Source: an uncultured Gammaproteobacteria bacterium (GTDB lineage Bacteria; Patescibacteriota; Microgenomatia; Levybacterales; GWA1-39-11). From it: DNA of 64,000 bases. The stretch is taken from contig CAYVKP010000001.1 of assembly GCA_964452165.1 (NCBI GenBank), forward strand, positions 490,729-554,728, in the 5' to 3' direction. The notes under the pieces are model-generated. The model had not been told where the DNA came from. It searched no databases and saw only the letters and a program-made list of their open reading frames with translations. This document shows, one piece after another, positions 1-64,000 of this stretch (the first letter of the stretch is position 1; the number at the start of each line of letters is the position of its first letter). The translations under genes and the position numbers were made by a program.

Positions 1-1
1 A

Positions 2-280
2 AAATTAATAAAAACAAAAAAATACGGGATATATCATCTTAGTAATTCAGGACAGGCGTCGAGACTTGAATTTGCTAAAAAAGCATTTGAGGTGTGCGGG
101 ATCAAGAACATAGAAATAATTCCAGTAAAACTTGAAGATTACGTTAGGCTTTCAAAGCCACCTCTGTTTACCGCCCTGAGTAACAATAAGGCAAAAATGA
201 TGGGCATAGAATTTCCTACGTGGCAAGATGCTTTAGAGAGATTTCTTACACTGGAAATGTATGGCAAAAAACAGAAATAA
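2..280 (+). CDS. rfbD: dTDP-4-dehydrorhamnose reductase, C-terminal fragment (5' end lies outside the window)
   Basis: The frame is open from nt 2. Translation KLIKTKKYGIYHLSNSGQASRLEFAKKAFEVCGIK...PTWQDALERFL matches the conserved C-terminal region of RmlD/RfbD (GIYH..G..SW.EFA ... P.W..AL). Confidence 0.6.
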   Translation, partial: KLIKTKKYGIYHLSNSGQASRLEFAKKAFEVCGIKNIEIIPVKLEDYVRLSKPPLFTALSNNKAKMMGIEFPTWQDALERFLTLEMYGKKQK

Positions 281-1112
281 ATTAGTATCAATAGTTATTC
301 CTACAAGAAATTCAGCTATCGTCCTTGTGAATTGTCTTAGGAGCATTAGAGATCAGGCCTATTCTAATGTCGAAGTTATTATAGTAGATGGAAGGTCAAC
401 GGATAATGTCGGTGAACTTGCCAAAAAGTACAACTGTAGATATTTTGAATACACTCCAAATCTTAAAGAAGTTTTATTCGATGCTCCTCATAAAATAAAT
501 TTCGGTGCTTCAAAAGCAAAAGGAGAGTTTATGTATTGGCTAGACGCAGATATGGAATTAACAAAAAATGTGATAGGCGAGGCCGTGAAGATTTGCGAAA
601 AAGGTGCGGGGGCGGTAATTATTCCCGAAGACTCATTTGGAATTGGTATTTGGGCAAAGGCTAAAAAACTGGAGCGGCGATGTTATTGGGGAGACGATAG
701 TATTGAGGCCCCGCGCTTTTTTAGGAAGAATGTGTGGAAGGATGTCGGTGGATTTGATCTATCTTTAGGTGCAGGAGGAAATGATTGGGATCTTCATTTA
801 AAAACAAGAGAGCTTGGTTATAAAATATCTAGGACAAAAAATTACATAAAGCATAATGAGGGCAAGCTCACTCTCAGCAAGTTATTTAAGAAGCGCTTTA
901 TGTACGGCAGAGAAGTAGTTAAGTATATTGGCAAAAGACCACGAGCATCCTTCACCAGTTTTTTCCCAATAAGGTACTCATTTATCAAGAACTGGAAAAT
1001 GTTCGCAAGTGATCCGGTTACAACAGTAGCCTTTATTGTAATGAGGTTCACTGAATATATTGGTGGATTCCTGGGAATTATTACAAATTATTTTGAAACT
1101 AAGAGAAAATGA
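261..1112 (+). CDS. Glycosyltransferase family 2 (GT-A fold)
   Basis: N-terminal VSIVIPTRNSAIVLVNCLRSIRDQ...VEVIIVDGRSTD is the classic GT2 signature; a DAD motif (WLDADMEL) is present. Confidence 0.75.
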   Translation: MAKNRNKLVSIVIPTRNSAIVLVNCLRSIRDQAYSNVEVIIVDGRSTDNVGELAKKYNCRYFEYTPNLKEVLFDAPHKINFGASKAKGEFMYWLDADMELTKNVIGEAVKICEKGAGAVIIPEDSFGIGIWAKAKKLERRCYWGDDSIEAPRFFRKNVWKDVGGFDLSLGAGGNDWDLHLKTRELGYKISRTKNYIKHNEGKLTLSKLFKKRFMYGREVVKYIGKRPRASFTSFFPIRYSFIKNWKMFASDPVTTVAFIVMRFTEYIGGFLGIITNYFETKRK

Positions 1113-1990
1113 AAGCGATCAGGCAGAAAGCGGCTAAGCATAAAGGTCATCTTCTCAGTATAGATTTGGAGTCTTGGATATTTTCAAGAAGAATTGACCA
1201 AAAAAAGTTGAGTCACAAGGAACTCAAAAAACTTGATGACAATTACACTCCGAATGTTCTTAAGTACTTACTTAAGGTTTTGAAAAAAAACGAGCAGAAA
1301 GTAACATTTTTTATTGTCGGAAAACTTGAAGAGATATATCCGGGGACAATCGAGAAAATATTAGACGAAGGTCATGAAGTAGGGTGGCATACTCACACCC
1401 ATGCAAATATAATAAACGAAGACATTTTAAGAAAAGAACTTGAAGGTTCTGCCTCAATCATAAGTAAGTATAGGATGAAAGGATTCCAGGCGCCTACTAT
1501 CACTTTCATAAGAAACGGTTACAAGCTTTTAAAAAAATATGGATTTGAATATTCCTCATCGGTGTATGGAAACAGTAACGTCTTGCATAGGTTTGATGGA
1601 ATCTATGAAATACCCGTTACCACATCGTTTAAAAAGTACAAACCCAAAAAATCCGAAATATTTTTTCCCGCCAATATGACTATCTCCAATTTAAAAAAAT
1701 TCGGTATACCGACCGGCTCATCTTATTTTTGGGGAATATTCGGGAGAAGATTCTACCAGCAACAATTAAAGAGAGCAAAAAGCAAAAATGAAATAGTGAA
1801 CATGTTTATACACGAATGGCAAATTAAAAAGCCGGAGTCCGAGGAATATAATAAAGACGTTAGCTTGCTCTGGAATCCTTTCTTTTATCCTTACAAAAGG
1901 AATCTAACGGGCATGTTTGAATTTATGTTGAGCAACTTTAAATTTAGAAGATTTAAAGACTTTATACAAGATGAAAAAGAGAGGAAATAA
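1109..1990 (+). CDS. Polysaccharide deacetylase-like protein (NodB/CE4-like, divergent)
   Basis: FFIVGKLEEIYPGTIEKILDEGHEVGWHTHTH resembles the NodB-homology region with its His-x-x-x-His motif. The canonical TFDDG Asp-Asp motif is not evident, so the family assignment is tentative. Confidence 0.4.
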   Translation: MKAIRQKAAKHKGHLLSIDLESWIFSRRIDQKKLSHKELKKLDDNYTPNVLKYLLKVLKKNEQKVTFFIVGKLEEIYPGTIEKILDEGHEVGWHTHTHANIINEDILRKELEGSASIISKYRMKGFQAPTITFIRNGYKLLKKYGFEYSSSVYGNSNVLHRFDGIYEIPVTTSFKKYKPKKSEIFFPANMTISNLKKFGIPTGSSYFWGIFGRRFYQQQLKRAKSKNEIVNMFIHEWQIKKPESEEYNKDVSLLWNPFFYPYKRNLTGMFEFMLSNFKFRRFKDFIQDEKERK

Positions 1991-2798
1991 CTTGAATGTT
2001 TACTTAATCTTGGCGGATGAAAATCTATTTCACCCGCACTATCTATCTGGTCTTATCAGGTTATTTGCCAATAAGAAAATAAAAATCGTAGGTATTACTA
2101 TTGCCCAAGATTCATTTAGGCGTGGGCTTATTCACGCCGTCTTACAGCAATATATCCTTTGGGGGACTTTTGCTTTTGTATTTATTGTTTTAAATTCTCT
2201 GATCAGATCTTTTCTATCCAGGCTCGGAATTTCCGACAATACAATAACTGGAATTTCAAGAAAGCATAAGATACCTCTTTTTGTCACCAAAAGTGTAAAT
2301 AGTGGGGATCATCTTGGTTATCTCTCATCTTTGGCAGTAGATATTATTATTTCGTCTAATGGCCAAATTTTCAAAAAAGAATTACTCGATCTTCCCAAAA
2401 TTGCCTGTATCAATAGGCATTCTGCGCTTCTTCCTAAGTACGGCGGTGTTCTCCCTGTTTTTTGGGCAATGAAAAACAATGAGGAGATGATAGGTGTAAG
2501 TGCTCACTATATGGTCGAGAAAATTGATCAGGGAAGCATCTTGGCATCTGCAAGCTTTAAGAATGATAAAGAAAACTCTCTATTCTATAATTACGTGTTG
2601 GCATTTGATATCAGCGCAGATGTTACCGTTGTCGCAATCGATAATGCTTTAAAGGGAAAGATAGTTAAGAAATTTAAACATAACAAGGACGAATACTACT
2701 CATTCCCGAAAGAAAGAGACATGGAAGATTTTAAAAAAATTAACAAAACATTCTCGTTGGGAGATGTCGTTAAATATTACAAGATGTACGCTAATTAA
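1971..2798 (+). CDS. Formyltransferase-family protein (Fmt/ArnA-N-terminal-like; probable sugar N-formyltransferase)
   Basis: INRHSALLPKYGG matches the HxSLLPxxRG catalytic motif of N10-formyl-THF-dependent formyltransferases. Size (275 aa) and location in a glycan locus fit sugar N-formyltransferases. Confidence 0.6.
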   Translation: MKKRGNNLNVYLILADENLFHPHYLSGLIRLFANKKIKIVGITIAQDSFRRGLIHAVLQQYILWGTFAFVFIVLNSLIRSFLSRLGISDNTITGISRKHKIPLFVTKSVNSGDHLGYLSSLAVDIIISSNGQIFKKELLDLPKIACINRHSALLPKYGGVLPVFWAMKNNEEMIGVSAHYMVEKIDQGSILASASFKNDKENSLFYNYVLAFDISADVTVVAIDNALKGKIVKKFKHNKDEYYSFPKERDMEDFKKINKTFSLGDVVKYYKMYAN

Positions 2799-2843
2799 CT
2801 AGCGTGTTGATTTTTTCCCTTAATTCCTTATAATTTTATAAAC

Positions 2844-3845
2844 GTGAATAAGACCTTAAATAAAGAAAGTAAATCAGAAAGAACTGCACTCGTATGTGGA
2901 GCAGGGGGATTTATCGGTAGTCATTTGGTCAAAAGACTGAAGAAAGAAGGTTACTGGGTCCGAGGAGTTGACGTTAAAAAGCCTGAGTACGGCAAAACAG
3001 ATGCTGACGAATTTATAGTAGGAGATCTAAGAGATCCTGAATTCTGCAAAAAAATTCTCAATATTCCATTTGACGAGGTTTATCAATTAGCCGCAGATAT
3101 GGGTGGGGCAGGATACATATTTACGGGTGAACACGACGCGGATGTAATGCACAATTCCGCACAGATTAATTTAAACATGATGCATTTTGGACAAAAAACG
3201 GGAATAAAAAAAATATTTTTCTCCTCTTCGGCATGTATTTATCCAGCGCACAACCAGACGGATCCGAACAACCCTAACTGCGCGGAGGAATCAGCGTATC
3301 CCGCGGCTCCTGACAGTGAATATGGGTGGGAAAAATTGTTTAGTGAGCGAATGTACCTTGCTTATAATCGTAATTACGGAATGGAAGTGAGAATCGCCAG
3401 GTTCCATAATATATTTGGTCCTGAAGGCTCTTGGAATAACGGAAAAGAAAAATCGCCCGCTGCCATATGCCGAAAAATTGCCGAAGCTTCAAATGGCGGA
3501 ACGATAGAAATTTGGGGAGATGGAAAACAGACACGTTCCTACCTATATATAGATGAGTGCCTTGAGGGGGTACGGAGATTAATGGAGTCTGATTTCATGG
3601 GCCCTGTCAACATTGGCTCAAGCGAGATGATTAGCATAAATGCACTTGCGCAGATGGTTATGAAGATTGCCGGCAAGAACGTGAAAATAAAACACGTAGA
3701 CGGTCCCCTTGGAGTTCGTGGGCGGACATCTGACAACTCTTTAATTGAGGAAAAACTTAAATGGAGACCGAAAGCGCCGCTACAGGATGGTATGGAAAAG
3801 ACATATTCTTGGATCTTGAAGCAAGTAGAAAAATCTCGTAAATAA
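2844..3845 (+). CDS. NAD-dependent epimerase, GDP-mannose 3,5-epimerase (GME)-like
   Basis: The GAGGFIGSHL Rossmann motif is present. A long stretch, SSSACIYP...AYPAAPDSEYGWEKLFSERMYLAYNRNYGMEVRIARFHNIFGPEGSWNNGKEKSPAAICRK...IEIWGDGKQTRSYLYIDECLEGVRRLMESDF, is near-colinear with plant GDP-mannose 3,5-epimerase from memory. Confidence 0.6.
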   Translation: MNKTLNKESKSERTALVCGAGGFIGSHLVKRLKKEGYWVRGVDVKKPEYGKTDADEFIVGDLRDPEFCKKILNIPFDEVYQLAADMGGAGYIFTGEHDADVMHNSAQINLNMMHFGQKTGIKKIFFSSSACIYPAHNQTDPNNPNCAEESAYPAAPDSEYGWEKLFSERMYLAYNRNYGMEVRIARFHNIFGPEGSWNNGKEKSPAAICRKIAEASNGGTIEIWGDGKQTRSYLYIDECLEGVRRLMESDFMGPVNIGSSEMISINALAQMVMKIAGKNVKIKHVDGPLGVRGRTSDNSLIEEKLKWRPKAPLQDGMEKTYSWILKQVEKSRK

Positions 3846-3846
3846 A

Positions 3847-4671
3847 ATGACAAAAAACTTAGTAATAGGTTCAGAGGGTTTTATTGGGAAGCCATTTTGC
3901 CAATTTCTTGAAGGAAAAGGTGAAAGCGTAATCCATTTCGACGTCAAAAGAGATCCGAAAGAAGACGGCAGAACCAGCAAATTCAATTTTGAAGACATTG
4001 ATAAAATTTACTTTCTTGCATGGGATGTGGGTGGATCAAAATACCTTTATGAAAAAAAGCTTCAACTGTCTCAGCTCAAGTGGAATTTAGATCTGATGAG
4101 AAATATTTTCGATTCAATAGAAAAGCAGAAAAAAGACTTTCTCTTTATCTCAAGCCAATTGGCGGAAGAGTGTGACACGGTTTATGGAGTCACGAAAAGG
4201 CTAGGTGAAGTTTGGACAAACGAGCTTGGGGGAGTCTGCATAAGAGTGTGGAATGCATATGGGGTGATGGAGCCAATGGATATTAAGAGCCATGTTATCT
4301 CAGATTTCATATATCAGGCATTGACAACAGGTAAAATTAAAATGCTAACCAATGGAGAAGAATGGAGGCAGTTTACTCATATCCGAGACTTGTCTCGCGC
4401 ATTTCACACGGCACTAAACTCCAGAAACATACGCAGAACCGTATACGATGCCAGCAGCTATGAATGGGTCAGGATTATCGATATTGCAAAAATAATTTGC
4501 GATATAACGGGGACAGAGCTTTACCCCGGAAAAAATAAAGGTCATGATCCGATGCCGTCATTAAATATGGGAAGAGTTCCGGACTGGCTGCCCGAAGTTT
4601 CATTAAAGGAAGGCATTCGGGAGATGGTAGAGCAAGCAAGGGAAAATCTGAAGAATGGCAAAAAACGATAA
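3847..4671 (+). CDS. NAD(P)-dependent epimerase/dehydratase (SDR family)
   Basis: N-terminal LVIGSEGFIGKPF Rossmann motif. Placement with the GME-like gene suggests a nucleotide-sugar reductase/epimerase. Confidence 0.5.
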   Translation: MTKNLVIGSEGFIGKPFCQFLEGKGESVIHFDVKRDPKEDGRTSKFNFEDIDKIYFLAWDVGGSKYLYEKKLQLSQLKWNLDLMRNIFDSIEKQKKDFLFISSQLAEECDTVYGVTKRLGEVWTNELGGVCIRVWNAYGVMEPMDIKSHVISDFIYQALTTGKIKMLTNGEEWRQFTHIRDLSRAFHTALNSRNIRRTVYDASSYEWVRIIDIAKIICDITGTELYPGKNKGHDPMPSLNMGRVPDWLPEVSLKEGIREMVEQARENLKNGKKR

Positions 4672-5905
4672 ATCCTCTCTTTTAAAAAACTCCTCCATTT
4701 TGTTCGTAACTTTCTCACGTTGGGAGAACGGCAAACGATTGCCTACCAGTGGAAGTCTCAATCCGCTCCGAGACTTCCTCCTACCTAAAATTAAGAAGCT
4801 TGTACTTGTCGACCAACCCCACCCGGGTAGCGATAGGGTTATGCCAAAAATCGAGGAATATAATGGTGATAAAGAAAATTTTAAATCCCATGAATCGTCA
4901 TGGTATGTGCGTTTGTTGAGGTCGTATCTTGAAAGTTCACGTTCTCAAAAAACCCAAATAAGGTTTAAGTTGCGAGACTTTTTATCTGTAATTGATTGGT
5001 CTTTACGTGATAAAACTAAATTCGATTACGCCGTGTGTCTTGAAAGTATTAATACGTTAGCCGCGATTTTGCTAAGAAAACTAGGACGGGTTAAAAAAGT
5101 CATTTATTACGTTTCTGATTATTCTCCCAATAGGTATCCAAGTAAGTGGTTTAACTTTGTATATCTCGCACTTGACCGATTTTGCGCTGAGCATGCCGAT
5201 TATATTTGGGATGTATCGCCTGCAATGCAAAAGGCGAGGATTTCTGCGGGACTCGATCCTGAAAAATCAGCCCCCGTCATTGATGTTCCAAATGGGCTGT
5301 TACCGGCTCAAATAAAAGCTGCTCCCATCTCAAGCATAGACAAGCACGCAATAGTATATATGGGCACTTTGGGTGCCGAGAATGGGCCTGATATTCCCAT
5401 TAAGGCTCTCTCAATAATTCTTGACAAATTTAAAGATACTAAGCTACATATCATTGGAGGAACAAATGAGGATTTTCTTTGGCTTAAAAAAATCATCACC
5501 AAAATGAAACTTGGAAAATCTATCATCCGCCACGGGTTTATTGAAGATGAGCTCGCGATGTCCAGAGTTATAAGTCATTGCGCTGTGGGACTTGCGCCCT
5601 ATAGAAATATCCCCGGTTCCATCAGGCAATATGCAGACGCAGGTAAAATCAGAGCGTACTGTGCTGCCGGTATTCCTGTCGTGACCTCCCGCGTTCCACC
5701 TCTTGGTCACGTTGTTGCCGATAAAGGCGCGGCAATAGTTGTTGATGATGACCCGGCAGCTTTTGCGCAAGCCATTATAAACATTTTCTCAAATCAAAAA
5801 TTGTATATGACATTAAGACAGAACGCTATAAAATTCGGACAGGATAATACCTGGGAAAATTCTTTTAGGAATGCATTTGCATCAATGGGGAAAGTTACAA
5901 AATGA
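4655..5905 (+). CDS. Glycosyltransferase group 1 (GT-B fold, GT4-like)
   Basis: Shows GT-B C-terminal domain features (IVYMGTLGAENG..., E..GIPVVTSRVPPLGHVV...). Confidence 0.5.
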   Translation: MAKNDKSSLLKNSSILFVTFSRWENGKRLPTSGSLNPLRDFLLPKIKKLVLVDQPHPGSDRVMPKIEEYNGDKENFKSHESSWYVRLLRSYLESSRSQKTQIRFKLRDFLSVIDWSLRDKTKFDYAVCLESINTLAAILLRKLGRVKKVIYYVSDYSPNRYPSKWFNFVYLALDRFCAEHADYIWDVSPAMQKARISAGLDPEKSAPVIDVPNGLLPAQIKAAPISSIDKHAIVYMGTLGAENGPDIPIKALSIILDKFKDTKLHIIGGTNEDFLWLKKIITKMKLGKSIIRHGFIEDELAMSRVISHCAVGLAPYRNIPGSIRQYADAGKIRAYCAAGIPVVTSRVPPLGHVVADKGAAIVVDDDPAAFAQAIINIFSNQKLYMTLRQNAIKFGQDNTWENSFRNAFASMGKVTK

Positions 5906-6783
5906 AAAAAGAAACCTTTAATTATGAGGAGGTTTTTATGGGAGTCAATCAGGATAGGTCACGAGGATTTTATAAAAAGATCTTCTCGAAAAAACCCGAG
6001 CTCCGCCGCGTAGTCGGAATGTTAAAAGTTAAAAAAGGAAGAATATTAGATGTCGGTTGTGGAGGAGGGGATATGACGGAGTGTTTTCCATTCTATTTCC
6101 CAAAAGCAAAAATTTATGGCTGCGACGTAAGCGAGACCGCAATAAAGTATGCAAAAAAGTTTGGCACGGGGAAAGTTTCATATAAGCCAATGAGAAAAAA
6201 GCTACCCTATCCTTCAAATTATTTTGATGCACTTACGTGCCTAGATGTTTTGGAGCATATACCTGACGTAAACTATTTCCTCGATGAGGTGAGAAGAGTT
6301 TTAAAACCGGGGGGACTTTTTCTGGGTGCCATACCCTGCGAAGGTCAGCCCTATACAATTAGCTGGTTGCTAGATAAGATTGGTTTTTGGGGAGACCTAA
6401 CCTTCAAACATGTCGGTCATATTCACCCTGAGTTCACTCACGATTACATTGTAAGACTTTTTACCCGAAAAGGATTTGAAATACAGGAAAAGAGGTTCTC
6501 TGAAAGAATTCCAGTACAGCTCCTTCGTTATCTTCAGTTTATGATTCCAAAAGAGATTTTGGAAATGGTGGTTGGTAAGAAAAAGGCTGTAAAATACTAT
6601 GACAGAAGCGTTTCGATTCAAAAAGAGAGCCGTAAAAAGGATGGGCTGATGTCCTTGCGAGTCTTATGGTATAGGTTACGCTCTTTGACGAAAATTATAG
6701 ATGATATAGACGCCGAGTACTTCAAGGATTCAAACTTCGCAGCCTGGAAGATCAATCTACTTGCTTCATGCAAAAATAAATAA
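5902..6783 (+). CDS. Class I SAM-dependent methyltransferase
   Basis: [11 protein letters not shown] (motif I), LDVLEHIPD and LKPGGLF (motif post-II/III). Confidence 0.65.
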
Positions 6784-6821
6784 ATCCTGTTACAATTCCC
6801 ATATTAATAGAAGATAGATTC

Positions 6822-7433
6822 ATGTCAAGAAATGCCAGGGAACTTATTAAGATTATAAATAGGAAAGGCTTCCTCGAGACTTTAGTTGAGGCGTTCAGAT
6901 TGTTTGCGCAAAAAACCACATCACTTATTAAGATTTCCATCTTAAGGTTGAGAGGGTATAATATCGATTATTCGGTTCTACTAAGGGGTAACAACAATTT
7001 TTTCCAAAGCGTAAAAAATTCCATTACTATTTCAGGAAAAGTAACTCTTGGTAGGGCCACTAGGATGACTGCGGGAGGGTCAGGGAAAGTTCACATAGGT
7101 GAAAATGTATTAGTCGACGACTCTACTTTCATAATGGCTCATGAGAAAATCGAAATAGGAAAAAATACTACGATTGCCGCTTTTTGTTTTATTACAGACT
7201 TCAATCATAGCTATAAAAACGGCAGTGTTTCGGTTCTTGAGCAGGGGTACGAAACAAAGCCGATTTCAATTGGCAAGAATGTTTGGATTGGCACACACTG
7301 TATTGTTCTCCCTGGAATAAAAATTGGCGATGGGTCAATTATAGGCGCTGGATCAGTTGTTACTCACGATGTGCCCGAAAACTCCATTGCAGTTGGAAAC
7401 CCTGCAAGAATCGTCAAGAAGATTAAAAGATGA
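6822..7433 (+). CDS. Hexapeptide-repeat (LbH) acetyltransferase, sugar O-acetyltransferase-like
   Basis: C-terminal [46 protein letters not shown] shows typical left-handed beta-helix hexapeptide repeats. Confidence 0.65.
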
Positions 7434-9703
7434 AAAGATTAAATAGTCGAGGAAAAGTTCACGTTTCTAAAATTGTCCACTTTATTAATATCGCAAACAT
7501 TTTTGTTGTAGGGTTGCTGATATTATTGCCCTTTTTTTTGTTTGATGGAAGACTATTTCTTGGGGGAGATGATACCAGGTTTTACATGGTCTACCCGAGG
7601 GAAATACTTAACAGCTTCACTCTCTATTCCTGGAATAATATTTCCTCTTTGCCTTATTACATACCAAATCATTATTGGTTGCCCTTCGTTTTTGTGGGGT
7701 CGGTGATCGACAGTATATTAAATTCCAAATTAATTCTGTCCTATTTTTCCTTTTCCGCAGTTCTTGTTTTGGGATTTATTTATTTTCAGAAATTTATTCG
7801 TCAGTTGATAGGGGAAGAGTATTCAATCGCTTTTGTGACAGGATTGATTTATCTTCTTTCTCCAATAACTCTCGTCAGTCTATCTTTCTTCCTGGCCCCT
7901 GTTTGGCTAATCGCATTGGTTCCTATTGTTGCGTATTACTACATATGTTACTTGAGGTGGGGAAAAATCGTTGACATTATAAAAGTTGTAGCATGGTCAA
8001 TTTTACTATCCTTTGTATTTTTTTCTATACCTTGGATATTAGGTCTACTTTTACCTTTATTTTTAGGAATGATCTTTTTTTTGATTTTCGTCGAAAATCC
8101 CTTCAAGAGTTTACTTAAGAGATCTCTTATTTTCGTTTTCTTTATTATTTCGAGTCAATTATTTTGGTTAATCCCATTTGCCGCCTCTCTAGTCTCGGGT
8201 GGACAGACTAGTTTGGGACAGAAGATCGTCTCAACGGATCTTGCGACCAGTTACAGAAATACAATCCTTAGCACTGCAACAGATAATATCGTATACCCGT
8301 TACTTACCATGTATCACAGAAGAATGGTTTTCGAATTTGGGTGGCATCTAAAAGATATATTTCTTAATTATTTCGATCACGTTTTACCTTTGAGCGCCAT
8401 TTTTCCAGTTGTTTTACTCTTGGGAATTATCAAATACAATCGAGTTTTTGAAATCGGCAAGAAAAAAATGTTTATTTTTCTTCTTGCATCTTTTATTAGT
8501 GTCCTTTATTTATGTACGGTAAATGTCGGGTTTTTGAAAAATGTATTTATACTTTTGGGTTATCTTCCGGGCTTTGCTGTTTTAAGAAACTTCACCGATA
8601 AGTTTGCTTTGGCTTTTATATTTATTTACGCCACGCTACTTTCCTTTTGTTTTTTAGCTATTAAAAAATCCTACAAGTTGTACGCCATAACATTATTAGC
8701 AACGCTTGCTGTCGTTTTGATAAATTTTGTGCCTGTTAAGAGAATGATTAGTGCCCCTTTATGGAAAACTAACAACACTTACACTACTGTTAATTTACCC
8801 AAGGAATATATATCTTTCATTAAGAAGACAAAGCTGACTATTCCAAGCACTACCAATATAATTGCATTACCTCAAAATATCACGGCATACTCAATAATCA
8901 CCGAAGATAACGGCAGAAATGCTTATGTTGGTACATCTCCGCTCAAGTTTTTTACAGGCATAAATGATCTGACCGGTACTGATTCTTATCCAAGTTTTAT
9001 ATCTCAAGAGATTCAGCGGTTGATTGTCAAAAGAGACTATAGTAATCTTCTTACTTTATTCACCCAAATCAATGCGGGGTACTTGATGGTTACCAACAAT
9101 GCACCTCGCGAAGTTAAGGATTCTTACCTTTATGACAGAGATTACTTGAAGTTCCAAGATAAGCAGCTTATAGACTCTATCGTAGAACGCGAGGTGGTCC
9201 GTAGCAGCAAGGGCAACTATGTAATCTACAAACTCAAAAACTCTTCAAGTATTATATCTTCCGGAGCAAGACTTGAATACAAGAAAATTAGCCCGGTGGA
9301 CTATGAAATTAAATTATCGAGCTTATCAGGTAATAAGGATCTGTTTTTTAAAGAGACGTACCATCGGGGTTGGAGTTTATATGTAGCTAAAAAAAATCAA
9401 AACCATGAATCTTCAGATTTTAAATTCGATTTTTTACTTCCGCTTAGTAAGCCTGTTTTTACGGCCTCACATGTTGGACAATTGCCTTATGGTAACAAGT
9501 GGGTGATCAACGGAGATGTGATAAAAAATGATTTCGCTAAAGACTATTATACGGAAAACAAGGACGGGTCAATTGATGTTAAGCTTCACTTGTATTTTGC
9601 TCCGCAATTCAATTTCTATATAGGATCCATTATGAGCTTCATATTTATGATAGTTGGTGGTTTATATTTATGGAAGCTAGACAAGAAACAAAATGAGAAA
9701 TAA
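7430..9703 (+). CDS. Polytopic membrane protein, GT-C-like glycosyltransferase candidate (paralog A1; YfhO/AftD-like architecture)
   Basis: The N-terminal half (~430 aa) has more than 10 predicted TM helices, with an [11 protein letters not shown] acidic motif after TM1 as in GT-C enzymes. A soluble C-terminal domain ends in a TM ([21 protein letters not shown]). It is paralogous to 11907..14216. Confidence 0.45.
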
Positions 9704-10718
9704 AGTAAGCAAATATTTCAATAAAATAATCTCATCAAAGACTGTCAAATGGATTGTAATTCCATGCGTGCTAGTTTTGTTGTGGATTTCGCTTTCTCTA
9801 TTTTACAGTTCGTATAGGAGTTTTACGGTTCTGCAATACGCTCACTCACAGGATAAGGATAATCATTCCCGGGGTGGGAAGCTATTAAAAGGAAAACGAC
9901 TTACGGGAGTATTTGAGGCTCGAGAAAATTATCTTGGAATAGTTGCTGTCAGATTTGGAGACGTCTCAAAGTTAGACTTTGACAAGGAGGATTTGATCCT
10001 ATTCAAGATTAAAGAACGTGGACAAGACAATTGGTTATATCAAAACATGTACAGATCTGGTTCCTTTACTTCAGGCCAGTATTTCCCTTTCGGATTCGCA
10101 GAGATCAAAAATTCTAAAGGTAAGAGGTACGAATTCGAAATTACTTCTCTTAGAGGTAACGTGGATAATTCTCTCGAGACAAAGCTGGTGAATCCGATTT
10201 ATTTGACTAAGTATAAATTTCCTAAAGATATAGCTTTCAAAAATCTCAGTTCGACCATAAGTTTCATGAGTAAAAAGTTGATAACATTCTTCACGAATAT
10301 TGATTCACTATTATCATCGACAGTATTCATATTGCCTTTAGTTTTCTATTATGTATGGATTTTACTCCCAATGAAAGTAATAAAAAACACCTATAAAACA
10401 GACGGCAAGAAAATTTTCGGAGTACTGGTTGTAATTTTGTTACTTAGCGATGTTGTTCTATACGATTTTATAAATACAGGCTTAATGCTTGGACTTCTTG
10501 GTCTTTGGTGTCTGTGTGTGTACTTGAATAAATTAAGAAGTAGCTTAACCTTTGCTCTAGCATTTTTACTCATCTGTATATCCATGTTTAGTATATACTT
10601 CGGTTTGGGAGTATCTGTCGATAAAGCATCAGCTTTTGCCTATTTATTTTTTTTGACAGGACTTTTTCAGATCGTTGGTGAATATAGACATGACAAGAAG
10701 CTTTTTACTTCAAAATAG
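9693..10718 (+). CDS. Membrane protein of unknown function (paralog B1)
   Basis: N-terminal TM, ~200-aa extracytoplasmic domain (GIVAVRFGD...LFKIKERGQDNWLYQ...FPFGFAEIKNSKGKRYEFEITSLRGN) and C-terminal 4–5 TM helices. It is paralogous to 14213..15199. Confidence 0.5.
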   Translation: MRNKVSKYFNKIISSKTVKWIVIPCVLVLLWISLSLFYSSYRSFTVLQYAHSQDKDNHSRGGKLLKGKRLTGVFEARENYLGIVAVRFGDVSKLDFDKEDLILFKIKERGQDNWLYQNMYRSGSFTSGQYFPFGFAEIKNSKGKRYEFEITSLRGNVDNSLETKLVNPIYLTKYKFPKDIAFKNLSSTISFMSKKLITFFTNIDSLLSSTVFILPLVFYYVWILLPMKVIKNTYKTDGKKIFGVLVVILLLSDVVLYDFINTGLMLGLLGLWCLCVYLNKLRSSLTFALAFLLICISMFSIYFGLGVSVDKASAFAYLFFLTGLFQIVGEYRHDKKLFTSK

Positions 10719-11703
10719 GTGACAGGATTGTACTAAAATGCTCAGCAATCTTTTTCTGACTTGCGAGCGAGGGATGTATGTCGTCTGAGAAATCTCCATT
10801 CACAAGCCAGCTGTAGGGATCTACAAAATACGCTCCATACTCATCCGAAATTTTTCTAATGATTCTGTTGTAGTTTTCAAGTTGGCCCTTGTCAATGTCT
10901 CTTCTTGGCAACGTTGATACTAGAAATATTTTTGCCCCTGAATTAAAGTGCTTAACGTCGCCAACAATCTTGTAATAATCGCGTTCAAAATTATCAAGAT
11001 TCACATTTCCTGCCGCGTCATTTGTCCCTAGAAAAATAATTATAGCATCAGACTTAAAGCTCAGCAGATCCTTTCTGTAGCGGTAAATCGCGTTGTCTAC
11101 GCCTTTCATTTGTGAGACGGTAGACTGTATTATGCTTGCATTGTGAAGTTCATATCCAATATCATCCGCTAAAATCTGACTATAGTTATCTTTTCCGTAG
11201 ACCGTTGAAATGGAATCACCCAAAACTGATAGAATCTTATTGTGGAGTCTATATTGGAATAGATGAGCGTTTCCTTCAAGATATATTCCCTTCATTCTGA
11301 TCTGGCAAGGAAAATAAAAATGACTGCACGTGTGCCTGACGGTTACTGTATGGGCTGATGTTTTATCTACCGAGATGGACAATTTTTGGCTATCAAGGTT
11401 TGGAGATGAGAGAGAGTAGCCTTTTCCATCAACGAAAATTTCAACTCCCTGATCGGATTTTGATGTAGTCTCAAACTCAAAGTCTACCTCGCGGCTTCGG
11501 GAGAACATGAAATTTAGTTCGCTTCCCGCGTATAGGCTTTCGTTGTCTTTCCAACCGACACCTCGGTTGATTAGACTACTGTCTGCAAAGTTCTTAATTC
11601 CTTGAGCAGCTGGCGTGTGGGCGTATGTCAAAAACGACACTACAAGAGTTAATGCCACAATAACCAGAAGTCTAGTGCTGCTATCTGATAACTTTTTTCT
11701 CAT
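10705..11703 (-). CDS. SGNH/GDSL-family hydrolase (secreted esterase/acylhydrolase)
   Basis: Signal/TM N-terminus, then VLGDSIS (block I), FLGTNDA (block III) and DDIHPS (block V DxxH). Confidence 0.65.
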   Translation of the reverse strand: MRKKLSDSSTRLLVIVALTLVVSFLTYAHTPAAQGIKNFADSSLINRGVGWKDNESLYAGSELNFMFSRSREVDFEFETTSKSDQGVEIFVDGKGYSLSSPNLDSQKLSISVDKTSAHTVTVRHTCSHFYFPCQIRMKGIYLEGNAHLFQYRLHNKILSVLGDSISTVYGKDNYSQILADDIGYELHNASIIQSTVSQMKGVDNAIYRYRKDLLSFKSDAIIIFLGTNDAAGNVNLDNFERDYYKIVGDVKHFNSGAKIFLVSTLPRRDIDKGQLENYNRIIRKISDEYGAYFVDPYSWLVNGDFSDDIHPSLASQKKIAEHFSTILSPILK

Positions 11704-11906
11704 GAAGCAATTTATGTAATTATACTGGTTTCAATAAACGTAGACAATATTGATCGGGTTGTATTCTGTCTCATCAGTTCGTGCTTTACAAAGAAAATTA
11801 ACATTGATATAGTTAATAAAATTTTAAATACATTACATTCATCTGCCATATAAGCTTACAGAGCTGCTCGTAATGGAAATCTTAAAACCGGAAATATTCA
11901 CCTAAG

Positions 11907-14216
11907 ATGAATTTATTAAGAAAGAACTCTTTTATAGTTATAAACATTGTTGTAGTTTTGCTCTTATTTTCTCTCCCTTATTATTTGTTTGGTGGGAAGT
12001 TATTTCTGGGAGGTGACGATACAAGACTTTTTTATATTTATCCTAAGGATTATTTAGTCAACGTCCCGTTTTTTTCTTGGACCAATTTATCTTCAATAGG
12101 TTGGAGCTTTTCATACCAAACATTTATTCCGTTCGTTTCCGTGTGGGTCATACTTTCGGAAGTTATAAGAAATAAAATTATTTTAGGATATTTCTCTTTC
12201 TCTCTACCTTTGGTTTTAGGGTTCGTTTTTTTCCAAGAGTTTACACGCGAGCTAATAATTGAGAACAAAGATAAATATAAACCGGAGATATTGGCGGGCG
12301 CTCTTTTTTATACTCTCTCCCCTATAATAATAAATAATCATTTCCTTAATCCTCTCATACCCATATGGCTAATCGGTTTGATTCCCGCACTTTGTTGTTA
12401 CTTTTTAAGATTTCTGAAAACGGGCGAGTACAAAAATGTTTTCATATCAATTATTCTTACTACTATTTTTTCATTCGGCTCTCACAATATTCCTTGGCTC
12501 GCGGGGTTTCTGATGCCACTCGTTCTTTCTCTCGTGGTGTGTTCAGTTCTATTCAGTAAACACGACGTTTACACTTTCATAAAAAGGATTGCCATTTTTT
12601 CTACAATTACTTTGGTCTCTCAGGCCTTTTGGTTATTTGGCTTCGTAATTACGTTTATAAATCCGAGTAGCAGCAACGTTGCCTCAAAGGTTGTCTCGGG
12701 AAGCTTTGTTAATGATTTTGCAAGGTCGGTTGAAGCGACATCTGTCGGGACAATTATTTATCCTCTCTTAAATCTTTACCAAAGACAAATCGCTTTCGAC
12801 TTCGGTTGGAATTTGAAGAATATTTACCAATTATTCTATGACAAAATCTATTTCTTAAATGTCATCTATATAGCAATCCTGTTTTCAGGAATTTTAAATC
12901 TTGCAAAGAATACGAGTAGGCTGGAGCGGAAAATATTCTTAATTCTTCTATCTGCGTTCATTATTGCTCTCTTCTTGTTTACAATAAATATTGGCTCGCT
13001 TTTTAATTTTTACATTTGGCTCGGACACATTCCGGGGTTTGTATTATTCAGAAATCCGTATGATAAATTTGCTCTCGGATATGGACTCATCTATTCACTT
13101 TTAATCACGTACTGCCTTATTATATTGAACCGCAAGTATAAGAAGATAAACTTCACAGGGCTTTCAATTGTCGTAGCATTTTTTGTAGTCGTCATGATCA
13201 ACGCTTTGCCTACAAGGGCAATAATCGTCTCTCCGTTATGGACCACTAAGAATATTTATAAAAACATTATTATTCCTAAAGAGTATTTTGATTTTATGAC
13301 ACAAATAAAGACTAAGATTTCACCCTCGAATAATATACTGAGTTTACCTTACGGTTTGTCGTTATACACAATCATAAAAGATCAAAGTTCAAATAACGTT
13401 TATGCCGGCGTCTCGCCCGTCGTAATGTTTAGTGGCGTAAACGATATCTCAGGATACTTATCATTTAATTACACCCCCGAAGCAACTGCGTTCGATCGCG
13501 CCATAGTGGGCAGAGACTACAACGGCATGAATAATATTCTATATACGCACAACATAAATTATGTATTTTTAACAAAAAATATACCCGAGGAAGTGAAAAA
13601 ATCCTATCTTTTCGTGCCTGAAGTTATGAAAAATCAGGATGGGGAATTTCTCTCCAAAATAACTTCAAAAAAAATCATAACAAGCACTGAGGGCAATTAC
13701 GAACTTTATGAAGCAAAAAAAAGAAACCTTCAAATCGCTTCGGATAACTCTCTTTTTAAAAGAGTAAGTAGGGTAAGATACGAGATTTTAATAAAAAATA
13801 TTAAGAGTAGGCAAGAGTTGGATTTCAATGATACCTTCCATGAGGGTTGGAAACTATATTTACAGCGTGGGGCGTTCAACTGCCAAGATCCTAAGAAAAT
13901 AACCGAACTTAAGACAGTTGAATGTCAACCTGATCCTAAAATGTTTGAGCCAAGTGACTTGACCTATCTATGGCAAAAAAGTGTTTTTGATAAGTCTCAC
14001 AGTATTAAGAATGGCTTTTCCAATAAGTGGGTGATTGACCCCGTTTTTATTAAGAGAAGCGTAGACAAAAAACTCTATACGTTGAATAAGGATGGTTCGA
14101 TTGATCTACGACTGACTTTGTACTTTGAACCTCAAGAGTATTTTTACATAGGTGGTCTGATCAGTATTTTGACTATTGGGTCACTATTTATTTTTGTTGT
14201 TTTTAGACGAAAATGA
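11907..14216 (+). CDS. Polytopic membrane protein, GT-C-like glycosyltransferase candidate (paralog A2)
   Basis: [15 protein letters not shown] after TM1. It aligns along its length with 7430..9703 (GYFSFS..LVLGF.FFQ.F.R.LI; C-terminal DGSIDLRLTLYFEPQEYFYIGG + TM). Confidence 0.45.
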   Translation: MNLLRKNSFIVINIVVVLLLFSLPYYLFGGKLFLGGDDTRLFYIYPKDYLVNVPFFSWTNLSSIGWSFSYQTFIPFVSVWVILSEVIRNKIILGYFSFSLPLVLGFVFFQEFTRELIIENKDKYKPEILAGALFYTLSPIIINNHFLNPLIPIWLIGLIPALCCYFLRFLKTGEYKNVFISIILTTIFSFGSHNIPWLAGFLMPLVLSLVVCSVLFSKHDVYTFIKRIAIFSTITLVSQAFWLFGFVITFINPSSSNVASKVVSGSFVNDFARSVEATSVGTIIYPLLNLYQRQIAFDFGWNLKNIYQLFYDKIYFLNVIYIAILFSGILNLAKNTSRLERKIFLILLSAFIIALFLFTINIGSLFNFYIWLGHIPGFVLFRNPYDKFALGYGLIYSLLITYCLIILNRKYKKINFTGLSIVVAFFVVVMINALPTRAIIVSPLWTTKNIYKNIIIPKEYFDFMTQIKTKISPSNNILSLPYGLSLYTIIKDQSSNNVYAGVSPVVMFSGVNDISGYLSFNYTPEATAFDRAIVGRDYNGMNNILYTHNINYVFLTKNIPEEVKKSYLFVPEVMKNQDGEFLSKITSKKIITSTEGNYELYEAKKRNLQIASDNSLFKRVSRVRYEILIKNIKSRQELDFNDTFHEGWKLYLQRGAFNCQDPKKITELKTVECQPDPKMFEPSDLTYLWQKSVFDKSHSIKNGFSNKWVIDPVFIKRSVDKKLYTLNKDGSIDLRLTLYFEPQEYFYIGGLISILTIGSLFIFVVFRRK

Positions 14217-15199
14217 AACTTAAAGTTCGCGCAAACATCTTGAATATAGCAAAGCTCGTAATCGTTGGTCTATTGCTGATTTTTTGGGTAGTCTCATCAC
14301 TTTTGTTTGTAAACCACCTCAGCTTTACTATCGTAACGTTTCAAACTAGAAATGACCTTCAGATAAAGAATAGTACAGTTGATGTTGATGAGAGGAACGT
14401 TTACGAAGGGCAGTTTACTTCCCGCGATAACAATTTGGGACTCATAATCCTTGAAATTGAAAAATATAAAAACCCCGCATTTGGTAAAGAAGGTATTGTT
14501 GCTTTTAAGCTCCAAGAAAAGGGTAAAAATGACTGGGGTTTTCAGAAAGAATATAGTAGCGGATTATTCGATAGCCAATCTGAGTTTGCGTTTGGTTTCC
14601 CGCCAATTCCCGATTCAAAAGGCAAAATATACCTCTTTCAGCTGTCGTTAAAGGGGGAGGCCGACAATAAGATGAAACTTGAGGCCAATAACTACATTGT
14701 AACTGGATATCAATATTCAAAGTCGGAGATACGAAAAAACAAACTTCAGGCGATTGAATTTATCTTCAATAAAACACTCGGATCATTCACGGATACAGGA
14801 TTTGTTATTAAATCGCTCAAATATCTGTTCCCTCTAGCTCTCTTTTTGATTGGGTTTTTTGGTTTGAAGAATATCCGGATTCGTTTCAAAAAAGAGCACT
14901 TAAAAATACTTTTTGTAGGGATGGTTTTATTTGAATTGTTGTTTTCAAAATATATTCGCGTAGAAGGGTTTTATGTGTTGTTGGCGCTTTGGATATTAGC
15001 AATAGCAGTTTATGAAATTAAGAGTCGTGTATCGTTTATTTTAGGCTTTTTACTTATTACTCTTTGGGCTTGTATAATTCCCTTAGGACAGAAGAGTTTG
15101 GAGAGTAATTTAAATGTATGGATCTATGCGTTATTTGTAATCGGTTTTATTCAATTATTAATTGAAGAGAGGAGCAATAATGAGAAAAAGAAGCCTTAG
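14213..15199 (+). CDS. Membrane protein of unknown function (paralog B2)
   Basis: Same architecture as 9693..10718, with matching sequence blocks (GLIILEIEKY...VAFKLQEKGKNDWGFQ...FAFGFPPIPDSKGKIYLFQLSLKGE). Confidence 0.5.
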   Translation: MKLKVRANILNIAKLVIVGLLLIFWVVSSLLFVNHLSFTIVTFQTRNDLQIKNSTVDVDERNVYEGQFTSRDNNLGLIILEIEKYKNPAFGKEGIVAFKLQEKGKNDWGFQKEYSSGLFDSQSEFAFGFPPIPDSKGKIYLFQLSLKGEADNKMKLEANNYIVTGYQYSKSEIRKNKLQAIEFIFNKTLGSFTDTGFVIKSLKYLFPLALFLIGFFGLKNIRIRFKKEHLKILFVGMVLFELLFSKYIRVEGFYVLLALWILAIAVYEIKSRVSFILGFLLITLWACIIPLGQKSLESNLNVWIYALFVIGFIQLLIEERSNNEKKKP

Positions 15200-15854
15200 A
15201 AATACCTACGGCTATGGGCTATTTTTGCAAAAACAAAACCAAGTTTTCAGGGAGGACTTGTATAAAAGGTTGGAAGTTAAAAAAACTTTCGCAAATAAAA
15301 AAATTTTAGACTTAGGCTGTGGTGACGGTATAGACTCGGTGTTTTTGTCAAAATCTGCAAAGCTTGTAATAGGAGTCGATGTGATTGCCTACAGGCAGTG
15401 GCCATCATTAACAAATAAAAGATTAAGGTTTACTAAGGCTAATTCTACAAACCTTCCTTTTAGAGATAACACCTTCGACGGAGTTTACTTGAAAGATATG
15501 TTGCATCACATTAAGAACGTAGAAAAAACCCTGGAGGAGATCAAGCGTGTGACAAAGGCCGGTGGTGACATTGTAATACTTGAAGCAAATAGATATAACC
15601 CGATCTTCTATTTTTACGCTACCAAAATTAGGGGTCACGACCATTTTTCGCAAGGAGAGTTCAAAAATTTAATCAAAAGTAAATTTCCAAAGACTCGCTT
15701 CATTCATCTGGAGGCTTACCCACCTTTTCGTTTGCCAATGATCGTCTATAAGCTTGTTCAGAAGCTTGAGAACGGAATTAACAAGATACATCTTCTTGAT
15801 CCCATTTTTTCATACAACTTGGCAAAAATAAAAAACACTAAACAAAAGACTTGA
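15162..15854 (+). CDS. Class I SAM-dependent methyltransferase
   Basis: ILDLGCGDGIDSVFL (motif I), DGVYLKDMLHHI and TKAGGDIVILE. The true start may be the internal Met at ~15180. Confidence 0.6.
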   Translation: MKRGAIMRKRSLRNTYGYGLFLQKQNQVFREDLYKRLEVKKTFANKKILDLGCGDGIDSVFLSKSAKLVIGVDVIAYRQWPSLTNKRLRFTKANSTNLPFRDNTFDGVYLKDMLHHIKNVEKTLEEIKRVTKAGGDIVILEANRYNPIFYFYATKIRGHDHFSQGEFKNLIKSKFPKTRFIHLEAYPPFRLPMIVYKLVQKLENGINKIHLLDPIFSYNLAKIKNTKQKT

Positions 15855-17700
15855 GGAGACTTGCCCGATTTTTTACCAGGTATAAAATCCAGAAGGAAAA
15901 AGTGGAAATGGAGACTATTAGACCGTAATAAAAGGGCGTGGAGGAATAAATAAATTTATAAACATGATTGCCCGGGACTGTTTCGACTTCCAAAAATCTT
16001 CCGACTAATAATTCCTGTTTTTTACCGTCCACAAACGCGTTCCAGCCGGGATATTTACTTTCAAGCAGTAATAAGTGTTTTTTACCCTCTGAATTGGCAG
16101 ATAGAGTTATCTCATTTACTGAAAAAACGGGCCTTTGAGGTTCTTTATCAATAGCTGCAAATGGCGTTGCCCCAGAATCCTTATAAAGAATGATATTCTT
16201 ATCGAATTCTCTTATTTTTTCAAGCTCCGCGTTTTCAATATTAGTTTTGCTAATGACAAATCCGGGTTTTAAGTCTACGTAAGATTTTTCTTCCCTAAAA
16301 TTATATTTTTCAGCCAAGCTTCCTTTCAGTATTAATCCATAGTTAGATTGCAGCATAAGTAGATGATGGAGATAGGCCTGGTCTTGGGGAATATCGCCTT
16401 GTGATGTGGCGTGAACGGTATAGTAGCTATTTGGGTTATTGTTTGCAATCCACACAAGTGGAGCTGTCGTCTCTTGGTTAATATTGCCGAATTCTTTTGT
16501 TGCTAAGATTTTTTGTGAGAAGGCGAATACCACAACTAGATTTAAAATCAAAACTACAATTGCAATAATCTTTCTTTTCCATGCATCAACTAACAATCCG
16601 AAAGAAAGCAGAATTATTATTCCCCAAAGCGCAAGTATTCTACTTGGAACATGGAAGTACTGCAGAGTACTGATGCTTGAAATAATGTAATAGAGCGGGT
16701 TGATAGGTGCATCGGGCGTTGAAAGCAGCAAAAATAAAATTGTTAGAACGATAAGAATTGGTATTTTTCCACTGGATTTTGTAAGTGAGGATTTGGCCAG
16801 GAAGTATAATCCCAGAATAGAAAACGGACCAATAAAAGAAAGACTTTCCCACCAACCGAATCCCGTCGATATAGCGTTTTTACTTACAATATTCAGATCG
16901 AACGGAAAAAATAAATTATATATAATGCTGAAGAAATTCAATCCCCCATTGAAAGGCTCCTTCGTTTTGGATATATAATTTTGCAGCTCTATCATCGGAA
17001 AGATTTTGATAGAGGAGAATAATAAGAAGAAGATGACGGTTAACATCAATAATAAAGAAACCTTTTTGTCCTTGAGCAGGTAATATAAAAAAATTGCAGC
17101 TGTGCCGTACAAACAATAAAGGCAATTGTATATATCGCCCGTGAAAAGAATTAATGAAAGAGTGATTGCGGCAAGTCCGGCCCACAATATTTTTCTGTCT
17201 TGAGATATTTTCACAATACAAAATAGAAACAAAGGGAGGAAGCCAAACGACACTACTTTTTCAATATGACCCGCAGCAACTCTTGACGCCAAATATGTAC
17301 CGCTTGCGTAAGTCATGGATATTAATGTAGAAACGGTTGGCGAAGTTTTATAGAGTCTTGCAAGACAAAACATTGATAAACACGCCAACAACACGGAAAA
17401 AAAATAAGTGACTTTTATGGCAGTGGAGTAATCAAAGATAAGAATAGGAATACTGATAACCGGATTGTATATTCCATACAACGGGTCGGCGATGGCAGGA
17501 ATTCCCTGATCAATATAGGGGTTCCACTGAGGAAACTTATGGTGCTTAATAACTGATTCTTTAAAGTGCAGAAGTGGTACAATGTTGCCATTGAGGTCAT
17601 TGCCGTTTATGACGGTGGGGCTTAGAATAAATTGTAATAAGACAAGCCAACTGAAGATAAAAAATAGAATAAAAACTTTAAGATTCATGAATAATTTCAA
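15838..17700 (-). CDS. Polytopic membrane protein, GT-C-like (paralog A3, minus strand)
   Basis: More than 12 predicted TM helices with an acidic motif after TM1. The C-terminal soluble domain plus terminal TM (VYKFIYSSTPFYYGLIVSISTF) resembles the tails of the A1/A2 paralogs. Confidence 0.4.
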   Translation of the reverse strand: MKLFMNLKVFILFFIFSWLVLLQFILSPTVINGNDLNGNIVPLLHFKESVIKHHKFPQWNPYIDQGIPAIADPLYGIYNPVISIPILIFDYSTAIKVTYFFSVLLACLSMFCLARLYKTSPTVSTLISMTYASGTYLASRVAAGHIEKVVSFGFLPLFLFCIVKISQDRKILWAGLAAITLSLILFTGDIYNCLYCLYGTAAIFLYYLLKDKKVSLLLMLTVIFFLLFSSIKIFPMIELQNYISKTKEPFNGGLNFFSIIYNLFFPFDLNIVSKNAISTGFGWWESLSFIGPFSILGLYFLAKSSLTKSSGKIPILIVLTILFLLLSTPDAPINPLYYIISSISTLQYFHVPSRILALWGIIILLSFGLLVDAWKRKIIAIVVLILNLVVVFAFSQKILATKEFGNINQETTAPLVWIANNNPNSYYTVHATSQGDIPQDQAYLHHLLMLQSNYGLILKGSLAEKYNFREEKSYVDLKPGFVISKTNIENAELEKIREFDKNIILYKDSGATPFAAIDKEPQRPVFSVNEITLSANSEGKKHLLLLESKYPGWNAFVDGKKQELLVGRFLEVETVPGNHVYKFIYSSTPFYYGLIVSISTFSFWILYLVKNRASLLKSFV

Positions 17701-17721
17701 TTGTATTATAGCATCAAGTAA

Positions 17722-19773
17722 ATGATAAGAAGACCTTCATTTTTATTGAATTTATTTAAAGACAGAAGCCGTTTTTTTACAGGTTTAATACTCTTCATAA
17801 TCGCATTAATATTTAGGGGGTGGTTCCACTTGTTGCCGTTATCAACGGGGGATTGGAGCTATAAGTTTCCCCAGACAATTTTAGATTTTAAATTATATCC
17901 GTATGCTTGGGGCCCAACTTTTAATAATGGCATGGGTGGTAGTACTATTTTTCTTCTTCCTCTTAACACTTTCTTTGTAGGTTCTGCGTCAATTCTATTC
18001 AGCTTTTTCCACCTGCCATGGGTTTTGATTGAGAAGTTGGTTTGGTTTTGGCCATATCTTATTATTGCCGTTTCCGGTTCATACTTTCTGTTTAGAAGAT
18101 TTGTAATAAATGATAATATGCTCGCTCTTGTTTCCTCTCTAATCTTTACCACAAACACTTATTCGCTCATGGTCACAGGAGGAGGGCAAATTGGGGTGGG
18201 AGCAGCTTATGCTCTTATTCCGTGGGTGTTTTGGGGTTTTCTCAATACCTTGGAGAGTACGCGTAAACACGGATTGATCACTAAATCTTCTATTGTCGCG
18301 GGTCTGATATTATCGCTTCAATTGGTGTTTGATTTGCGAATCGTTTACGTTACGCTCGTATCACTTTCCATATACTATTTGTTTTATGTTTTATCTTCCG
18401 GATTCTTTGAGTCGATCAAGAAAAGCATTGTGCCCTTTTTCATCGTTCCTGGCGTAATAACTTTATTCCTCCATTTTTTCTGGATACTTCCGCTCATATT
18501 GGCAGGGCAAAATCCGGTGAGCGCACTGGGCGCAGCCTACACCGGTTCTGGGATAGTAGACTTTTTGAGTTTTGCAAAACTTGAGAATACTATTTCCCTG
18601 CTTCACCCAAATTGGCCCGATAATTTGTTTGGGAAAGCCTATTTTATGAGACCCGAATTTTTAATAGTTCCTATCTTGGGGTTCGGGTCTCTGCTCTTTT
18701 CGCCAAAAAATAAGAAGGCCAGTTTGATTTTAGTTTTTTGTACTCTCTCTCTTTTGGGAGCTTTTCTTTCAAAGGGTACAAATGATCCTTTCGGTAGCAT
18801 CTATAAATTGGCTTTTGAGAAGGTTCCCGGTTTTATCATGTTCCGCGATTCAACTAAATGGTACGGTATGACGGCGTTATCTTTCTCGCTGCTCATTCCT
18901 TATTTCTTGTTTAATCTTTCGGAGGTAGTCAAAAGAAAGATAAAAAAAATAGACGTGCTTAGTATATTGGTTTTAATATTTTTAGCGCTTTGGAGTTTCA
19001 CTATAAGGCAGGCTGTCATGGGAGAAGTTAAGGGAACATTTGCACCTCAAAAATCACCTCAACAGTACGCACAATTAACAAACTTTTTGGACTCACAAAA
19101 AGAATTCTTCAGAGCACTTTGGGTTCCATCTTTTCATCAGTATACTTATATGTCGTCCAGTCATCCGGCTATTCCTGCCGGAGATTTTCTAAATGCATAT
19201 TCAGCAAAAACAATTGCCCAAAAAATCCGAAAAAGCCCGAATTTGCTTGCGGATTCGAGCATAAAGTATTTAATTGTTCCGGACGACGTTTACGGTAAGA
19301 TATTTACGGACGACAGAAAATATAGTGACAAGCTTTATCAGGAGCAGGTCAGTCTCTTAAATGGCATAAGTGGCTTAAGAAAAGTAGCCAAGTTTGACAA
19401 TATTGTTGTTTATGAAAACGCCAGTTTCAAAGACCATTTTTGGAGTCGTACTAATAACCTTAAAATAAAATATAGGTCAATCACCCCAACCATGTATCAG
19501 GTTTGGGTAGATGATGCTAAAAAAGGAGACACGCTGGTTTTTTCTGAAGCATTTGACAAGAATTGGGTAGCCGCTGTTTCAGGTGTTAATATTTCGAGCT
19601 TGAAGTACGAGAGTTCACTCAACAGCTTTGTTTTGCCAAGAGATGGGAATTTTGTTTTAACGATTGCATACAAACCGCAAAGGTTCGTTGACATAGGGTT
19701 GATTGTGAGCGCGGTAAGTCTTTTTGTAGTGTTAATGGTTTTAACCATGAATAAGTCTAAGATTAAAAAATGA
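17722..19773 (+). CDS. Polytopic membrane protein, GT-C-like (paralog A4)
   Basis: Multi-TM N-terminal half with STGDW after TM1. The C-terminal domain ends ...TIAYKPQRFVDIGLIVSAVSLFVV (TM), the same tail pattern as A1/A2. Confidence 0.4.
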   Translation: MIRRPSFLLNLFKDRSRFFTGLILFIIALIFRGWFHLLPLSTGDWSYKFPQTILDFKLYPYAWGPTFNNGMGGSTIFLLPLNTFFVGSASILFSFFHLPWVLIEKLVWFWPYLIIAVSGSYFLFRRFVINDNMLALVSSLIFTTNTYSLMVTGGGQIGVGAAYALIPWVFWGFLNTLESTRKHGLITKSSIVAGLILSLQLVFDLRIVYVTLVSLSIYYLFYVLSSGFFESIKKSIVPFFIVPGVITLFLHFFWILPLILAGQNPVSALGAAYTGSGIVDFLSFAKLENTISLLHPNWPDNLFGKAYFMRPEFLIVPILGFGSLLFSPKNKKASLILVFCTLSLLGAFLSKGTNDPFGSIYKLAFEKVPGFIMFRDSTKWYGMTALSFSLLIPYFLFNLSEVVKRKIKKIDVLSILVLIFLALWSFTIRQAVMGEVKGTFAPQKSPQQYAQLTNFLDSQKEFFRALWVPSFHQYTYMSSSHPAIPAGDFLNAYSAKTIAQKIRKSPNLLADSSIKYLIVPDDVYGKIFTDDRKYSDKLYQEQVSLLNGISGLRKVAKFDNIVVYENASFKDHFWSRTNNLKIKYRSITPTMYQVWVDDAKKGDTLVFSEAFDKNWVAAVSGVNISSLKYESSLNSFVLPRDGNFVLTIAYKPQRFVDIGLIVSAVSLFVVLMVLTMNKSKIKK

Positions 19774-19988
19774 AACCACAGGATATTTTATTTTTTATTG
19801 TAATTGCCGGACTATTGATGACTCGAAAGCCCAAGCTTCTTGTCGCCGCGGGCATTATTTGTCTTGTTTTCTCTGTTCCCTTATTTGCTTTCTGGATTTT
19901 CTTTACAGCGCAACGCTTAGTTTATTACGCTTTTGGGTTTATTTTGGTCGCCTCGGTTTCAATTCTGCTTCGAAGACCACAAAATTGA
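19770..19988 (+). CDS. Small two-TM membrane protein
   Basis: 72 aa, two hydrophobic helices, 4-nt overlap with the upstream gene. Confidence 0.3.
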   Translation: MKPQDILFFIVIAGLLMTRKPKLLVAAGIICLVFSVPLFAFWIFFTAQRLVYYAFGFILVASVSILLRRPQN

Positions 19989-20024
19989 TTTGTTCGGGAG
20001 CCTGATTATATATATAATAAGGAA

Positions 20025-20564
20025 ATGAGAATAGGAATCGATGTTAGCCAGCTTGCTTACCAGAATACCGGAGTAGCAAATTATCTTTCTGATTTGGTTT
20101 TAAAACTTATTGATACCGACCGGGACAACGAATATATTCTTTTTTTTTCAGCCTTACGAAGGAGATTGCCAATCAGTTTTGAAGAGAAGGTTAGAGAGTT
20201 GGCAAACGTACGGCTTAAAAAGTTTAGCATGCCTCCCGCGGTTCTTGACGTAATCTGGAATAGACTGCACATTCTTCCTATAGAAAACTTGCTTGGAGGG
20301 CTTGATGTTTTTTTGACTTCAGATTGGGCAGAGCCACCCGTACGCAGGGCCAAGAAGATTACAATTATCTATGACCTTATTGTCTATAAACATCCTGAAG
20401 AAACTGATCAAAAAATTATATCAGTTCAAAAGAGAAAGCTTGCCTGGGTAAAAAAAGAGAGCAATATTGTATTTTGTATCTCAGAATCAACTAAAAGTGA
20501 TGTCGAAAACATATTGGGAATTCAAAGTTCTAACGTTAAGGTTATTTATCCTGGAATATTATGA
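20025..20564 (+). pseudogene. Truncated GT4 glycosyltransferase, N-terminal (acceptor) domain only; possible gene remnant or split gene
   Basis: MRIGIDVSQLAYQNTGVANYLSDLVLKL...NEYILF parallels the N-terminus of the full GT4 at 29860 (MKIGIDCRLAKQTGVGRYTRNLIINLLKLDKKNEYVLF). It stops after ...VKVIYPGIL, before any GT-B C-terminal (donor-binding) domain. Confidence 0.4.
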
Positions 20565-21703
20565 AAATAGGAATTAATGGTTTTGAAGCAGTCATACCCA
20601 GGTTTGGATACGACAAAAGTGGTTTACCCAACCGGGTGGGAAGCTCTGAGGTTTGCTTTGAACTTCTTAGCCAACTCTCAAAAATCGATAAAAAAAATAA
20701 ATACTCCATATTTCTTCCGGTCCCACCAACCGCCGATCTTCCAACCGAATCGGAAAATTGGCATTACGAAGTAATTCCGGATTCAAAACTCTGGACAGTA
20801 GTGGGTTTGGGTAAAAAGCTTTTGTATGGGGAAAAGTTCGACGTTTTTTTCTCCCCAACTCACTACGGCCCCCTAATCACGCGAAGTCCGGAGGTTGTGT
20901 CGGTTCTGGATGTATCGTATAAATATTTCCCCGAGCTTTTTAAGAAAAAAGATCTAGCCCAGCTTTCTATATGGGGTAAGTATTCTATAAAAAAAGCCTC
21001 AAAAATCATTACGATAAGCAATTCTAGCAAGAGTGATATAATTAAGGAGTACGGTGTAGCCAACGAGAAAATTGCCGTAGTTTATCTTGGTGTCAAGGAG
21101 AACAATAAAACGAAAATGAAAGCATCGGAGGTTTTGGAAAAGCATAATATTAAAAAACCCTATCTTCTATTTGTAGGTACTCTTCAACCAAGGAAAAACA
21201 TATCAAGATTGATAGAGGCCTTCTCTCAGATCGTGAAAGGGCATAAAAATTTATCTTTAGTTGTTGTCGGAAGACGTGGTTGGCAGTTTGAGGAGATTTT
21301 GAATTCACCCTTAAAATTTGGAGTCGCAGAAAGTGTGAGATTTTTGGAAAATGTAAACGATGACGAGCTCCCCTCTTTCTACGAAAACGCAGAAGCCTTT
21401 GTGTTGCCGAGTCTTTATGAAGGATTCGGATTACCGGTTCTTGAAGCCATGAAATATAATTGTCCCGTTGCAACGAGCGATATCTCATCTCTCCCCGAGG
21501 CCGGAGGAGATGCTGCGGTCTATTTTGATCCATATGACACGCATGATATGGCAGAGAAAGTTGGAAAAATCCTATCAAACAGCAAATTACGTTCGGAAAT
21601 GGTTAAAAAAGGCCATGCGCAGGTCAAGAAATTTTCTTGGGAGAAAAGTGCACGTGAGGTTCTGAAGGTTTTAGAGGAAGTGGGAGGTAAAAATGCTGCG
21701 TAA
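20561..21703 (+). CDS. Glycosyltransferase group 1 (GT4), complete
   Basis: LLFVGTLQPRKN...VVVGRRGW...FVLPSLYEGFGLPVLEAMKYNCPVATSDISSLPEAGGDAAVYFDP is the canonical GT4 E-x7-E region. Confidence 0.75.
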   Translation: MKIGINGFEAVIPRFGYDKSGLPNRVGSSEVCFELLSQLSKIDKKNKYSIFLPVPPTADLPTESENWHYEVIPDSKLWTVVGLGKKLLYGEKFDVFFSPTHYGPLITRSPEVVSVLDVSYKYFPELFKKKDLAQLSIWGKYSIKKASKIITISNSSKSDIIKEYGVANEKIAVVYLGVKENNKTKMKASEVLEKHNIKKPYLLFVGTLQPRKNISRLIEAFSQIVKGHKNLSLVVVGRRGWQFEEILNSPLKFGVAESVRFLENVNDDELPSFYENAEAFVLPSLYEGFGLPVLEAMKYNCPVATSDISSLPEAGGDAAVYFDPYDTHDMAEKVGKILSNSKLRSEMVKKGHAQVKKFSWEKSAREVLKVLEEVGGKNAA

Positions 21704-22247
21704 AATCACGAGGAGAATCTCAGCGATTCTTCTTGAAACTGACAATATGATCCTGCGATGCGTTGGAAATGTTCCATTTCACCATGTCAGGCGGTTTTTC
21801 TATAGAATTGGCGGAATGAGGATAGGCGCGGGTTCGGCAATTCATATGGGTGCGGTTTTCTATAAAGTTTCAAATATTAAAATTGGAACGGACACCATAA
21901 TTGGTGAAAATGCGGTTTTTGACGGCCGTGACAAGCTTACGATAGGTAACCACGTGGATATTGCTTCGGAGGTTATGATATACAACGCGGAGCACGATAT
22001 CAACGATGAACATTTTAAAGCGGTAACAGGTCCGGTTGAAATAGAAGACTACGTATTTATAGGTCCTCGAGTGATAATTTTACCGGGAGTCAGAATTGGA
22101 AAAGGGGCAGTAGTAGGAGCGGGAGCGGTAGTTACTAAAGACGTTGAAGAATTTGCCATTGTCGGCGGTGTCCCTGCAAAGGTAATCGGAGAGCGCAAAC
22201 TAAAAAACCCCACATACCGACTGGGAAGAGCAGCATGGTTTCGATAA
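21693..22247 (+). CDS. Hexapeptide-repeat (LbH) acetyltransferase
   Basis: IGENAVFDG...IGNHVDIASEVMI...VFIGPRVIILPGVRIGKGAVVGAGAVVTKDV. Confidence 0.65.
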   Translation: MLRKITRRISAILLETDNMILRCVGNVPFHHVRRFFYRIGGMRIGAGSAIHMGAVFYKVSNIKIGTDTIIGENAVFDGRDKLTIGNHVDIASEVMIYNAEHDINDEHFKAVTGPVEIEDYVFIGPRVIILPGVRIGKGAVVGAGAVVTKDVEEFAIVGGVPAKVIGERKLKNPTYRLGRAAWFR

Positions 22248-23077
22248 TAATCCTCACGTATAACAGCGAGAAATTTATTGAGGAGACAATTGGAAGTCTC
22301 TTGGATTTTACTACTGGCACAGAAATAATAGTTGTGGACAACGCATCAACGGATAAGACTGTGAGTAAGATCAAAAAATTCGGGAAGAAGGTCAAATTTA
22401 TTGAAACAGGAGCCAACCTTGGGTTTTCAGCCGGAATTAACGTAGGAGCAAAAAAAGCGACCGGTGAGTATCTATTGTTCGTAAACCCCGACACAAAATT
22501 TAAAAGTGGAAACATAGAAGACATGATATCCGTATTTGACAACAACATTGATGCGGGAGTCGTGGGGGGAAGGATGCAGGCTGCGGACGGACATGTGGAA
22601 AAATCGACAGGAAAATTTTTTGGAGTTCTTGCAAGTATTTTAATTGCAGCAGGACTTGATGAGAAATTAGGAGTCAGGCGGTCTCCGGGCAAAATAGAGA
22701 AAGTTGATTTTGTCTCGGGCGGTTTCATGATGGTAAAGGCTGAATTATTTAGGAAATTGGGTGGATTTGACGAGAATCTTTTCATGTACGTTGAAGATAT
22801 GGAGTTATGTTTTCGCGCAAGACTTTCAGGATACTCAACTTACTTTGTTCCAAGCGTTGTTGTGACGCATATAGGTCAGGGTAGTTCCAATCGGGCATTT
22901 GCAATAAAGAATATTTTCAGGGGAGTTTTGTATTTTCACAAAAAACACGGAACACCTTTCTCATATGGAATTGTCAAAGCTCTTTTTACCCTCAAGTCTC
23001 TGACCCTTGTAACAGCAGGTAAAATAATGAATAATAAATATCTACTGGAGACCTATAGCGGTGCAGTCAAAACATGA
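22235..23077 (+). CDS. Glycosyltransferase family 2
   Basis: VSIIILTYNSEKFIEETIGSL...EIIVVDNASTDKT; DxD-type motif (VNPDT). Confidence 0.75.
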   Translation: MVSIIILTYNSEKFIEETIGSLLDFTTGTEIIVVDNASTDKTVSKIKKFGKKVKFIETGANLGFSAGINVGAKKATGEYLLFVNPDTKFKSGNIEDMISVFDNNIDAGVVGGRMQAADGHVEKSTGKFFGVLASILIAAGLDEKLGVRRSPGKIEKVDFVSGGFMMVKAELFRKLGGFDENLFMYVEDMELCFRARLSGYSTYFVPSVVVTHIGQGSSNRAFAIKNIFRGVLYFHKKHGTPFSYGIVKALFTLKSLTLVTAGKIMNNKYLLETYSGAVKT

Positions 23078-26000
23078 AGAAAATCTTATCCTACGTTGTC
23101 GATAACCTACTTTTTTTTATAACTCTTTTCCTTTTAGTATTCATACCCTTATATCCCAAGTTTCCATTGATAGACATAAAGAATACCTGGGTATATGTTA
23201 GAGTAGAGGATTTTCTCGTTCTCGCGACAGTTTTCATTTGGCTTGTATATTACATTAGAAAGAAAGTTGTACTTAATGCTCCCCTTACCTTGCCGATCAT
23301 TATATTTTGGATAGTGGGCGCCATCGGCACGATTCACGGCGTAGTTCTCGTTTTCCCCGGTATTGCAAATGTTTTTCCCAATGTAGCCTTCCTGAGTTTC
23401 ATGCGGCACATAGAGTATATGTCGTTGTTTTTTATAGCGTATTCCTCGGTCAAGGACAGAAAACAAATCTGGGCTTTTATCGCCGCCATAACAATAACGC
23501 TTTTTGGAGTTGTTGCTTACGGTTTGGGACAAAAATATTTAGGGTTCCCAGCTTACCTTACAATGAACGAGGAATACGCAAAAGGCGTTGCCATAAGGTT
23601 ATCGGATCTTTCTCGTATTCCCTCAACTTTTGCCGGTCATTATGATTTGGCCGCATATCTTGTTTTGATTGTTCCGATTCTTGCGAGCCTTGTTATTGGG
23701 GTGAAGAATATTTTGGGCAAAGCTGTTCTTGCTGTTGCGACAGTTTTGGGCGTTGGCCTACTGTTTATGACTGTTTCAAGAGTCTCTTTTTTTGTTTTGA
23801 TAGTTGCGCTTTTTGCTGTCCTCTATTTTCAAAAGAAAAAACTTATCCTATATTCTCTACCGTTCATAGTAATACTCGGATTTTTATTCGTTAGTTTCAA
23901 GCCCACTTTGCTTGCGCGCTTCAGCAACACAGTTCGTGAAGTAAATGTTCTTGTTGATGGGAAGACGGGGACAGCCGTAGGCCAAGTAAAATTCGTTCCG
24001 TTCTCTTATTTTAAAGATAAAGTAATCAAGCAACAAATTATAGGCGACCGGGATCAACTCGATTCGGCAATGGTAGGCCAAACCCAAAATATACGTGAGA
24101 TAGCAGAATCCACTTCCGCCGCAACGCTCAGGCAAATTTCCCCCGACGCCCAAGTCCCCTTAGTTTTCGCAACGAATGTTTCAACTGGGGAGAATTTGCC
24201 GCAGGGGACAGGCTATATAAATTTGTCTCTATCGCCAGTCGTAAAGCGAGTCGGCAATTTTTTCTATGAGCTTGCCCCGAATATTGCCTCCAGCGCATCA
24301 GCTCAAGTCTTGATTCTCCACGGCGACTTCATAATTAAAAAAGCTTCGGCTTATGATTTGTCTTTTACAACAAGATTCCAGGGGGAATGGCCCCATGCCT
24401 TGCTTGCGTTTGAAAGAAATGTGTTGGTAGGGAGCGGTTATGGCGCAGTGAGTCTTGCCGTAGACAATAATTACCTTAGAATGCTTGGCGAAACAGGGCT
24501 TTTGGGCACCTTATCGTTTCTTGCAATATTCTTGGTTCTCGGGATCTACATAAAGAAAGTTTTACCTGATATTCGCTCCTCTGTTGTCAAGAGCTTTATC
24601 TTGGGTTTTGCGGCGGGTCTTATTGGACTTGCTCTGAACGCAACCCTTATTGATGTTTTTGAGGCAAGCAAAATTGCATTCCTGATGTGGATGTTGATAG
24701 GGGTCGTATTCGGAATTATAAATTCTTATAAAACCCAAGTTAACATAGTGGAGGAATTAAAAGCCGCTTTAACCTCAGATGTTGCAGTCGGTGTTTACCT
24801 TTTGATTGTTGCAGGTGTAATTTTCTCGCGAATGCTCGGAAATTATTTTGTTGCCGATGATTTTACTTGGTTCCGTTGGGCTGCCGACTGTCATAGCTCC
24901 GTTATCTCATTAGGCGGTTGTTCCTCGTTTCTATCTACTATATCTCACTATTTCACAGAGGCTGGTGGATTTTTCTGGCGACCCGGGACAAAAACCTACT
25001 TTCTCTTGATGTATTCAGTCTTCTGGTTAAATCAAACCGTTTATCATGCCGTGTCTATAGTTCTCCATTTTATAGTCGCTTTTCTTTTCTTCCTTCTGGC
25101 AAAAAAGATTCTCAAAAATTCTCTCCTTGCAGCGGGCGCATCGCTATTATTCTTAATTATGAGTGGATACGTCGAAATAGTATTTTGGATTTCTGCAACC
25201 GGTCATTTGTTCAATGCCGTATTCATGCTTCTTGCTCTCATTATGTATATTTCTTGGCGAGAGAAAAAACAGGCTCTGTATCTTGTGATTTCGCTGTTGT
25301 CGACGGTGCTATCTCTCCTTTTCTATGAGACCGGAGTGGTAGTGCCGCTTTTAATACTTGCATATGAGCTGGTATATAATCCTTCCTTCAACATAAAGAG
25401 ATTCTTTAAAAGGGCAGAGTACCTAATCTTATTTGTTCCCAACCTTTTTTATCTTGTCATCAGATTTTTAGCCGGAAGTCATTGGCAAGGCGGAGACTAT
25501 AGTTATAACTTGGTAAAACTCCCCTTCAATCTAATAGGTAATTTGGTAGGTTATGTGGGACTCACATTTATGGGCCCGCTCTTCTTGCCGGCATATGAAA
25601 AAATGCGAACTGTCCTCAGGGGAAATTTACTCGTTGCCGGCGTTATAGCGCTCGTTTTAATTGTGGTGGTAATTTTTGCAGCGCGTGTGTTTATGAAAAC
25701 AATTGAGGGAGAAGATAGAAAAACAGTGTTGTTTGCCGGATTATTCTTTGTTATATCACTACTTCCATTCATAGGTTTTGGCAATATTACGGCTCGCTAC
25801 AGTTATCTTGCATCTTTAGGATTAATAATCATTTTTGTATTTATCTTGAGGAAACTTTATAGATATTTGCTTGCGGAAGGGCGCCCCATCGCAATATCAG
25901 TGGTCGTACTTATTATTGCGGCTTTTTCCCTGCTCCATATTATTGAAGTTCAGCAAATCCATCAGGACTGGAACGGCGCCGGACTTGAAGCAAAAAACTT

Positions 26001-26322
26001 CTTCACCGCGATAGATGATTCCTATTCGGACTATTGGTCAAGTGAGCCGATGCAGCTCCACTTTGTTAACGTGCCCTTAAAAAATGGAGAGGCTTGGGTT
26101 TTTCCGTGGGGAATATCTGATGCAACCTGGTTTGCCTTCAAAAATCCCAAGGCTCAAGTCTATACCGACCCGCAGGTCACTTACGATCTTCAGTCAAAGA
26201 TTTCCCGTAATTTCAAAGTTTTTGAGTTTAACGGAGACGGAAGCGTGACGGAGGTCCAGCCGCCCACTAAGTCCCTCGGTTCGCCAACCCCAACTCCAAC
26301 CTCGTCTCTCAAGCGTTATTAA
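23074..26322 (+). CDS. Fusion membrane protein: O-antigen ligase/Wzy_C-like domain (N-terminal) + GT-C-like polytopic domain (C-terminal), Thr/Pro-rich C-terminal tail
   Basis: The N-terminal half has ~10 TMs and a ~200-aa extracytoplasmic loop. The Wzy_C-type signature GSGYGAVSLAVDNNYLRMLGETGLLG is present. The C-terminal half adds ~10 TMs with FVADDFTWFRW after a TM (GT-C-like DD motif). The tail is SLGSPTPTPTSSLKRY. Confidence 0.5.
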   Translation: MKKILSYVVDNLLFFITLFLLVFIPLYPKFPLIDIKNTWVYVRVEDFLVLATVFIWLVYYIRKKVVLNAPLTLPIIIFWIVGAIGTIHGVVLVFPGIANVFPNVAFLSFMRHIEYMSLFFIAYSSVKDRKQIWAFIAAITITLFGVVAYGLGQKYLGFPAYLTMNEEYAKGVAIRLSDLSRIPSTFAGHYDLAAYLVLIVPILASLVIGVKNILGKAVLAVATVLGVGLLFMTVSRVSFFVLIVALFAVLYFQKKKLILYSLPFIVILGFLFVSFKPTLLARFSNTVREVNVLVDGKTGTAVGQVKFVPFSYFKDKVIKQQIIGDRDQLDSAMVGQTQNIREIAESTSAATLRQISPDAQVPLVFATNVSTGENLPQGTGYINLSLSPVVKRVGNFFYELAPNIASSASAQVLILHGDFIIKKASAYDLSFTTRFQGEWPHALLAFERNVLVGSGYGAVSLAVDNNYLRMLGETGLLGTLSFLAIFLVLGIYIKKVLPDIRSSVVKSFILGFAAGLIGLALNATLIDVFEASKIAFLMWMLIGVVFGIINSYKTQVNIVEELKAALTSDVAVGVYLLIVAGVIFSRMLGNYFVADDFTWFRWAADCHSSVISLGGCSSFLSTISHYFTEAGGFFWRPGTKTYFLLMYSVFWLNQTVYHAVSIVLHFIVAFLFFLLAKKILKNSLLAAGASLLFLIMSGYVEIVFWISATGHLFNAVFMLLALIMYISWREKKQALYLVISLLSTVLSLLFYETGVVVPLLILAYELVYNPSFNIKRFFKRAEYLILFVPNLFYLVIRFLAGSHWQGGDYSYNLVKLPFNLIGNLVGYVGLTFMGPLFLPAYEKMRTVLRGNLLVAGVIALVLIVVVIFAARVFMKTIEGEDRKTVLFAGLFFVISLLPFIGFGNITARYSYLASLGLIIIFVFILRKLYRYLLAEGRPIAISVVVLIIAAFSLLHIIEVQQIHQDWNGAGLEAKNFFTAIDDSYSDYWSSEPMQLHFVNVPLKNGEAWVFPWGISDATWFAFKNPKAQVYTDPQVTYDLQSKISRNFKVFEFNGDGSVTEVQPPTKSLGSPTPTPTSSLKRY

Positions 26323-26358
26323 ATTGATAATAAGGTTCGTATCAATTAGAATAAAATC

Positions 26359-27795
26359 ATGAAGCTAAAGGATTTGGCTATTTTGCTGCTGTTTGTTTTG
26401 GGTTTTATTGTTCGCCTTTATCGCTTTGACAACCCCGTTGCTGACTGGCATGCATTTAGGCAAGGCGACACTAACGCCGTTTCTCAGATTTACGTTCGTG
26501 ATGGAATCAATCTTCTATCTCCTCGCTACTTCGATATATCCAATATTCAATCGGGGAAAGATAATCCCAAAGGATACAGACTTGTAGAATTCCCCATTTA
26601 TAATGCTGTTCAGGCGTTTTTATTCACTGTTTTTAAGACCCTGACGCTTCCCGAGTGGGGCAGAATAATTTCTATAATTGCAACTCTTTCGGGGGCATTC
26701 TTTGTTTACAAACTAGTCAAAAAATACGCAAATGAGATGGCCGGAATTTTCTCAGCTTTTTTCTATTTATTCTTACCTTTTTCAATTTTTTACGGAAGAA
26801 CAATCCTGCCGGATCCCTCTATGGCCGCAGCAATTCTTGGTGGAATATATTTTTTTGACTTGTGGACGTCAAGAAAGAATTTTAAATTTGAAATTTTAGA
26901 TTTTAAATTTTTGTTCGCGATTCTATTTACGGCCACTTCTTTTCTTCTAAAGCCTTACGCCATAATCTTTACTCTTCCAATGATTTATCTTGCCTGGAAC
27001 AAGTTTAAATTCGAAATTATTAAAAAATGGCAACTTTGGTTTTTCGCTATTGTTACCTTGATTCCCATTGTTCTTTGGAGAAAATTTATCGGGCAACACC
27101 CCGAAGGAATTCCGGTCTCTGACTGGCTTTTCAACGGTAACGGCATAAGGTTTAGGCCTTCTTTTTTCCGCTGGATATTTTACGAAAGAATTACCAGGTT
27201 AATACTTGGTTTTTCCGGAGTAGTGTTTCTTTTGGACGGGATTTTATATCTATTCAAAAATAAGAACAAAATGTTTTTCTTATCTTTTGCCGTATCTTCG
27301 CTAATTTATCTGTTCGTTATAGCAACGGGCAACGTACAGCATGACTATTATCAAATTTTAATAATCCCTACAATTTCTATTTTCGCGGGCCTTGGAGCGT
27401 TTGGTTTATTTAAAACGGTTGAGAAGTGGGGCAGGACTGCTGCTATTGGCGTATGTTCGATTCTGATAGTTGTATCGTTATTCTTTTCCTGGAGGCAGGT
27501 TCGTGATTATTTCAATATAAATGATACAAGAATGGTTCATGCAGCAGCTGTTGCGAATAAAATTTTACCTGCCGACGCGACGGTTATTGCACCATATGAT
27601 GGGAGTACAACTTTTTTGAATTTGATACAAAGACGCGGTTGGCCAACTTTTGAGAAGGGTATAGAGGAATTAACCCGTGACGGGGCACAATATTTAGTGA
27701 TAGCCTCACCCACAAAGAATGATTTTTCAGGATTTGGGAAAACTTATCAACACGTTGCAGCTGGGCCTGACTATTTGATCCTTAAATTGAAATGA
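26359..27795 (+). CDS. GT-C-family membrane glycosyltransferase (ArnT/PMT-like)
   Basis: 478 aa with ~11 TMs. RFDNPVADWHAFRQGD lies in the first extracytoplasmic loop, as in ArnT/PMT-type transferases. Confidence 0.45.
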   Translation: MKLKDLAILLLFVLGFIVRLYRFDNPVADWHAFRQGDTNAVSQIYVRDGINLLSPRYFDISNIQSGKDNPKGYRLVEFPIYNAVQAFLFTVFKTLTLPEWGRIISIIATLSGAFFVYKLVKKYANEMAGIFSAFFYLFLPFSIFYGRTILPDPSMAAAILGGIYFFDLWTSRKNFKFEILDFKFLFAILFTATSFLLKPYAIIFTLPMIYLAWNKFKFEIIKKWQLWFFAIVTLIPIVLWRKFIGQHPEGIPVSDWLFNGNGIRFRPSFFRWIFYERITRLILGFSGVVFLLDGILYLFKNKNKMFFLSFAVSSLIYLFVIATGNVQHDYYQILIIPTISIFAGLGAFGLFKTVEKWGRTAAIGVCSILIVVSLFFSWRQVRDYFNINDTRMVHAAAVANKILPADATVIAPYDGSTTFLNLIQRRGWPTFEKGIEELTRDGAQYLVIASPTKNDFSGFGKTYQHVAAGPDYLILKLK

Positions 27796-28958
27796 AAAAG
27801 GTTTTATTCGTGACTTATGATTTTCCATATCCTACCAATACAGGCGGAAAAAACAGGGCATATCATATGCTTAAATACTCGGGCGTCGGTTTCAAAAAAT
27901 ATCTATTTTCATTTGTTCGCCCCGATTTTAAGAGTGAGAATATCAAACACCTTGGGGCAATAGGAGTTGAAGTTTTAAAAACTGTGCCGCGAAGAAAAGT
28001 TACAGACCCCAGGAACGTCATGGGCTTGCTTGGTCAGGGATCAATTTTTAAAACCTTATATTATTCAGAAGACATTCTTGAGGAGTTGATCCGGCTTATT
28101 CGCCAATACGAGATTGATATCGTTCACTTCGAATCCTTTTTTACAGGATTCTATATTTCAAGCGAAATAAAAAACTTGGGTGCGAAACAAATTTACGGAT
28201 CGGAAAACGTAGAATACAAAATGTATAGGGATTATGCGGTTGGCTCTCCTTTTTTCATAAAACCCTTCATGGGCGCGCAAGCTGATAAGATTAAACAAGA
28301 GGAGGAGAGTATGGCAAGAGCCGCTGACGTTTGCGTTGCAGTTTCAGACGCTGAGGCAAGAGAAATTAGTAAAACCGGTGCCGAGTGCGAGATAGTCAGG
28401 AATGGCGTAGATATTGATGAATTCAAACCCAGAAAGCTTGAGAAGGAAGTCAAAAATCTATTGTTTGTAGGGAATTTTACTTATTTTCCAAACGTTGATG
28501 CGATCAGTTTTTTCTACAACGAAGTTTTCAAAAAATTAGAAATGGATTTGAAGCTCACAGTTATTGGGAAAAAAGTGTTTGATTTGCCATTTGCCCGCGA
28601 GGATAGAGTTGAGGCAATCGAATTTGTTAAAAATATTCAAGACGCATATGACAACGCGGATATAATGGTCTCACCGGTTAGGCTAGGCGGTGGTACAAAC
28701 TTCAAAGTTCTTGAAGCGATGGCAGCAGGAGTGCCCGTTATTGCGCTGCAGGATAGGATAGTTGGTCTTGATGTTAAAGATGGCGTTAACATAATGGTTG
28801 CCAAAGATGGTCCGGACTTTGTCAGAATAATAGATAGACTTGCGGGAGATCACGTGCTCCGTACGAAAATATCAAATGCCGCCAGAAAACTTGTTACTCA
28901 CGAGTATTCGTGGAAGATAATAGGAAATAATCTTGCAACCATTTGGGAAAACCTATGA
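27792..28958 (+). CDS. Glycosyltransferase group 1 (GT4)
   Basis: LLFVGNFTYFPNVDAISFF...VSPVRLGGGTNFKVLEAMAAGVPVIA. Confidence 0.7.
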   Translation: MKKVLFVTYDFPYPTNTGGKNRAYHMLKYSGVGFKKYLFSFVRPDFKSENIKHLGAIGVEVLKTVPRRKVTDPRNVMGLLGQGSIFKTLYYSEDILEELIRLIRQYEIDIVHFESFFTGFYISSEIKNLGAKQIYGSENVEYKMYRDYAVGSPFFIKPFMGAQADKIKQEEESMARAADVCVAVSDAEAREISKTGAECEIVRNGVDIDEFKPRKLEKEVKNLLFVGNFTYFPNVDAISFFYNEVFKKLEMDLKLTVIGKKVFDLPFAREDRVEAIEFVKNIQDAYDNADIMVSPVRLGGGTNFKVLEAMAAGVPVIALQDRIVGLDVKDGVNIMVAKDGPDFVRIIDRLAGDHVLRTKISNAARKLVTHEYSWKIIGNNLATIWENL

Positions 28959-29863
28959 AAAAAATAGATCTTTCAATCGTAATTGTTACTTATAATTCGC
29001 AAGACCTAATCCTTTCTTGTCTCGATTCAATTTACAATACGTGTAAGAAAAATTCATTTGAAGTTATAGTTTCGGATAATAGTCCAATTCAAGCCACAGC
29101 TCAAATAATTGAGGAAAATAAGAGCAGATATCCGGGACTAATTTTTATCAAAAATCATGACAATATAGGTTTTTCTAGAGGAAACAATGTAGGAGTTAAA
29201 AAAAGCCATGGAGAATACGTTCTTTTCTTAAATCCAGACATGAAAGTTTATGACCGGACTCTTGATGGGATGCTGGATTTTATGCGGGAGCATGAGGATG
29301 CGGGAGCGGCAACTTGTTACGTAGAGCTTCCCACAGGAAAGCTAGACGACTCATCCCATAGAGGATTCCCAACTCCGTGGCGCGCATTAAGTCATTTTGC
29401 AGGCCTTTCCAAAATATTTTCAAAGTCAAAAATGTTTGCCGGTTACAACATGACATATTTGGACATTTTCAAAACTCACGAGATTGATTCTCTTGCCGGA
29501 TCATTTCTTCTTATTTCAAGAAAACTGGGAGAAAAACTTTCCTGGTGGGACGAGGACTACTTTTTTTACGGGGAAGATATAGATTTCTGTTTTAGGATTA
29601 GACAAGCTGGTCTTAAAGTATATTTTGTTCCGGAATACAGGGCGCTTCATTACAAAGGAGTTTCATCCGGTATCAAGAGCGTTTCAAAAAACATGACTCG
29701 CGCCTCACTTGAAACTCGAATACGCGCTACCAATTGGCGTTTTGATGCAATGAGAATTTTTTATGACAAGCACTACAAAAATAAATACCCGGGATTTTTA
29801 AGAGAGTTGGTTTTGGCAGGAATATCGGTAAAAAAGTTTTTAGCACTTAAGAAAATAAAATGA
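28943..29863 (+). CDS. Glycosyltransferase family 2 (rhamnosyltransferase-like)
   Basis: LSIVIVTYNSQDLILSCLDSI...EVIVSDNSP, FLNPDM, YFFYGEDIDFCFR. Confidence 0.75.
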   Translation: MGKPMKKIDLSIVIVTYNSQDLILSCLDSIYNTCKKNSFEVIVSDNSPIQATAQIIEENKSRYPGLIFIKNHDNIGFSRGNNVGVKKSHGEYVLFLNPDMKVYDRTLDGMLDFMREHEDAGAATCYVELPTGKLDDSSHRGFPTPWRALSHFAGLSKIFSKSKMFAGYNMTYLDIFKTHEIDSLAGSFLLISRKLGEKLSWWDEDYFFYGEDIDFCFRIRQAGLKVYFVPEYRALHYKGVSSGIKSVSKNMTRASLETRIRATNWRFDAMRIFYDKHYKNKYPGFLRELVLAGISVKKFLALKKIK

Positions 29864-30990
29864 AAATTGGAATTGACTGCCGTCTTGCCAAACAAACCGG
29901 AGTAGGAAGATATACCAGAAATTTAATAATCAACTTATTAAAGCTGGATAAAAAAAATGAATATGTTTTGTTTGCTCGCGCAGAAGATGTTAGTGATGTT
30001 AAGAAGTTTGTTAAAAACGATATAAAAATCGTTACTTCAAATATACCCTGGCATGGATTCGCCGAGCAATTTGAATTTCCAAAGGTTTTAAATCGTGAGA
30101 ATTTGGATCTCGTTCATTTTCCATATTTCTCAGTGCCTGTTTTCTATTACAAGCCCTTTGTCGTAACGATTCACGACTTAATCGTCAACCGTTTTGCTAC
30201 GGGTCGCGCATCTACTCTTCCATATCCCGTTTATTTTGCCAAAAGAATGGGATATCAGGCGGTTATTGCTTCCGCAGTTTATCGTTCTACGAAAATAATT
30301 GTTCCTTCAAAGACGGTCAAAGCGGATTTATTGAAAAGCTACAGAAACGTTAATCCGTCCAAAGTGGAGGTCACTTATGAAGGGCCAATCGAAAATTCTT
30401 CTAAAACCAAAACAAAGCCGCGAGTTGAAGGAAAATATTTTTTGCGGGTCGGTAATTTTTATCCACACAAAAACGTTGAGAACTTAATAGCCGCATTTAA
30501 AGATTTTATTTTTGATAGCTACGATAATAAAGATGCAAGGCTGGTTTTAGTTGGGAAAAAAGATTATTTTTGGAATAAAATCTCAAACGTTATCAGTAGA
30601 TCCAATATAGAAAACAACATAGTATTCATTGATAACCCCTCAGATCAAGATCTTACAGCTCTTTATGAAAATGCCGTAGCTACAATTGTGCCATCTTTCA
30701 TGGAAGGATTTTCTCTGACCGCAGTTGAGGCAATGTTCTGCGGATCTTTACTGGTAGCATCTGACATTCCTGTTCATCGCGAGATCTGTGGTGATTCGGC
30801 GATATACTTTAATCCCAAAGATACCAACGACATGAGACAAAAAATAGGCTTTGCATTTTCTCTTGTAGAGTCTTCGCGAGAAGATCTTATAATACAAGCA
30901 AAGAAGCAGTCGGAAAAATTCTCGTGGTCAAAAATGGCGCAGGAGACTCTTAATATTTACGAATCCTCAGTTGTGGCCACGAGTAAGTAG
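29860..30990 (+). CDS. Glycosyltransferase group 1 (GT4)
   Basis: MKIGIDCRL...FLRVGNFYPHKN...VPSFMEGFSLTAVEAMFCGSLLVASDIPVHREICGDSAIYFNP. Confidence 0.75.
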   Translation: MKIGIDCRLAKQTGVGRYTRNLIINLLKLDKKNEYVLFARAEDVSDVKKFVKNDIKIVTSNIPWHGFAEQFEFPKVLNRENLDLVHFPYFSVPVFYYKPFVVTIHDLIVNRFATGRASTLPYPVYFAKRMGYQAVIASAVYRSTKIIVPSKTVKADLLKSYRNVNPSKVEVTYEGPIENSSKTKTKPRVEGKYFLRVGNFYPHKNVENLIAAFKDFIFDSYDNKDARLVLVGKKDYFWNKISNVISRSNIENNIVFIDNPSDQDLTALYENAVATIVPSFMEGFSLTAVEAMFCGSLLVASDIPVHREICGDSAIYFNPKDTNDMRQKIGFAFSLVESSREDLIIQAKKQSEKFSWSKMAQETLNIYESSVVATSK

Positions 30991-30997
30991 CGCTTTT

Positions 30998-31006
30998 TGC
31001 TATAAT
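30998..31006 (+). promoter_or_regulatory. Extended -10 element (TGCTATAAT) 7 nt upstream of the ATG at 31013
   Basis: The exact hexamer TATAAT is preceded by TGn. It lies inside the 3' end of the upstream GT4 gene. Confidence 0.3.
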
Positions 31007-31012
31007 CGCTCC

Positions 31013-32071
31013 ATGAAGGTTGCATTAGTTTACGATAGGGTAAACAAGTGGGGAGGGGCAGAGCGGGTAATTGTTGCTCTTCACAAGATTTTTCCTCAAG
31101 CAGCCCTATACACCTCAGTTTACAAAGAGAATCGTGCTTCTTGGGCAAAAAAAATCCCCGTTATTCCATCCTTTTTACAAAAAATTCCCTTTGCCACAGA
31201 ACATCACGAGGCACTCGGTGTATTAATGCCGATTGCTTTTGAATCTTTTAACTTTGATGGATATGATTTGGTTATCTCTCTAACCAGCGAGGCGGCAAAA
31301 GGGGTAATCACAAGACCGCCAACTCGTCACATCTCAATAATCTTGACTCCTACAAGATATTTATGGAGCGGATATAAAGATTATTTCTCAAACGAGTTAT
31401 TTAAGATGCTTGCCCTACCCGCAGTTGCGTATTTGAGGTTCTGGGACAAAATTGCGGCAAACCGTCCGGACAAACTTATCGCAATTTCAAAAACCGTTCA
31501 AAATAGAATTTCAAAATATTACGGCCTTCCATCGCAAATAATCTATCCTCCACTCATGATTAGAAGTGGGAAAATTAAGCCCGTTGATGGAAAATATTTT
31601 TTGGTTGTTTCGCGGCTTGTCCCCTATAAAAAAGTAGATTTGGCGGTTGCCGCGGCAAATAAGAGCGGCGTGCAGCTTAAAATAATAGGGACAGGAAATG
31701 AGCTTTCAAGGCTTAAGAAAATGGCGCGGTCTAATATTGAATTTTTAGGACAGGTTACAGATTCTGAGCTCAAGAAATATTACACGGAATCGAAGGCTTT
31801 AATTTTCCCCGGGATTGAGGATTTCGGTCTGACAATGGTTGAGGCCCAATCTTTTGGAAAACCCGTGATAGCCTATAGAGGCGGAGGAGCGGAGGAGATT
31901 ATAATAGATGGGGTGACGGGTAAATTCTTTGACAAGCAAAACTCGTCGGATTTGGCTCGCGTGTTGAAAAACTTTCGTCCAAAAAGCTATAATATATTCG
32001 CTTGTAAAAGAAACGCACGTCGTTTCTCATTTGAGTCGTTCAAACAAAAAATAAACGATATAATAAACTAA
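31013..32071 (+). CDS. Glycosyltransferase group 1 (GT4)
   Basis: MKVALVYDRVNKWGGAERV... (GT4 N-domain) and ...IFPGIEDFGLTMVEAQSFGKPVIAYRGGGAEEII. The start is chosen at the internal ATG rather than the upstream alternative start in the ORF track. Confidence 0.7.
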   Translation: MKVALVYDRVNKWGGAERVIVALHKIFPQAALYTSVYKENRASWAKKIPVIPSFLQKIPFATEHHEALGVLMPIAFESFNFDGYDLVISLTSEAAKGVITRPPTRHISIILTPTRYLWSGYKDYFSNELFKMLALPAVAYLRFWDKIAANRPDKLIAISKTVQNRISKYYGLPSQIIYPPLMIRSGKIKPVDGKYFLVVSRLVPYKKVDLAVAAANKSGVQLKIIGTGNELSRLKKMARSNIEFLGQVTDSELKKYYTESKALIFPGIEDFGLTMVEAQSFGKPVIAYRGGGAEEIIIDGVTGKFFDKQNSSDLARVLKNFRPKSYNIFACKRNARRFSFESFKQKINDIIN

Positions 32072-32079
32072 GTTAAAAT

Positions 32080-33162
32080 ATGAAAGCAGTAATTTTTGCA
32101 GGAGGCGTTGGGACAAGACTTTGGCCCATCTCAAGGAAAAATGCCCCAAAGCAATTTGAAAAAATATCAGGTGACAGTTCAACTCTTCAGCTTGCCGTAG
32201 AAAGGCTTTACCCTGACTTTGCACCTTCTGACATTTACGTCTCGACCGGCGATAAATACCGCGACATAGTGTACGAACAGCTTCCTCAAATTCCACGCGA
32301 GAACTTTATTTTTGAGCCCGAAGTAAGAGATGTTGGTCCGGCGGTTGCTGCGGCTTGTGCAATTGTTGGTAAGAATAATCCAAATGAGCCGGTGGCAATT
32401 ATTTGGAGCGACCATTTCGTCAAAAAAGAGAGAAGGTTTAGGGAAGTTTTGGGATTTGCCCAAGATTTGGTGCAGGAAAATCCCAAACTTTTGGTATTTA
32501 TAGGACAAAGGGCTAGATTCGCAAATCAGAATTTGGGTTGGCTCGAGTTTGGAGATGAAGTTAAAACAATTCGTGATACTAAAGTTTTTGCGTTTAAGCG
32601 CCTTGTTTATAGGCCCAGTCTTGAAGACGCGCAACGATATCTTGAATCGGATAATTTTGCCTGGAACCCCGGTTATTTTGTTACGACACCCCAATTTATT
32701 CTGGATTCTTACAAAGAATTTGCTCCAACAATTTGGGAAGGGGTAATGAAAATTCAAGAAGCCTTGGGAAGCGAGAGTTACGATAGGGTAATGAAGGAAG
32801 TGTATCCTGCTCTTGAAAAGATAAGCTTTGATAACGCCGTTTTGGAAAAACTCCCCACAGATAATGTATTGGTGATCGCAGCAGATCTTGGATGGAGCGA
32901 TGTGGGAGCGTGGGAAGCGCTTAAGGAAGCCCTTCAAATTGAGAGCTCGGAAAATGTAACTCGCGGAAAAGTTTTGCTTACGGATTCTTCGGACAATCTG
33001 GTTTTTAACTACACTGACCAGTTGACTACTGGAATAGACCTCGCCGGAATGATTGTGATAAATACGGACGACGTCTTGCTTATTTGTAATAAAAATTCCG
33101 TCCCCAAAATTAAAAAGTTGGTTGAGTCGCTCGCCGGGACTGAGCACGAGAATCTGACCTAG
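32080..33162 (+). CDS. manC: Mannose-1-phosphate guanylyltransferase (nucleotidyltransferase only, no cupin/PMI domain)
   Basis: MKAVIFAGGVGTRLWPISRKNAPKQFEKI is the typical ManC/GMPP N-terminus. Length is 360 aa. Confidence 0.7.
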   Translation: MKAVIFAGGVGTRLWPISRKNAPKQFEKISGDSSTLQLAVERLYPDFAPSDIYVSTGDKYRDIVYEQLPQIPRENFIFEPEVRDVGPAVAAACAIVGKNNPNEPVAIIWSDHFVKKERRFREVLGFAQDLVQENPKLLVFIGQRARFANQNLGWLEFGDEVKTIRDTKVFAFKRLVYRPSLEDAQRYLESDNFAWNPGYFVTTPQFILDSYKEFAPTIWEGVMKIQEALGSESYDRVMKEVYPALEKISFDNAVLEKLPTDNVLVIAADLGWSDVGAWEALKEALQIESSENVTRGKVLLTDSSDNLVFNYTDQLTTGIDLAGMIVINTDDVLLICNKNSVPKIKKLVESLAGTEHENLT

Positions 33163-33163
33163 T

Positions 33164-33802
33164 ATGTTCTACAATTTTGTAAAGCGAATACTTGATGTCT
33201 TTCTCTCTCTGATACTTCTGGTTTTCTTTTCTCCTCTAATTCTCGTTACGGCACTTGCCATAAAGCTCAATTCTCCCGGGCCAATCCTGGCGGACACTCC
33301 GGCTCGAGTAGGAAAAAATGGGAAGCTCTTCAGAATGTATAAGTTTCGTTCAATGATTAAAAACGCGCATGAAATACTTGCAAGCGACCCCGAATTCAAA
33401 AAACTTTATGAAGAATACAAAAAGGGAGGATATAAATTACGAGGCGACCCAAGAATTACAAGAGTCGGAAGATTTATCAGAAAATATTCAATAGATGAAA
33501 TGCCCCAATTCCTCAACTCCTTGAAGGGTGACATGAGTATCGTTGGACCGCGAGCCTATTATCCGGATGAGCTTCGTGATCAACAAAAAGAGTATCCCAA
33601 CACAAAAGACGCCGTGAAAATTGTGCTTTCGGTCAAGCCCGGGATAACGGGTGTTTGGCAAGTAACCGGGCGTTCGGGAATCAATTTTGATAAGAGAATT
33701 CAGCTTGATGCGGATTATGCAACCCGAAGGTCAATACTCTACGACATTTATATAATGGCCAAAACGCCACTTGCCATGCTATCCGGAAAAGGAGCCATGT
33801 AG
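33164..33802 (+). CDS. Polyprenyl-phosphate hexose-1-phosphate transferase (bacterial sugar transferase family, monotopic PglC/WbaP-C-like)
   Basis: ILDVFLSLILLVFFSPLILVTALAIKL...GKLFRMYKFRSM...DEMPQFLNSLKGDMSIVGPRA. These are hallmark motifs of the initiating phosphoglycosyltransferase family. Confidence 0.8.
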   Translation: MFYNFVKRILDVFLSLILLVFFSPLILVTALAIKLNSPGPILADTPARVGKNGKLFRMYKFRSMIKNAHEILASDPEFKKLYEEYKKGGYKLRGDPRITRVGRFIRKYSIDEMPQFLNSLKGDMSIVGPRAYYPDELRDQQKEYPNTKDAVKIVLSVKPGITGVWQVTGRSGINFDKRIQLDADYATRRSILYDIYIMAKTPLAMLSGKGAM

Positions 33803-33911
33803 GGTCCCTGAGTGCAAGCTGAGGACGCTCCGGTATATTTGCATTTTGGTCAAAAGTTTGTTTTAATTAATTTTGTGGTTTGAAAAGGCCAGTTTTGGGC
33901 AGGCCTTATTT

Positions 33912-35879
33912 ATGGAAGAATCCGGTTTTAAGAAAATTGATCTAAATCCTGCGCCGTCAGGGCAACCCGCAAAAGCTTCAGAACCGGCTCCAGCAAGTAT
34001 ATTTGACACTAAAATGAGTAAAAAAAGATTCAAATTCGGCAAAAAGGGAATAGGCGCAGTTGGGATAATTGTTATCCTACTGGTCATATTGGGAGCCTAT
34101 CTTGCATTCCAGGTAGTCGCCTTGGCTGCTCAAGCAAAGGCGGTATATACCCAAGCAAAAGCGGCGGGGGCTGCCGCAAAAACACAGAATGTGGTTTTAG
34201 CAAGAGAACAGCTCGTTAAAACTCGTGATCAAGCCGAAAAACTTCAAAAACAAATTGGCGGAGTCGCTGTTTTTCATTTCATTCCATTCCTGGGTGGATA
34301 TATATCAGACGCAGACCACATGGTCTCAGCAGGAATTCACGGTATCAACGCCGGAATAATTACCACAGATTCGTTAATTCCATACGCAGATGTCCTAGGT
34401 CTTAAAGGAGAGAAGAGCTTCTCGGGTGGATCGGCCGAGGAGCGTATTAGAACCGCTATCAAGACGCTTGACAAGGTTGTTCCAAAGATTGACGATATAG
34501 ATCGCGAGATGCAGGCAGCCAAGAAGGATATGGACAAGGTTAATCCCGGTCACTATCCCAACTTCTGGGTTTTCAAAAAAATAAGAACTCAAGTTGTTAC
34601 AGCCAAAACTCTGGTAGACGACGGTGTTTTAGCAGTTAATGAAGGAAAGCCTCTTATTAAGGTTTTGCCGGAGTTACTCGGAGCAAACAAGGCTAAGAAA
34701 TATCTCGTTCTTTTTCAGAATGATAAGGAGCTTCGTCCAACCGGAGGATTCTTAACTTATTATTCAATATTCAGAATTGATCAGGGCGTAATACACATTG
34801 ATAGCTCATCTGATATTTATGCTCTTGATAATAGTATCTCCTATCACCCAACAGCGGATCCCATTATTCTAAAATACTTACCCAAGGTTCCAACTCAAAA
34901 TATTCGCGACATCAATCTTTCTCCTGATTTTCAAAAATCTATGGATGCATTCAGAACTTATTATGGCAAATCAACACAAAAAACTGAGGTTGACGGAATT
35001 ATCGGCCTGGATACTCAATTTCTCGTACATATAATTAAGATCCTTGGCGGAGTTCAGGCTGACGGCCAGAATTTCACGGCGGACAACGATGCTGGCTGTA
35101 ATTGTCCTCAGGTTGTTTATCAGCTTGAGCAAAACACAACGGAAATTGTCAATTATGTTAAGACAAACAGAAAAGGGATTGTAGGAGATCTTCTTTATGC
35201 AACAATGCAAAAAGCGCTGGGTGTATCGCCTAAAATTTACTGGGGACCACTTTTCCAGGCGGCAATAGCCGACGCCAATGAGAAACATATTTTATTCTCA
35301 CTTAATGACCAAAATGCTCAAAGCGGTATCAATTCTCTCGGCTGGGCCGGACAGATTAAAAACTTTAACGGAGACTACCTTCATATAAATGACGCCAATT
35401 TTGGAGGAGCAAAATCCAATATGTATATTCAACAATCCGTTCGCGTTGATTACGCTGTTGCATCAGGCGGCGATATTCAAAAGACTGTTGCAATAGAATA
35501 TAAAAATCCTCAGAAATATTCCGATTGTAGCTTGACTACCCAGGGTGGCCTTTGTCTTAATGCGATACTTCGCAACTTCCAAAGATTTTATGTTCCAAAA
35601 GGTTCAACCCTTATCTCAAGTAAGGGGTCTCAAGTTAAGGTAACAACAGTTGATGATCTTGATAAAACTGCCTTTGAATCATTCTTCACCGTTAATCCAC
35701 TTGGTAAAGCAACAATGACCTACGTTTATAAGCTTCCATTTAAGGCGAGTGGAAATCTACCCGTGCTTATTCAAAAACAGCCGGGAGTTGAAGTGGTTCC
35801 GTTTGAAATATATGTTAATAACCAAAAAGTTGATTCATTTGATCTCAAGCAAGACCGAGTCTTAAATATTAAGATTTAA
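33912..35879 (+). CDS. Membrane-anchored extracytoplasmic protein, DUF4012-like
   Basis: Single N-terminal TM (AVGIIVILLVILGAYLAF) followed by a ~600-aa exported domain. The motif NDKELRPTGGFLTYYSIF resembles the ELRPTGGF signature I recall for DUF4012. Start is at ATG 33912; the ORF track starts at an upstream TTG at 33873. Confidence 0.4.
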   Translation: MEESGFKKIDLNPAPSGQPAKASEPAPASIFDTKMSKKRFKFGKKGIGAVGIIVILLVILGAYLAFQVVALAAQAKAVYTQAKAAGAAAKTQNVVLAREQLVKTRDQAEKLQKQIGGVAVFHFIPFLGGYISDADHMVSAGIHGINAGIITTDSLIPYADVLGLKGEKSFSGGSAEERIRTAIKTLDKVVPKIDDIDREMQAAKKDMDKVNPGHYPNFWVFKKIRTQVVTAKTLVDDGVLAVNEGKPLIKVLPELLGANKAKKYLVLFQNDKELRPTGGFLTYYSIFRIDQGVIHIDSSSDIYALDNSISYHPTADPIILKYLPKVPTQNIRDINLSPDFQKSMDAFRTYYGKSTQKTEVDGIIGLDTQFLVHIIKILGGVQADGQNFTADNDAGCNCPQVVYQLEQNTTEIVNYVKTNRKGIVGDLLYATMQKALGVSPKIYWGPLFQAAIADANEKHILFSLNDQNAQSGINSLGWAGQIKNFNGDYLHINDANFGGAKSNMYIQQSVRVDYAVASGGDIQKTVAIEYKNPQKYSDCSLTTQGGLCLNAILRNFQRFYVPKGSTLISSKGSQVKVTTVDDLDKTAFESFFTVNPLGKATMTYVYKLPFKASGNLPVLIQKQPGVEVVPFEIYVNNQKVDSFDLKQDRVLNIKI

Positions 35880-35882
35880 TAA

Positions 35883-36413
35883 ATGCGTTATCTTAAAGAT
35901 ACTGCCTTCATTCTGAGACGCATTAACTTTGGTGATTCGGATCGCTACATTACTCTCTTCACAAAAAACCACGGCAAGATTGAAGTTGTGGCAAAAGGTG
36001 TTCGTAAGATTACTTCACGACGCGCCCCATCAATTGAGCTTTTCAACATGGTTGAGTTTCAAGCTATCAAAACTCAAAAGAATTACATTTTGACTGAAGT
36101 CAAGCTTGTCTCATCCTTTGAACATCTCAAGAAAGAGCTCAAACATATAGAGAAAGTTTTTCTTATGTGTGAATTGATAGATGCGGTTATGGCAGACGGA
36201 GTCCGCCACGTGGACGTTTTTGATCTTCTCGAGCGAGCAGGAGAAAAGATTTCCGACAATGAAAAGAATATGGCCTATTTTCAAGCAAAACTCCTGTCGC
36301 TTCTTGGGTTTTGGGATGGAAAAGCGGCTTTTAAGAATGATGATCATGTGCGCCAAGTAGTAGAGCAGGTAATTGAAAGAAAATTGAAAAGTCCCGCAGC
36401 CTTCTCCGCCTAA
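35883..36413 (+). CDS. recO: DNA repair protein RecO (short form)
   Basis: AFILRRINFGDSDRYITLFTKNHGKIEVVAKGVRK matches the RecO N-terminal OB-fold consensus. Confidence 0.55.
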   Translation: MRYLKDTAFILRRINFGDSDRYITLFTKNHGKIEVVAKGVRKITSRRAPSIELFNMVEFQAIKTQKNYILTEVKLVSSFEHLKKELKHIEKVFLMCELIDAVMADGVRHVDVFDLLERAGEKISDNEKNMAYFQAKLLSLLGFWDGKAAFKNDDHVRQVVEQVIERKLKSPAAFSA

Positions 36414-36437
36414 ATAGTAATTAATCCTCAAAAGCAG

Positions 36438-36443
36438 TATAAT
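36438..36443 (+). promoter_or_regulatory. Putative -10 (TATAAT) for the R-M operon, only ~10 nt upstream of the hsdR ATG (near-leaderless transcript)
   Basis: Exact TATAAT at 36438..36443; hsdR ATG at 36454. Confidence 0.25.
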
Positions 36444-36453
36444 TTACCCACGC

Positions 36454-38673
36454 ATGGCAGTAGAAACTGATGCAAGAATAATAATTGATCGACTTCTTCG
36501 TGAAGCAGGTTGGGATATTGAGAATAAACAAATAGTTTCAACAGAAGAGCCGGCAGCAGACGGGAGAGCAGACTACCTGTTAAAAGATCAGCATGGGAGG
36601 CCGCTTGCAGTAATCGAAGCAAAGAGATTTTCTATAGAGCCAAACCGAGCCCAAGAACAAGCAAAAGATTATGCTATTTCTATATCTGCGCCTTATGTTT
36701 TTTTATCAAATGGAGAAGTAATCTATTTCTGGGATTATAAAAATCACGCTGCAAGGTTAGTAGATACTTTTTATTCAAGAGAAGACCTGGAAAGAAAATA
36801 CGCTCTTTCTAAAAACCTAACACCACTAACCGAAGTATCAATACCTTCGAGCTTTCTATATTTAAACGATGAAATTACCGTTAGGCCCTACCAGGTTGAT
36901 GCCATAAAGGCTGTTGATAAAGCAATCGAATCTGGAAAAAGAAGAATGCTAATAGAGATGGCTACTGGAACAGGTAAGACTCTAACGGTGGCAATTATAA
37001 TGAAGAGACTTTTTGAGTCGGGTTTAGTTCAACGAGTTTTATTTTTGGTCGACAGAAAGCAGCTTGCAGAGCAAACAAAAGACGTTTTTACAGAGTACTT
37101 AAGAGAAACTCCATCGAAAGTTTGGTATGGTGGAAAGCCGAAAGAGCTAGGTCAGATCGTTATTGGGACGCTTCCAACGATTGCATCTCAGCTTGAGCGT
37201 TTTGGTCCAGGGCACTTTGATTTGGTTGTGACGGATGAGTGTCACAGGTCAATTTATAATATTTACCGTGAGTTACTCAATCATTTTGATGCTTTGCATA
37301 TTGGCATGACTGCAACTCCAAATCTTGGTCAGTACGAATTCGTAAATGAAAAGGAAAAAAGGTTAGTGAGAAATACCTACGAATTTTATAAGTGCTGGAA
37401 TCATGCTACTAAAATCGGCGAACCAACTTTTGCTTATGGAATCGTTGAGGGAATAAAAGACGGTTTCCTCGCAAATTACCAAATTTATTTGGCTAAGTCG
37501 AGAATTACATCTGAGGGTGTGACATATGAAGGAGTTGACTATAAGCCCTCAGAGCTTGAAAGGACTATCACGATTGAGTCCCGTAATAAGCTGATGGTTC
37601 AGGAGTTTGCAGAAATGGAGAAGCAGCGGGGTGGAGATCATCTTAGGAAGACAATTCTTTTCGCCGTTACAAAAAACCATGCCGCACAGCTTAAAAGATT
37701 TTTTGATGAAGAATTCCCAGAATATACGGGTGATTATGCAAAGATCATTACTTCCGATACTCCTAATCCCGGACAAATCCTGAAGGATTTTGAAAAACAG
37801 CAATTTCCGGTATGCCTTATTTCTGTCGGAATGCTTGATACCGGAATTGATGCGCCAAACGTTGAAAACCTTGTCATGATGCGCCCAACTGTCTCAGCTG
37901 TCCTTTATCAGCAAATGCGCGGACGCGGAACTCGTAAAGATCCCAAAATTGGAAAAGAGTCATTTCTTATTTATGATTTTGTAGGAAATGCAGAGAAGTT
38001 TAATGATCCCATGCTTGAAAACGCAGTTCCCGGGGAAAGCCATCTGTCCGTTGGATTATTTGATGCCATAGAGAAAGAAGAAGAAAAGAGAAAGAAAGAA
38101 TTCGTTGTAGTTAAAGAGCATGAACTGACTGATGAAATGCAGACAAGGCAAATGATTCATGTTGGTCCAGAAGGTATGGCGATCGACAGGCAGAATTATA
38201 AAGAAAAATTTAAAGAGACTGTATCAAGTATGGAAGATGATGAAACAATTCAAAAAATACTCACAGATAAGGTATTGGATCAGGGAGAGATTAATGAATT
38301 AGCGAGAAAACTAAATCAACCAGAGGATTACTTTAATGAAGATAACCTTAAAGACGCTTACGGAGAGCCTTCGGGTTCATTGGTGGACTTTATAAAGGCT
38401 GCGTTCGGTAAATACAGGTTTCCAACTAAAAGAGAGCGTGTAAATAAAAACTTTGATTCCTGGTTGAGACAAAAGAATTTTAATATCGACCAAATTTCAT
38501 TACTATCACAACTTAAAAACAGGTTTGTAGCAGGAGATATTGAGATAACTGCCGAGGACTTTACAAAGCCTCCGCTTAGAGAACAAGGAGGCATACAGAA
38601 GGCCGTTTCTTTATTTGGGGAGCAGGGATTGAGACAGACACTGGAAGAGCTTAATGAAACAGTACTGAATTAA
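36454..38673 (+). CDS. hsdR: Type I restriction enzyme R subunit (HsdR-like; N-terminal PD-(D/E)xK nuclease + SF2 helicase), compact 739 aa
   Basis: HsdR_N-type start IIIDRLLREAGWD...DYLL...PLAVIEAKR (D..EAK). Helicase motifs: I MATGTGKT, II DECHRS, VI QMRGRGTR. Confidence 0.7.
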   Translation: MAVETDARIIIDRLLREAGWDIENKQIVSTEEPAADGRADYLLKDQHGRPLAVIEAKRFSIEPNRAQEQAKDYAISISAPYVFLSNGEVIYFWDYKNHAARLVDTFYSREDLERKYALSKNLTPLTEVSIPSSFLYLNDEITVRPYQVDAIKAVDKAIESGKRRMLIEMATGTGKTLTVAIIMKRLFESGLVQRVLFLVDRKQLAEQTKDVFTEYLRETPSKVWYGGKPKELGQIVIGTLPTIASQLERFGPGHFDLVVTDECHRSIYNIYRELLNHFDALHIGMTATPNLGQYEFVNEKEKRLVRNTYEFYKCWNHATKIGEPTFAYGIVEGIKDGFLANYQIYLAKSRITSEGVTYEGVDYKPSELERTITIESRNKLMVQEFAEMEKQRGGDHLRKTILFAVTKNHAAQLKRFFDEEFPEYTGDYAKIITSDTPNPGQILKDFEKQQFPVCLISVGMLDTGIDAPNVENLVMMRPTVSAVLYQQMRGRGTRKDPKIGKESFLIYDFVGNAEKFNDPMLENAVPGESHLSVGLFDAIEKEEEKRKKEFVVVKEHELTDEMQTRQMIHVGPEGMAIDRQNYKEKFKETVSSMEDDETIQKILTDKVLDQGEINELARKLNQPEDYFNEDNLKDAYGEPSGSLVDFIKAAFGKYRFPTKRERVNKNFDSWLRQKNFNIDQISLLSQLKNRFVAGDIEITAEDFTKPPLREQGGIQKAVSLFGEQGLRQTLEELNETVLN

Positions 38674-40167
38674 ATGACAAAACAAGAATTATTAAATACA
38701 GTAGATAAGCTTGCGGATGTTTTCAACGGCGCAGGAATTACGAATCCAATTACTTATATTGAGCAAATTAATTTCCTGTTTTTCCTAAAAATGCTTGAAG
38801 AATGGGATGATTCAAATACCTTAGCTGCAAAACTATCTGGTAGAATCTCTGCTCCGATTTTTACAGGGACAGGCGAGCCATTCCGTTGGTCTTCTTGGTC
38901 ACAAATTCCAAATAACGAGCGAATGTTTCAGTTTCTCAGAGATGAAGTTCTAAAATTTATCGAAAATATCCCTAACAGGTCAGACATAAAAAGATTCTTT
39001 GCTGATGTCCGCTTTATGGTTCCAGATCCTATAACTTTGCGCGAGGTTGTAGACTTAATTTCTCCAATTAATTTTTCACAAATTGACGCCGATGTTAAAG
39101 GAGATGTATACGAACATTTAATCGGTAAGCTTGCAACGTCGGGAAGAAACGGACAATTTAGAACTCCTCGCCATATTATTCGTACTATTGTCCAAATGGT
39201 AGATCCAAAACTTGGGCAAACAATTCTTGATCCTGCAGCTGGAACAGGTGGATTCTTACTTGCGGCGTTCGAATATATAAAAGCGAATAATTCAGATAAG
39301 CCAGAGGAAGTAGTAACAGAAAGCGGAAGTAAATATTTAAGAGGACACGGAGACAATTTAAGCGAAAAAGATTGGAATAAATTGCAAAAAGAAACGTTTT
39401 GGGGATTTGATGTGTCACCAGATATTGCAAAAATTGCACTCATGAATATGATATTGCACGGACTTGATGCTGGTAATATATATAGACGCGATTCACTCGC
39501 AGGTGCATCAGATAAATTCGAGACCATGAGTTTTGATGTTGTTCTTGCAAATCCTCCATTTTCAGCAGATGTTGCAATTGAAAGATTGCGTCCAATTTTA
39601 CCAATCCAGGCAAAAGATACGACAATCCTGTTTTTGGGTTTAATGGTTGATTCACTAAAGCCTGGTGGAGTGTGCGGTGTCATTGTGAATGAAGGAGTTC
39701 TTTTTGGAAGGAATAATGCCGCACTTCAGATTAGAAAATACATCCTTGATAAAACAGAGCTCCAAGCTGTAGTTTCTCTGCCTCAGGGAGTTTTCAATCC
39801 CTATGCGGGAGTTAAAACAAGTTTTCTGATTTTCAAAAACACCGGGAAGCCAACAGATAAAGTTTGGTTTTATGAAGTGGGAAGCGATGGCTATTCAACC
39901 GGTGCAAATAGAAGGCCACAACCAGAGAAGAATGATCTACCAGATTTGTTAGAAAAATGGCCAGAAAGAAAAATATCTGAGAAAAGTTGGATAGTTGAAA
40001 GAAAACAAATTGAAGAAAATGATTTAATTCTCTCCGCCAGCGCCCACAAGCCTGCAGGAGCAGATTCAAATAAAATCCACCGTGACCCAAAAGATATTTT
40101 GGAAGAAATTGACTTATTAACGATACAAATAGAAGATCAAAGGGACAAGATTAAGGATTTAATATGA
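38674..40167 (+). CDS. hsdM: Type I restriction-modification system M subunit (N6-adenine DNA methyltransferase)
   Basis: ILDPAAGTGGFLLAA (AdoMet motif I) and VLANPPFS (motif IV NPPF). Confidence 0.85.
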   Translation: MTKQELLNTVDKLADVFNGAGITNPITYIEQINFLFFLKMLEEWDDSNTLAAKLSGRISAPIFTGTGEPFRWSSWSQIPNNERMFQFLRDEVLKFIENIPNRSDIKRFFADVRFMVPDPITLREVVDLISPINFSQIDADVKGDVYEHLIGKLATSGRNGQFRTPRHIIRTIVQMVDPKLGQTILDPAAGTGGFLLAAFEYIKANNSDKPEEVVTESGSKYLRGHGDNLSEKDWNKLQKETFWGFDVSPDIAKIALMNMILHGLDAGNIYRRDSLAGASDKFETMSFDVVLANPPFSADVAIERLRPILPIQAKDTTILFLGLMVDSLKPGGVCGVIVNEGVLFGRNNAALQIRKYILDKTELQAVVSLPQGVFNPYAGVKTSFLIFKNTGKPTDKVWFYEVGSDGYSTGANRRPQPEKNDLPDLLEKWPERKISEKSWIVERKQIEENDLILSASAHKPAGADSNKIHRDPKDILEEIDLLTIQIEDQRDKIKDLI

Positions 40168-40168
40168 T

Positions 40169-41323
40169 ATGGGTATTAATAAAGATGATTATAGAAAAGT
40201 AAACTATAGGTACAACGGTCAACACTTATATTTTTCAAAAAACCACGTTTTTCATCTCCACTTCAAGCATAGAAGAAGGACTTTTAAATTTCCATACCAT
40301 AAGAATTTACTCGACTTTTTAAAAGATAACCCAGAATGGAATGTATTTTTTACTGCGGATATTTCTATTAAGCCGTTTAAACGGTACGGAAACGATTTTT
40401 TGATAAATATCGATTCGTATTTGGAATTTTGTGAATCAATGCAAGGCAAGACAGACGGCCGTGCAAAGGCATTTCTTGGGCAAAACTTGAAATTGATTGA
40501 TATTGCTACTTCACAGGAGGAGAAAGACGATTTTATTAAAGTCAATGCAAACGAAAAAAATATATTGGGAGCGATTAAAAGTCTAAATGAAGAAAGCAAA
40601 AAAAATATAGTTCAAGAATTAAGCAAGTTTGAAGTGTCCCGGGTAGACAGTGAAATTAGTTCTGAAAAGTTTGCAGCAACTTTTGTTAAATTTTTGACAG
40701 ATAAAAATGTACAACAAGTTTTGTTCGACAATTTACCGAGGATTCAAATAGAGACTTTAAAAAGTCATATAGATTTTTTGGAGAAAGCTTTAGGTCATAA
40801 TGAAACCTACGTTCAAGAATGGATTGATGAAGAGAATGGCAAATACAGAAAACAGCGATGTCTCATCTTTGGCATAGAGTTTGTTGACCCCAAACGAGAA
40901 GGTAAGTTGAACGAGAAGCGTTTTGATATTCTTGCAGAGCAAAATAGAGAGAGTCACATACTTATCGAACTGAAGTCTCCGGGTCATAATATATTTGACA
41001 TTAAAGAAACCCCAAATAAGAACGGTGGTGTTAGTACGCAATATACAATCTCAACTCATCTTTCTAGGGCTATACCTCAAATTTTAGGATATAAAGACTG
41101 GTATGAGAGCGCGAGCTTAGAAGAAATTCAGGCGCTAGGGATTGAAAGCAAACGGTCTATTTCAAAATGCATCATCGTTATTGGACAAAATAAACAAGAT
41201 AACGTATGGAGAGAAAACTTTCGCCGTCTCAAAGCAAATATAAACATAGAGGTTCTGACATATAATGATTTAATAGATAAACTAAAAAACTCCATCAAGA
41301 ATTTAGAGGAAAATCTTAACTAG
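40169..41323 (+). CDS. Hypothetical protein embedded in the R-M operon; candidate PD-(D/E)xK nuclease with Shedu (DUF4263)-like architecture
   Basis: The C-terminal region RFDILAEQNRESHILIELKSP gives D-x13-E-x-K, followed by QILGY and a conserved-looking KCIIVIGQN block. The N-terminal ~230 aa is a Lys/Glu-rich variable domain. The gene is 1 nt after hsdM and 2 nt before hsdS. Confidence 0.4.
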   Translation: MGINKDDYRKVNYRYNGQHLYFSKNHVFHLHFKHRRRTFKFPYHKNLLDFLKDNPEWNVFFTADISIKPFKRYGNDFLINIDSYLEFCESMQGKTDGRAKAFLGQNLKLIDIATSQEEKDDFIKVNANEKNILGAIKSLNEESKKNIVQELSKFEVSRVDSEISSEKFAATFVKFLTDKNVQQVLFDNLPRIQIETLKSHIDFLEKALGHNETYVQEWIDEENGKYRKQRCLIFGIEFVDPKREGKLNEKRFDILAEQNRESHILIELKSPGHNIFDIKETPNKNGGVSTQYTISTHLSRAIPQILGYKDWYESASLEEIQALGIESKRSISKCIIVIGQNKQDNVWRENFRRLKANINIEVLTYNDLIDKLKNSIKNLEENLN

Positions 41324-41325
41324 AA

Positions 41326-42459
41326 ATGAAAAACAATTGGCCTGTGAAAAAGTTGGGAGAAGTAGCAGAGGTCTACGGAGGCGGAACCCCTCGACGATCA
41401 ATCTCAGAGTATTGGGATAATGATGTGCCTTGGTTGACAATGGAAGACATAAACTCAAAATTTTATGTTGGCGGTACGGTTCAATACATATCTAATTTAG
41501 GACTTGAGAAGAGCAACGCTCAGCTAGTGCCTTCAGGAAGCGTAGTAATAAGTTCCACTGCGTCAGTAGGAAATGTCGCTATTAATACTATTCCATTGGC
41601 AACTAACCAGCAATTTAATTCATTTCATCCAAAGGAAGCTCTTAATGCAGAATTCTTGGCATATTATTTGATCTTCGATAAAGAAAGAATAAAACGATTG
41701 GGAGGATCTACCACTTTCCAGTTCATAAGCAAGACTACGATTTCAAACTATGGAATTCCTATCCCCCCGATGATTATTCAGAAAAAAATTGTTGAGAAGT
41801 TGGATACGGTAAGACGAGTGCAAGAGCTTTGTGATCAGGAAATCCAAAAAATTGAAGAGCTTATTGAATCAGTAGTTTTCAAATACGTGCAAAATTCAAT
41901 ATCTAATAGGGCTAAATTGGGGGAAGTTTGCAAATATGAGGGAGGAACTCAACCTCCAAAATCAACGTTTATTTCCACATTAAAAGAAGGATATATTCGT
42001 CTTCTTCAGATCAGAGACTATAAAAGTGATAAAGATGCCGTTTATATCCCAGTTAAGGAACGTCATAAGACATGTACTGAAGATGATATTATGATAGGAA
42101 GGTACGGTCCTCCAGTTTTTCAAATTTTAAGAGGTAAAGTAGGAGCATATAACGTTGCCTTAATCAAATGCAACCCCGATAAAAAATTTCTACTGAATGA
42201 TTGGTTATTCTATTTTCTCAGAACTACACCCGTACAGGACAAAATTATTGGTCTTTCAATGAGAGCGAGACAATGGGGAGTAAATCCTGCTGATTTAGAT
42301 AATCTTGAAATACCCCTTCCAAGCCTAAGTGAACAGCAAGAGGTTATCGAAAAGCTTAATGCGATACAGGAGCATAAAAAACTTTTGCTGCGAGAGAGAG
42401 AACTTCTCAAAGAACTCTTTGATTCAGTTTTGAATAAGTGCATGAGAGGTGAAGTCTAA
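41326..42459 (+). CDS. hsdS: Type I restriction-modification system S (specificity) subunit, two target-recognition domains
   Basis: Two repeats of the TRD-flanking conserved block (KKLGEVAEVYGGGTP... and AKLGEVCKYEGGTQP...), with coiled-coil conserved regions between them. Confidence 0.8.
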   Translation: MKNNWPVKKLGEVAEVYGGGTPRRSISEYWDNDVPWLTMEDINSKFYVGGTVQYISNLGLEKSNAQLVPSGSVVISSTASVGNVAINTIPLATNQQFNSFHPKEALNAEFLAYYLIFDKERIKRLGGSTTFQFISKTTISNYGIPIPPMIIQKKIVEKLDTVRRVQELCDQEIQKIEELIESVVFKYVQNSISNRAKLGEVCKYEGGTQPPKSTFISTLKEGYIRLLQIRDYKSDKDAVYIPVKERHKTCTEDDIMIGRYGPPVFQILRGKVGAYNVALIKCNPDKKFLLNDWLFYFLRTTPVQDKIIGLSMRARQWGVNPADLDNLEIPLPSLSEQQEVIEKLNAIQEHKKLLLRERELLKELFDSVLNKCMRGEV

Positions 42460-42473
42460 ATTTTCATTCTCCT

Positions 42474-42482
42474 TGGTATAAT
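42474..42482 (+). promoter_or_regulatory. Extended -10 promoter element TGGTATAAT upstream of tag
   Basis: Exact TGnTATAAT in the 61-bp hsdS–tag spacer. Confidence 0.35.
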
Positions 42483-42520
42483 TTATGGGATGACTCAATT
42501 GGGTTGAATAATTCCAGAAT

Positions 42521-43012
42521 TTGAGTTATCATCGCTTTATGCCGTGGGATCCTAAAAATCACCCCAAGATGTCCATTCCAAAAAACGAAGACGAATATTT
42601 TGAGGTCATGTCCCGTGTAGTATTCTCTACGGGTCTTAACTGGAACGTTATCAATAAAAAATGGCCGGGTATAAAAGCGGCTCTTTCGAATTTTTCAGCT
42701 GAAAAAGTAGCAAATTATAAAGCCACAGCCGTTGAAGAGCTACTCCAAGACGAGCGTATGATAAGAAGTGCTTCCAAAATCAATGCAGTTATCAAGAATG
42801 CAGGTGCAATACTTTCAGTGAAAAAGGAATTCGGATCCTTTAAAAAATATCTCGATCAAACGAAGAAGATGGGAGCCGAAGAATTACTTGGGGATCTCAA
42901 GAAAAGATTTTCGTATCTTGGTGAGTCAACCGCCCTCATGTTTCTTTATGGAGCAGGAGAGCAAACAAGTGAACTCGATAAAATAATGCGAACGCGTCAC
43001 AAGGGAAAATAG
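42521..43012 (+). CDS. tag: DNA-3-methyladenine glycosylase I
   Basis: EYFEVMSRVVFSTGLNWNVINKKWPGIKAALSNF...DERMIRSASKINAVIKNA is colinear with Tag (FE..clE..QAGLSW..vL.KR..yR.aF..F...IIRhrgKI.A.I.NA). Confidence 0.65.
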   Translation: MSYHRFMPWDPKNHPKMSIPKNEDEYFEVMSRVVFSTGLNWNVINKKWPGIKAALSNFSAEKVANYKATAVEELLQDERMIRSASKINAVIKNAGAILSVKKEFGSFKKYLDQTKKMGAEELLGDLKKRFSYLGESTALMFLYGAGEQTSELDKIMRTRHKGK

Positions 43013-43030
43013 ACCTACCAACATCAAGCA

Positions 43031-43618
43031 ATGAAGACGTGGATTATTCTTACAATTTTATTTCTTGCTGGGGTTGCGGGTTTTGTGATACTATCTCATC
43101 AGAAACCGGAGCTTAAAAAAGAGCTACCGACTCCCGCCCAAACAAAGAATGCCATGAAGATAACAAGTCCTGCTTTTGAAAACAACCAACCCATTGATTC
43201 AAAATATTCCTGCGATGGGGAAGGAGTAAATCCGCCGCTTGAGTTTCACGACATCCCCCAAGATGCAAAAAGCCTGGTTTTAATAATGGAAGACCCGGAT
43301 GTACCAAAAAATCTCAAGCCTGACGGAATGTTTGATCATTGGGTGGTATTTAATATGCCGTCAACGACAACTTCAGTTACCGAGAATTCTACACCGCCGG
43401 GCGTTGTTGGTAAAAATGGCGCGGGACAAAATGGTTACGCCGCCGCTTGTCCTCCGGACCGCCAACACAGATACTTCTTCAAGCTTTTTGCTTTAGACTC
43501 AATGTTGATGCTTGATGAGGCTGCGGACAAAAAAGCCGTTGTTGATGCAATGGAAGGCCACGTCAAGGCATCAGCGGAGCTCATAGGCCTTTACAACCGT
43601 CCCCAAAATTCCAAGTAG
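43031..43618 (+). CDS. YbhB/YbcL-family PEBP (Raf-kinase-inhibitor-like) protein, exported
   Basis: N-terminal TM/signal. YSCDGEGVNPPLEF...DPDVP...DHWVVFNMP...HRYFFKLFALD are PEBP-family motifs. Confidence 0.7.
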   Translation: MKTWIILTILFLAGVAGFVILSHQKPELKKELPTPAQTKNAMKITSPAFENNQPIDSKYSCDGEGVNPPLEFHDIPQDAKSLVLIMEDPDVPKNLKPDGMFDHWVVFNMPSTTTSVTENSTPPGVVGKNGAGQNGYAAACPPDRQHRYFFKLFALDSMLMLDEAADKKAVVDAMEGHVKASAELIGLYNRPQNSK

Positions 43619-43707
43619 GAAACAGGAATCTCCATCTTATCCATTATATCTACTTGTTATTTTGATCCAACGTTCCATGGAATATTGGAATGTGATAATA
43701 TAAATTT

Positions 43708-43977
43708 ATGTTAAAAAAAAGAGCTCTTGAGAGAATAGTCAGGTCTTTTGGGAATCATAGGAGAATAGAGATGCTTGACTTGCTTTCTAAAAATCCCGAA
43801 CTCAACCTAACAGATATTGCATCGAGTTTCAAAATTAATATACAAACAGCCAGTGAGCATGTAAGAAAGCTCACTATTTCAGGTCTTGTAATGAAGAAAA
43901 GTCAGGGTAGAAATATCCGCCATAAATTAACAAAAAGAGGATCAAATGTTCTAACGTTCTTACAATCATTAGACTGA
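43708..43977 (+). CDS. ArsR/SmtB-like winged-helix transcriptional regulator
   Basis: RIEMLDLLSKNPELNLTDIASSFKINIQTASEHVRKLTISGLVMKKSQGRNIRHKLTKRG matches the ArsR HTH consensus (R..IL..L....V.DL......S...VS.HL..L...GLV). Confidence 0.6.
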   Translation: MLKKRALERIVRSFGNHRRIEMLDLLSKNPELNLTDIASSFKINIQTASEHVRKLTISGLVMKKSQGRNIRHKLTKRGSNVLTFLQSLD

Positions 43978-43980
43978 GTT

Positions 43981-44358
43981 ATGAATATTAGGGAGATTTA
44001 TTATATGTTCGATGGTAAGTTGGTGGGGAATCGGCGTATGAAGAATTACGTTTGTAAGGTTGTTCAAAAAATGCCACCTTACTTAATTAGTTTGATAACG
44101 GAAAAGTGTTGGTTTATGGCGTCAATGGACGATGCGTATGGTTTTACTTTTACCGGTAATGATTTACGTGATCAACACCTAATATTCCTGAGTGATGATT
44201 TGTTCCGCCAAAGCGAAAATCAGATTTACTACACCATAGCCCATGAGATAGGTCACGTAATTTTGGGTCATCGTAATTCAACAACTACCCGCCAGACAAA
44301 AGACGAAGTTCGCAGGCAAGAAAAAGAAGCAGATGAATTTGCGAAAAAATACGTTTAG
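43981..44358 (+). CDS. ImmA/IrrE-family (DUF955-like) zinc metallopeptidase, small
   Basis: HEIGHVILGH (HExxH) followed by EKEADEFA, which parallels the E.EAN.FA third-ligand motif of ImmA/IrrE. It starts 4 nt after the HTH gene. Confidence 0.5.
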   Translation: MNIREIYYMFDGKLVGNRRMKNYVCKVVQKMPPYLISLITEKCWFMASMDDAYGFTFTGNDLRDQHLIFLSDDLFRQSENQIYYTIAHEIGHVILGHRNSTTTRQTKDEVRRQEKEADEFAKKYV

Positions 44359-44693
44359 AATCCCGCGTTTTGATATTGGTCTATCTGCTTTGTTATGTTT
44401 TTGTTAACGGAGGACATTATCCCAAAACTTAACCAAATGGTTACGACAGTTGATAGAATTGTTAAAACTATTGCAATTATTCCCACGGTTTTTACTTTCT
44501 GATCTTTTTGTCTTATGTATCTTACTCCCGGCCAAAGACCTAGCGGAGGAAGGAGAACGCTCAAAAGATATATGCTAATTTTTTTACCAGTTGTCATAAC
44601 AATGGGTGCATCTTTTATTTTCTTGCCGCAGTTGGGGCAAAAATAATCGGTATCTTTTATTTGTGCTTTGCAGTTGGGGCAAACGTTATTCAT
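44355..44693 (-). CDS. Zinc-ribbon membrane protein (CxxC...CxxC + 2 TM)
   Basis: MNNVCPNCKAQIKDTDYFCPNCGKKIKD, then two hydrophobic helices. Convergent with the ImmA-like gene (4-nt overlap). Confidence 0.4.
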   Translation of the reverse strand: MNNVCPNCKAQIKDTDYFCPNCGKKIKDAPIVMTTGKKISIYLLSVLLPPLGLWPGVRYIRQKDQKVKTVGIIAIVLTILSTVVTIWLSFGIMSSVNKNITKQIDQYQNAGF

Positions 44694-44775
44694 AAGATAA
44701 GCATCTCATACCACCCCATCAAGTTCAACCTCGTGAGTAATTGTTTGTTCGTGGTGGCTTTGATATACTAGGCTC

Positions 44776-46134
44776 GTGGATAATTTATTTGATAAAGTTA
44801 CTTCTCTTGCCAAGCGCCGCGGTTTTATTTACCCCTCATCTGATATTTACGGCGGTCTTGCCAACACGTGGGATTTTGGACCCGTCGGTACACTTCTTAA
44901 AAATAATATTCGCGATCTTTGGTGGAAAAAATTTGTTTTAGATCGCGATGATATGGTAGGACTTGATGCATCTATTTTTCTTTCTTCAAAAGTGTGGGAA
45001 GCATCTGGTCACGTTTCAAACTTTACCGACGCATTAATTGATTGTAAGAATTGTCACTTTAGGACGCGCGCAGATCATCTAATTGAAGATAATGTTCCTG
45101 ACAAAAAAGTTGAGGGGCTTCCAGTTGAAGAGTTGACCAGTATAATTCACGAAAATAATATTAAGTGTCCCAAATGCGGAAAAGTAGACTGGACGCAGGT
45201 TCGCCGGTTTAATCTGCTTTTCGAATCTTCAGTTGGAATAATTGAGGAGGGAAAATCAAAGGTTTACTTGCGAGGCGAAATTGCTCAGGGAATTTTTATC
45301 AATTTTAAAAATGTTCTTAACACTTCGCGAGTTCGCATACCGTTCGGTATCGCTCAGGTTGGGAAGGCTTTTAGAAATGAAATAACTTTGGGCCAGCTTG
45401 TCCATAGGACTTTGGAATTTGACCTCATGGAGTTTGAATATTTTATAAAACCTGAGATGTGGGAAGAAAAGTTCGATTACTTTAAAAACGAGATGTGGGA
45501 ATTTACAAAAGAGCTGGGTCTTAATTCTGAAAATCTGCGCTGGCGAGAACATGAGGAATTTGAGCGCTCTCATTATTCCAAGCGCACGATGGACATTGAG
45601 TATAAATATCCATTCGGTTTTAAAGAGATGTTTGGAATTGCATACAGAACGGATTTTGACCTTAAAAATCATCAGGAAAATTCCGGAAAGGATTTGTCAT
45701 ACACGGATCCGTTCACAAATGAAAAATATATTCCTCATGTCATTGAGCCGACATTCGGACTTTCTCGTTTGGTTGGAATAGTATTGTTCGATTCTTATTT
45801 TGAAGATGGAGAACGAGTAGTTTTAAAACTTGATCCCAAAGTTGCGCCATATAAGGCCGCGGTATTTCCACTTCTTGCCAACAAGCCTGAGCTCGTTGAG
45901 CGTGCACGCAGTATATATAGTAAGCTACGCACGGCTGGCTTGTACGCAGCTTGGGACGAGCGTGGCAATATTGGTAAACGCTATTTTGCTCAGGATGAGA
46001 TAGGTACTCCTTATTGCATAACCGTAGACTTTCAAACTCTTGAGGATGGGACAGTAACTGTTCGCGACCGCGATACCGCTACACAAGAAAGAATCTCGGA
46101 AGATAAACTCCAAGCCTACATTGTAAGAAAATAG
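44776..46134 (+). CDS. glyQS: Glycine--tRNA ligase (dimeric alpha2 type, class II aaRS)
   Basis: N-terminal LAKRRGFIYPSSDIYGGLANTWDFGPVG...NIRDLWWKKFV matches the alpha2-type GlyRS start. Size is 452 aa. Confidence 0.8.
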   Translation: MDNLFDKVTSLAKRRGFIYPSSDIYGGLANTWDFGPVGTLLKNNIRDLWWKKFVLDRDDMVGLDASIFLSSKVWEASGHVSNFTDALIDCKNCHFRTRADHLIEDNVPDKKVEGLPVEELTSIIHENNIKCPKCGKVDWTQVRRFNLLFESSVGIIEEGKSKVYLRGEIAQGIFINFKNVLNTSRVRIPFGIAQVGKAFRNEITLGQLVHRTLEFDLMEFEYFIKPEMWEEKFDYFKNEMWEFTKELGLNSENLRWREHEEFERSHYSKRTMDIEYKYPFGFKEMFGIAYRTDFDLKNHQENSGKDLSYTDPFTNEKYIPHVIEPTFGLSRLVGIVLFDSYFEDGERVVLKLDPKVAPYKAAVFPLLANKPELVERARSIYSKLRTAGLYAAWDERGNIGKRYFAQDEIGTPYCITVDFQTLEDGTVTVRDRDTATQERISEDKLQAYIVRK

Positions 46135-46179
46135 GTCAACCTATTGACATTTTGTTAAATTTTTATAAAACTAGACTTA

Positions 46180-46995
46180 ATGGCAAATGCCATAGTAGAG
46201 CGACCACGCACATCACCAGTAGGTCTTCTAAAAGCTCCCCAGCAGCGAACTCCCATTCCGGAAACTTTTCTTAGAGAATTTTCTGCAGACTCTGGACAGG
46301 TGGTTCCATCAACCCCCCCCGATCCCAGAACTGACGCTGAGATAACTACTGACTATATCAAAACCAGAAGGAGACTTAATAAAAGCATGTACGACCCTCA
46401 CTATGGTGAGTCTCAGGGTGCATTGATGCACGAAGTCTGGTTAACCGCAAAAACTATGAGAGGGAGAGGAATGGACGTTCCATCGGTTCCGTATAACGGT
46501 CCCGGTGCAATATCCATGAAAGACAGACAGAATTATCGTTTTATTCACCCTATCGGTTCTCCAATGCCAAACGATTTTGGTAGAGGCTTGCCTGATCAGG
46601 GAGGGCACATCGATAGAATGAAATCATCTTTTGAAGGTTTCGAGTTTCGAGTAGAAAATAAGGAAGGAGAGCAGGCAGTTGTTGACGTAGGAAGTCTAAT
46701 TGCTGCGTCGGGAGAACCTACTATTGGGGATTCGGCTCCGGACGCTAAGACAAAGGTAAAAATTTACCCGACCGGAGAAAAAACAGAAAGCGAAAGTGCC
46801 TATCCATGGAAGGATGCGGTAGAGGAGGGCCTGGTGTGGCGTTACAAAACATCCTTACACGAAATGACACAACTGAGACAACTAAGAGGTCCGCGAACTC
46901 AGGAACAAGAGGATTCTTTCAGAGCGGCTTTTCGAAAATCTTCGGCAATGAAAAAAGTGATCGACCGTAAGGGGATAGACTTGACTCGTATGTAG
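46180..46995 (+). CDS. Hypothetical soluble protein (GC-atypical)
   Basis: 271-aa ORF with no TM segment and no motif I recognise. Nucleotide composition is visibly more GC-rich than its neighbours. Confidence 0.35.
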   Translation: MANAIVERPRTSPVGLLKAPQQRTPIPETFLREFSADSGQVVPSTPPDPRTDAEITTDYIKTRRRLNKSMYDPHYGESQGALMHEVWLTAKTMRGRGMDVPSVPYNGPGAISMKDRQNYRFIHPIGSPMPNDFGRGLPDQGGHIDRMKSSFEGFEFRVENKEGEQAVVDVGSLIAASGEPTIGDSAPDAKTKVKIYPTGEKTESESAYPWKDAVEEGLVWRYKTSLHEMTQLRQLRGPRTQEQEDSFRAAFRKSSAMKKVIDRKGIDLTRM

Positions 46996-47019
46996 TTTTC
47001 TGTTTAAGATATATCAGTA

Positions 47020-47523
47020 ATGGATTTTTTCAAGAAAAATAAAATAGCAGTAGTAATAGTTATTGTAATAGTCGTTGTTGTGGGCGGATTCTTAGTTCTT
47101 AAAAAAGGTGGGAGTCAAACCGCGAATACTCCCTCTGAACAACAACAGAAGGTCAAGCAATTGAAGCCTGAAGATATAGGACTCGTGCTTTCACTGCGGG
47201 ATGATAAAAAGGCGGTAGAACTTAAGGCATCAAAGCTTAACGGCGTTAAAAGCATTGAATATGAGGTATCGTACAACGCAAAAAATACAGATCCGGTGGG
47301 CGACAGCGAGGACGGTGCTACGGGTGATATTCCAAGGGGAGTTGTTGCATCTCCCATCGACATAAATGGACAATCAGAGATCTCAAAAGAAATACTTCTC
47401 GGTACTTGCTCGCGTAACGTATGTAAGTACGACGATGTTACTTCAGATATAAAATTCATTATAAAAGTTAACTACACAAACGGCGAAGTTGGTAGTATTG
47501 AGACTTCACTCCCCGTTAAATAA
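47020..47523 (+). CDS. Hypothetical membrane-anchored protein
   Basis: N-terminal TM (IAVVIVIVIVVVVGGFLVL), then a ~140-aa extracytoplasmic domain with no recognisable motif. Confidence 0.35.
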   Translation: MDFFKKNKIAVVIVIVIVVVVGGFLVLKKGGSQTANTPSEQQQKVKQLKPEDIGLVLSLRDDKKAVELKASKLNGVKSIEYEVSYNAKNTDPVGDSEDGATGDIPRGVVASPIDINGQSEISKEILLGTCSRNVCKYDDVTSDIKFIIKVNYTNGEVGSIETSLPVK

Positions 47524-47572
47524 TCTTCTCAATTTAAGTTTTCACAAATACTTTTCACATTTAGTGTTTTCG

Positions 47573-47660
47573 GTTAGACATAGCCACTATTTTGGTATAA
47601 ATACCTCTTGACGCGGTGTGAAAATTGATGCAAAATGGGAAAAGATGGGAAAAAGTGGGA
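47573..47660 (+). promoter_or_regulatory. mraZ/dcw promoter region with three MraZ-type direct repeats (TGGGA every 10 bp)
   Basis: Candidate -35 TTAGAC (47574..47579) and extended -10 TGGTATAAA (47593..47601). An alternative is TTGACG (47608..47613) + CAAAAT. TGGGA repeats sit at 47636..47640, 47646..47650 and 47656..47660 (ATGGGAAAAG/ATGGGAAAAA/GTGGGATACA), matching the TGGGN-N5 operator architecture described for E. coli MraZ. Confidence 0.55.
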
Positions 47661-47750
47661 TACAACTTCGATTAAGAATCTAAAAAAGTAAGTTTTAGTT
47701 CGGCAGAACAGGAAGAGAGCCACCTCTCTTAATCCTTGGTGGACAAGACT

Positions 47751-48197
47751 ATGTTAATAGGACAATATGAAGCGAAAATTGATGAAAAAGGTAGGACGGC
47801 GCTCCCGAAGAAATTCAGGGAAGTCCTGGGCGATAATATCATTCTTACTCTAGGTTATGAAAATTCACTTATCATCGTATCAAAAGACTTATGGAGCAAT
47901 CTCCTCGAGGGAACGGCCGGAAGACCTTTTATTGAGTATGAGACGCGTGAAACTCAGCGTTTCCTCCTCGGAGGCGCAACCGAGGCTGCGCTCGATAGTA
48001 AAGGCCGCTTTATATTACCAGCGTATTTACGAGAATTTGCAAAAGTTTCAGACGAGGTTGTGTTCTTAGGCTTGTCAAGGTACGTTGAGGTGTGGGATAA
48101 GAAGCGTTGGCAAGAGTATCGGGAGAATTTAGAGGAGAATATCGAAGGGATTTCAAAAAGATTGGTAGATAAGAAAGATAAGGAGCGGAATGGATAA
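47751..48197 (+). CDS. mraZ: Transcriptional regulator MraZ
   Basis: MLIGQYEAKIDEKGRTALPKKFRE... and a second half GRFILPAYLREFA show the two MraZ (DUF?/SpoVT-AbrB-like) repeats. Start is placed at ATG 47751; the ORF track begins at an upstream TTG. Confidence 0.85.
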   Translation: MLIGQYEAKIDEKGRTALPKKFREVLGDNIILTLGYENSLIIVSKDLWSNLLEGTAGRPFIEYETRETQRFLLGGATEAALDSKGRFILPAYLREFAKVSDEVVFLGLSRYVEVWDKKRWQEYRENLEENIEGISKRLVDKKDKERNG

Positions 48198-49068
48198 TTA
48201 TCATACACCGGTATTACTGTCAGAAGTTGTTGAAGGATTGCAGGTTCGAAAAGATGGTTTGTATATAGACGCGACGCTTGGGGGAGGGGGACATACCTCT
48301 GAAATCCTTAAGCTTGGGGGAAGAGTTTTAGGAATAGATCAAGACGAAGATAGTATTTCGCACATTAAAAAGAAGTTTGAATCAGAAATAAACGAGGGAA
48401 GATTAGTTGTGTCTCAGGGTAACTTTTCAGAGATAGAAAAAATTGCCCAAGACAGCGGATTTTCGCAAATCGACGGTATTTTGTTTGATCTTGGAGTTTC
48501 AAGCTATCAGATAGACAAAAGCGGAAGAGGGTTCAGTTTTTTAAAGTCCGAAATGCTTGATATGAGAATGTCAAAAAGCATTGATCTAACAGCTTATGAA
48601 ATAGTCAATAATTGGTCGGAGCAGCAACTTTATGAGATTTTCGCAAAATATGGGGAAGAGATAAAGGCAAGAGACGTTGCAAAGGCGATTTTTGTGGCAA
48701 GAAGGATTAAGCCAATAGAAACAACGACTGAGCTTTCAGAAATCGTAACTGGAGTTATCAAAAATTCAGGAAAAATACATCCGGCGACAAGAATATTTCA
48801 GGCCTTGAGAATTGCTGTAAACGAGGAGCTTGGGAGTTTAAGAAGTGCGTTGACTTCTGGATTCAAACTTTTAAAAAGAGGAGGAAGAATAGAAGTAATA
48901 TCTTTCCACTCTCTTGAGGATAGAATCGCTAAGCTTTATTTCTCAAGCCTTGAGAGGGAGGGCGCGGCTCACTTAATTAATAAAAAGCCGATTGTAGCAG
49001 GGGAGAAGGAGACAGAGATCAACAGGCGTTCAAGAAGCGCCAAACTTAGAATTATAGAAAAAATATGA
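48190..49068 (+). CDS. rsmH: 16S rRNA (cytosine1402-N4)-methyltransferase
   Basis: HTPVLLSEVVEGL...YIDATLGGGGHT...FDLGVSSYQ...SFHSLEDRI are RsmH/MraW signatures. Confidence 0.9.
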   Translation: MDNYHTPVLLSEVVEGLQVRKDGLYIDATLGGGGHTSEILKLGGRVLGIDQDEDSISHIKKKFESEINEGRLVVSQGNFSEIEKIAQDSGFSQIDGILFDLGVSSYQIDKSGRGFSFLKSEMLDMRMSKSIDLTAYEIVNNWSEQQLYEIFAKYGEEIKARDVAKAIFVARRIKPIETTTELSEIVTGVIKNSGKIHPATRIFQALRIAVNEELGSLRSALTSGFKLLKRGGRIEVISFHSLEDRIAKLYFSSLEREGAAHLINKKPIVAGEKETEINRRSRSAKLRIIEKI

Positions 49069-49352
49069 AAAGAATAATCAAATTATCAATACTTATTTTA
49101 GTCGTTGTGGCGATTGTTTTGCAGTGTGTAAGTATTTATTTGTCAAACACAAATGCAATAACAAGCGTTGATGCGACCAAACTTTCGGCTCAAATAGAAA
49201 ACTTGAGCGAAGAGAATATGCAGCTTGAGACCAAGGTTTTGGCCTTATCGTCAATGACAAATGTTGCATCAAGAGCAGCTGTTATGGGATATTCCGATAG
49301 TCGTGATATAGTCTCGCTTTACGATCCGGTACAAGTGGCTTCCGCGCGATGA
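49065..49352 (+). CDS. ftsL: Cell division protein FtsL-like (single TM + coiled coil)
   Basis: 95 aa, N-terminal TM, leucine-rich heptads. The position between rsmH and ftsI is conserved. Confidence 0.5.
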   Translation: MKRIIKLSILILVVVAIVLQCVSIYLSNTNAITSVDATKLSAQIENLSEENMQLETKVLALSSMTNVASRAAVMGYSDSRDIVSLYDPVQVASAR

Positions 49353-51037
49353 GAAAATCAGAAGCAGCAAGATTTGGAATAGTTGGAGCAGTAGTCTTAA
49401 TTTTATACCTCGTCCTGACAGTAAGACTTTTTTATTGGCAAACAGTTCGCGCTGAGCATCTCTCGGATCTTGGAAAGCAACAAAGCTCTGAGACCTTAAA
49501 TGTGCCTGCAATTAGAGGTAAAATCCTATCAAGCGATAATTTTCCTCTTGCCGCAAACACTATCTCCTATATGTTGTATTCAAATCCCAAGCTAATTGAA
49601 GACAAGAAATACGTAGCTGACAAAATTGCTCCAATACTAAAGGAAGATTCGGCTTCGATTTCAGCACTCCTGTCACGAAATCTTTTCTGGGTTAAGCTAT
49701 CCCAGAACCTTGATGATACGGCAAAAAAACAGATAGACGATCTCAGGCTTAAGGGCTTGGGGTTTGAGCAAGAATATTCAAGGTTTTATCCTGAGGCCTC
49801 AATGGCAGCGCATTTAATTGGTTTTTTGGGTAGAGATGAAAATGGAGCTAGGAAAGGTTACTTTGGAGTAGAGGGGCAGTACAATGATCAGCTTTCAGGC
49901 CGAGACGGAGCAAGACATGCTATTCGCGATGCCTTGGGAAATCAAATACTAAATGACATTAGGGAAGATAAGAAAATTGACGGGAGGAATATTAGATTGA
50001 CAATAGATCGCTCCGTTCAATTCATTGTCGATCAGAAATTGTCCGATGGAGTCACGCGTTATAACGCAGATGGCGGAAGCGCCATTGTCATGGACTCGAA
50101 AACTGGTCAAATTTTGGCAATGGCATCTTATCCCGATTTTGATCCCAACAAATATTACGAACAAAATCCGGACATATATACAAATCCCGTACTTTCAGAG
50201 CTTTACGAACCGGGTTCAACTTTCAAAGTTTTGGTTATGGCATCGGCGTTAGACCAGAATCTTGTTACTCCTAATACCAGGTGTGATATTTGTGCGTCTT
50301 CTGTTCAGGTAGGTGAATATAAAATAAAAACCTGGAATGATCAATATTTTCCAAATACCACAATGGAACAGGTTATAGTCCACTCAGACAATACCGGCAT
50401 GGTATACGTTGGGAGAAAACTGGGCGTTTCAAGAATGGTTGATTATTTAACGCGTTTCGGTTTTGGGACGCCGACGGGTGTTGATCTACAGGGTGAGGCA
50501 ACGGGCATTGTCCGCGACAAAGATTCTTGGCATGAGATTGATTTGGCAACCTCTTCTTTCGGCCAGGGCATATCGGTTACTCCTATTCAGCTTATTACGG
50601 CAGTCAATTCAATTGCTAACAAAGGTCAACTAATGGCCCCTTACGTTGTTTCCCAAATCCTGACGGACGATGGAAGAACAATAGACATTAAACCAAAAAC
50701 TGAAACCCGTACGGTATCCGAGGCGGCAGCTTTGACAACCGCATCGATGATGGTTGATGCCGTTGAAAACGGTGAAGCAAAATGGACAAAAATTAATAAC
50801 TATCAAGTTGCCGGAAAGACCGGTACCGCTCAGATTCCGGTCGCGGGCCATTATGACCCAAATCAAACAGTAGCCTCATTCGTGGGTTTTTTTCCGGCGT
50901 ATAATCCCAAAGTCACCATGCTTGTGCTTCTGAATAGACCAAAGACCTCCATCTATGGGGCCGAAACAGCTGCGCCTATTTTTTTCTCGATTGCTCGTGA
51001 TCTCATAAAATACTATAATTTACCTTCCGATAAATAA
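49349..51037 (+). CDS. ftsI: Peptidoglycan D,D-transpeptidase FtsI / class B PBP
   Basis: N-terminal TM and PBP dimerisation domain. The transpeptidase motifs SxxK (STFK), SxN (SDN) and KTGT (KTGTAQ) are present. Confidence 0.85.
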   Translation: MRKSEAARFGIVGAVVLILYLVLTVRLFYWQTVRAEHLSDLGKQQSSETLNVPAIRGKILSSDNFPLAANTISYMLYSNPKLIEDKKYVADKIAPILKEDSASISALLSRNLFWVKLSQNLDDTAKKQIDDLRLKGLGFEQEYSRFYPEASMAAHLIGFLGRDENGARKGYFGVEGQYNDQLSGRDGARHAIRDALGNQILNDIREDKKIDGRNIRLTIDRSVQFIVDQKLSDGVTRYNADGGSAIVMDSKTGQILAMASYPDFDPNKYYEQNPDIYTNPVLSELYEPGSTFKVLVMASALDQNLVTPNTRCDICASSVQVGEYKIKTWNDQYFPNTTMEQVIVHSDNTGMVYVGRKLGVSRMVDYLTRFGFGTPTGVDLQGEATGIVRDKDSWHEIDLATSSFGQGISVTPIQLITAVNSIANKGQLMAPYVVSQILTDDGRTIDIKPKTETRTVSEAAALTTASMMVDAVENGEAKWTKINNYQVAGKTGTAQIPVAGHYDPNQTVASFVGFFPAYNPKVTMLVLLNRPKTSIYGAETAAPIFFSIARDLIKYYNLPSDK

Positions 51038-51038
51038 G

Positions 51039-51161
51039 ATGAAGCACACGCGTAAAAAGATTTACTTTATGGGGCGGACCGATACCGCAAAGCGGGAGAG
51101 GGAGCCCGGCTGCGAGCGAAGCGAGACAGCGGGGGAGGGAGAGGGGTTTATCGCAAAATGA
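51039..51161 (+). other. Upstream mini-ORF (40 codons) made of a duplicated murC 5' end plus a GC/G-rich insert; its TGA overlaps the murC ATG
   Basis: ATGAAGCACACGCGTAAAAAGATTTACTTTATGGGG (51039..51074) is an imperfect copy of the murC start ATGAAACTAAAGTATAAAAAGATTTACTTTATGGGA (51158..51193). The intervening ~83 bp is GC-rich with runs of G (GCGGGAGAGGGAG...GCGGGGGAGGGAGAGGGG). Confidence 0.5.
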
Positions 51162-52603
51162 AACTAAAGTATAAAAAGATTTACTTTATGGGAATAAAAG
51201 GTGTTGGAATGGCGACGCTTGCCGTAATGTGTAAGCAGGCCGGTTTTATAGTTGGCGGATCAGATATAGATCAGGAATTTATAACTGATAAGATTCTTAA
51301 AGACGCCGGAATTGAGGTAAAAATAGGCTTTAAGCAAGACAATGTGAGAGATTTTTTTGGCTCTAGCAATGCGGATTGCCTTTTTGTCGCAACAGGGGCT
51401 CACAGTGGATTTGATAATGAAGAAGCGAGGGAAGCAAAAAACCTGGGAATCAGAGTGATCTCACACGGTGAGGCAGTTGGCTACTTTATGAATGGTGAGC
51501 CCTTCGGCCGCTCTGACACTGAAGGAGTGTCAATTGCTGGAGCACACGGTAAAACGACGATATCGGGTATGGTAGCGACAGTTTTATCTGGGGCAAATCT
51601 TGACCCAAGTTTTACGGTTGGTACAAGCGAGATATTTCCCTTAGGGCCGGCCGGTCATTACGGACTCGGCCGTTATTTTGTCGCAGAAGCCGATGAGTAT
51701 CTATCCGAGTCAAATCATGACAGAACAGCAAAATTCCTACATCAAAAGCCCACAGCCTTAATCATAAACAATATAGATTTTGATCACCCGGATTTTTACA
51801 AAGATATAGAGGCTGTAGAAGAGGCGTATTTGGAATTTGCGCAAAACGTACCAGCAAATGGATTAATAGTTGCTAATGGTGATGATACCCACACTAAGAA
51901 TGTAATCACAAAGCTCACAACGGGTGTTCGCGTGGTAACGTTCGGTGCAGGCGAAAGTAATGACTTTGTAGTCTCGGGTTTTGTCCAGGAAGGTCCCATG
52001 TCTCACTTCACAGTAAAAAACAAAGATGTATTGATTGGGAGGTTCTCCCTCTCCGTCCCAGGCTACCATAATGCTAAAAACGCAACAGCCGTGATTGCGC
52101 TTCTGATTGAGCTTGGATTAGGAGTCGATAAGATAGGAAAAAATCTGCAAAACTTCCAAGGGACAAAAAGAAGAATGGAAATTGTGGGGAAAACCCAACA
52201 AGGACAAACCATAATAGATGACTATGCTCACCACCCTGAGGAGATCAGTAAAACGCTTTCAGCTTTAAAACTCGAGTATCCCGGGAGCAAAATTGTTACC
52301 GTCTTTCAATTTCATACATTTTCAAGAACCAAAGCTTTATTTGATAGTTTTGTCTCAAGTTTTTCCCAAGCCTCAAAAATTATTATCGTTCCAACCTTCG
52401 CCTCACAAAGAGACGAGGCGGCAGAGGAGAACTACGACAAAAAGATGGTTGATGCTCTTGTTGGAATAGGAAAAGAGGCTATACTTATGCCTGCTGATAG
52501 TGTGGTAGAATACGTAAACGCAAATCTAAACTCGCCCAATGTTATCATTTTGACGATGGGTGCAGGAGACGTTTATAGGATAGGATACAAGCTAAAAATC
52601 TAA
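51158..52603 (+). CDS. murC: UDP-N-acetylmuramate--L-alanine ligase
   Basis: KKIYFMGIKGVGMATLA, IAGAHGKTT, GLGRYFVAEADE, GTKRRME and DDYAHHPEE parallel the E. coli MurC motifs (IHFVGIGGAGM, IAGTHGKTT, GHGRYLIAEADE, GTGRRF, DDYGHHPTE). Confidence 0.85.
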   Translation: MKLKYKKIYFMGIKGVGMATLAVMCKQAGFIVGGSDIDQEFITDKILKDAGIEVKIGFKQDNVRDFFGSSNADCLFVATGAHSGFDNEEAREAKNLGIRVISHGEAVGYFMNGEPFGRSDTEGVSIAGAHGKTTISGMVATVLSGANLDPSFTVGTSEIFPLGPAGHYGLGRYFVAEADEYLSESNHDRTAKFLHQKPTALIINNIDFDHPDFYKDIEAVEEAYLEFAQNVPANGLIVANGDDTHTKNVITKLTTGVRVVTFGAGESNDFVVSGFVQEGPMSHFTVKNKDVLIGRFSLSVPGYHNAKNATAVIALLIELGLGVDKIGKNLQNFQGTKRRMEIVGKTQQGQTIIDDYAHHPEEISKTLSALKLEYPGSKIVTVFQFHTFSRTKALFDSFVSSFSQASKIIIVPTFASQRDEAAEENYDKKMVDALVGIGKEAILMPADSVVEYVNANLNSPNVIILTMGAGDVYRIGYKLKI

Positions 52604-52610
52604 GATCGCT

Positions 52611-53951
52611 ATGAAGAAATATATTATAAAGGGTGGAGATAATCTTGAGGGATCAATTGCGGTGTCGGGGGCCAAAAACGTTGTGTTGCCGGCATTAGTC
52701 GCAGCCTGTCTCACGGAAGAAGAGGTAGAGCTCAAGAATGTTCCGTTGATTGCGGATTTTTTCGTCATGATTGATCTTATCCGCGAGATAGGCGGAGACG
52801 TTGAGGTAAAAGGGCACAGTGTAAAAATAAAAGTTGCCGAGGTTGAACAGACAAAAATTCCCCTTGATGCCGGCGCCAAGATCAGAACATCTTCCATGTT
52901 TGTCGCTCCGCTTCTTGCAAGAGCAAAAGAAGCATTTATTCCAAATCCGGGCGGCTGTAGAATTGGGGCAAGACCAATAGATCGTCATATAGAGGGACTT
53001 GAGGCAATGGGTGTTTCATCTGTTTATAGGAGTGAAGACGGATATTTTCATCTAAAAACAGGAGGACTTGAGGGGGCAAGATATAAATTCACAAAAAATA
53101 CACACACAGGCACAGAAGTTCTCATAATGGCAGCAGTTTTGGCAAAAGGACAGACCGTTATTGAAAACGCGGCGCAAGAGCCGGAGGTTGACGATCTTAT
53201 CGCTCTACTTTCAGAAATGGGGGCCGATATTAAAAGGAGCGAGGCGCGCACTATAGTTATAAACGGAGTTGAGAAGCTGCATGGCACATCTTACAGTATC
53301 ATGCCGGACCGCAACGAAGTTGTAACGTTTGCGGTTCTCTCGGCGCTAACCGGTGGGAAAATTCTTATTGAAAACGTTCAGGAAGATCACATAGGCGGAT
53401 TTCTGGAATTATTTAGGCAGGCCGGTGGATCATGGGAGAAAGTTGGTAGGGCAGTGAGATTCTATGTCAAAGACGGTATTAAGCCGACAGATGTGGCAAC
53501 TGCTCCTCACCCGGGATTTATGACCGACTGGCAAGGCCCGTGGGCCGTCTTTATGACTCAGGCCAACGGTGAGTCTACGATCCATGAGACCGTTTATGAA
53601 AGCAGATTTGGGTATGTAGATGAGCTCAAAAAAATGGGAGCAGAACTGGAGTTTTATGAGCCAAAAGTTGACAGACCATCGGAGTTTTACAACTTCAACT
53701 ATGAAGATCATGACAAAGATGTTAAACAGGGACTTAGGATTCACGGAGCAACCCCTTTGCACAATGGAGTTTTAAATATCTCGGATCTTCGGGCGGGGGC
53801 AACTCTTGTGATTGGTTCGCTTCTTGCTAAAGGGGAGAGCATAATTCATGGAATTGAGTATCTCGAACGTGGTTACGAAGATTTCGATGCCAGGCTGCGA
53901 GGTCTTGGGGCAAAAGTTGAAATGGTTGGCGAAGAGGAGATGGAGGGCTAA
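52611..53951 (+). CDS. murA: UDP-N-acetylglucosamine 1-carboxyvinyltransferase
   Basis: KYIIKGGDNLEGSIAVSGAKNVVLPALVAACL is the canonical MurA N-terminus. Length is 446 aa. Confidence 0.9.
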   Translation: MKKYIIKGGDNLEGSIAVSGAKNVVLPALVAACLTEEEVELKNVPLIADFFVMIDLIREIGGDVEVKGHSVKIKVAEVEQTKIPLDAGAKIRTSSMFVAPLLARAKEAFIPNPGGCRIGARPIDRHIEGLEAMGVSSVYRSEDGYFHLKTGGLEGARYKFTKNTHTGTEVLIMAAVLAKGQTVIENAAQEPEVDDLIALLSEMGADIKRSEARTIVINGVEKLHGTSYSIMPDRNEVVTFAVLSALTGGKILIENVQEDHIGGFLELFRQAGGSWEKVGRAVRFYVKDGIKPTDVATAPHPGFMTDWQGPWAVFMTQANGESTIHETVYESRFGYVDELKKMGAELEFYEPKVDRPSEFYNFNYEDHDKDVKQGLRIHGATPLHNGVLNISDLRAGATLVIGSLLAKGESIIHGIEYLERGYEDFDARLRGLGAKVEMVGEEEMEG

Positions 53952-55210
53952 TGCAGGCAGTAATTCTTGCGGCCGGTCTTTCGAGCCGCTTTCATCCTTT
54001 TAACTTGGTTCACAAGTCGCTGATTCCCGTGTTGGGTGAACCTCTCGTTGTTCATACTATAAGGTCTATCAAAAAAGCCGGAATTACAAGCGTGGTAATC
54101 GTTACCGGAAAGAATAACTTCTTTCAGCAGGTCTTGGGGGATGGTAAAAAATTTGGCGTTAAAATTAATTATTCGGTTTTACCCGAGCCTACGGGAATGG
54201 GGGACGGCCTTCTCGTTGCACAAAAACACATAAAATCGGATTTTTTTCTTTTAAATCCTCAACACGTAGAATTCGATATTTTGAAGGAAGACTTGGATAA
54301 AAAGAAGGGTACGAATAGCAATGTTGTACTTCTTGGCGTAGAAGGCGCGGCCGGTGCAAAGTATGGAGCGATCAAGATAGACGGAGACCGCGTCTTGGAG
54401 GTTGCGGAAAAGCCCAATGACGATAAAAAATTCTCCAACCTAAGGATTGTAGGAGTTTACTTTCTTAACCAAGAATTTATGAAAGTTCTTGGGAAAATTA
54501 AATCCGAACACTACAGTTTTGAAAAAGCCCTTGATAAATATGCAAAACAGGGGAATGTGCGTGTCTCAACAACAGATAAGCCTATATTAACGCTCAAGTA
54601 TCCATGGGACGTATTGAGCATTAAGGATTATCTGATAGGAAAAATCAAAAAGAGAATTTCTTCAAAATCTCACATCTCAAAACACGCGATAATCACTGGA
54701 GACGTCGTGATTGAGGATGGTGCGCACATTATGGAAAACGCAGTTATTAAGGGGCCATCATATATTGGAAAAAACGTTTATGTTGGAACAAATGCCCTGA
54801 TTCGTGACAACAGCGACATTGAAGAAAACGCAAAAATAGGGGCGTACATGGAAGTTAGAGGGTCTCTTGTTATGTCGGGTGTTACTACTCACTCGGGGTT
54901 TATTGGGGATTCGGTAATTGGTACAAATACCAAGATAGGAGCACTTTTTGGAACAGCAAATGTGAGACTCGATAGACAAAACGTTAAAAGTGTCTACGAA
55001 GACACAAAGAATGATACCGGATTTAGGGCGCTTGGTACAATAATCGGTGAGAAAGGGGTTATAGGAGAGCGAGTTTCCACAATGCCGGGCGTTGTCATTG
55101 GAAATAATGTTCAGATAGGTCCATCAACAACGGTTATGAAAAACATTCCCTCAGATACTACCTTTTATACAAAGTTTGCAGAGGTTGTTGAGAAAAAGTC
55201 AGGTTCATAA
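53951..55210 (+). CDS. Bifunctional sugar-1-phosphate nucleotidyltransferase / LbH acetyltransferase (GlmU-like)
   Basis: N-terminal MQAVILAAGLSSRF nucleotidyltransferase fold. C-terminal hexapeptide repeats (GDVVIEDGAHIMENAVIKGPSYIGKNVYVGTNALI...). Confidence 0.6.
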   Translation: MQAVILAAGLSSRFHPFNLVHKSLIPVLGEPLVVHTIRSIKKAGITSVVIVTGKNNFFQQVLGDGKKFGVKINYSVLPEPTGMGDGLLVAQKHIKSDFFLLNPQHVEFDILKEDLDKKKGTNSNVVLLGVEGAAGAKYGAIKIDGDRVLEVAEKPNDDKKFSNLRIVGVYFLNQEFMKVLGKIKSEHYSFEKALDKYAKQGNVRVSTTDKPILTLKYPWDVLSIKDYLIGKIKKRISSKSHISKHAIITGDVVIEDGAHIMENAVIKGPSYIGKNVYVGTNALIRDNSDIEENAKIGAYMEVRGSLVMSGVTTHSGFIGDSVIGTNTKIGALFGTANVRLDRQNVKSVYEDTKNDTGFRALGTIIGEKGVIGERVSTMPGVVIGNNVQIGPSTTVMKNIPSDTTFYTKFAEVVEKKSGS

Positions 55211-55227
55211 TTACTGCCCCAATTGCA

Positions 55228-56841
55228 ATGGCGGGAATTTTATTTAACGTAACATCATTTTTATTTTTTCTGTCCCTTGCTAAGAGCTCAATTCTTTGGG
55301 TCAAAGCGTGGGAAGAAAACAATTTCACTTTCCGGAGATTTTTCATCTATTTAAAGGAAAATAGACGTGGAAGATCTCTCATGGTGGGTGTAGAAAGTAT
55401 TCTAAGGTGGATTGTCATTTTGGTTTATGGTGTAACCCTTTTTTCAAATAACTATGACAATATATACCACCTCTTAGTTTTTGGTTTTTACGTCTTTGTG
55501 ACTTTGGGGTTAGCAAAAAAGATTTACGATAAAGACATAAGCCTTCCAAGCTTTACTCCGGCAAATATAGCAATTATAGCGCTCGTACTGCTTCTTGAAT
55601 TTGTGTTCTACATTTTTTCTCCTCTTGATAAATTTCTGTGGTTCATGATTCTTGAGAAGCTACTTTCCGTATTCATATTAATTCTTGTTTTGTCGCTCGG
55701 CGTATTTTTTGATTTCAGCACTGATTTGGTTATAAACCAAGCCATCAAAAAAATTCAAAAGCACAAGAGACTTTTAACTATAGCCGTCGTTGGAAGTTAC
55801 GGGAGGGGTTCAACAAAAGAGTTTATCGCAAGAGTTCTGTCGCAAAGATACAATGTTTTGGAAACAAAAACGTCTTTTGACAACGCATCAGGAATTGCAA
55901 AAACGATTCTAAGTGGTTTAACTGCGAAGAAGCAAATTTTTATTGCTGAAATGGATGATTACAAAAAAGGTGACATAGGCGAAATGAGCGCTATCATTAA
56001 GCCCTCGATTGCGGTAGTTTGTGGAATTAATGAACAAAAAATGTCGGTCCTGGGATCAATTGATAATATCGTCTCTTCAAAATACGAATTGATAGAGGCA
56101 TTATCCAAAGATGCAGTTGCACTCTTCAATGGTAATAGCGAATATTCGGTTGATCTATACAATAAAACAAACGTCAAAAAATTTATCTACTCAGTTGAAA
56201 AGAAAGATAGCACGTCAGCCATAAGAGCAAGCAATATTAAGGAATCTAAGTTCGATGTGTCTTTTGATGTATATGTTTTGGGTAAGAAATATAAATTATC
56301 CGGAATAAAACTCTTGGGAGGGTATAACATAGAAAATCTTCTACCGGCAATTTTAATTGGAACATATGTAAGTATAGATTTTTCTCAGATTAAAAAAGCA
56401 CTTCTAGATATTAAGCCGCTCCCCGGAGCTATGAATCCAAGCAAAATTAGCAATGGGACCGTAGTCATAGATGATACCTACAACGCCAACATCAACTCAG
56501 TTTTAAGAGCCGTATCTTACACCTCAATTTATAAAGGTAAAAAGGTTATGGTTCTTGAACCTCTTCTTGGCCTCGGTAATTTTGCCGCTCGTGAGCATGA
56601 AGCCCTAGGACAGGAGATAGGAAAAGTGTGCGATTTTCTGTTTTTGACCAATGACAATTACTACAAGGGCATCTTGCAGGGAATCGCAGCAAGTAAATCT
56701 AAGTGTAGGGTGTATCGTGTGCCTCCGGCAAAAATTATCAATTTTATAAACACGCAATGCAAGGCGGAAGATGTAGTTGTATTTGAAGGACCCGGTGCCA
56801 AAAACAGTCTATCCTTCATTCGGAAAGACCCCATTTACTAG
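55228..56841 (+). CDS. murF: MurF-like Mur ligase with an N-terminal ~180-aa multi-TM domain
   Basis: DDTYNANINSVL matches the MurF DDSYNAN signature. The ATP-site region is TIAVVGSYGRGSTKEF, atypical versus GSSGKTS. The N-terminus carries four hydrophobic helices in place of the usual soluble domain 1. Confidence 0.5.
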   Translation: MAGILFNVTSFLFFLSLAKSSILWVKAWEENNFTFRRFFIYLKENRRGRSLMVGVESILRWIVILVYGVTLFSNNYDNIYHLLVFGFYVFVTLGLAKKIYDKDISLPSFTPANIAIIALVLLLEFVFYIFSPLDKFLWFMILEKLLSVFILILVLSLGVFFDFSTDLVINQAIKKIQKHKRLLTIAVVGSYGRGSTKEFIARVLSQRYNVLETKTSFDNASGIAKTILSGLTAKKQIFIAEMDDYKKGDIGEMSAIIKPSIAVVCGINEQKMSVLGSIDNIVSSKYELIEALSKDAVALFNGNSEYSVDLYNKTNVKKFIYSVEKKDSTSAIRASNIKESKFDVSFDVYVLGKKYKLSGIKLLGGYNIENLLPAILIGTYVSIDFSQIKKALLDIKPLPGAMNPSKISNGTVVIDDTYNANINSVLRAVSYTSIYKGKKVMVLEPLLGLGNFAAREHEALGQEIGKVCDFLFLTNDNYYKGILQGIAASKSKCRVYRVPPAKIINFINTQCKAEDVVVFEGPGAKNSLSFIRKDPIY

Positions 56842-56866
56842 CTTCCTTTAAAACGCACCAGCCAAG

Positions 56867-56901
56867 TGTTATAATCAATTTGTATCCCCACGAAAGTGGG
56901 G
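56867..56901 (+). promoter_or_regulatory. Internal promoter (TGTTATAAT extended -10) plus a 6-bp GC stem / GAAA-loop hairpin in the mraY leader
   Basis: TGTTATAAT at 56867..56875. CCCCAC-GAAA-GTGGGG at 56886..56901 ends 8 nt before the mraY ATG, and the G-rich arm could double as the SD. Confidence 0.35.
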
Positions 56902-56908
56902 TTAAATT

Positions 56909-57913
56909 ATGGATCAGGTATTTGGATTCTCTATTTTGTCTCTCGTAATAACGGCTATTTTACTCGTGCCCTTTATAGATTTTTTGTATAAAATAAAGCT
57001 CCAGAAAACTGTTCATCACCTTGATATCTTCAACAAGGGCGTGAGAACTTTTGATAAGTTATCTTCTTGGAAAGTCGGGACTCCATTTGGTGGAGGTCTT
57101 TTGATCGTTTTCGTAGTAACAGTAATGACTTTGTGGGCCTATGGTCTTTTCAGGGTGGAGCTGAAATTTTGGGAGCTTTTTGCTCTTCTCTTCACCTTCG
57201 TAGGCTTCGGTTTACTGGGGTTTTATGATGACATCAAGAAGATATTCAAGAAGAATACCGGCTTTTTCGGCTTAAAACCACTTCACAAGCTTGCGATCCA
57301 ATGGATACTTGCTCTTATCGTGGGGCTGGTTATGTATTATCAGTTGGGCTACTCATTTGTATACGTGCACTTTATAGGGCAGGTCACTCTAGGCGTAGGA
57401 TATGTTTTGTTCGCGGCTTTTGTTATCGTCTCTTTTGCTAACGCAGTCAATGTTTCAGACGGAATGGACGGTCTATCAACAGGGCTCTTGATTATCTGCC
57501 TTGTTGCTTTTCTTGCAATGGCCGGATCAAATCTCGACAGTTTTGTGTCTCTATTCATAGCAACGCTCTTGGGTAGTGTAACAGCATTTTTATATTTCAA
57601 TATTTATAAAGCTAGGCTTTGGCTAGGCGACGTTGGTGCCTTATCTCTGGGAGCAGTTTTGGCGGTAATCGGACTCTTGACCGGTAAACCAATATCGGTT
57701 GCAATAATTGGTGGCGTTTTTGTTATAGAAATAGGGTCTTCTCTTGTGCAGATTTTGTCGAGAAAATTCTTAAATAAAAAAATCTTGCCGATTGCGCCGG
57801 CTCACTTTATTTTTCTCAAAAGAGGCTGGGAAGAACCAAAAGTTGTAATGCGCGCCTGGCTGCTCGGAGTAGTATTTGCTATTATAGGGCTATATATTGC
57901 CTTCCTCAGGTAG
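56909..57913 (+). CDS. mraY: Phospho-N-acetylmuramoyl-pentapeptide transferase
   Basis: NAVNVSDGMDGLSTGL and VGALSLGAVLA are conserved MraY motifs. Ten TMs. Confidence 0.9.
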   Translation: MDQVFGFSILSLVITAILLVPFIDFLYKIKLQKTVHHLDIFNKGVRTFDKLSSWKVGTPFGGGLLIVFVVTVMTLWAYGLFRVELKFWELFALLFTFVGFGLLGFYDDIKKIFKKNTGFFGLKPLHKLAIQWILALIVGLVMYYQLGYSFVYVHFIGQVTLGVGYVLFAAFVIVSFANAVNVSDGMDGLSTGLLIICLVAFLAMAGSNLDSFVSLFIATLLGSVTAFLYFNIYKARLWLGDVGALSLGAVLAVIGLLTGKPISVAIIGGVFVIEIGSSLVQILSRKFLNKKILPIAPAHFIFLKRGWEEPKVVMRAWLLGVVFAIIGLYIAFLR

Positions 57914-57943
57914 ATTCGTTAAACTTATTTTCATACTCCAATT

Positions 57944-59017
57944 ATGAGTAGAACGGGTGTTTTTATATTCCTCACGTCTATTATCCTTTCACTTATCGGA
58001 ATTTTTATACTTTATGAGAGCTCTACATATGCTGCTCTTCTTTCAATCGGTGATAAATATTACTTTGTCCGTAATCAGGCGGTGTGGTTTTTGATTGGTA
58101 TTGCGGTCTGTTTTCTAATTTCAAGAATTAACTACAGAAAATATTACAAACTTGCGCTGCCCATTCTGGTTTTCTCGCTCCTTCTTCTTGTCCTCGTTTT
58201 TTTCCCGGGGATCGGCGTATCTCTTAAAGGTGCGCATCGCTGGCTAAATTTTGGAGCTTTTATTGTTCAGCCGTCCGAAATCCTTAAAATAACGTTGACC
58301 ATTTATTTGGCGGCATGGTTATCGATAAAAGAGAAGAGTAAATTCCTGGCTTTCATGCTGCTTATTGCTCTTTCCGTAGTTCTGGTAATCCTTGAGCCGG
58401 ATATGGGTACGGCTTTTATAATTGCCGCTTCAGCAACTACAGTCTATTTTTTATCCGGTGCACGATTTACAGATATGATACTCATCTTTTTGATCTTAGC
58501 AGCCGGTCTTATCGGGCTAATCTTTTTTGCTCCGTACAGACTCGCAAGGCTCACGGCTTACCAAAATTTTGATTCAAAAGATTTATCTACAACCTCTTAT
58601 CATGTAAAGCAGATTTTAATAGCAGTCGGCTCAGGCGGCCTGACAGGCGTTGGATTTGGGAATTCCGTGCAAAAATATGGCTACTTACCTGAAAACACGA
58701 CCGACTCAATCTTCGCAATTTTTGCGGAAGAGTCAGGTTTTATCGGTACTACAGCGTTGATCGGAGTCTTTCTGCTTGAGGTTTTTCTTGGATTTACAAT
58801 AGCCGCCCGTGCACCCGATCCGTTTGGTAAGCTTTTGGCCTGCGGCATCATAACTTTTATATGTGTTCAGACTTTTGTTAATATAGCATCTCAGGCGGTT
58901 TTGATTCCTTTGACAGGTGTCCCTCTACCCTTTGTTTCATACGGTGGATCCTCGCTTATTATTAATCTCTCCTCCATTGGAATCTTAATGAATATCTCGA
59001 GAAAGGAGAAGAAATGA
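57944..59017 (+). CDS. ftsW: SEDS-family peptidoglycan glycosyltransferase FtsW/RodA
   Basis: GAHRWLNFGAFIVQPSEILKI, PDMGTA and GVPLPFVSYGGSSL are SEDS signatures. Confidence 0.85.
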   Translation: MSRTGVFIFLTSIILSLIGIFILYESSTYAALLSIGDKYYFVRNQAVWFLIGIAVCFLISRINYRKYYKLALPILVFSLLLLVLVFFPGIGVSLKGAHRWLNFGAFIVQPSEILKITLTIYLAAWLSIKEKSKFLAFMLLIALSVVLVILEPDMGTAFIIAASATTVYFLSGARFTDMILIFLILAAGLIGLIFFAPYRLARLTAYQNFDSKDLSTTSYHVKQILIAVGSGGLTGVGFGNSVQKYGYLPENTTDSIFAIFAEESGFIGTTALIGVFLLEVFLGFTIAARAPDPFGKLLACGIITFICVQTFVNIASQAVLIPLTGVPLPFVSYGGSSLIINLSSIGILMNISRKEKK

Positions 59018-60126
59018 GGGTACTTATAACCGGCGGTCATTTCTCGCCCGCCTACAGTATTATCACCGAACTTAAGAAAAGGGGGCATGAGATTACGGTT
59101 GCAGGAAGAAGATATCCTTTTGAAGACGACAAAAGTGAATCCTTGGAATACCAAATTTGCCAGAGAGAAAATCTACCCTTTTATGAAATTAAGACAGGAA
59201 GATTTCAAAGAAAATTTACCGCCTACACAATAAGTTCTTTATTAAAAACACCGCCCGGCATTCTCAACTCGGTAAATCTACTTAGAAAGGCGCGTCCTGA
59301 CGTAGTGATGACGTTTGGAGGATATATAGCATTTCCAATAGGGATTGCCGCAAAAATTCTGGGGATCCCAATCGTTTTACACGAACAAACTCAAGGGGCC
59401 GGATTGAGCAGTAAATTCCTTGGGAGTTTAGCAAAAAAAATCTGTATATCTTTTGCAAGCTCCGCAAGTCTCTTCGCCAAAGATAAAACTGTTTTTACTG
59501 GTAATCCAATACGTAATGAAGTATTTAGGATTGAAAAAAAGATGGACATTCCTGCCGGAAAAGTAATCTATATAACCGGAGGAAGCACGGGATCGCACTT
59601 TATAAATGAGCGAATCTTGGAGATTGCAGACACTCTTCTTGATGAATATGTTTTGATCCATCAGACAGGTGAAAGTCTTAAGTTTAATGATTTTGAAAAG
59701 CTCTCAGAGATGAAAGACTCTTTGCCTTCGGAAAAAAAGAAAAGATACATTTTGAAGAAATTCGTCTATCCTGAAGAAGTAGGATTTGTATTTTCAAAGG
59801 CGAATTTGGTGTTGGCTCGGGCAGGGGCGAACACGATTTTCGAGTTGATAGCAACGCGCAAGATGAGTCTCTTGATACCGCTTCCCCATGGTCAAAACAA
59901 CGAACAACTTACTAACGCAAAACTTGTCAAAAAGCTTGGAATAGGTGAATATTTGGAGCAAAATGAGGCGAGTGGGGAATCGATAATTGCTAAAATTAAC
60001 CAAATGTTTGAGAGTATGAAAGACTATGTTGAAAACCTAAAATCAGCCCAGGATTTTGTAGTTGTCGACGCGGCGGCAAGAATTGTCGATGAGGTAGAGA
60101 GAGTTTATGGTAAGAAGAGCAGCTAA
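59014..60126 (+). CDS. murG: UDP-N-acetylglucosamine--N-acetylmuramyl-(pentapeptide) pyrophosphoryl-undecaprenol GlcNAc transferase
   Basis: MRVLITGGHFSPAYSIITELKKRGHEI..., HEQTQGAGLSSKFL and ARAGANTIFEL match the MurG consensus. Confidence 0.85.
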   Translation: MRVLITGGHFSPAYSIITELKKRGHEITVAGRRYPFEDDKSESLEYQICQRENLPFYEIKTGRFQRKFTAYTISSLLKTPPGILNSVNLLRKARPDVVMTFGGYIAFPIGIAAKILGIPIVLHEQTQGAGLSSKFLGSLAKKICISFASSASLFAKDKTVFTGNPIRNEVFRIEKKMDIPAGKVIYITGGSTGSHFINERILEIADTLLDEYVLIHQTGESLKFNDFEKLSEMKDSLPSEKKKRYILKKFVYPEEVGFVFSKANLVLARAGANTIFELIATRKMSLLIPLPHGQNNEQLTNAKLVKKLGIGEYLEQNEASGESIIAKINQMFESMKDYVENLKSAQDFVVVDAAARIVDEVERVYGKKSS

Positions 60127-60523
60127 AAGAAGAGCGAGACAAGTTTTTATAGTGGCACTTGCTGCCGCTTTTTTTTGTGTAGCGCTCGTTTTTACCATTT
60201 TTGCCCTTAGATCTATTGTTCCGCTGCTTAGGACTTCGTCCAAGAATCAGACAATGATAAAGCCGGCAGTCGCAATGACTGAGGCATCGGACTTACAAAA
60301 AAAACTTGGAGAGAATAATATAATGTTGGATTCATTCTCAGCCACAACAAGTTCTGGCATGATTGCAAAAGTTAAGGACGGTCCCACTGTATTTTTCTCC
60401 CAGGATTTACCGGCCGATTGGCAGGTGTCCTCTTTACAATTGATCCTCACGCGGCTTACAATAGATAATAAGAAGCCGAAAGTTATAGACTTACGGCAAG
60501 CTCGCCCTATTGTAAAATTTTAG
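60107..60523 (+). CDS. Short bitopic membrane protein at the ftsQ position (FtsQ/DivIB-like, no full POTRA domain evident)
   Basis: 138 aa: basic N-terminus, one TM (VFIVALAAAFFCVALVFTIFAL), ~95-aa extracytoplasmic part. It sits where ftsQ lies in dcw clusters. Confidence 0.35.
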   Translation: MVRRAAKRRARQVFIVALAAAFFCVALVFTIFALRSIVPLLRTSSKNQTMIKPAVAMTEASDLQKKLGENNIMLDSFSATTSSGMIAKVKDGPTVFFSQDLPADWQVSSLQLILTRLTIDNKKPKVIDLRQARPIVKF

Positions 60524-60545
60524 GGCGTATAATACTATAAAAACT

Positions 60546-61838
60546 ATGCGTGATTCGCAGATTAACATAGGTGTTGACATAGGCTCCTCAAAAATAGCCA
60601 CAGTAATAGGCCAGCTTCAAGAAGAAAACGTCAATATTTTAGGAGTTTCAGAAGTTCCTTCCCGTGGAATTAGGCGCGGTCAGATTATCGATATAGAAGA
60701 AGCAGCCGTATCAATAAATGGTGCTCTTGATGCGGCAGAGCGCATGGCGGGCCATTCTGTAGACCGGGTGTTTGTATCCTTGTCAGGTGTCCACATTATG
60801 AGCCAAAATTCAAAGGGAATAGTTGCTATTTCAACTCCCTCAGGCGAGATAGGTGAGACAGACGTCCAGAGGGTTCTTGAGGCGGCAGGGGCAGTATCAA
60901 CTCCGGCTACAACAACCATACTACACGTGCTTCCAAAGACGTTTACCGTAGATGGCGAGGGTGGAATCAAGGATCCCGTTGGAATGACAGGCGTAAGACT
61001 CGAGGTCGATACCCACATAATTACGGCAAATTCCGTATCGGTCAAGAATATTGAGCGAGTTTTGGAGCAAGAGGCGGGAGTTGGAGTTGCATCTGTTGTT
61101 TTTTCGGGTCTTGCGTCTTCTCTGGCAGTTCTTTCAGATACGGAACGCGAGCTCGGCGTAATTCTGGTTGATATTGGAGCTGGGATTACCAATGTTTGTA
61201 TTTACGTTGACGGAGCCCTATCTTACTCAACCGTTATTCCAATTGGAGCCCGTCATATAACGAATGATTTGGCAATAGGACTGCGAATTTCTCTCGAATC
61301 GGCAGAAAAAATAAAAATGTACCTATCCAAAAAATTCGGAAAGAAAAAAGATAGGGAAGCGGCAGCCGAGGCGGAGGAAAATCCGGACGAGGTAGATCTT
61401 TCATCTCTTCACTTGACTGAAGAACTTAGAAAAGTTTCCCAAAAGACTTTGGTTGATGGAATTATAAAGCCTCGTCTCAATGAGTTATTTACAATGGTAG
61501 GAATTGAGCTTAAAAAAAGCGGGTTTGCAACCCAAACTCCTGCTGGAATAGTTGTAACTGGTGGGGGAGCAAGAACGGCGGGAGTAGAGGAGGCAGCAAA
61601 AAGAATGCTTTCAATGCCTGTCCGAGTTGGAATTCCTACAAATGTTACGGGTCTTATCGATGATGTTGAGAATCCTTCTTTTGCAACAAGCGTGGGTCTC
61701 CTGATGTATGCACGTAATTTCAGAACAACACAATCTGAATCATTTTTTGAAGGAGTCTTAAAGCCGCTAAACGGCGGTTTTGGAAAAGGGATTTTTGGTC
61801 CAGTTGCGCGTCTTATTAAAACGTTTTTACCTAAATGA
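60546..61838 (+). CDS. ftsA: Cell division protein FtsA (actin-like ATPase)
   Basis: INIGVDIGSSKIATVIG, ...DIGAGITNVCIY, ...VVTGGGA. Confidence 0.85.
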   Translation: MRDSQINIGVDIGSSKIATVIGQLQEENVNILGVSEVPSRGIRRGQIIDIEEAAVSINGALDAAERMAGHSVDRVFVSLSGVHIMSQNSKGIVAISTPSGEIGETDVQRVLEAAGAVSTPATTTILHVLPKTFTVDGEGGIKDPVGMTGVRLEVDTHIITANSVSVKNIERVLEQEAGVGVASVVFSGLASSLAVLSDTERELGVILVDIGAGITNVCIYVDGALSYSTVIPIGARHITNDLAIGLRISLESAEKIKMYLSKKFGKKKDREAAAEAEENPDEVDLSSLHLTEELRKVSQKTLVDGIIKPRLNELFTMVGIELKKSGFATQTPAGIVVTGGGARTAGVEEAAKRMLSMPVRVGIPTNVTGLIDDVENPSFATSVGLLMYARNFRTTQSESFFEGVLKPLNGGFGKGIFGPVARLIKTFLPK

Positions 61839-63592
61839 TTTCGAACTTATTTAAATTTATTCGCAAGCTTAAGGCTTGGGAAATATTATTTTACCTCGGT
61901 CTTTTTGCTGTCTTTATAGCAAATGCCTTCCACGAGTCCTATCCTGATGAATTCGACAATATTTTAGGCGGTTGGAACATGCTTCATGGTAGATTCCTCT
62001 ATTCCGGCTTCTTTACTCATCACGGCCCCGTTCCCTACATGCTCGCAGCAGTACTTGAGCTTTTCTCTTGGCAATCATTTGTCCGTTTTCGCGTAGTCTA
62101 TGAAATAGCGCTTGTCCTATTTAATATTTTTGTTTACAAATTCTACAAGGAGCAGATAGGGGAGAAAGTTACAAGATTTTATCCAATCTTTTTGATTTTG
62201 CTCGGAATCGGCTCGACATATTTCTGGTTGCACATGCTTCTTGCCGACAACCTTGCGGCCATCGTTCTGACTGCAGTTTACGGGCTTATAATTCTAAAGA
62301 GAATCTACGGCGTTCTATTTGACAGAAGAGATCTCATTTTTATATCTGTTTTATCCGCGCTGGGTCTCTATTCTTCACTTACTTTCACATACGTATACGG
62401 AATAATTTTCATAACAACTTTATACATATATTTTGCCCAAGCTAAATTCTCGTTCAAGAATATTAGAAAGGGGTTTATCGAGCCGCTTATAATACTGCTT
62501 ATTCCGCACGTAATTTTTGGAATATACCTCTTAGTCACTTGGAGCTTGCCCGATTACCTCTACCAAAATTTTGTTTTCAATTCTAAATACTACATTTACA
62601 ATTACCCGCGTCCCGAGGGCGCTACAATCAACCCAATTCGTTACGCGGTCTTAATTGCTCACGAGTTCTTCAATAGCTTCTATACAATTATCACCGGTCT
62701 TCAAAGCCTCAACCTTACGTTCCCAATGAACAATCTCATGGCATTTGCAGACCTTGCACTTCTAATCTACGCATTTTTGAGTAAAAGAGTTAAACTTGGA
62801 CTTTTTATTCTTGCACTTCTAATTTATTCGAATGTTCGCAGTCACCCGCTTTCAAAAGAAACAGATTATCAGGCGGCAGTTTACATCTTTTTCTCCCTCC
62901 TCAATTCCTTCATAGTAATCCAAGTTCTTGCTGAAAAACTAAGAGAAAATATTGCCTACACAAGCAAAATTATCTATACAATCTTGTTCTCAATTGCAGT
63001 TATTCTTTCATTGGCAGGAGGACTTTTTGTTATTCAAAAATTCGGAGATAAATACTACGCAAAATATATGGGTAATGCGCCGCTTATCTACGATAGACCT
63101 GAGATTGCACCCATTCTTAATAAGATTACGGACAAGAATGATATTGCCTGGATTGGTCCATTTGAATTTGAAGAGCTATTCTACTTGAATCGCGTTGGTC
63201 CATCAAAATATCAAATATTAATTCCCGGAATGGGTAAATCTCCTAAGATTCAAGCAGATATAATTGCTGCTTACAAAAAAAATCCGCCCGCGGTACTTTA
63301 TTTTGACCCCAACTTCTTTATTCTAGGATCTCAGACAAAATATTATTCCGGATTTTTCCTTGACTACCTCAATCAAAATTACTACACACTTCTTCCTTAT
63401 CGCGAAGGAGATACGGTTTACAGATCTTCTACTCCGATTCACGACGGTGAGAAGTTGGACCTTGAGACCAAACTTTATATAAGAAAAGACAAGATGAAAG
63501 AAGTGCTCGTAAAGCTTGTTTCAAATGGCTACATTCACACTAAAAATGAGCCGCCTGTCGAGCCAACAAAGACCCCTGCAAAGAAAAAATAA
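61835..63592 (+). CDS. Polytopic membrane protein, GT-C-like, inserted between ftsA and ftsZ
   Basis: 585 aa with ~12 TMs in the first ~400 aa. ESYPDEFDNILGGWN follows TM1 as an acidic-motif loop. A soluble C-terminal domain follows. It overlaps ftsA by 4 nt. Confidence 0.4.
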   Translation: MISNLFKFIRKLKAWEILFYLGLFAVFIANAFHESYPDEFDNILGGWNMLHGRFLYSGFFTHHGPVPYMLAAVLELFSWQSFVRFRVVYEIALVLFNIFVYKFYKEQIGEKVTRFYPIFLILLGIGSTYFWLHMLLADNLAAIVLTAVYGLIILKRIYGVLFDRRDLIFISVLSALGLYSSLTFTYVYGIIFITTLYIYFAQAKFSFKNIRKGFIEPLIILLIPHVIFGIYLLVTWSLPDYLYQNFVFNSKYYIYNYPRPEGATINPIRYAVLIAHEFFNSFYTIITGLQSLNLTFPMNNLMAFADLALLIYAFLSKRVKLGLFILALLIYSNVRSHPLSKETDYQAAVYIFFSLLNSFIVIQVLAEKLRENIAYTSKIIYTILFSIAVILSLAGGLFVIQKFGDKYYAKYMGNAPLIYDRPEIAPILNKITDKNDIAWIGPFEFEELFYLNRVGPSKYQILIPGMGKSPKIQADIIAAYKKNPPAVLYFDPNFFILGSQTKYYSGFFLDYLNQNYYTLLPYREGDTVYRSSTPIHDGEKLDLETKLYIRKDKMKEVLVKLVSNGYIHTKNEPPVEPTKTPAKKK

Positions 63593-63665
63593 AACCCTCA
63601 TCATCTAGGTTGCAATGATCTCATTTTTGTGTTAGGATTGGCGTACGTTTTAGACGTACTATCAG

Positions 63666-64000
63666 ATGTTAATAAAGCCCCAAACAACTTCTTTTGCAAA
63701 AATTCGCGTGATAGGTATTGGCGGTGGAGGAGGAAACGCAATCAACTCCATGATTGTGGACAATCAGATTAAAGGCGTTGAATTTATGGCGATAAACACC
63801 GATGCCCAAGCGCTTCTTGTTAACCAAGCAAATGTAAAAGTTCAAATCGGTGAAAATCTTACTCGTGGACTTGGATCCGGAGGAAATCCTGACGTTGGAA
63901 AAAATGCGGCTGAAGAATCTCGGGAGAAAATTAAGGAGATGCTTGAAGGTACTGATATGGTTTTCTTGACCGCCGGAATGGGTGGCGGGACCGGGACAGG
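63666..64000 (+). CDS. ftsZ: Cell division GTPase FtsZ, N-terminal part (3' end outside the window)
   Basis: Manual translation gives [30 protein letters not shown]...[11 protein letters not shown]...[13 protein letters not shown]...[22 protein letters not shown] is the tubulin/FtsZ GTP-binding signature. It is absent from the ORF track because no stop lies in the window. Confidence 0.9.

Follow-up and report, generated by a model that had tools for sequence, protein, structure and literature searches.

Two membrane glycosyltransferases seem to be joined in a single open reading frame of this locus, which raises the question whether the join is real and, if so, what a protein of this kind would do. 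The gene lies in a 64,000-nucleotide stretch of DNA (hereafter the window) and its features are listed in Table 1. Coordinates, strand and length of the frame as well as the quoted motifs proved to be exactly those of the original prediction, with GSGYGAVSLAVDNNYLRMLGETGLLG at residues 453-478, FVADDFTWFRW at 592-602 and SLGSPTPTPTSSLKRY at 1067-1082. According to the ORF list the frame starts with ATG, and this codon shares bases with the stop codon of the GT2 gene upstream of it (ATGA). The NCBI record of a 650-kb contig holds the identical protein, more than 120 homologues of 1045-1096 residues share 54-65% identity with it across 96-100% of the length, and 415 representatives (50%-identity clusters) were found at E<=1e-30. 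Because its 1082 codons are conserved in more than 120 homologues at this identity, the frame cannot have arisen by chance: it encodes a real, conserved membrane protein of the Levybacteria, members of the candidate phyla radiation (CPR).

Table 1. Coordinates of the gene, its parts and its neighbours (nucleotide positions in the window)
Feature	Position	Strand	Basis
Whole gene, bimodular polytopic membrane glycosyltransferase, 1082 aa	23074..26322 (stop included)	+	ORF list, homologues, species loci
N-module, residues 1-555, Wzy_C / WaaL-like, 12 predicted TM, GT-C(B), CAZy clan GT-C1-like	23074..24738	+	Pfam, IctB, Foldseek
R236 codon, motif TVSRVSF, candidate pyrophosphate-binding Arg	23779..23781	+	hhalign, conservation
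Large extracytoplasmic loop, residues 277-466, with beta-rich insert (~287-428) and invariant R282 and R434	23902..24471	+	AF2 secondary structure, invariant columns
Wzy_C signature GSGYG...VDNNYLRMLGETGLLG, residues 453-478; D464 (24463-24465) at the putative WaaL/PglL His and SEDS Asp position	24430..24507	+	Three alignments
Linker, residues 551-568, short helix, probably cytoplasmic; end of N-gene and start of C-gene in split lineages	24724..24777	+	AF2 and split proteins
C-module, residues 569-1067, GT-C(A) fold, 13 predicted TM and small C-terminal alpha/beta domain	24778..26274	+	AF2, Foldseek, hhalign
FVADDFTWFRW, residues 592-602; D595-D596 directly after C-module TM1, candidate catalytic acidic motif in first external loop	24847..24879	+	Invariance, P0173 alignment
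C-terminal soluble alpha/beta domain, ~residues 985-1067, probably extracytoplasmic	26026..26274	+	AF2 strands/helices 994-1060
Pro/Thr/Ser-rich tail SLGSPTPTPTSSLKRY, residues 1067-1082, disordered, not conserved	26272..26319	+	pLDDT, consensus, loci
Conserved upstream genes: GT4 N-domain ORF, GT4, hexapeptide acyltransferase, GT2 (stop overlaps target start)	20025..23077	+	Pfam
Downstream PMT_2 GT-C glycosyltransferase, 478 aa	26359..27795	+	Pfam PF13231, 36.2 bits; synteny
Rest of glycan cluster: GT4, GT2, GT4, GT4, ManC-like nucleotidyltransferase, Bac_transf initiating phosphoglycosyltransferase, DUF4012 protein	27792..35879	+	Pfam

We assessed the join in 80 species-level genomes. They stem from many studies and represent chiefly Levybacteria, plus some other Microgenomates; both modules share one frame in 74 of the 80 species loci. 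A search for the halves as separate genes in relatives had been proposed originally as a check on the fusion, and such genes exist in four more distant contigs (L001, L002/L003, L085 and L086), where a Wzy_C gene of 506-528 aa and a C-type gene of 485-516 aa are adjacent and overlap by 4-20 nt. The two halves of the target are 36-38% and ~34% identical to these genes, of which the N-genes are annotated as PF04932. The neighbour order GT4-GT4-Hexapep-GT2-[N][C]-PMT_2-GT4-GT2 is common to the split contigs and the target wherever the contig reaches (that of L086 is short and GT2-[N][C] alone is visible); the upstream order matches in L001, L002 and L085. Since overlapping adjacent half-genes occupy the same neighbourhood in four contigs, the target must have arisen by fusion of genes that lay side by side; a fusion as such had been predicted originally. 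The position of the join agrees between proteins and model: split N proteins terminate at about residue 557, the stand-alone C protein P0155 begins at about profile position 564, and AF2 places a helix at 558-566 (pLDDT ~80). A frameshift or assembly artefact, to which the existence of two separate genes in related lineages might still point, is virtually inconceivable and was rejected on the conservation across assemblies, as the frame is unbroken, the homologues are independent and full-length, the linker forms a helix in the model, and the identical protein and the shared frame recur elsewhere.

The N-module is a divergent member of the Wzy_C superfamily, which Pfam recognises weakly. Wzy_C matches residues 222-295 only if the N-half is submitted by itself, and the score of 17.9 bits falls short of the cut-off (31.7); the IctB family matches the module with E 1.9e-5. 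Of 41 family members, eight match Wzy_C at E<=1e-3, and P0305 is the only scanned relative above the cut-off (42.1 bits). The predicted Wzy_C match holds with a qualification, since that of the target itself is sub-threshold. Foldseek matches the module to WaaL (7tpg_B, target-normalised TM-score 0.58), a match that vanishes when the C-half alone is the query. R236 is aligned to R215 of E. coli K-12 WaaL (hhalign with the family profile A3, E 3.2e-4) and is kept in at least 90% of A3, and the predicted loop of some 200 residues could be located between predicted TM9 and TM10 of the AF2 model. Its beta-rich insert is shorter and variable in the split relatives.

The residue that separates ligases from polymerases is less ligase-like. 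D464 is invariant in A3, and 'DN' occurs in every one of the loci compared (73 of 73), His in none. Three independent alignments, each individually weak, suggest that D464 occupies the catalytic His/Asp position. An hmmsearch with A3 sets tDNdYlR opposite SHNIVLQ, across the signature motif, in 9rmk_A ('Oligosaccharyltransferase', 610 aa; E 0.045), the PDB entry that the N-family matches best by sequence; low-stringency hhalign sets D464-N465 opposite H338-N339 of E. coli WaaL, in a low-confidence region; and in the comparison with the FtsW encoded in the window TDNdYLR..GEtG is aligned with TDSIFAIFAEESG (hhalign, E 0.037). In CAZy clan GT-C1 the O-antigen ligases have His at this position, whereas SEDS proteins have Asp or Glu, as do all families of inverting polymerases except GT127 (PMC10920833). 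Considering the invariant Asp in place of His, a role as inverting polymerase of the Wzy type would be more likely for the N-module than one as canonical ligase. The original placement with WaaL, PglL and PilO therefore holds for the superfamily only, as the catalytic His is an invariant Asp and the signature resembles that of SEDS proteins and Wzy polymerases.

Besides the profile match, the fold match and the R215-equivalent Arg, the N-module shares with WaaL (PF04932; GT121; PDB 7TPG) its 12 TM, a large external loop that precedes the final three of them and a G-x-G ... N-x-(Y)-L ... E-x-G-x-x-G motif. It differs in the Asp that replaces the acceptor-activating His, in a Pfam score under the cut-off, in the fusion to a second glycosyltransferase and in the beta-rich insert, the loop of WaaL being mainly helical. 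Moreover, a Patescibacteria host is, unlike WaaL hosts, expected to lack a lipid A-core. With the inverting Wzy polymerases and SEDS proteins (GT-C1: GT119, GT125-129) it has in common the Asp and the conserved Arg residues at the outer face; TDNxYLR..GEtGllG resembles the SEDS motif TDxIFA..xEExGxxG, and the cluster contains a phosphoglycosyltransferase and many GTs, as for a Wzy gene. Nevertheless, the match to FtsW/RodA (E 0.037) is not significant, nor is there one to E. coli K-12 WbbH, no Wzx or Wzz is recognised nearby, and the polymerase role is putative.

The second half is indeed a separate GT-C-type module, but where ~10 TM had been predicted it is modelled with 13 TM and a small C-terminal alpha/beta domain (pLDDT 90.8, pTM 0.90). 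As the TM count is odd, this domain would lie outside the membrane. Pfam yielded no family for the module, either in the target or in stand-alone homologues (no PMT_2 match). The top 31 PDB structures found by Foldseek are nevertheless all GT-C enzymes (STT3, PglB, AglB, DPY19, ArnT, PMT, AftB, EmbB, ALG6 and PIG-M), at modest similarity (best E 4.4e-5, TM ~0.5, 11-14% identity). STT3 and PglB, which use Und-PP-oligosaccharides, rank as high as the users of lipid-P-monosaccharides, and therefore the fold does not fix the donor class. The homology is clear for P0173, a PMT_2+TPR protein (hhalign, Prob 99.2, E 2.2e-19), in which DD is aligned with WDD. D595-D596 is invariant in fused and stand-alone homologues (80 of 80 loci), as are R636, K640, E701, E752, D808 and R908 in the module. 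The C-module thus resembles the PMT_2/TMTC-like enzymes (PF13231; ArnT GT83, PMT GT39, TMTC) in its GT-C(A) fold, in the DD directly after TM1 and in an external C-terminal domain; it differs in having no Pfam PMT_2 match, TPR or MIR, in its low identity to the solved structures and in the fusion to a Wzy_C-like module. The downstream PMT_2 gene is always adjacent in relatives, and its product has no detectable relationship to the C-module.

The explanation that we favour, with a probability of about 45%, is that two outward-acting modules serve one surface glycan, the N-module being polymerase-like and the C-module using a polyprenyl-P-sugar. One polypeptide would carry two integral-membrane glycosyltransferase modules with both predicted active sites outside the cytoplasmic membrane, which is compatible with a topology of 12 TM, a cytoplasmic linker and 13 TM; the pTM of the full-length model (0.77) hints that the two are arranged in a defined way. 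The N-module would transfer en bloc an undecaprenyl-pyrophosphate-linked glycan, begun by the Bac_transf enzyme of the cluster and assembled by its GT4 and GT2 enzymes, with D464 at the presumed acceptor-activating position. The C-module, a distant PMT_2/TMTC-like relative, would most likely use a polyprenyl-monophosphate sugar, possibly mannose, and extend this glycan, or its acceptor, by a residue. The content of the cluster, with its initiating phosphoglycosyltransferase, GT4 and GT2 enzymes, acyltransferase and ManC-like enzyme, speaks for this explanation. Against it stand the weakness of the individual D464 alignments, the modest Foldseek similarities, a fold that does not settle the donor class of the C-module, and a 64-kb window in which no Wzx-type flippase, chain-length regulator, GtrA-like flippase or clear polyprenyl-P-sugar synthase was recognised. 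Whereas the frame, the conserved fusion, the two folds and the conserved residues are demonstrated, we infer the donors, the acceptor, the reaction order and the choice of polymerase over ligase. Derived from two adjacent, overlapping genes, the fusion would set the activities at 1:1 and let them work one after the other on a single surface glycan in this single-membrane CPR bacterium, which the protein probably both builds and decorates. The 'coupled transfer-and-extend' activity proposed originally is plausible, as it fits the fusion and the gene adjacency, yet unproven. There is precedent for the periplasmic modification of Und-PP-linked glycans by GT-C enzymes (PMC11127046) and, in WadA, for a bimodular O-antigen ligase (PMC10920833; PMC9938171). 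The fused Wzy-like and PMT-like architecture itself appears undescribed, yet it is composed of known enzyme folds.

By analogy with WadA, the C-module might instead prime an anchor, such as a membrane glycolipid, with the acceptor sugar, and the N-module would ligate the finished Und-PP-linked polymer onto it to give a lipoglycan or lipoteichoic-acid-like molecule in a bacterium with a single membrane. This is possible, though we consider it rather unlikely. The WaaL-like fold with 12 TM and a large TM9-TM10 loop and the alignment of R236 with R215 are in line with it, and pneumococcal TacL illustrates that Wzy_C-type ligases act in Gram-positive bacteria. That no Wzx or Wzz partner was recognised in the window agrees with it as well. 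However, Asp, the SEDS/polymerase state in clan GT-C1, replaces the ligase His in every family member, and the cluster has no other polymerase candidate, which would be needed if the glycan consists of repeat units. WadA of Brucella and Mesorhizobium (GT121 ligase and GT25) does combine a Wzy_C-type ligase with a second, acceptor-making glycosyltransferase that serves the same glycoconjugate, but there the second enzyme, the GT25, has a GT-A fold, is soluble and cytoplasmic and takes a nucleotide sugar as donor, whereas the 13-TM GT-C(A) partner in the target would use a lipid-linked donor outside the membrane (PMC10920833; PMC9938171).

More doubtful is a machine for protein O-glycosylation, which takes up the idea of the original prediction. 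In it a PMT/TMTC-like module would O-mannosylate Ser/Thr residues of secreted proteins, and a PglL/PilO-like module would transfer or extend glycans on them, possibly also on the Pro/Thr tail of the enzyme itself. The homology between the C-module and the TM domain found in PMT_2+TPR proteins, PMT and DPY19 among the fold matches, 9rmk_A as best PDB match of the N-family and a Pro/Thr/Ser-rich tail predicted outside the cell all agree with it. The tail has a pLDDT below 50 in the AF2 model, no majority residue in the family consensus, and counterparts confined to the closest relatives. As these make up just 4 of the 80 species loci, self-glycosylation is unsupported. Likeness to PglL and PilO is limited to the Wzy_C superfamily and the 9rmk_A match across the signature motif, with an E of only 0.045; the O-oligosaccharyltransferase His is an Asp, the Pfam scan of the target found no PglL_A or other O-oligosaccharyltransferase-specific domain, the C-module lacks the acceptor-binding domains TPR (TMTC) and MIR (PMT), and the cluster, with its phosphoglycosyltransferase and many GTs, is of the polysaccharide-assembly type.

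Finally, one module could be a non-catalytic partner, such as a pseudo-enzyme that regulates the other module by binding the lipid carrier or as a scaffold, much as SEDS enzymes and Wzy depend on partner proteins. Neither module of the target attains a curated family threshold and the N-module has no canonical His, but we hold this to be very improbable, as invariant charged residues occupy the expected outward catalytic positions in fused and split homologues alike (D464, R236, R282 and R434 in the N-module; D595, D596, R636, K640, E701 and E752 in the C-module), and in SEDS and inverting polymerase families the active form has Asp where ligases have His.

The reading frame that encodes the 1082-aa protein and the three sequence strings on which the original prediction was based were all found (residues 453-478, 592-602 and 1067-1082). 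The start codon overlaps the stop codon of the preceding GT2 gene (ATGA) and a 36-nt spacer separates the gene from the next one. A hydropathy scan revealed about 22 hydrophobic segments, a hydrophilic loop of about 190 residues in the first half (277-466) and a hydrophilic end of 125 residues. A 650-kb NCBI contig encodes an identical protein. Moreover, over 120 clusters with lengths of 1045-1096 aa match over 96-100% of the length with 54-65% identity; where these carry a name it is 'hypothetical protein' or 'O-antigen ligase family protein', and they derive from Candidatus Levybacteria or Patescibacteria. An exhaustive profile search yielded 415 representatives of 50%-identity clusters at E<=1e-30, some 26 of them full-length (995-1070 aa). 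In a survey of one genome per GTDB species, relatives of the C-half were found at 273 loci, the best 80 of which were analysed. Most of these 80 are from Levy(i)bacteria and some from Roizman-, Gottesman- and Woesebacteria; near-complete N and C modules lie in a single reading frame in 74 of them; four of the others are cut by contig ends and two have a truncated N part with the frame kept. A frameshift or assembly artefact, the caveat that had accompanied the prediction, is ruled out by the full-length homologues and by the single frame at 74 of the 80 loci. L007, L008, L011, L016 and many other loci of relatives come from genome records that bear the title 'uncultured Gammaproteobacteria bacterium'; these deposited MAGs look mislabelled, considering their gene content and the closest relatives of this Levybacteria-type gene.

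That the protein represents a fusion was confirmed by relatives in which the halves are separate, adjoining genes. A search with the C-half alone retrieved stand-alone proteins of 467-516 aa with about 34% identity, and on the relatives' contigs L001, L002/L003, L085 and L086 a Wzy_C-annotated gene (506-528 aa) lies directly upstream of the C-type gene and overlaps it by 4-20 nt. The N-half is 38% identical to the split N protein of L001 (E 5e-119) and 36% identical to that of L002 (E 4e-99), and the ends of the split N proteins and the starts of the split C proteins fall on the linker between the two modules (residues 551-568). The gene order GT4 fragment, GT4, hexapeptide acyltransferase, GT2, N, C, PMT_2, GT4, GT2 is common to the window and the split contigs as far as the latter reach (L003 begins inside this order and the short L086 holds GT2-N-C only). 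This is a textbook case of gene fusion: the two genes were neighbours and probably translationally coupled, and their fusion is strong evidence that the activities of the two modules belong together. In other lineages the same N-type Wzy_C-like module is joined to different C-terminal parts, as in the related proteins P0248, P0259, P0286, P0305 and P0314 (1123-1266 aa), of which P0286 has a domain of the calcineurin-like metallophosphoesterase type. Fusion to other domains has thus happened to the N-module repeatedly.

The second half had been predicted to be GT-C-like and a structural comparison bore this out. Modelled alone, from an alignment that contained both fused and split homologues (pLDDT 90.8, pTM 0.90), the C-module (residues 569-1067) comprises 13 TM helices and a small C-terminal alpha/beta domain of about 85 residues. 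Ranks 1-31 of its Foldseek search against the PDB are all GT-C proteins (STT3, PglB, AglB, DPY19, ArnT, PMT, AftB, EmbB, ALG6 and PIG-M), with a best E of 4.4e-5, TM-scores of about 0.45-0.5, an identity of 11-14% and a probability of 1.00 for ranks 1-27 and 0.90-0.95 for ranks 28-31; model and matches together identify a GT-C(A) fold. Neither Pfam nor NCBIfam has a family for the module or its stand-alone homologues. More specifically, Pfam, including PMT_2 (PF13231), gave no match to the C-half at E<=1 and none to the stand-alone C protein P0155 or the related proteins P0167 and P0225 at E<=0.01. Kinship to proteins that combine PMT_2 with TPR is detectable by two methods only: phmmer, which reached them from the C-half with an E of 5e-9, and hhalign, which aligned the module to one of them (P0173) over 352 columns (Prob 99.2%, E 2.2e-19) with its DD pair on the WDD of P0173. 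This pair, D595-D596 within FVADDFTWFRW, directly follows TM1 and does not vary among fused and stand-alone homologues (80/80 loci, the best 80 of 273). An acidic motif just after TM1, in the first external loop, is the classic catalytic site of GT-C(A) enzymes. Further invariant residues are R636, K640, H658, H665, E701, E752, D808, N819, N823, R845 and R908. On the basis of the fold, the PMT_2+TPR homology and the DD pair after TM1, the C-module is a new, divergent family in the PMT_2/TMTC-like branch of GT-C(A), from which TPR and MIR domains are absent in this case. An identity as N-oligosaccharyltransferase (GT66, PglB/STT3/AglB) was rejected: there is no STT3 Pfam match and no WWDYG, and the C-terminal domain is small, whereas the N-oligosaccharyltransferases have a large periplasmic domain that bears WWDYG; the likeness is at the level of the GT-C(A) fold only. 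As these hallmarks are absent and the sequence relatives use lipid-P-monosaccharides, we infer a donor of that class. HMMs of each half found no paralogue among the window ORFs and the adjacent PMT_2 gene has no detectable relation to the C-module.

The assignment of the first half (residues 1-555) to Wzy_C held for the superfamily and the fold, but not at the level of the Pfam threshold. Scanned alone, the N-half gave a partial match to Wzy_C (PF04932) of 17.9 bits against a cut-off of 31.7, and the match was absent when the full-length protein was scanned. Wzy_C was found at E<=1e-3 in 8 of 41 family members (best 1.6e-6), P0305 being the sole scanned relative above the cut-off (42.1 bits), and Wzy_C is also what precomputed Pfam annotation lists for the split N genes. 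The NCBIfam matches, IctB and AFWIR, are all far below threshold, with the weak IctB match on the N-module; a profile of the full-length family retrieved nothing meaningful among PDB sequences. In the AlphaFold (AF2) model of the whole chain (pLDDT 77.6, pTM 0.77) the N-module has 12 TM helices of the WaaL type, with the long loop between helices 9 and 10. Foldseek with this model returned WaaL (7tpg_B, target-normalised TM-score 0.58, prob 1.00, E 0.058) and FtsW, the others being GT-C(A) proteins. The WaaL and FtsW matches belong to the N-module, since they were lost when the C-half was searched alone. The external loop contains a beta-rich insert (modelled with moderate confidence) that is strongly conserved among the fused proteins (e.g. 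STGENLPQGTGYINLSLSPV); the split relatives have a shorter version or a different segment in its place. The insert might serve to bind the acceptor or a glycan.

The conserved His in the loop of WaaL-type ligases is the proposed acceptor activator. In the N-module this position is taken by an aspartate, D464, which is invariant in fused and split forms ('DN' at all 73 of 73 loci, His at none of them) and appears as TDNNYLR in the two sequences read from the relatives with other C-terminal parts (P0248 and P0305). Three independent alignments, each weak by itself, put D464 at the catalytic position: one with PDB 9rmk_A 'Oligosaccharyltransferase' (tDNdYlR vs SHNIVLQ, E 0.045), one with H338-N339 of E. 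coli WaaL and one with the TD motif of the FtsW encoded in the window. An hhalign comparison of the N-family with this FtsW matched weakly, at the motif alone, and no similarity to E. coli K-12 Wzy (WbbH) emerged. O-antigen ligases bind the pyrophosphate of Und-PP through conserved Arg residues. R236, a candidate for this role, aligned with R215 of E. coli K-12 WaaL (profile-profile, E 3.2e-4); R282, R434 and R469, invariant in the N-module family profile, are candidates for the counterpart of the second WaaL Arg. According to a CAZy analysis, clan GT-C1 unites the O-antigen ligases (GT121), SEDS (GT119) and the inverting polymerases (GT125-129); the ligase His aligns with the essential Asp of SEDS and with Asp/Glu in all polymerase families except GT127, and the inverting polymerases have one or two conserved Arg on the outer face (PMC10920833). 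The same combination of an acidic residue and conserved outer-face Arg, as in inverting Wzy polymerases, is formed by D464 and R236/R282/R434. Judged by its sequence, the N-module is thus a member of the Wzy_C superfamily with a catalytic signature of the SEDS/polymerase type, because it has Asp where ligases have His. The catalytic signature of ligases and PglL is absent, and the original placement with WaaL ligases and PglL/PilO enzymes holds for the superfamily only.

The predicted topology has the N-terminus inside, and the 12 helices of the N-module would bring the chain back to the cytoplasm; the linker is modelled as a short helix (pLDDT ~80). TM1 of the C-module would then put the DD motif outside and its 13 helices would leave the C-terminal domain and the tail outside. 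In this arrangement all invariant polar residues of both modules would face outward and the Lys/Arg-rich short loops would lie inside. The whole-chain pTM of 0.77 suggests that the modelled modules have a defined mutual arrangement. The best-supported reading is that the N-module would transfer an Und-PP-linked glycan made by the cluster, and that the C-module would use a polyprenyl-P donor to attach a sugar either to this glycan or to its acceptor. The two modules would work at the outer face, where the fusion would set a 1:1 ratio. Periplasmic modification of Und-PP-linked O-antigen by GT-C enzymes is a precedent (PMC11127046), and so is the bimodular ligase WadA, in which a GT121 module is joined to an acceptor-making GT25 (PMC10920833; PMC9938171). 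The WadA partner is a Leloir glycosyltransferase, whereas the partner described here has a membrane-embedded GT-C fold and no GT25 match.

For the N-module, D464 favours a polymerase over a ligase, and it is against this residue that a rival reading, a prime-and-ligate lipoglycan enzyme, has to be weighed. Wzy polymerases are expected to have a Wzx flippase and a chain-length regulator in their locus, whereas no Wzx/MOP, Wzz or GtrA family was recognised among the scanned ORFs of the 64-kb window. The same residue bears on a second rival, a protein O-glycosylation machine: the PglL/PilO O-oligosaccharyltransferases have a catalytic His in the Wzy_C motif, whereas our protein has Asp in the alignment with 9rmk_A. 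A pseudo-enzyme partnership, with one module non-catalytic, is to be set beside the invariant polar residues found in both modules. The reading of glycan transfer combined with sugar addition also has a more far-reaching version, which we consider unlikely: a single-polypeptide assembly line, in which a Wzy/SEDS-like lipid-PP-glycan module and a PMT/TMTC-like lipid-P-sugar module share a common acceptor channel and perform obligatorily coupled transfers. It might introduce branches during co-polymerisation, or prime a protein or lipid acceptor that is then extended en bloc. If true, it would mean that extracytoplasmic glycans can be assembled in a way not described before, one that may be peculiar to the CPR envelope.

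The Pro/Thr/Ser-rich tail (residues 1067-1082) had been proposed to be glycosylated by the enzyme itself. It is modelled with a pLDDT <50, has no family consensus and is confined to the closest relatives (4 of the best 80 of 273 species loci). As it is not conserved, the idea was rejected; the tail is a lineage-specific low-complexity extension and not a functional hallmark.

Both folds are already known, and some members carry the public annotation 'O-antigen ligase family protein'. Literature searches yielded no description of the GT-C(B)+GT-C(A) fusion, the C-module family or the Asp variant in CPR, and nothing relevant on O-antigen-ligase-like proteins in CPR/Patescibacteria. The two main kinds of lipid-carrier-dependent membrane glycosyltransferases, the Wzy/WaaL/SEDS type and the PMT/ArnT/OST type, are normally separate proteins whose cooperation is inferred from genetics. 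A widely conserved natural fusion, together with unfused overlapping pairs in sister lineages, constitutes direct evolutionary evidence that one such pair cooperates. It offers a compact object for structural and biochemical studies of the coordination between lipid-P-sugar-dependent modification and polymerisation or ligation, and defines a GT-C(A) family that lacks a Pfam model. It also points to an unstudied surface glycan pathway in the Levybacteria and other Microgenomates, which are uncultured, have very small genomes and have envelopes that are almost unknown. In addition, the Asp-for-His swap is a useful marker for the annotation of 'O-antigen ligase family' proteins in lipopolysaccharide-free bacteria. 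With familiar parts and a predicted function, the protein is a solid lead for specialists in glycan assembly and the CPR envelope.

Features of the window, in order of position where coordinates are given
Feature	Coordinates	Strand	Remarks
Arn-like (aminoarabinose) lipid-linked sugar set	261..6783	+	upstream; resemblance of gene set
Paralogous gene pair, first copy	7430..10718	+	757+341 aa; 35% and 28% identical to second copy
Paralogous gene pair, second copy	11907..15199	+	769+328 aa
Large polytopic protein without family	15838..17700	-	620 aa; ~9 TM
Large polytopic protein without family	17722..19773	+	683 aa; ~9 TM
ORF with N-terminal Glyco_transf_4 domain only	20025..20564	+	179 aa; directly before complete GT4 gene
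Fusion protein	23074..26322	+	uninterrupted, ATG start, 1082 aa (ORF list)
Beta-rich insert of the fusion protein	23932..24357		residues ~287-428
Glycan cluster, members in order			GT4 fragment, GT4, hexapeptide acyltransferase, GT2, fusion protein, PMT_2, GT4, GT2, GT4, GT4, ManC-like nucleotidyltransferase, Bac_transf phosphoglycosyltransferase, DUF4012 protein
Type I restriction-modification	36454..41323	+	downstream; HsdR-like 739 aa, HsdM-like 497 aa, then Shedu SduA C-terminal-domain protein
dcw-type cell-wall/division cluster	49349..61838	+	downstream; PBP transpeptidase, Mur ligase, MurA-like (EPSP_synthase fold), GlmU-like, Mur ligase, MraY, FtsW, FtsA

The fusion gene is part of a cluster of co-directional, tightly packed glycan genes. 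The truncated GT4 at its start looks like a real stand-alone half-GT4 and not a broken gene, because the arrangement of a half GT4 followed by a GT4 is kept in distant relatives (L001 2843..3412 and L085 94..675). Upstream of the cluster are four further large polytopic proteins with no assigned family, and the Arn-like set. This set consists of a GT2 with a C-terminal hydrophobic segment, a polysaccharide deacetylase, a formyltransferase, two NAD-dependent epimerase/dehydratases, a GT4 and a methyltransferase, and could supply a polyprenyl-P-sugar donor for the GT-C enzymes. The members of the paralogous pairs are polytopic (~10 and ~5 hydrophobic segments) and have no Pfam or NCBIfam match. 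The 757-aa protein has GGDD directly after its first TM helix, a motif suggesting that the window may encode more unclassified GT-C-type enzymes. The sole match of the 683-aa protein is MmpA-like and far below threshold (22.7 bits vs a cut-off of 210). Counting the fusion and the PMT_2 gene, the window is unusually dense in GT-C-like membrane proteins; tRNA and Rfam scans of it were empty. A small defence island, made up of the type I restriction-modification genes and Shedu SduA, adjoins the glycan cluster. Finally, the presence of the dcw-type cluster implies that the organism makes peptidoglycan.

Follow-up and report, generated by a model that had tools for sequence, protein, structure and literature searches.

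The window analyzed here, a stretch of 64,000 nucleotides, carries a type I restriction-modification (R-M) operon in which a further gene is lodged. Matches to Pfam and PADLOC defined a complete, co-oriented type I set in the order hsdR-hsdM-Shedu-hsdS on the forward strand, the activity of which is a prediction. The restriction subunit HsdR (739 aa; 36454-38673) matches the Pfam families HSDR_N/HSDR_N_2, ResIII, Helicase_C and EcoEI_R_C as well as the PADLOC model REase_I (E 5e-75), and its nuclease motif, D-x14-EAK, is intact. The hsdM start directly abuts the hsdR stop, and the encoded methyltransferase subunit (497 aa; 38674-40167) matches HsdM_N and N6_Mtase (E 1e-55) in Pfam and MTase_I (E 1e-135) in PADLOC. 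The specificity subunit HsdS (377 aa; 41326-42459) has two target-recognition repeats, with Methylase_S matching in two stretches (E 2e-47) together with many PADLOC Specificity_I models.

The inserted Shedu (sduA-like) gene occupies positions 40169-41323 and encodes 384 aa plus a stop codon. The first-pass annotation had described an ORF of this length separated from hsdM and hsdS by spacers of 1 and 2 nt, and its coordinates proved exact: one T separates the hsdM stop TGA (40165-40167) from the Shedu ATG at 40169, and the two bases AA separate the Shedu stop TAG (41321-41323) from the hsdS ATG at 41326. A Shine-Dalgarno-like AAGGA (40153-40157) lies 11 nt 5' of the Shedu ATG, within the 3' end of hsdM, and a similar GAGGA (41306-41310) lies 15 nt 5' of the hsdS ATG, within the 3' end of the Shedu gene; both are on the forward strand and were read from the sequence, their function being putative. 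Since the gene lies on the same strand as its neighbors with spacers of 1 and 2 nt, co-transcription with the hsd genes is most likely, as is translation in step with them. A consensus promoter and terminator scan found no terminator-like site on the forward strand between hsdM and hsdS, in a scan whose counts were at or below the shuffled expectation with enrichment in neither direction.

The GC content over the Shedu ORF (positions 40000-41500) was 0.34-0.35, compared with ~ 0.39 for hsdR, for hsdM and for the window mean. This small difference is compatible with a foreign origin or separate acquisition of the gene and is weak evidence for it. The genome is very compact across the 64-kb window, with 51 of the 54 ORFs of at least 100 aa on the forward strand and many overlaps of 3-19 nt. 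The operon is flanked by housekeeping genes, namely those for RecO (35883-36413), Tag glycosylase (42521-43012), PEBP and GlyRS, and neither integrases nor transposases are present in the flanks. Scans for tRNA genes and Rfam families found none across the window, and there is therefore no tRNA-linked integration site near the hsd operon.

The inserted gene encodes a predicted Shedu nuclease

A PD-(D/E)xK nuclease resembling Shedu SduA had been proposed from the sequence of the ORF at the outset, and family profiles bore this out. Pfam SduA_C (PF14082) matched residues 246-369 at 44.3 bits (gathering cutoff 27; E 2.8e-11), and four PADLOC SduA models (PDLC00380, 00406, 00405 and 00401) also matched. 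No NCBIfam model matched the ORF, and a phmmer search of the PDB with the single sequence gave no match. At E ≤ 1e-3, 303 homologues were recovered, the best non-self match reaching 1.5e-159 over 99% of the length, and for this reason the ORF is not a product of chance. Family members carry the NCBI label "Shedu anti-phage system protein SduA domain-containing". By homology and by its modeled fold, the 384-aa ORF is a member of the known Shedu (SduA/DUF4263) family of anti-phage nucleases.

The DUF4263/SduA_C nuclease domain is predicted to span residues ~ 208-384 (40790-41320, forward strand). The signature that had drawn attention to the ORF, D-x13-E-x-K with a downstream Q..Y and an IVIG block, is real: D253 is followed by 13 residues and E267-L-K269 (FDILAEQNRESHILIELK), and further 3' come IPQILGY (Q304 and Y308) and CIIVIG (residues 334-339). 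A family-profile alignment to Bacillus cereus Shedu (8TI9) mapped all four nuclease motifs, so that motif I corresponds to E212 (codon 40802-40804; E204 in B. cereus), motif II to D253 (40925-40927; D249), motif III to E267 and K269 (40967-40969 and 40973-40975; E264 and K266) and motif IV to Q304 (41078-41080; Q295), all of these catalytic codons being on the forward strand. Among full-length homologues E212, D253, E267 and K269 were invariant (116/116), as would be expected of an active enzyme, and position 304 of motif IV was Q in 81 and E in 35 of the 116.

A full-length AlphaFold2 model, built as a monomer on a 37-sequence alignment, had a mean pLDDT of 80.9 and reached about 93 in the nuclease core. 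When this model was compared with the PDB by Foldseek, the top five matches were all B. cereus Shedu (E 4e-7), the predicted PD-(D/E)xK fold thus being closest to that of the B. cereus protein. Note that the nuclease domains of the two proteins are only about 20-23% identical in sequence.

Two other identities were considered and rejected. The protein had been said to be neither PrrC nor RloC and to have no ABC ATPase, and no Walker A motif ([GA]xxxxGK[ST]) or P-loop is in fact present, nor was any ATPase family matched in Pfam or PADLOC. The ORF could likewise have been a fragment of HsdS or an HsdR C-terminal domain, but Methylase_S and EcoEI_R_C/HSDR gave no Pfam match at E ≤ 1. Lacking a Walker A motif and homology to ATPases, HsdS or HsdR, the protein is none of these.

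The N-terminal domain and the linker

The N-terminal ~ 230 residues had at first been described as matching nothing recognizable. In the model they instead take the usual Shedu layout of a small α/β domain and a helical linker, giving the Type 1 architecture in which an N-terminal regulatory domain and a linker precede the C-terminal nuclease. The putative regulatory or sensor domain covers residues 1-112 (40169-40504, forward strand). When modeled alone (pLDDT 81.7, pTM 0.74) it formed a small α/β domain with the order β1β2α1β3β4β5α2, which is the order of elements given for the NRF1 fold core of Type 1B Shedu, the second-largest class, by Gu et al. (10.1101/2023.08.10.552793). By comparison with that published description the domain is predicted to be Type 1B-like, that is NRF1-like. 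The linker, residues ~ 113-207 with approximate boundaries (40505-40789, forward strand), is helical as in the solved Shedu proteins, with helices at 116-207 in the full-length model, where the pLDDT is lower (56-87). The length of the protein, 384 aa, is close to the mean length of 386 aa reported for type I Shedu.

The B. cereus protein (SduA; PDB 8TI8/8TI9) differs in this region, as its N-terminal domain is of the sPC4/Whirly type (Type 1A) whereas the topology predicted here is NRF1-like. It was also studied as a standalone gene, whereas the Shedu gene of the window lies within an hsd operon.

Genomic context of related Shedu genes

When genome contigs were scanned with the single Shedu protein no relative was recovered, whereas an alignment used as query did find relatives. 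The resulting sample, which is small and phylogenetically non-independent, comprised ~ 21 distinct loci with full-length relatives (41-64% identical) from Patescibacteria, Bacteroidota, Ignavibacteriota and one gammaproteobacterial MAG. In eight of these loci (the window, L005, L010, L011, L012, L013, L014 and L113) the gene lay exactly between hsdM and hsdS, so that homologues do recur at the position at which the first-pass annotation had suggested they be sought. Several of these eight Shedu genes overlapped both neighbors by 4 nt. The HsdM proteins of the eight loci are only about 30-75% identical to one another, and the placement of hsdR varies, the order being either R-M-Sh-S or M-Sh-S-R.

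The same full-length family was also found in other settings. One gene lay directly 3' of a type III-like mod-res pair (L007) and three adjoined type II-like methyltransferase or endonuclease genes (L006, L019 and L020). The remaining loci were defense or mobile islands, or had no recognizable partner, with neighbors that included SIR2 and Schlafen proteins, PIN_8, a STAND-like NTPase, SMODS/IS110/integrase genes and Ea47/resolvase genes. About nine of the 21 loci had no R-M neighbor at all, and it is therefore evident that this Shedu can be kept on its own.

Two of the relatives, both from Bacteroidota, appear to be damaged. At L025 (8001-9033) Shedu matches were distributed over three different frames, and this gene is accordingly a frameshifted pseudogene; at L019 (8001-9046) only a 238-aa ORF corresponding to the C-terminal part was found, which looks degraded. 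Such cases could be taken to mean that the window gene too is a decayed remnant, or else a passenger with a housekeeping role in DNA repair like that of NucS/EndoMS. This seems very improbable, as the ORF in the window is of full length and retains every one of the catalytic residues that are invariant across the 116 homologues. A repair role fits poorly with neighborhoods that consist overwhelmingly of defense or mobile genes, and the patchy distribution across Patescibacteria, Bacteroidota, Ignavibacteriota and Gammaproteobacteria is typical of defense genes rather than of repair genes.

The hsdM-hsdS junction as a slot for defense cargo

The junction itself was surveyed with the HsdM protein of the window. 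Metagenomic loci carrying its relatives were fetched (80 in total), and hsdM and hsdS were both found in 66 of them. The default arrangement, in which hsdS abuts or overlaps hsdM, was seen in 53 of these 66 operons, while the other 13 (about 20%) carried other cargo between the two genes; the Shedu described here was absent from the junction of all 13. The cargo included an OLD/GajA-like ATPase-TOPRIM protein (OLD/Gabija-like; L108), an AriA-like AAA_15 ATPase (L041), Fic/SoFic (PADLOC PDC-S04; L080), KilA-N (PDC-S22; L088), DUF3800 (L036), an RNase H-like RVT_3 protein accompanied by an unknown (L033) and a four-gene insert including PIG-L (L034). Two further inserts, at L050 and L110, encoded proteins (405 and 330 aa, respectively) that matched neither Pfam nor PADLOC and may be uncharacterized defense candidates. 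Given that 13 of 66 operons carry such varied cargo there, the hsdM-hsdS junction is a general slot for accessory defense genes, and the Shedu gene of the window is one occupant of this recurrent landing slot. The view of type I R-M loci as landing pads for defense genes, put forward in the first-pass annotation, is thereby upheld and agrees with the survey of Payne et al. (10.1101/2024.01.29.577857), in which type I R-M, BREX, DISARM and Hma systems are shown often to contain embedded genes, mostly of defense function and co-oriented in 96.7% of cases.

The junction is variable even among close relatives, since the closest relative of the window operon, L005 (Shedu 63%, HsdR 81% and HsdM 74% identical), has two additional reverse-strand genes, for an HTH protein and an M78 peptidase, between hsdM and Shedu. 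Identities of Shedu and HsdM are also discordant across loci: L010 and L013 share 75% identity in HsdM and 54% in Shedu, and L011/L012 share 33% in HsdM with L014 and 69-70% in Shedu. It follows from this discordance that Shedu has been transferred between unrelated type I systems instead of diverging in step with any one of them. A neighbor-joining tree without bootstrap support was used only alongside these pairwise identities.

The location of the gene between the two genes of the methyltransferase core, with apparent translational coupling to both, could also suggest that Shedu binds the HsdM2HsdS core and serves it as a nuclease subunit, whether alternative or additional. We regard this idea as highly unlikely: the HsdR of the window operon is complete and has a nuclease motif of its own, 80% of related operons have no insert in the junction, the family also occurs without any hsd genes, Shedu and HsdM do not co-diverge, and the solved Shedu proteins are self-sufficient homotetramers.

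The reading that we prefer, with a probability of roughly three in four, is that the ORF specifies a Shedu nuclease capable of catalysis, with an NRF1-like sensor domain, a linker and a DUF4263 domain, and that it is carried as cargo at the hsdM-hsdS junction of an intact and otherwise ordinary type I operon. Its status as cargo is supported by the occurrence of the same full-length family beside type III-like and type II genes, or alone in defense and mobile islands. By homology with characterized Shedu proteins, the protein would assemble as a homotetramer, its nuclease restrained by N-terminal domains that would also sense some infection-specific feature of DNA, upon which the nuclease would nick or cut the invading DNA. 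Shedu would then constitute a second, sequence-independent layer of defense beside the methylation-dependent type I enzyme, rather than a subunit of it.

Relationship to known systems and possible coupling to restriction

Among the closest known systems is Escherichia coli SduA (PDB 8PS4/8PS6), in which an N-terminal clamp senses the free ends of linear dsDNA and the nuclease nicks DNA; redundancy of SduA with RecBCD acting on restriction products has also been noted (Loeff et al., 10.1101/2023.08.10.552762). For the B. cereus protein, activation is described by Gu et al. (10.1101/2023.08.10.552793) as release of N-terminal inhibition together with octamer formation. The same study places 602 of 5,499 Shedu genes (about 11%) within type I-IV R-M systems and suggests that the two complement one another. 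The R-M-embedded Shedu genes of Gu et al. and the type I-embedded defense genes of Payne et al. represent the same phenomenon as that seen here, a co-oriented gene inside an operon.

Other accessory defense effectors nested among hsd genes are TgvAB and PrrC/RloC, for which, as for this Shedu, a role in backing up or complementing restriction has been proposed. TgvAB, from VPI-2 of Vibrio cholerae, has been verified by experiment as cargo of a type I operon, and the whole cluster protects 10-100-fold better than TgvAB alone. It is a GmrSD-like type IV system and unrelated to this Shedu, and PrrC and RloC are ABC-ATPase anticodon nucleases, whereas this Shedu has neither a P-loop nor Pfam domains of that kind.

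The arrangement of Shedu inside an R-M operon is thus already published, and the present case bears out what was known without altering it. The suggestion of a plausible new nuclease effector riding on an R-M system stands as far as membership of the Shedu nuclease family is concerned, but its novelty does not, as the family is known and its embedding in R-M systems has been described. What is new is one modest observation, the preference of this subfamily for the hsdM-hsdS junction. Neither the subfamily (Patescibacteria/Bacteroidota) nor its consistent position is singled out in the searchable text of the Gu et al. and Payne et al. surveys, and Patescibacteria are not named in the phylum list of Gu et al. 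A search of the available literature found no paper singling out this subfamily, its position between hsdM and hsdS, or Shedu in Patescibacteria. The locus adds a well-documented case of uncultivated Patescibacteria type to an emerging rule that multi-gene defense operons carry other defense genes, and it marks the hsdM-hsdS junction as a specific and reusable slot, filled by one Shedu subfamily in eight of ~ 21 loci and by unrelated cargo in about 20% of related operons.

The occupancy of eight of ~ 21 loci is well above the proportion, about 11%, of all Shedu genes that lie in R-M systems of any kind, and this enrichment could reflect a functional link with type I enzymes rather than indifferent hitch-hiking. 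One interpretation is that the two systems form a functionally coupled module, in which HsdR cleavage would make linear ends, the N-terminal clamp of Shedu would sense them and its nuclease would finish the degradation. Shedu might in that event play the part of RecBCD in E. coli, which might be especially relevant in the reduced genome of a Patescibacteria. Coupling of this kind would be in keeping with the eight junction loci, several with 4-nt overlaps and with HsdM proteins as diverse as noted above, with the four further loci that adjoin other R-M genes, with the end sensing of E. coli SduA and its redundancy with RecBCD on restriction products, and with the gain in protection seen for the whole V. 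cholerae cluster. Note, however, that about nine of the 21 loci have no R-M neighbor, that unrelated genes also occupy this junction, a pattern better read as a hotspot than as a specific partnership, and that end sensing is a property of E. coli SduA which is applied to this N-terminal domain by analogy. On balance we consider a coupled module unlikely; if restriction ends and an end-sensing nuclease did cooperate, this would be a simple and testable case in which one DNA intermediate serves two immune systems. It is likewise unlikely that this Shedu clade is a specialized partner of type I R-M that takes HsdR-made ends as its trigger and degrades the restricted DNA. Were that true, Shedu would act as a 'finisher' akin to RecBCD in the small genomes of Patescibacteria, and restriction plus Shedu would amount to a two-step pathway.

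Other genes in the vicinity of Shedu loci

About 1.2 kb 3' of hsdS, the window contains a pair of forward-strand genes (43708-44358) encoding an 89-aa winged-HTH protein (MarR/ArsR-like) and, after 3 nt, a 125-aa IrrE/ImmA-like M78 zincin peptidase with a HEIGH motif. The pair of reverse-strand genes between hsdM and Shedu at L005 (3842-4830) is of the same kind, and another such pair occurs at L112 (9789-10768, reverse strand), where a Shedu that stands alone is 3.6 kb away. The two genes of the pair may act together as regulators of defense genes.

At L007 (2161-9164) the genes are co-oriented and tightly packed, in the order AbiEii, N6_N4 methyltransferase, ResIII helicase-nuclease (type III-like), Shedu and a 326-aa protein. 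The last of these had no Pfam match, and the same gene follows Shedu on a second contig (L008). At L015 (5785-7890, reverse strand) a SIR2_2 protein and a Schlafen/AlbA_2 protein are encoded head to head with a standalone Shedu, and are likely to be a separate two-gene defense system in the same island. A sister group of Shedu proteins (383 aa) was found in Saccharibacteria (L026-L031); similarity was confined to the nuclease half and the N-terminal domain differs. At one of these loci (L028, 4136-10114) the order is T5orf172/MUG113, GmrSD (type IV restriction), Shedu and DUF2779, Shedu again adjoining a restriction enzyme.

What the first reader, a model, noticed from the sequence alone, without database searches (positions are those of the whole stretch)
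51039..51193. Duplicated murC start codon region flanking a G-rich insert, creating a coupled upstream mini-ORF
The first 36 nt of murC are duplicated 119 bp upstream, with a 21/21 identical core AAAAAGATTTACTTTATGGG. Between the copies lies an ~83-bp segment that is strikingly GC- and G-run-rich for this genome (…GCGGGAGAGGGAGCCCGGCTGCGAGCGAAGCGAGACAGCGGGGGAGGGAGAGGGG…). The upstream copy opens a 40-codon ORF, MKHTRKKIYFMGRTDTAKREREPGCERSETAGEGEGFIAK. It starts 1 nt after the ftsI stop and ends in an ATGA overlap with the real murC start. Possible origins are a small mobile or foreign insert with target duplication, or a regulatory leader peptide with a G-quadruplex-prone RNA controlling murC translation.
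Basis: seen in the sequence. Interest (0 to 1): 0.55.

Follow-up and report, generated by a model that had tools for sequence, protein, structure and literature searches.

The report
Small mobile hairpin insert before murC
The G-rich stretch in front of murC is one copy of a small, folded, GC-rich insertion element found in many Patescibacteria genomes; here, as at other essential genes and tRNA genes, it lies between a cut-off old gene start and a complete gene with a second start, so the gene stays intact.

Summary
murC's first 36 nt recur 119 nt upstream with a 21-nt identical core, around the most GC-rich stretch of the window. It is not a one-off duplication, an assembly error or a murC-specific leader.

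The same layout (old murC start, homologous insert, second murC start) occurs in an unrelated Patescibacteria genome. The nearest sampled relatives of both genomes lack it.

The insert belongs to a family I call E, about 54-70 nt, with 19 loci collected. It has two helices supported by compensatory changes and an 18-nt cap containing the GCGAAGC mini-hairpin.

- Nine copies lie in or next to a displaced 5' fragment of a gene, just upstream of an intact copy: murC twice, ribosomal protein L1, a GlmS-like gene and five tRNAs.
- Five copies are in-frame inside ORFs. One has an "empty" allele in a close relative.

Best reading: a small non-autonomous mobile element whose insertion leaves the old gene start behind and supplies a new one. 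This is how dusA- and tRNA-targeting genomic islands behave, but here the unit is only 119 nt and carries no recombinase.

The enzyme and the exact pathway are unknown. The G-quadruplex and coupled-uORF features are not conserved.

The parts
49349..51037 (+). ftsI-type penicillin-binding protein gene. It is the upstream neighbour in the mraZ-rsmH-ftsL-ftsI-murC-murA cluster.
   Evidence: ORF. Pfam Transpeptidase 6e-74 and PBP_dimer 1e-19.
51039..51073 (+). Displaced 5' fragment of murC (copy A), coding MKHTRKKIYFMG. It starts 1 nt after the ftsI stop.
   Evidence: Direct repeat with the murC start. KKIYFMG is the conserved N-terminal motif of the MurC homologues.
51039..51161 (+). 40-codon ORF made of copy A read through the element. 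Its TGA overlaps the murC ATG (ATGA).
   Evidence: No Pfam hit. Not conserved in L001.
51053..51073 (+). Upstream copy of the 21-nt identical core TAAAAAGATTTACTTTATGGG.
51072..51136 (+). Element E, the structured GC-rich insertion element.
   Evidence: Covariance-model hit at 51071-51136, 63 bits, E 2e-11, the only hit in the window. Homologous to the L001 insert.
51072..51107 (+). Helix P1: GGGC at 51072-51075 pairs with GCCC at 51104-51107. It encloses a small hairpin, CCGC-AAA-GCGG, at 51085-51095.
   Evidence: Pairs show compensatory changes across the family: GGGC/GCCC, GGAC/GTCC, GAAC/GTTC, GAGC/GCTC, GGTC/GACC. The inner hairpin is predicted and is replaced by GGTCGCC-TAA-GGCGACC in L001.
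51109..51130 (+). Helix P2 with the 18-nt cap TGCGAGCGAAGCGAGACA at 51111-51128. The cap contains GCGAAGC with a GAA loop at 51118-51120.
   Evidence: The closing pairs covary: C-G to G-C and C-G to T-A. The cap was the pattern used to collect the family. GCGAAGC is a known very stable DNA mini-hairpin (PMC13037366).
51137..51157 (+). Tail and spacer GGGAGAGGGGTTTATCGCAAA. It holds a purine-rich Shine-Dalgarno-like run 11-20 nt before the murC ATG.
   Evidence: Sequence. Partly alignable with L001 (GGTTT..AT, AAAC.AA).
51158..51192 (+). Copy B, the 5' end of the functional murC (MKLKYKKIYFMG). The 21-nt core is at 51172-51192.
51158..52603 (+). murC (UDP-N-acetylmuramate--L-alanine ligase), intact, 481 codons.
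   Evidence: Pfam Mur_ligase, Mur_ligase_M and Mur_ligase_C. 7559 homologues at E<=1e-30; those that carry a source name are called MurC or 'Mur ligase family protein'.

Best explanation
**What it is.** The G-rich segment is a copy of a small non-autonomous insertion element, which I call E. It is about 54-70 nt and 62-74% GC, in genomes of about 40% GC. It folds as a single strand into two short helices, one of them capped by an 18-nt module that contains the GCGAAGC mini-hairpin.

**What happened at murC.** A unit of 119 nt (E, a short spacer and a fresh copy of the first 35 nt of murC) entered the gene right after the conserved ...TTTATGGG of codon 12. The original gene start (copy A) was pushed upstream and is now a dead fragment. 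The unit's own copy (copy B) is joined in frame to the rest of murC. The enzyme therefore stays complete and the insertion is tolerated in an essential gene.

**Closest logic.** This is how genomic islands behave when they integrate into tRNA genes or into the 5' end of dusA and re-supply the piece they displace. Here the unit is miniature and encodes nothing.

**Steps that are shown.**
- E is a conserved structured family.
- E is an insertion: a filled and an empty allele exist.
- Its distribution at murC is patchy across the MurC tree.
- E is repeatedly associated with a displaced 5' fragment followed by an intact gene.

**Steps that are inferred.**
- The 119-nt unit moves as one piece.
- A trans-acting enzyme recognises the folded single-stranded DNA. 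Candidates are an HUH/Y1-type transposase or a tyrosine recombinase acting on a folded strand.
- In this genome murC is now translated by re-initiation after the 40-codon relic ORF (the ATGA overlap), helped by the purine-rich tail.
For: **Second murC example.**
- A genome-wide scan with a 22-mer from the insert hit exactly one other genome, a Patescibacteria MAG.
- The hit is at the same place, with ftsI stop, ATG..YRKIYFMG, homologous insert, then MIRKIYFMGIKGVGM.
- The two units align through the element and partly through the spacer and copy B.

**Patchy distribution.**
- The two MurC proteins lie in different clades at 57% identity.
- The nearest sampled relatives lack the insert: L005 at 66% identity and L006 for the window, L127 at 80% identity for L001.
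- L002, L003 and L004 also lack it.
- None of these six relatives has a fragment of its own murC start in the spacer.

**Family and structure.**
- 19 loci were collected.
- All four variable base pairs show compensatory changes: 13 double-change cells, 99% of cells paired, 0 of 500 shuffles as good, slid controls 25-48% paired.
- The L001 minimum-energy fold reproduces both helices.

**E is an insertion.** The def gene in L083 carries E in frame. The def of a relative 89% identical in protein (P0122, locus L132) has 5 nt (TAAGG) where L083 has 56 nt, a net gain of 51 nt.

**Recurrent layout.**
- Nine of 19 copies have a displaced 5' fragment followed by an intact gene: murC twice, ribosomal protein L1 (MGKIR), a GlmS-like gene (MCGIFG), tRNA-Leu, tRNA-Thr, tRNA-Arg and tRNA-Trp twice.
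- Seven of these are individually significant against shuffles.
- In the window, the only such fragment in 64 kb touches the only E copy.

**The two copies have separate histories.**
- Eight of nine differences in conserved codons are synonymous third-position changes.
- In L105 and L059 the intact tRNA has a different acceptor stem from the fragment.

**Precedent.** Islands that replace the 5' end of dusA are flanked by 21-bp repeats (PMC4482086). Islands in tRNA genes regenerate the target and leave a displaced fragment (PMC4383910).
Against: - No recombinase or transposase is linked to E. None lies in the 119-nt unit. None was seen in the 18 of the window's 55 ORFs of 90 aa or more that were scanned with Pfam, plus the 153-aa MraZ ORF and the 40-codon upstream ORF. 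A tblastn with an IS200 TnpA sequence recalled from memory found nothing in 698 kb of held sequence, which is only a weak negative.
- In four tRNA cases the fragment continues for 12-20 nt after E. There E lies inside the displaced piece rather than at its end. This fits a later insertion into an already dead fragment at least as well.
- In L105 the whole tRNA, not just its 5' part, differs from the fragment.
- Primary insertions seem to remove 1-5 target nt: T20 in three tRNA fragments and TAAGG in def. Neither classical transposases nor integrases do this.
- Only two murC examples exist.
Cap invariance is therefore by construction and the context counts are a small, truncated sample.
- Nearest-neighbour folding energies are not exceptional, with z-scores between -1.5 and +1.5.
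Confidence: 0.6

Rival explanations
1. Safe harbour. Displaced 5' gene fragments arise first, by some other gene-replacement process such as an integrase-type event at a tRNA anticodon loop or recombination with foreign DNA. E, which prefers ...GG|T sites, inserts later. It persists there only because these compact genomes offer almost no other neutral DNA.
For: - In L029, L059, L115 and L116, E sits after G18G19 of the D-loop and the fragment continues beyond it to the anticodon region.
- In L059 the old tRNA-Trp is complete but split a second time by a separate insert carrying a whole different tRNA-Trp.
- E does insert on its own without any duplication, as in def, radA and other ORFs.
- Intergenic space in the window is tiny.
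Against: - In all four protein-gene cases the fragment ends exactly at the 5' end of E.
- Six murC relatives without E have no fragment of their own murC start, while both with a fragment have E. A Fisher test by hand gives about 0.04.
- The two murC-associated elements share a sub-variant (G-C instead of C-G in P2, a long inner hairpin, a GGTTT tail) and partly alignable spacers. This fits a murC-specific unit travelling as a whole.
Confidence: 0.2
2. Scar of a larger integrative island. A normal integrase-encoding island integrated into the 5' end of murC, bringing a replacement 5' end as dusA islands do. It later lost almost all of its DNA, leaving attL- and attR-proximal sequence.
For: - The layout of displaced 5' end, 21-nt direct repeats and a second 5' end joined to the gene matches dusA-type islands and tRNA islands.
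- A relative (L003) has a 1.6-kb foreign segment at the same ftsI-murC junction. A 13-nt match to the element lies next to its left end.
Against: - Nine independent loci would all have to be reduced to E plus 7-55 nt.
- E also occurs as a clean 51-nt net in-frame insertion with no repeats.
- No integrase remnant is present in the window unit.
Confidence: 0.1
3. Cis-regulatory leader. The upstream ORF and a structured or G-quadruplex RNA control murC translation.
For: - In this genome the 40-codon ORF starts 1 nt after the ftsI stop and overlaps the murC start as ATGA. Ribosome hand-over is therefore plausible.
- Five runs of three or more G lie between 51094 and 51146.
Against: - There is no canonical G4 motif. 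Four G-runs can only be joined with loops of 20 nt or more.
- In L001 the G-runs are gone, the upstream ORF ends after 16 codons and murC starts 75 nt later.
- No Rfam family matches.
- The RNA fold z-scores are -1.8 and -1.5.
- The same element sits inside ORFs in both orientations and in dead tRNA fragments.
- No promoter or terminator consensus is present.
Confidence: 0.05
4. Chance local duplication with filler DNA, or an assembly artefact at a contig join.
For: Both examples come from metagenome-assembled genomes: L001 is titled as a MAG, and for the window's contig this is presumed from its lineage and source. No reads could be inspected. The exact murC protein is not indexed in the contig collection.
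Against: - An independent assembly from another project has the same layout with a diverged but homologous insert.
- The insert's helices are kept by compensatory changes across 18 sequences.
- The two repeat copies differ in a codon-aware way.
Confidence: 0.03

Closest known systems
Genomic islands that integrate into the 5' end of dusA, or into tRNA/tmRNA genes, and re-supply the displaced gene part (PMC4482086; Islander, PMC4383910)
   Same: A displaced gene fragment, then the inserted DNA, then a regenerated intact gene whose end comes from the insert. Short semi-conserved direct repeats flank the insert: 21 bp in dusA islands, a 21-nt identical core here. tRNA genes and a conserved codon stretch of a housekeeping gene serve as targets.
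   Different: Those islands are kilobases long and encode their own tyrosine integrase. The unit here is 119 nt and encodes nothing. tRNA islands usually replace the 3' part, whereas here it is always the 5' part. The conserved structured hairpin module has no counterpart in them.
Rickettsia palindromic elements (RPEs), as summarised in PMC10969869
   Same: Small non-coding repeats found in frame inside unrelated housekeeping ORFs, and therefore translated. From my own knowledge, RPEs also occur in RNA genes. The mobilising enzyme is unknown for both.
   Different: RPEs are about 100-150 bp and belong to Rickettsia. Sequence similarity to RPEs was not compared here. RPEs are not reported to leave displaced 5' gene fragments with re-supplied starts.
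REP sequences with RAYT/TnpA-REP, and IS200/IS605-derived hairpin elements moved as single-stranded DNA (PMC3333891, PMC6006769, PMC5027513)
   Same: Short imperfect hairpins. Insertion next to a short specific sequence (...GG, often [AG]TGG; REPs carry GT[AG]G 0-2 nt 5' of the hairpin). No target duplication at the one primary insertion that could be checked. Strong bias to one orientation relative to genes: 12 co-oriented against 2. GNA-triloop mini-hairpins favour folding of single-stranded DNA.
   Different: No Y1/HUH gene was found. Copy number is low, at one per 64 kb. IS200/IS605 elements do not delete target bases, and they do not carry copies of the target gene.
Classical prokaryotic MITEs (PMC10969869)
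   Same: Small, non-autonomous, patchily distributed, structured.
   Different: There are no terminal inverted repeats of the usual kind and no target-site duplication at the def insertion.

Membership tests
Gene-restoring integrative islands (dusA-type, tRNA-type) | A displaced fragment of the target gene plus a regenerated intact gene, flanking the inserted DNA | tested here: met
   Copy A at 51039-51073, E plus spacer, then copy B joined to intact murC. The same layout occurs at 8 further loci.
Gene-restoring integrative islands (dusA-type, tRNA-type) | Short direct repeats (attL/attR core) at both junctions | tested here: met
   21-nt identical core in the window. 18 of 21 identical in L001.
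Gene-restoring integrative islands (dusA-type, tRNA-type) | An integrase gene carried by the inserted DNA | tested here: not met
   The inserted DNA is 98 nt between the copies. Its only ORF is the 40-codon read-through with no Pfam hit.
Gene-restoring integrative islands (dusA-type, tRNA-type) | Excision that restores the original gene (circular form, empty site) | not testable with these tools
   This needs reads or PCR from the source community. The closest available relative is only 66% identical in MurC.
MITE | Terminal inverted repeats | tested here: not met
   The two termini of E, GGGGCGGAC at the 5' end and GGGGYGGA at the 3' end, are in direct orientation. The supported helices are internal.
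MITE | Target-site duplication of fixed short length | tested here: not met
   def filled versus empty: GG|E(56 nt)|GC against GG|TAAGG|GC. There is no duplication and 5 nt are replaced.
REP / RAYT | GT[AG]G tetranucleotide 0-2 nt 5' of a hairpin (PMC6006769) | tested here: inconclusive
   The left flank always ends in G, and in GG at 17 of 18 loci. It is GTGG in 2 of 18, ATGG in 6, and otherwise ACGG, TTGG, TTAG and similar.
REP / RAYT | High copy number in intergenic regions of one genome, with a RAYT gene present | tested here: not met
   One copy in 64 kb and one per contig elsewhere. At least 14 of 19 copies lie in genes or gene fragments. No TnpA-like hit was found, though the probe was recalled from memory. 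The rest of the 650-kb genome could not be read.
IS200/IS605-derived hairpin element | Sub-terminal imperfect hairpins, no target duplication, insertion 3' of a short specific sequence | tested here: inconclusive
   Hairpins with a bulged base are supported. There is no duplication at def. The target ends in ...GG. However, target bases are lost, and no covariation between guide and target could be seen.
IS200/IS605-derived hairpin element | Mobilisation by a Y1 transposase through a single-stranded circle | not testable with these tools
   This needs the full genomes or biochemistry.
Rickettsia-palindromic-element-like in-frame repeats | In-frame insertion in unrelated housekeeping ORFs that remain open | tested here: met
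   def: Pep_deformylase matched across the insert, with a net 17-codon gain over the relative. radA: between the Zn-ribbon and the ATPase domain, in reverse orientation. Also a DnaQ-like exonuclease fusion and a 483-aa ORF.
Riboswitch / leader-peptide / uORF regulator of murC | Conservation of the ORF, its coupling to the gene, or a family-specific RNA fold upstream of the same gene | tested here: not met
   In L001 the ORF is 16 codons and is uncoupled. No Rfam match. The element is not restricted to 5' leaders.
G-quadruplex element | Four runs of at least 3 G separated by loops of 1-7 nt, conserved in homologues | tested here: not met
   No canonical motif anywhere in the window. Only a variant with loops of 20 nt or more is possible. 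The G-runs are absent from L001 and from most family members.

The most novel reading that the evidence does not exclude
Patescibacteria carry an undescribed class of miniature 'self-restoring' mobile cassettes. Each would be a 54-70-nt folded hairpin module joined to a copy of the first few codons, or the 5' half, of an essential gene or tRNA. Such a cassette inserts at a conserved ...GG site inside that same gene in other lineages. It displaces the resident 5' end and substitutes its own. It would therefore spread horizontally through essential genes at little cost, and without encoding any protein. The shared 18-nt cap, also seen at the ends of other palindromic repeat families, would mark a wider superfamily recognised by one still unidentified single-strand DNA enzyme.
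Probability: 0.35. Interest if true: 0.8.

Novelty: new variant of a known kind. Interest (0 to 1): 0.6.

Why it matters
**Annotation.** Gene callers started both murC genes that carry the unit at Met11, MGIKGVGM. A few relatives without the unit were called there too, so the link to the unit is not established. Dead tRNA and gene fragments could be mistaken for pseudogenes or assembly errors. In-frame GC-rich inserts alter protein sequences of core enzymes such as def and radA.

**Biology.** The result points to active, horizontally moving selfish DNA in the smallest and most compact bacterial genomes known. These genomes have almost no neutral space. Re-supplying the piece of an essential gene that the insert displaces would allow insertion even there.

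**A concrete search.** If the miniature cassette reading holds, gene-restoring integration, known so far for integrase-bearing islands, extends to a protein-free unit of about 120 nt. It also gives a defined hairpin and target with which to look for the responsible single-strand DNA enzyme.

Tried and rejected
- **Rfam.** Searched on the whole window, on the 311-nt region at permissive threshold, on L001, on five other E loci and on the L003 insert. Nothing relevant.
- **Thermodynamic folding.** RNA and DNA folds of the region and of five elements gave z-scores between -1.8 and +1.5, so energies alone say nothing.
- **Exact-protein look-ups.** Window murC, the uORF product and P0001 are not on record.
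- **Viral contigs, plasmids and phages.** No family member; only the bare 18-mer in four viral contigs.
- **Protein search with concatenated six-frame translations of E.** Only 99 candidates and one hit, the def protein itself. This approach is too insensitive.
- **Literature.** The sequence and its translated peptides were not found. No paper on MITEs in the Candidate Phyla Radiation describes this.
- **tblastn with an IS200 TnpA recalled from memory.** No hit in 698 kb.
- **Neighbour ORFs of four intergenic E copies.** No recombinase next to E. One IS30-like transposase, judged by eye, lies 1.4 kb away in L062.
- **My early impression that the 18-mer is 'nearly always' a hairpin loop.** This was too strong. 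Only 16 of 86 distinct contexts have a flanking inverted repeat of 6 nt or more, against 5 of 86 when shuffled.
- **An alternative register for helix P1** (GGCGG pairing with CCGCC). Rejected because the varying columns covary only in the P1 register used.
- **In-frame fusion of copy A to murC.** Rejected because the spacing of 119 is not a multiple of 3, and no start codon lies in the murC frame upstream of 51158.
Full report
**1.

The window carries the usual division and cell-wall cluster: mraZ (47736), rsmH (48190), an ftsL-like ORF (49065), an ftsI-type PBP (49349-51037), a Mur ligase (51158-52603), murA (52611) and a GlmU-like gene (53951). The Mur ligase has thousands of homologues; those that carry a source name are called MurC or 'Mur ligase family protein', from Patescibacteria, Levybacteria and similar lineages.

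Between ftsI and murC lie 120 nt.
- A 40-codon ORF (51039-51161) starts 1 nt after the ftsI stop. It ends with a TGA that overlaps the murC ATG.
- Its first 35 nt repeat the start of murC: 38 nt at 82% identity, spacing 119, with a 21-nt identical core.
- The 84 nt between the copies are 67% GC and 45% G. They contain the GC maximum of the whole 64 kb, almost 5 sd above the mean.
- No other copy of the insert exists in the window.
- No other gene in the window has a copy of its own start upstream.

**2. It is not unique to this genome.**

A scan of 185,579 species-representative genomes with a 22-mer from the insert gave a single hit, in another Patescibacteria MAG (L001). The hit lies at the same spot. 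The order is ftsI stop, a 48-nt spacer, ATG AGT GTG TAT AGA AAA ATA TAT TTT ATG GGT, a homologous insert, then ATG ATA AGG AAG ATA TAC TTT ATG GGT ATT AAA GGC, which is the real murC.

The N-terminal motif [KR]KIYFMG-IKGVGM is conserved in MurC of this group, and both insertions follow the same Gly codon.

The two MurC proteins are only 57% identical and sit in different clades of a 60-sequence tree.
- The window's nearest sampled relatives (L005 at 66% identity, L006) have plain AT-rich spacers and a single murC start.
- So do L001's nearest sampled relative (L127, 80% identity) and three further relatives.
- None of these six has a fragment of its own murC start in the spacer.

So the unit was either gained twice or lost many times. 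An assembly artefact or a private duplication is excluded.

**3. The insert belongs to a structured family.**

Eighteen of these loci (17 distinct sequences, since L036 and L038 are identical) share the rest of the element with the window and L001. The general form is:

GG[GA][GAT]C-GGAC/GCAG, then a variable mini-hairpin, then GAG[CTA][CT]CG[CG]C, then the 18-mer, then [GA][GC]GG[CT]GGA.

I cut out the constant parts, joined them with a fixed linker and counted pairs for two helices (alignment A2).
- All four pairs that vary at all change on both sides. P1 shows G-C to A-U and U-A. The closing pairs of P2 show C-G to G-C and C-G to U-A.
- 13 cells carry double changes and 99% of cells are paired.
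- None of 500 shuffles matches this. Sliding the partner by 1-3 columns drops pairing to 25-48%.
- The window and L001 share the G-C variant in P2. In P1 the window has G-C and L001 has U-A.

The cap is invariant only because it was the search pattern.

The cap contains GCGAAGC flanked by potential tandem G-A pairs. The variable region usually holds ACGAAGT, GCGTAGC, GCGAAGC, CCAAAGG or similar. These are C-G-closed three-base loops of the kind known to make unusually stable DNA mini-hairpins (PMC13037366).

Standard energy models do not rate the fold as special. No Rfam family matches.

A covariance model built from 17 members finds one copy in the window (51071-51136, 63 bits) and one per contig elsewhere.

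**4. Where the family sits.**

*(a) Displaced 5' fragment, then an intact gene: nine loci.*
- murC, twice.
- Ribosomal protein L1: ATGGGAAAAATTAG|E|..ATGGGTAAGATAAG (L1 domain confirmed).
- A GlmS-like gene: ATGTGTAGAATTTTTGG|E|..ATGTGCGGAATCTTTGG. The gene identity is judged by eye.
- tRNA-Leu, tRNA-Thr, tRNA-Arg and tRNA-Trp twice. The intact tRNA is recognised by ARAGORN just downstream in each case.
- Seven of the nine flanking repeats beat at least 98.5% of shuffles, five of them all 200.

*(b) In frame inside ORFs: five loci.*
- def (Pep_deformylase matched across the insert).
- radA in two organisms, in reverse orientation, between the zinc ribbon and the ATPase domain.
- A DnaQ-like exonuclease fusion.
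- A 483-aa ORF.

*(c) Intergenic or unclear: five loci.*

Other regularities:
- The left flank always ends in G, and in GG at 17 of 18 loci (ATGG in 6 of 18).
- Orientation is the same as the host gene in 12 cases against 2.
- In the window 52 of 55 ORFs are on the + strand and G exceeds C on that strand around the element. The G-rich strand of E is therefore probably on the lagging-strand template. That is the strand used by single-strand transposons (PMC5027513). This last step is inference.

**5. E is an insertion.**

The def protein with E (205 aa) has a relative 89% identical that is 16 residues shorter, with KG in place of ADERSEGARLRAKRDKGGR. The names of the def homologues place this host in Patescibacteria/Levybacteria too.

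At the DNA level the filled allele reads ..AAAGTGG|56 nt|GCAAAAAAAAAGAG. The empty one reads ..AAGGTCGG|TAAGG|GCAAAAAAAAAGAA. That is a net 51 nt, in frame, with no duplicated target and five target bases replaced.

The three tRNA fragments that can be compared with an intact copy in the same locus show the same thing on a smaller scale: GG-T-A becomes GG-E-A. I have no explanation for the lost bases.

**6. What the duplication means.**

It is not a target-site duplication.
- The primary insertion in def has none.
- In L001, the L1 gene and the GlmS-like gene, the two copies differ at nine positions in conserved codons. Eight of these are synonymous third-position changes.
- Under a simple model in which the dead copy decays at all positions, I estimate by hand that this has a probability of about 0.01. 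The sample is small.
- In L105 and L059 the fragment and the intact tRNA have different acceptor stems. The intact gene's 3' strand matches its own 5' strand, not that of the fragment.

So the two copies have separate histories as working genes.

[quoted passage not shown] It is also known from islands that integrate into the 5' end of dusA, which replace that 5' end and are flanked by 21-bp repeats (PMC4482086).

The difference is scale. Here the inserted DNA between the copies is 98 nt and encodes no protein.

Several points favour a 119-nt cassette (E, spacer and 35 nt of murC) that moves as a whole and is tolerated because it re-supplies what it displaces.
- The two murC units share a sub-variant of E.
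- They share alignable stretches in the spacer and the start of copy B.
- The only fragment in the window touches the only E.
- Fragments are absent from E-free relatives.

The main rival is that fragments arise otherwise and E merely survives in them. That rival is favoured by the four tRNA cases in which the fragment continues past E. I cannot exclude it.

**7. How it probably works here, and what is not known.**

*Shown:* murC is intact and in its normal operon position. The old start now opens a 40-codon ORF through the element.

*Inferred:*
- Ribosomes leaving ftsI re-initiate on the old start, terminate at the ATGA overlap and re-initiate on murC.
- The purine-rich tail (GGGAGAGGGG, 11 nt before the ATG) may help as a weak Shine-Dalgarno site.
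- This arrangement is particular to this genome. In L001 the upstream ORF ends inside the element and murC starts 75 nt later.

There is no canonical G4 motif, and the G-runs are not conserved.

The enzyme is unknown.
- The triloop hairpins, the lack of duplication, the short specific flank and the orientation bias point to a single-strand DNA mechanism. This would be HUH/Y1-like, or a tyrosine recombinase acting on a folded strand.
- No such gene was found in the sequence I could read.
- E is absent from plasmid, phage and viral collections.

**8. Limits.**
- The family was collected with an exact 18-mer from a truncated scan.
- Only two murC cases exist.
- The pair counts rest on hand-cut segments.
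- The source genome outside the window could not be read.
- The literature search covers open-access papers only.

**9. Verdict.**

The finding is real and more interesting than a local duplication. It is a copy of an apparently undescribed small structured insertion element of Patescibacteria, caught in a gene-restoring configuration at an essential gene. The kind is known: small non-autonomous mobile DNA and gene-restoring integration. The combination and the scale are new.

Noticed in passing
L003:879-2462 (relative; MurC P0053): A 1.6-kb higher-GC segment lies between ftsI and murC in this relative. It carries minus-strand hypothetical ORFs of 185 aa and 83 aa (the latter membrane-like). 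Next to its left end are CTCGCTCGCAGCC, the reverse complement of a 13-nt stretch of the window element (GGCTGCGAGCGAG), and a GGCGGA motif. No Rfam hit.
   Followed up: partly
L004:2404-2481 (relative; MurC P0039): The ftsI-murC spacer holds a different GC-rich hairpin, GAGATTGCTTCCCCCGCCGTGGCGGGGTCGCAATGAC. It is of the GTCATTGCGA...GCAATC type, which also occurs in tandem in L016.
   Followed up: no
L087, L099, L106, L114, L008, L067 (metagenome loci): The same 18-nt cap occurs at both ends, in inverted orientation, of palindromic units of about 150-250 bp. It also occurs in a roughly 100-nt repeat (..CACATGGGCTAAAA[cap]GCCCATGTG..) present on 26 contigs. The cap may therefore mark the ends of several repeat families in diverse uncultivated bacteria.
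   Followed up: partly
L059 (oriented), about 90-210 nt downstream of the element: The old tRNA-Trp is split a second time, in its anticodon loop. The insert is TCCGCCGACGCATTT, then a complete but different tRNA-Trp, then AAGCTTTGGCGGACAGGC. The old 3' half follows. This is a tRNA-carrying insert with GGCGGA-type inverted ends, sitting inside the tRNA it replaces.
   Followed up: partly
L110, radA ORF (minus strand of the oriented locus): This RadA carries a second in-frame GC-rich insertion of about 50 residues (GSPRALNNSTLARGPVASFPPASTPSSLASLRTKVRAVGSPSTGATPRS). It is absent from the L072 RadA, which suggests other in-frame insertion elements exist in these genomes.
   Followed up: no
L029, L115, L116 (tRNA fragments) and L083 versus L132 (def): Primary insertions of the element replace target bases. 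T20 of the D-loop is lost in three different tRNA fragments (GG-T-A becomes GG-E-A), and TAAGG is lost in def. This is unexplained by standard transposition or integration.
   Followed up: partly
L002:2361-2473 (relative; MurC P0013): The ftsI-murC spacer contains CACGCGTAAAAA, a 12-nt exact match to the displaced murC fragment of the window (51047-51058). None of 500 shuffles scored as well. It could be a decayed fragment or chance.
   Followed up: partly
window:51188 and L001 (gene calls P0001, P0023): Public gene calls for both murC genes that carry the unit start at Met11 (MGIKGVGM...) rather than at the full-length start. Some relatives without the unit (P0006, P0013, P0039, P0053) were called there too.
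   Followed up: partly
window:7430-19773: Several long ORFs have no Pfam match at E<=1e-5: 7430-9703 (757 aa), 11907-14216 (769 aa), 15838-17700 (620 aa, minus strand) and 17722-19773 (683 aa). They lie inside a cluster of glycosyltransferase, sugar-epimerase and methyltransferase genes spanning 261-23077.
   Followed up: no
L062:3678-4772 (minus strand): A 364-aa ORF looks like an IS30-family DDE transposase, judged by eye from its motifs and not tested with Pfam. It lies 1.4 kb from an intergenic copy of the element.
   Followed up: no
L036 (oriented), gene downstream of rplK: Ribosomal protein L1 here has an N-terminal extension of about 90 residues (MGKIRVRTLGIDEAEKKQK...) before the L1 domain. 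The element and the displaced fragment sit at the start of this extension.
   Followed up: no
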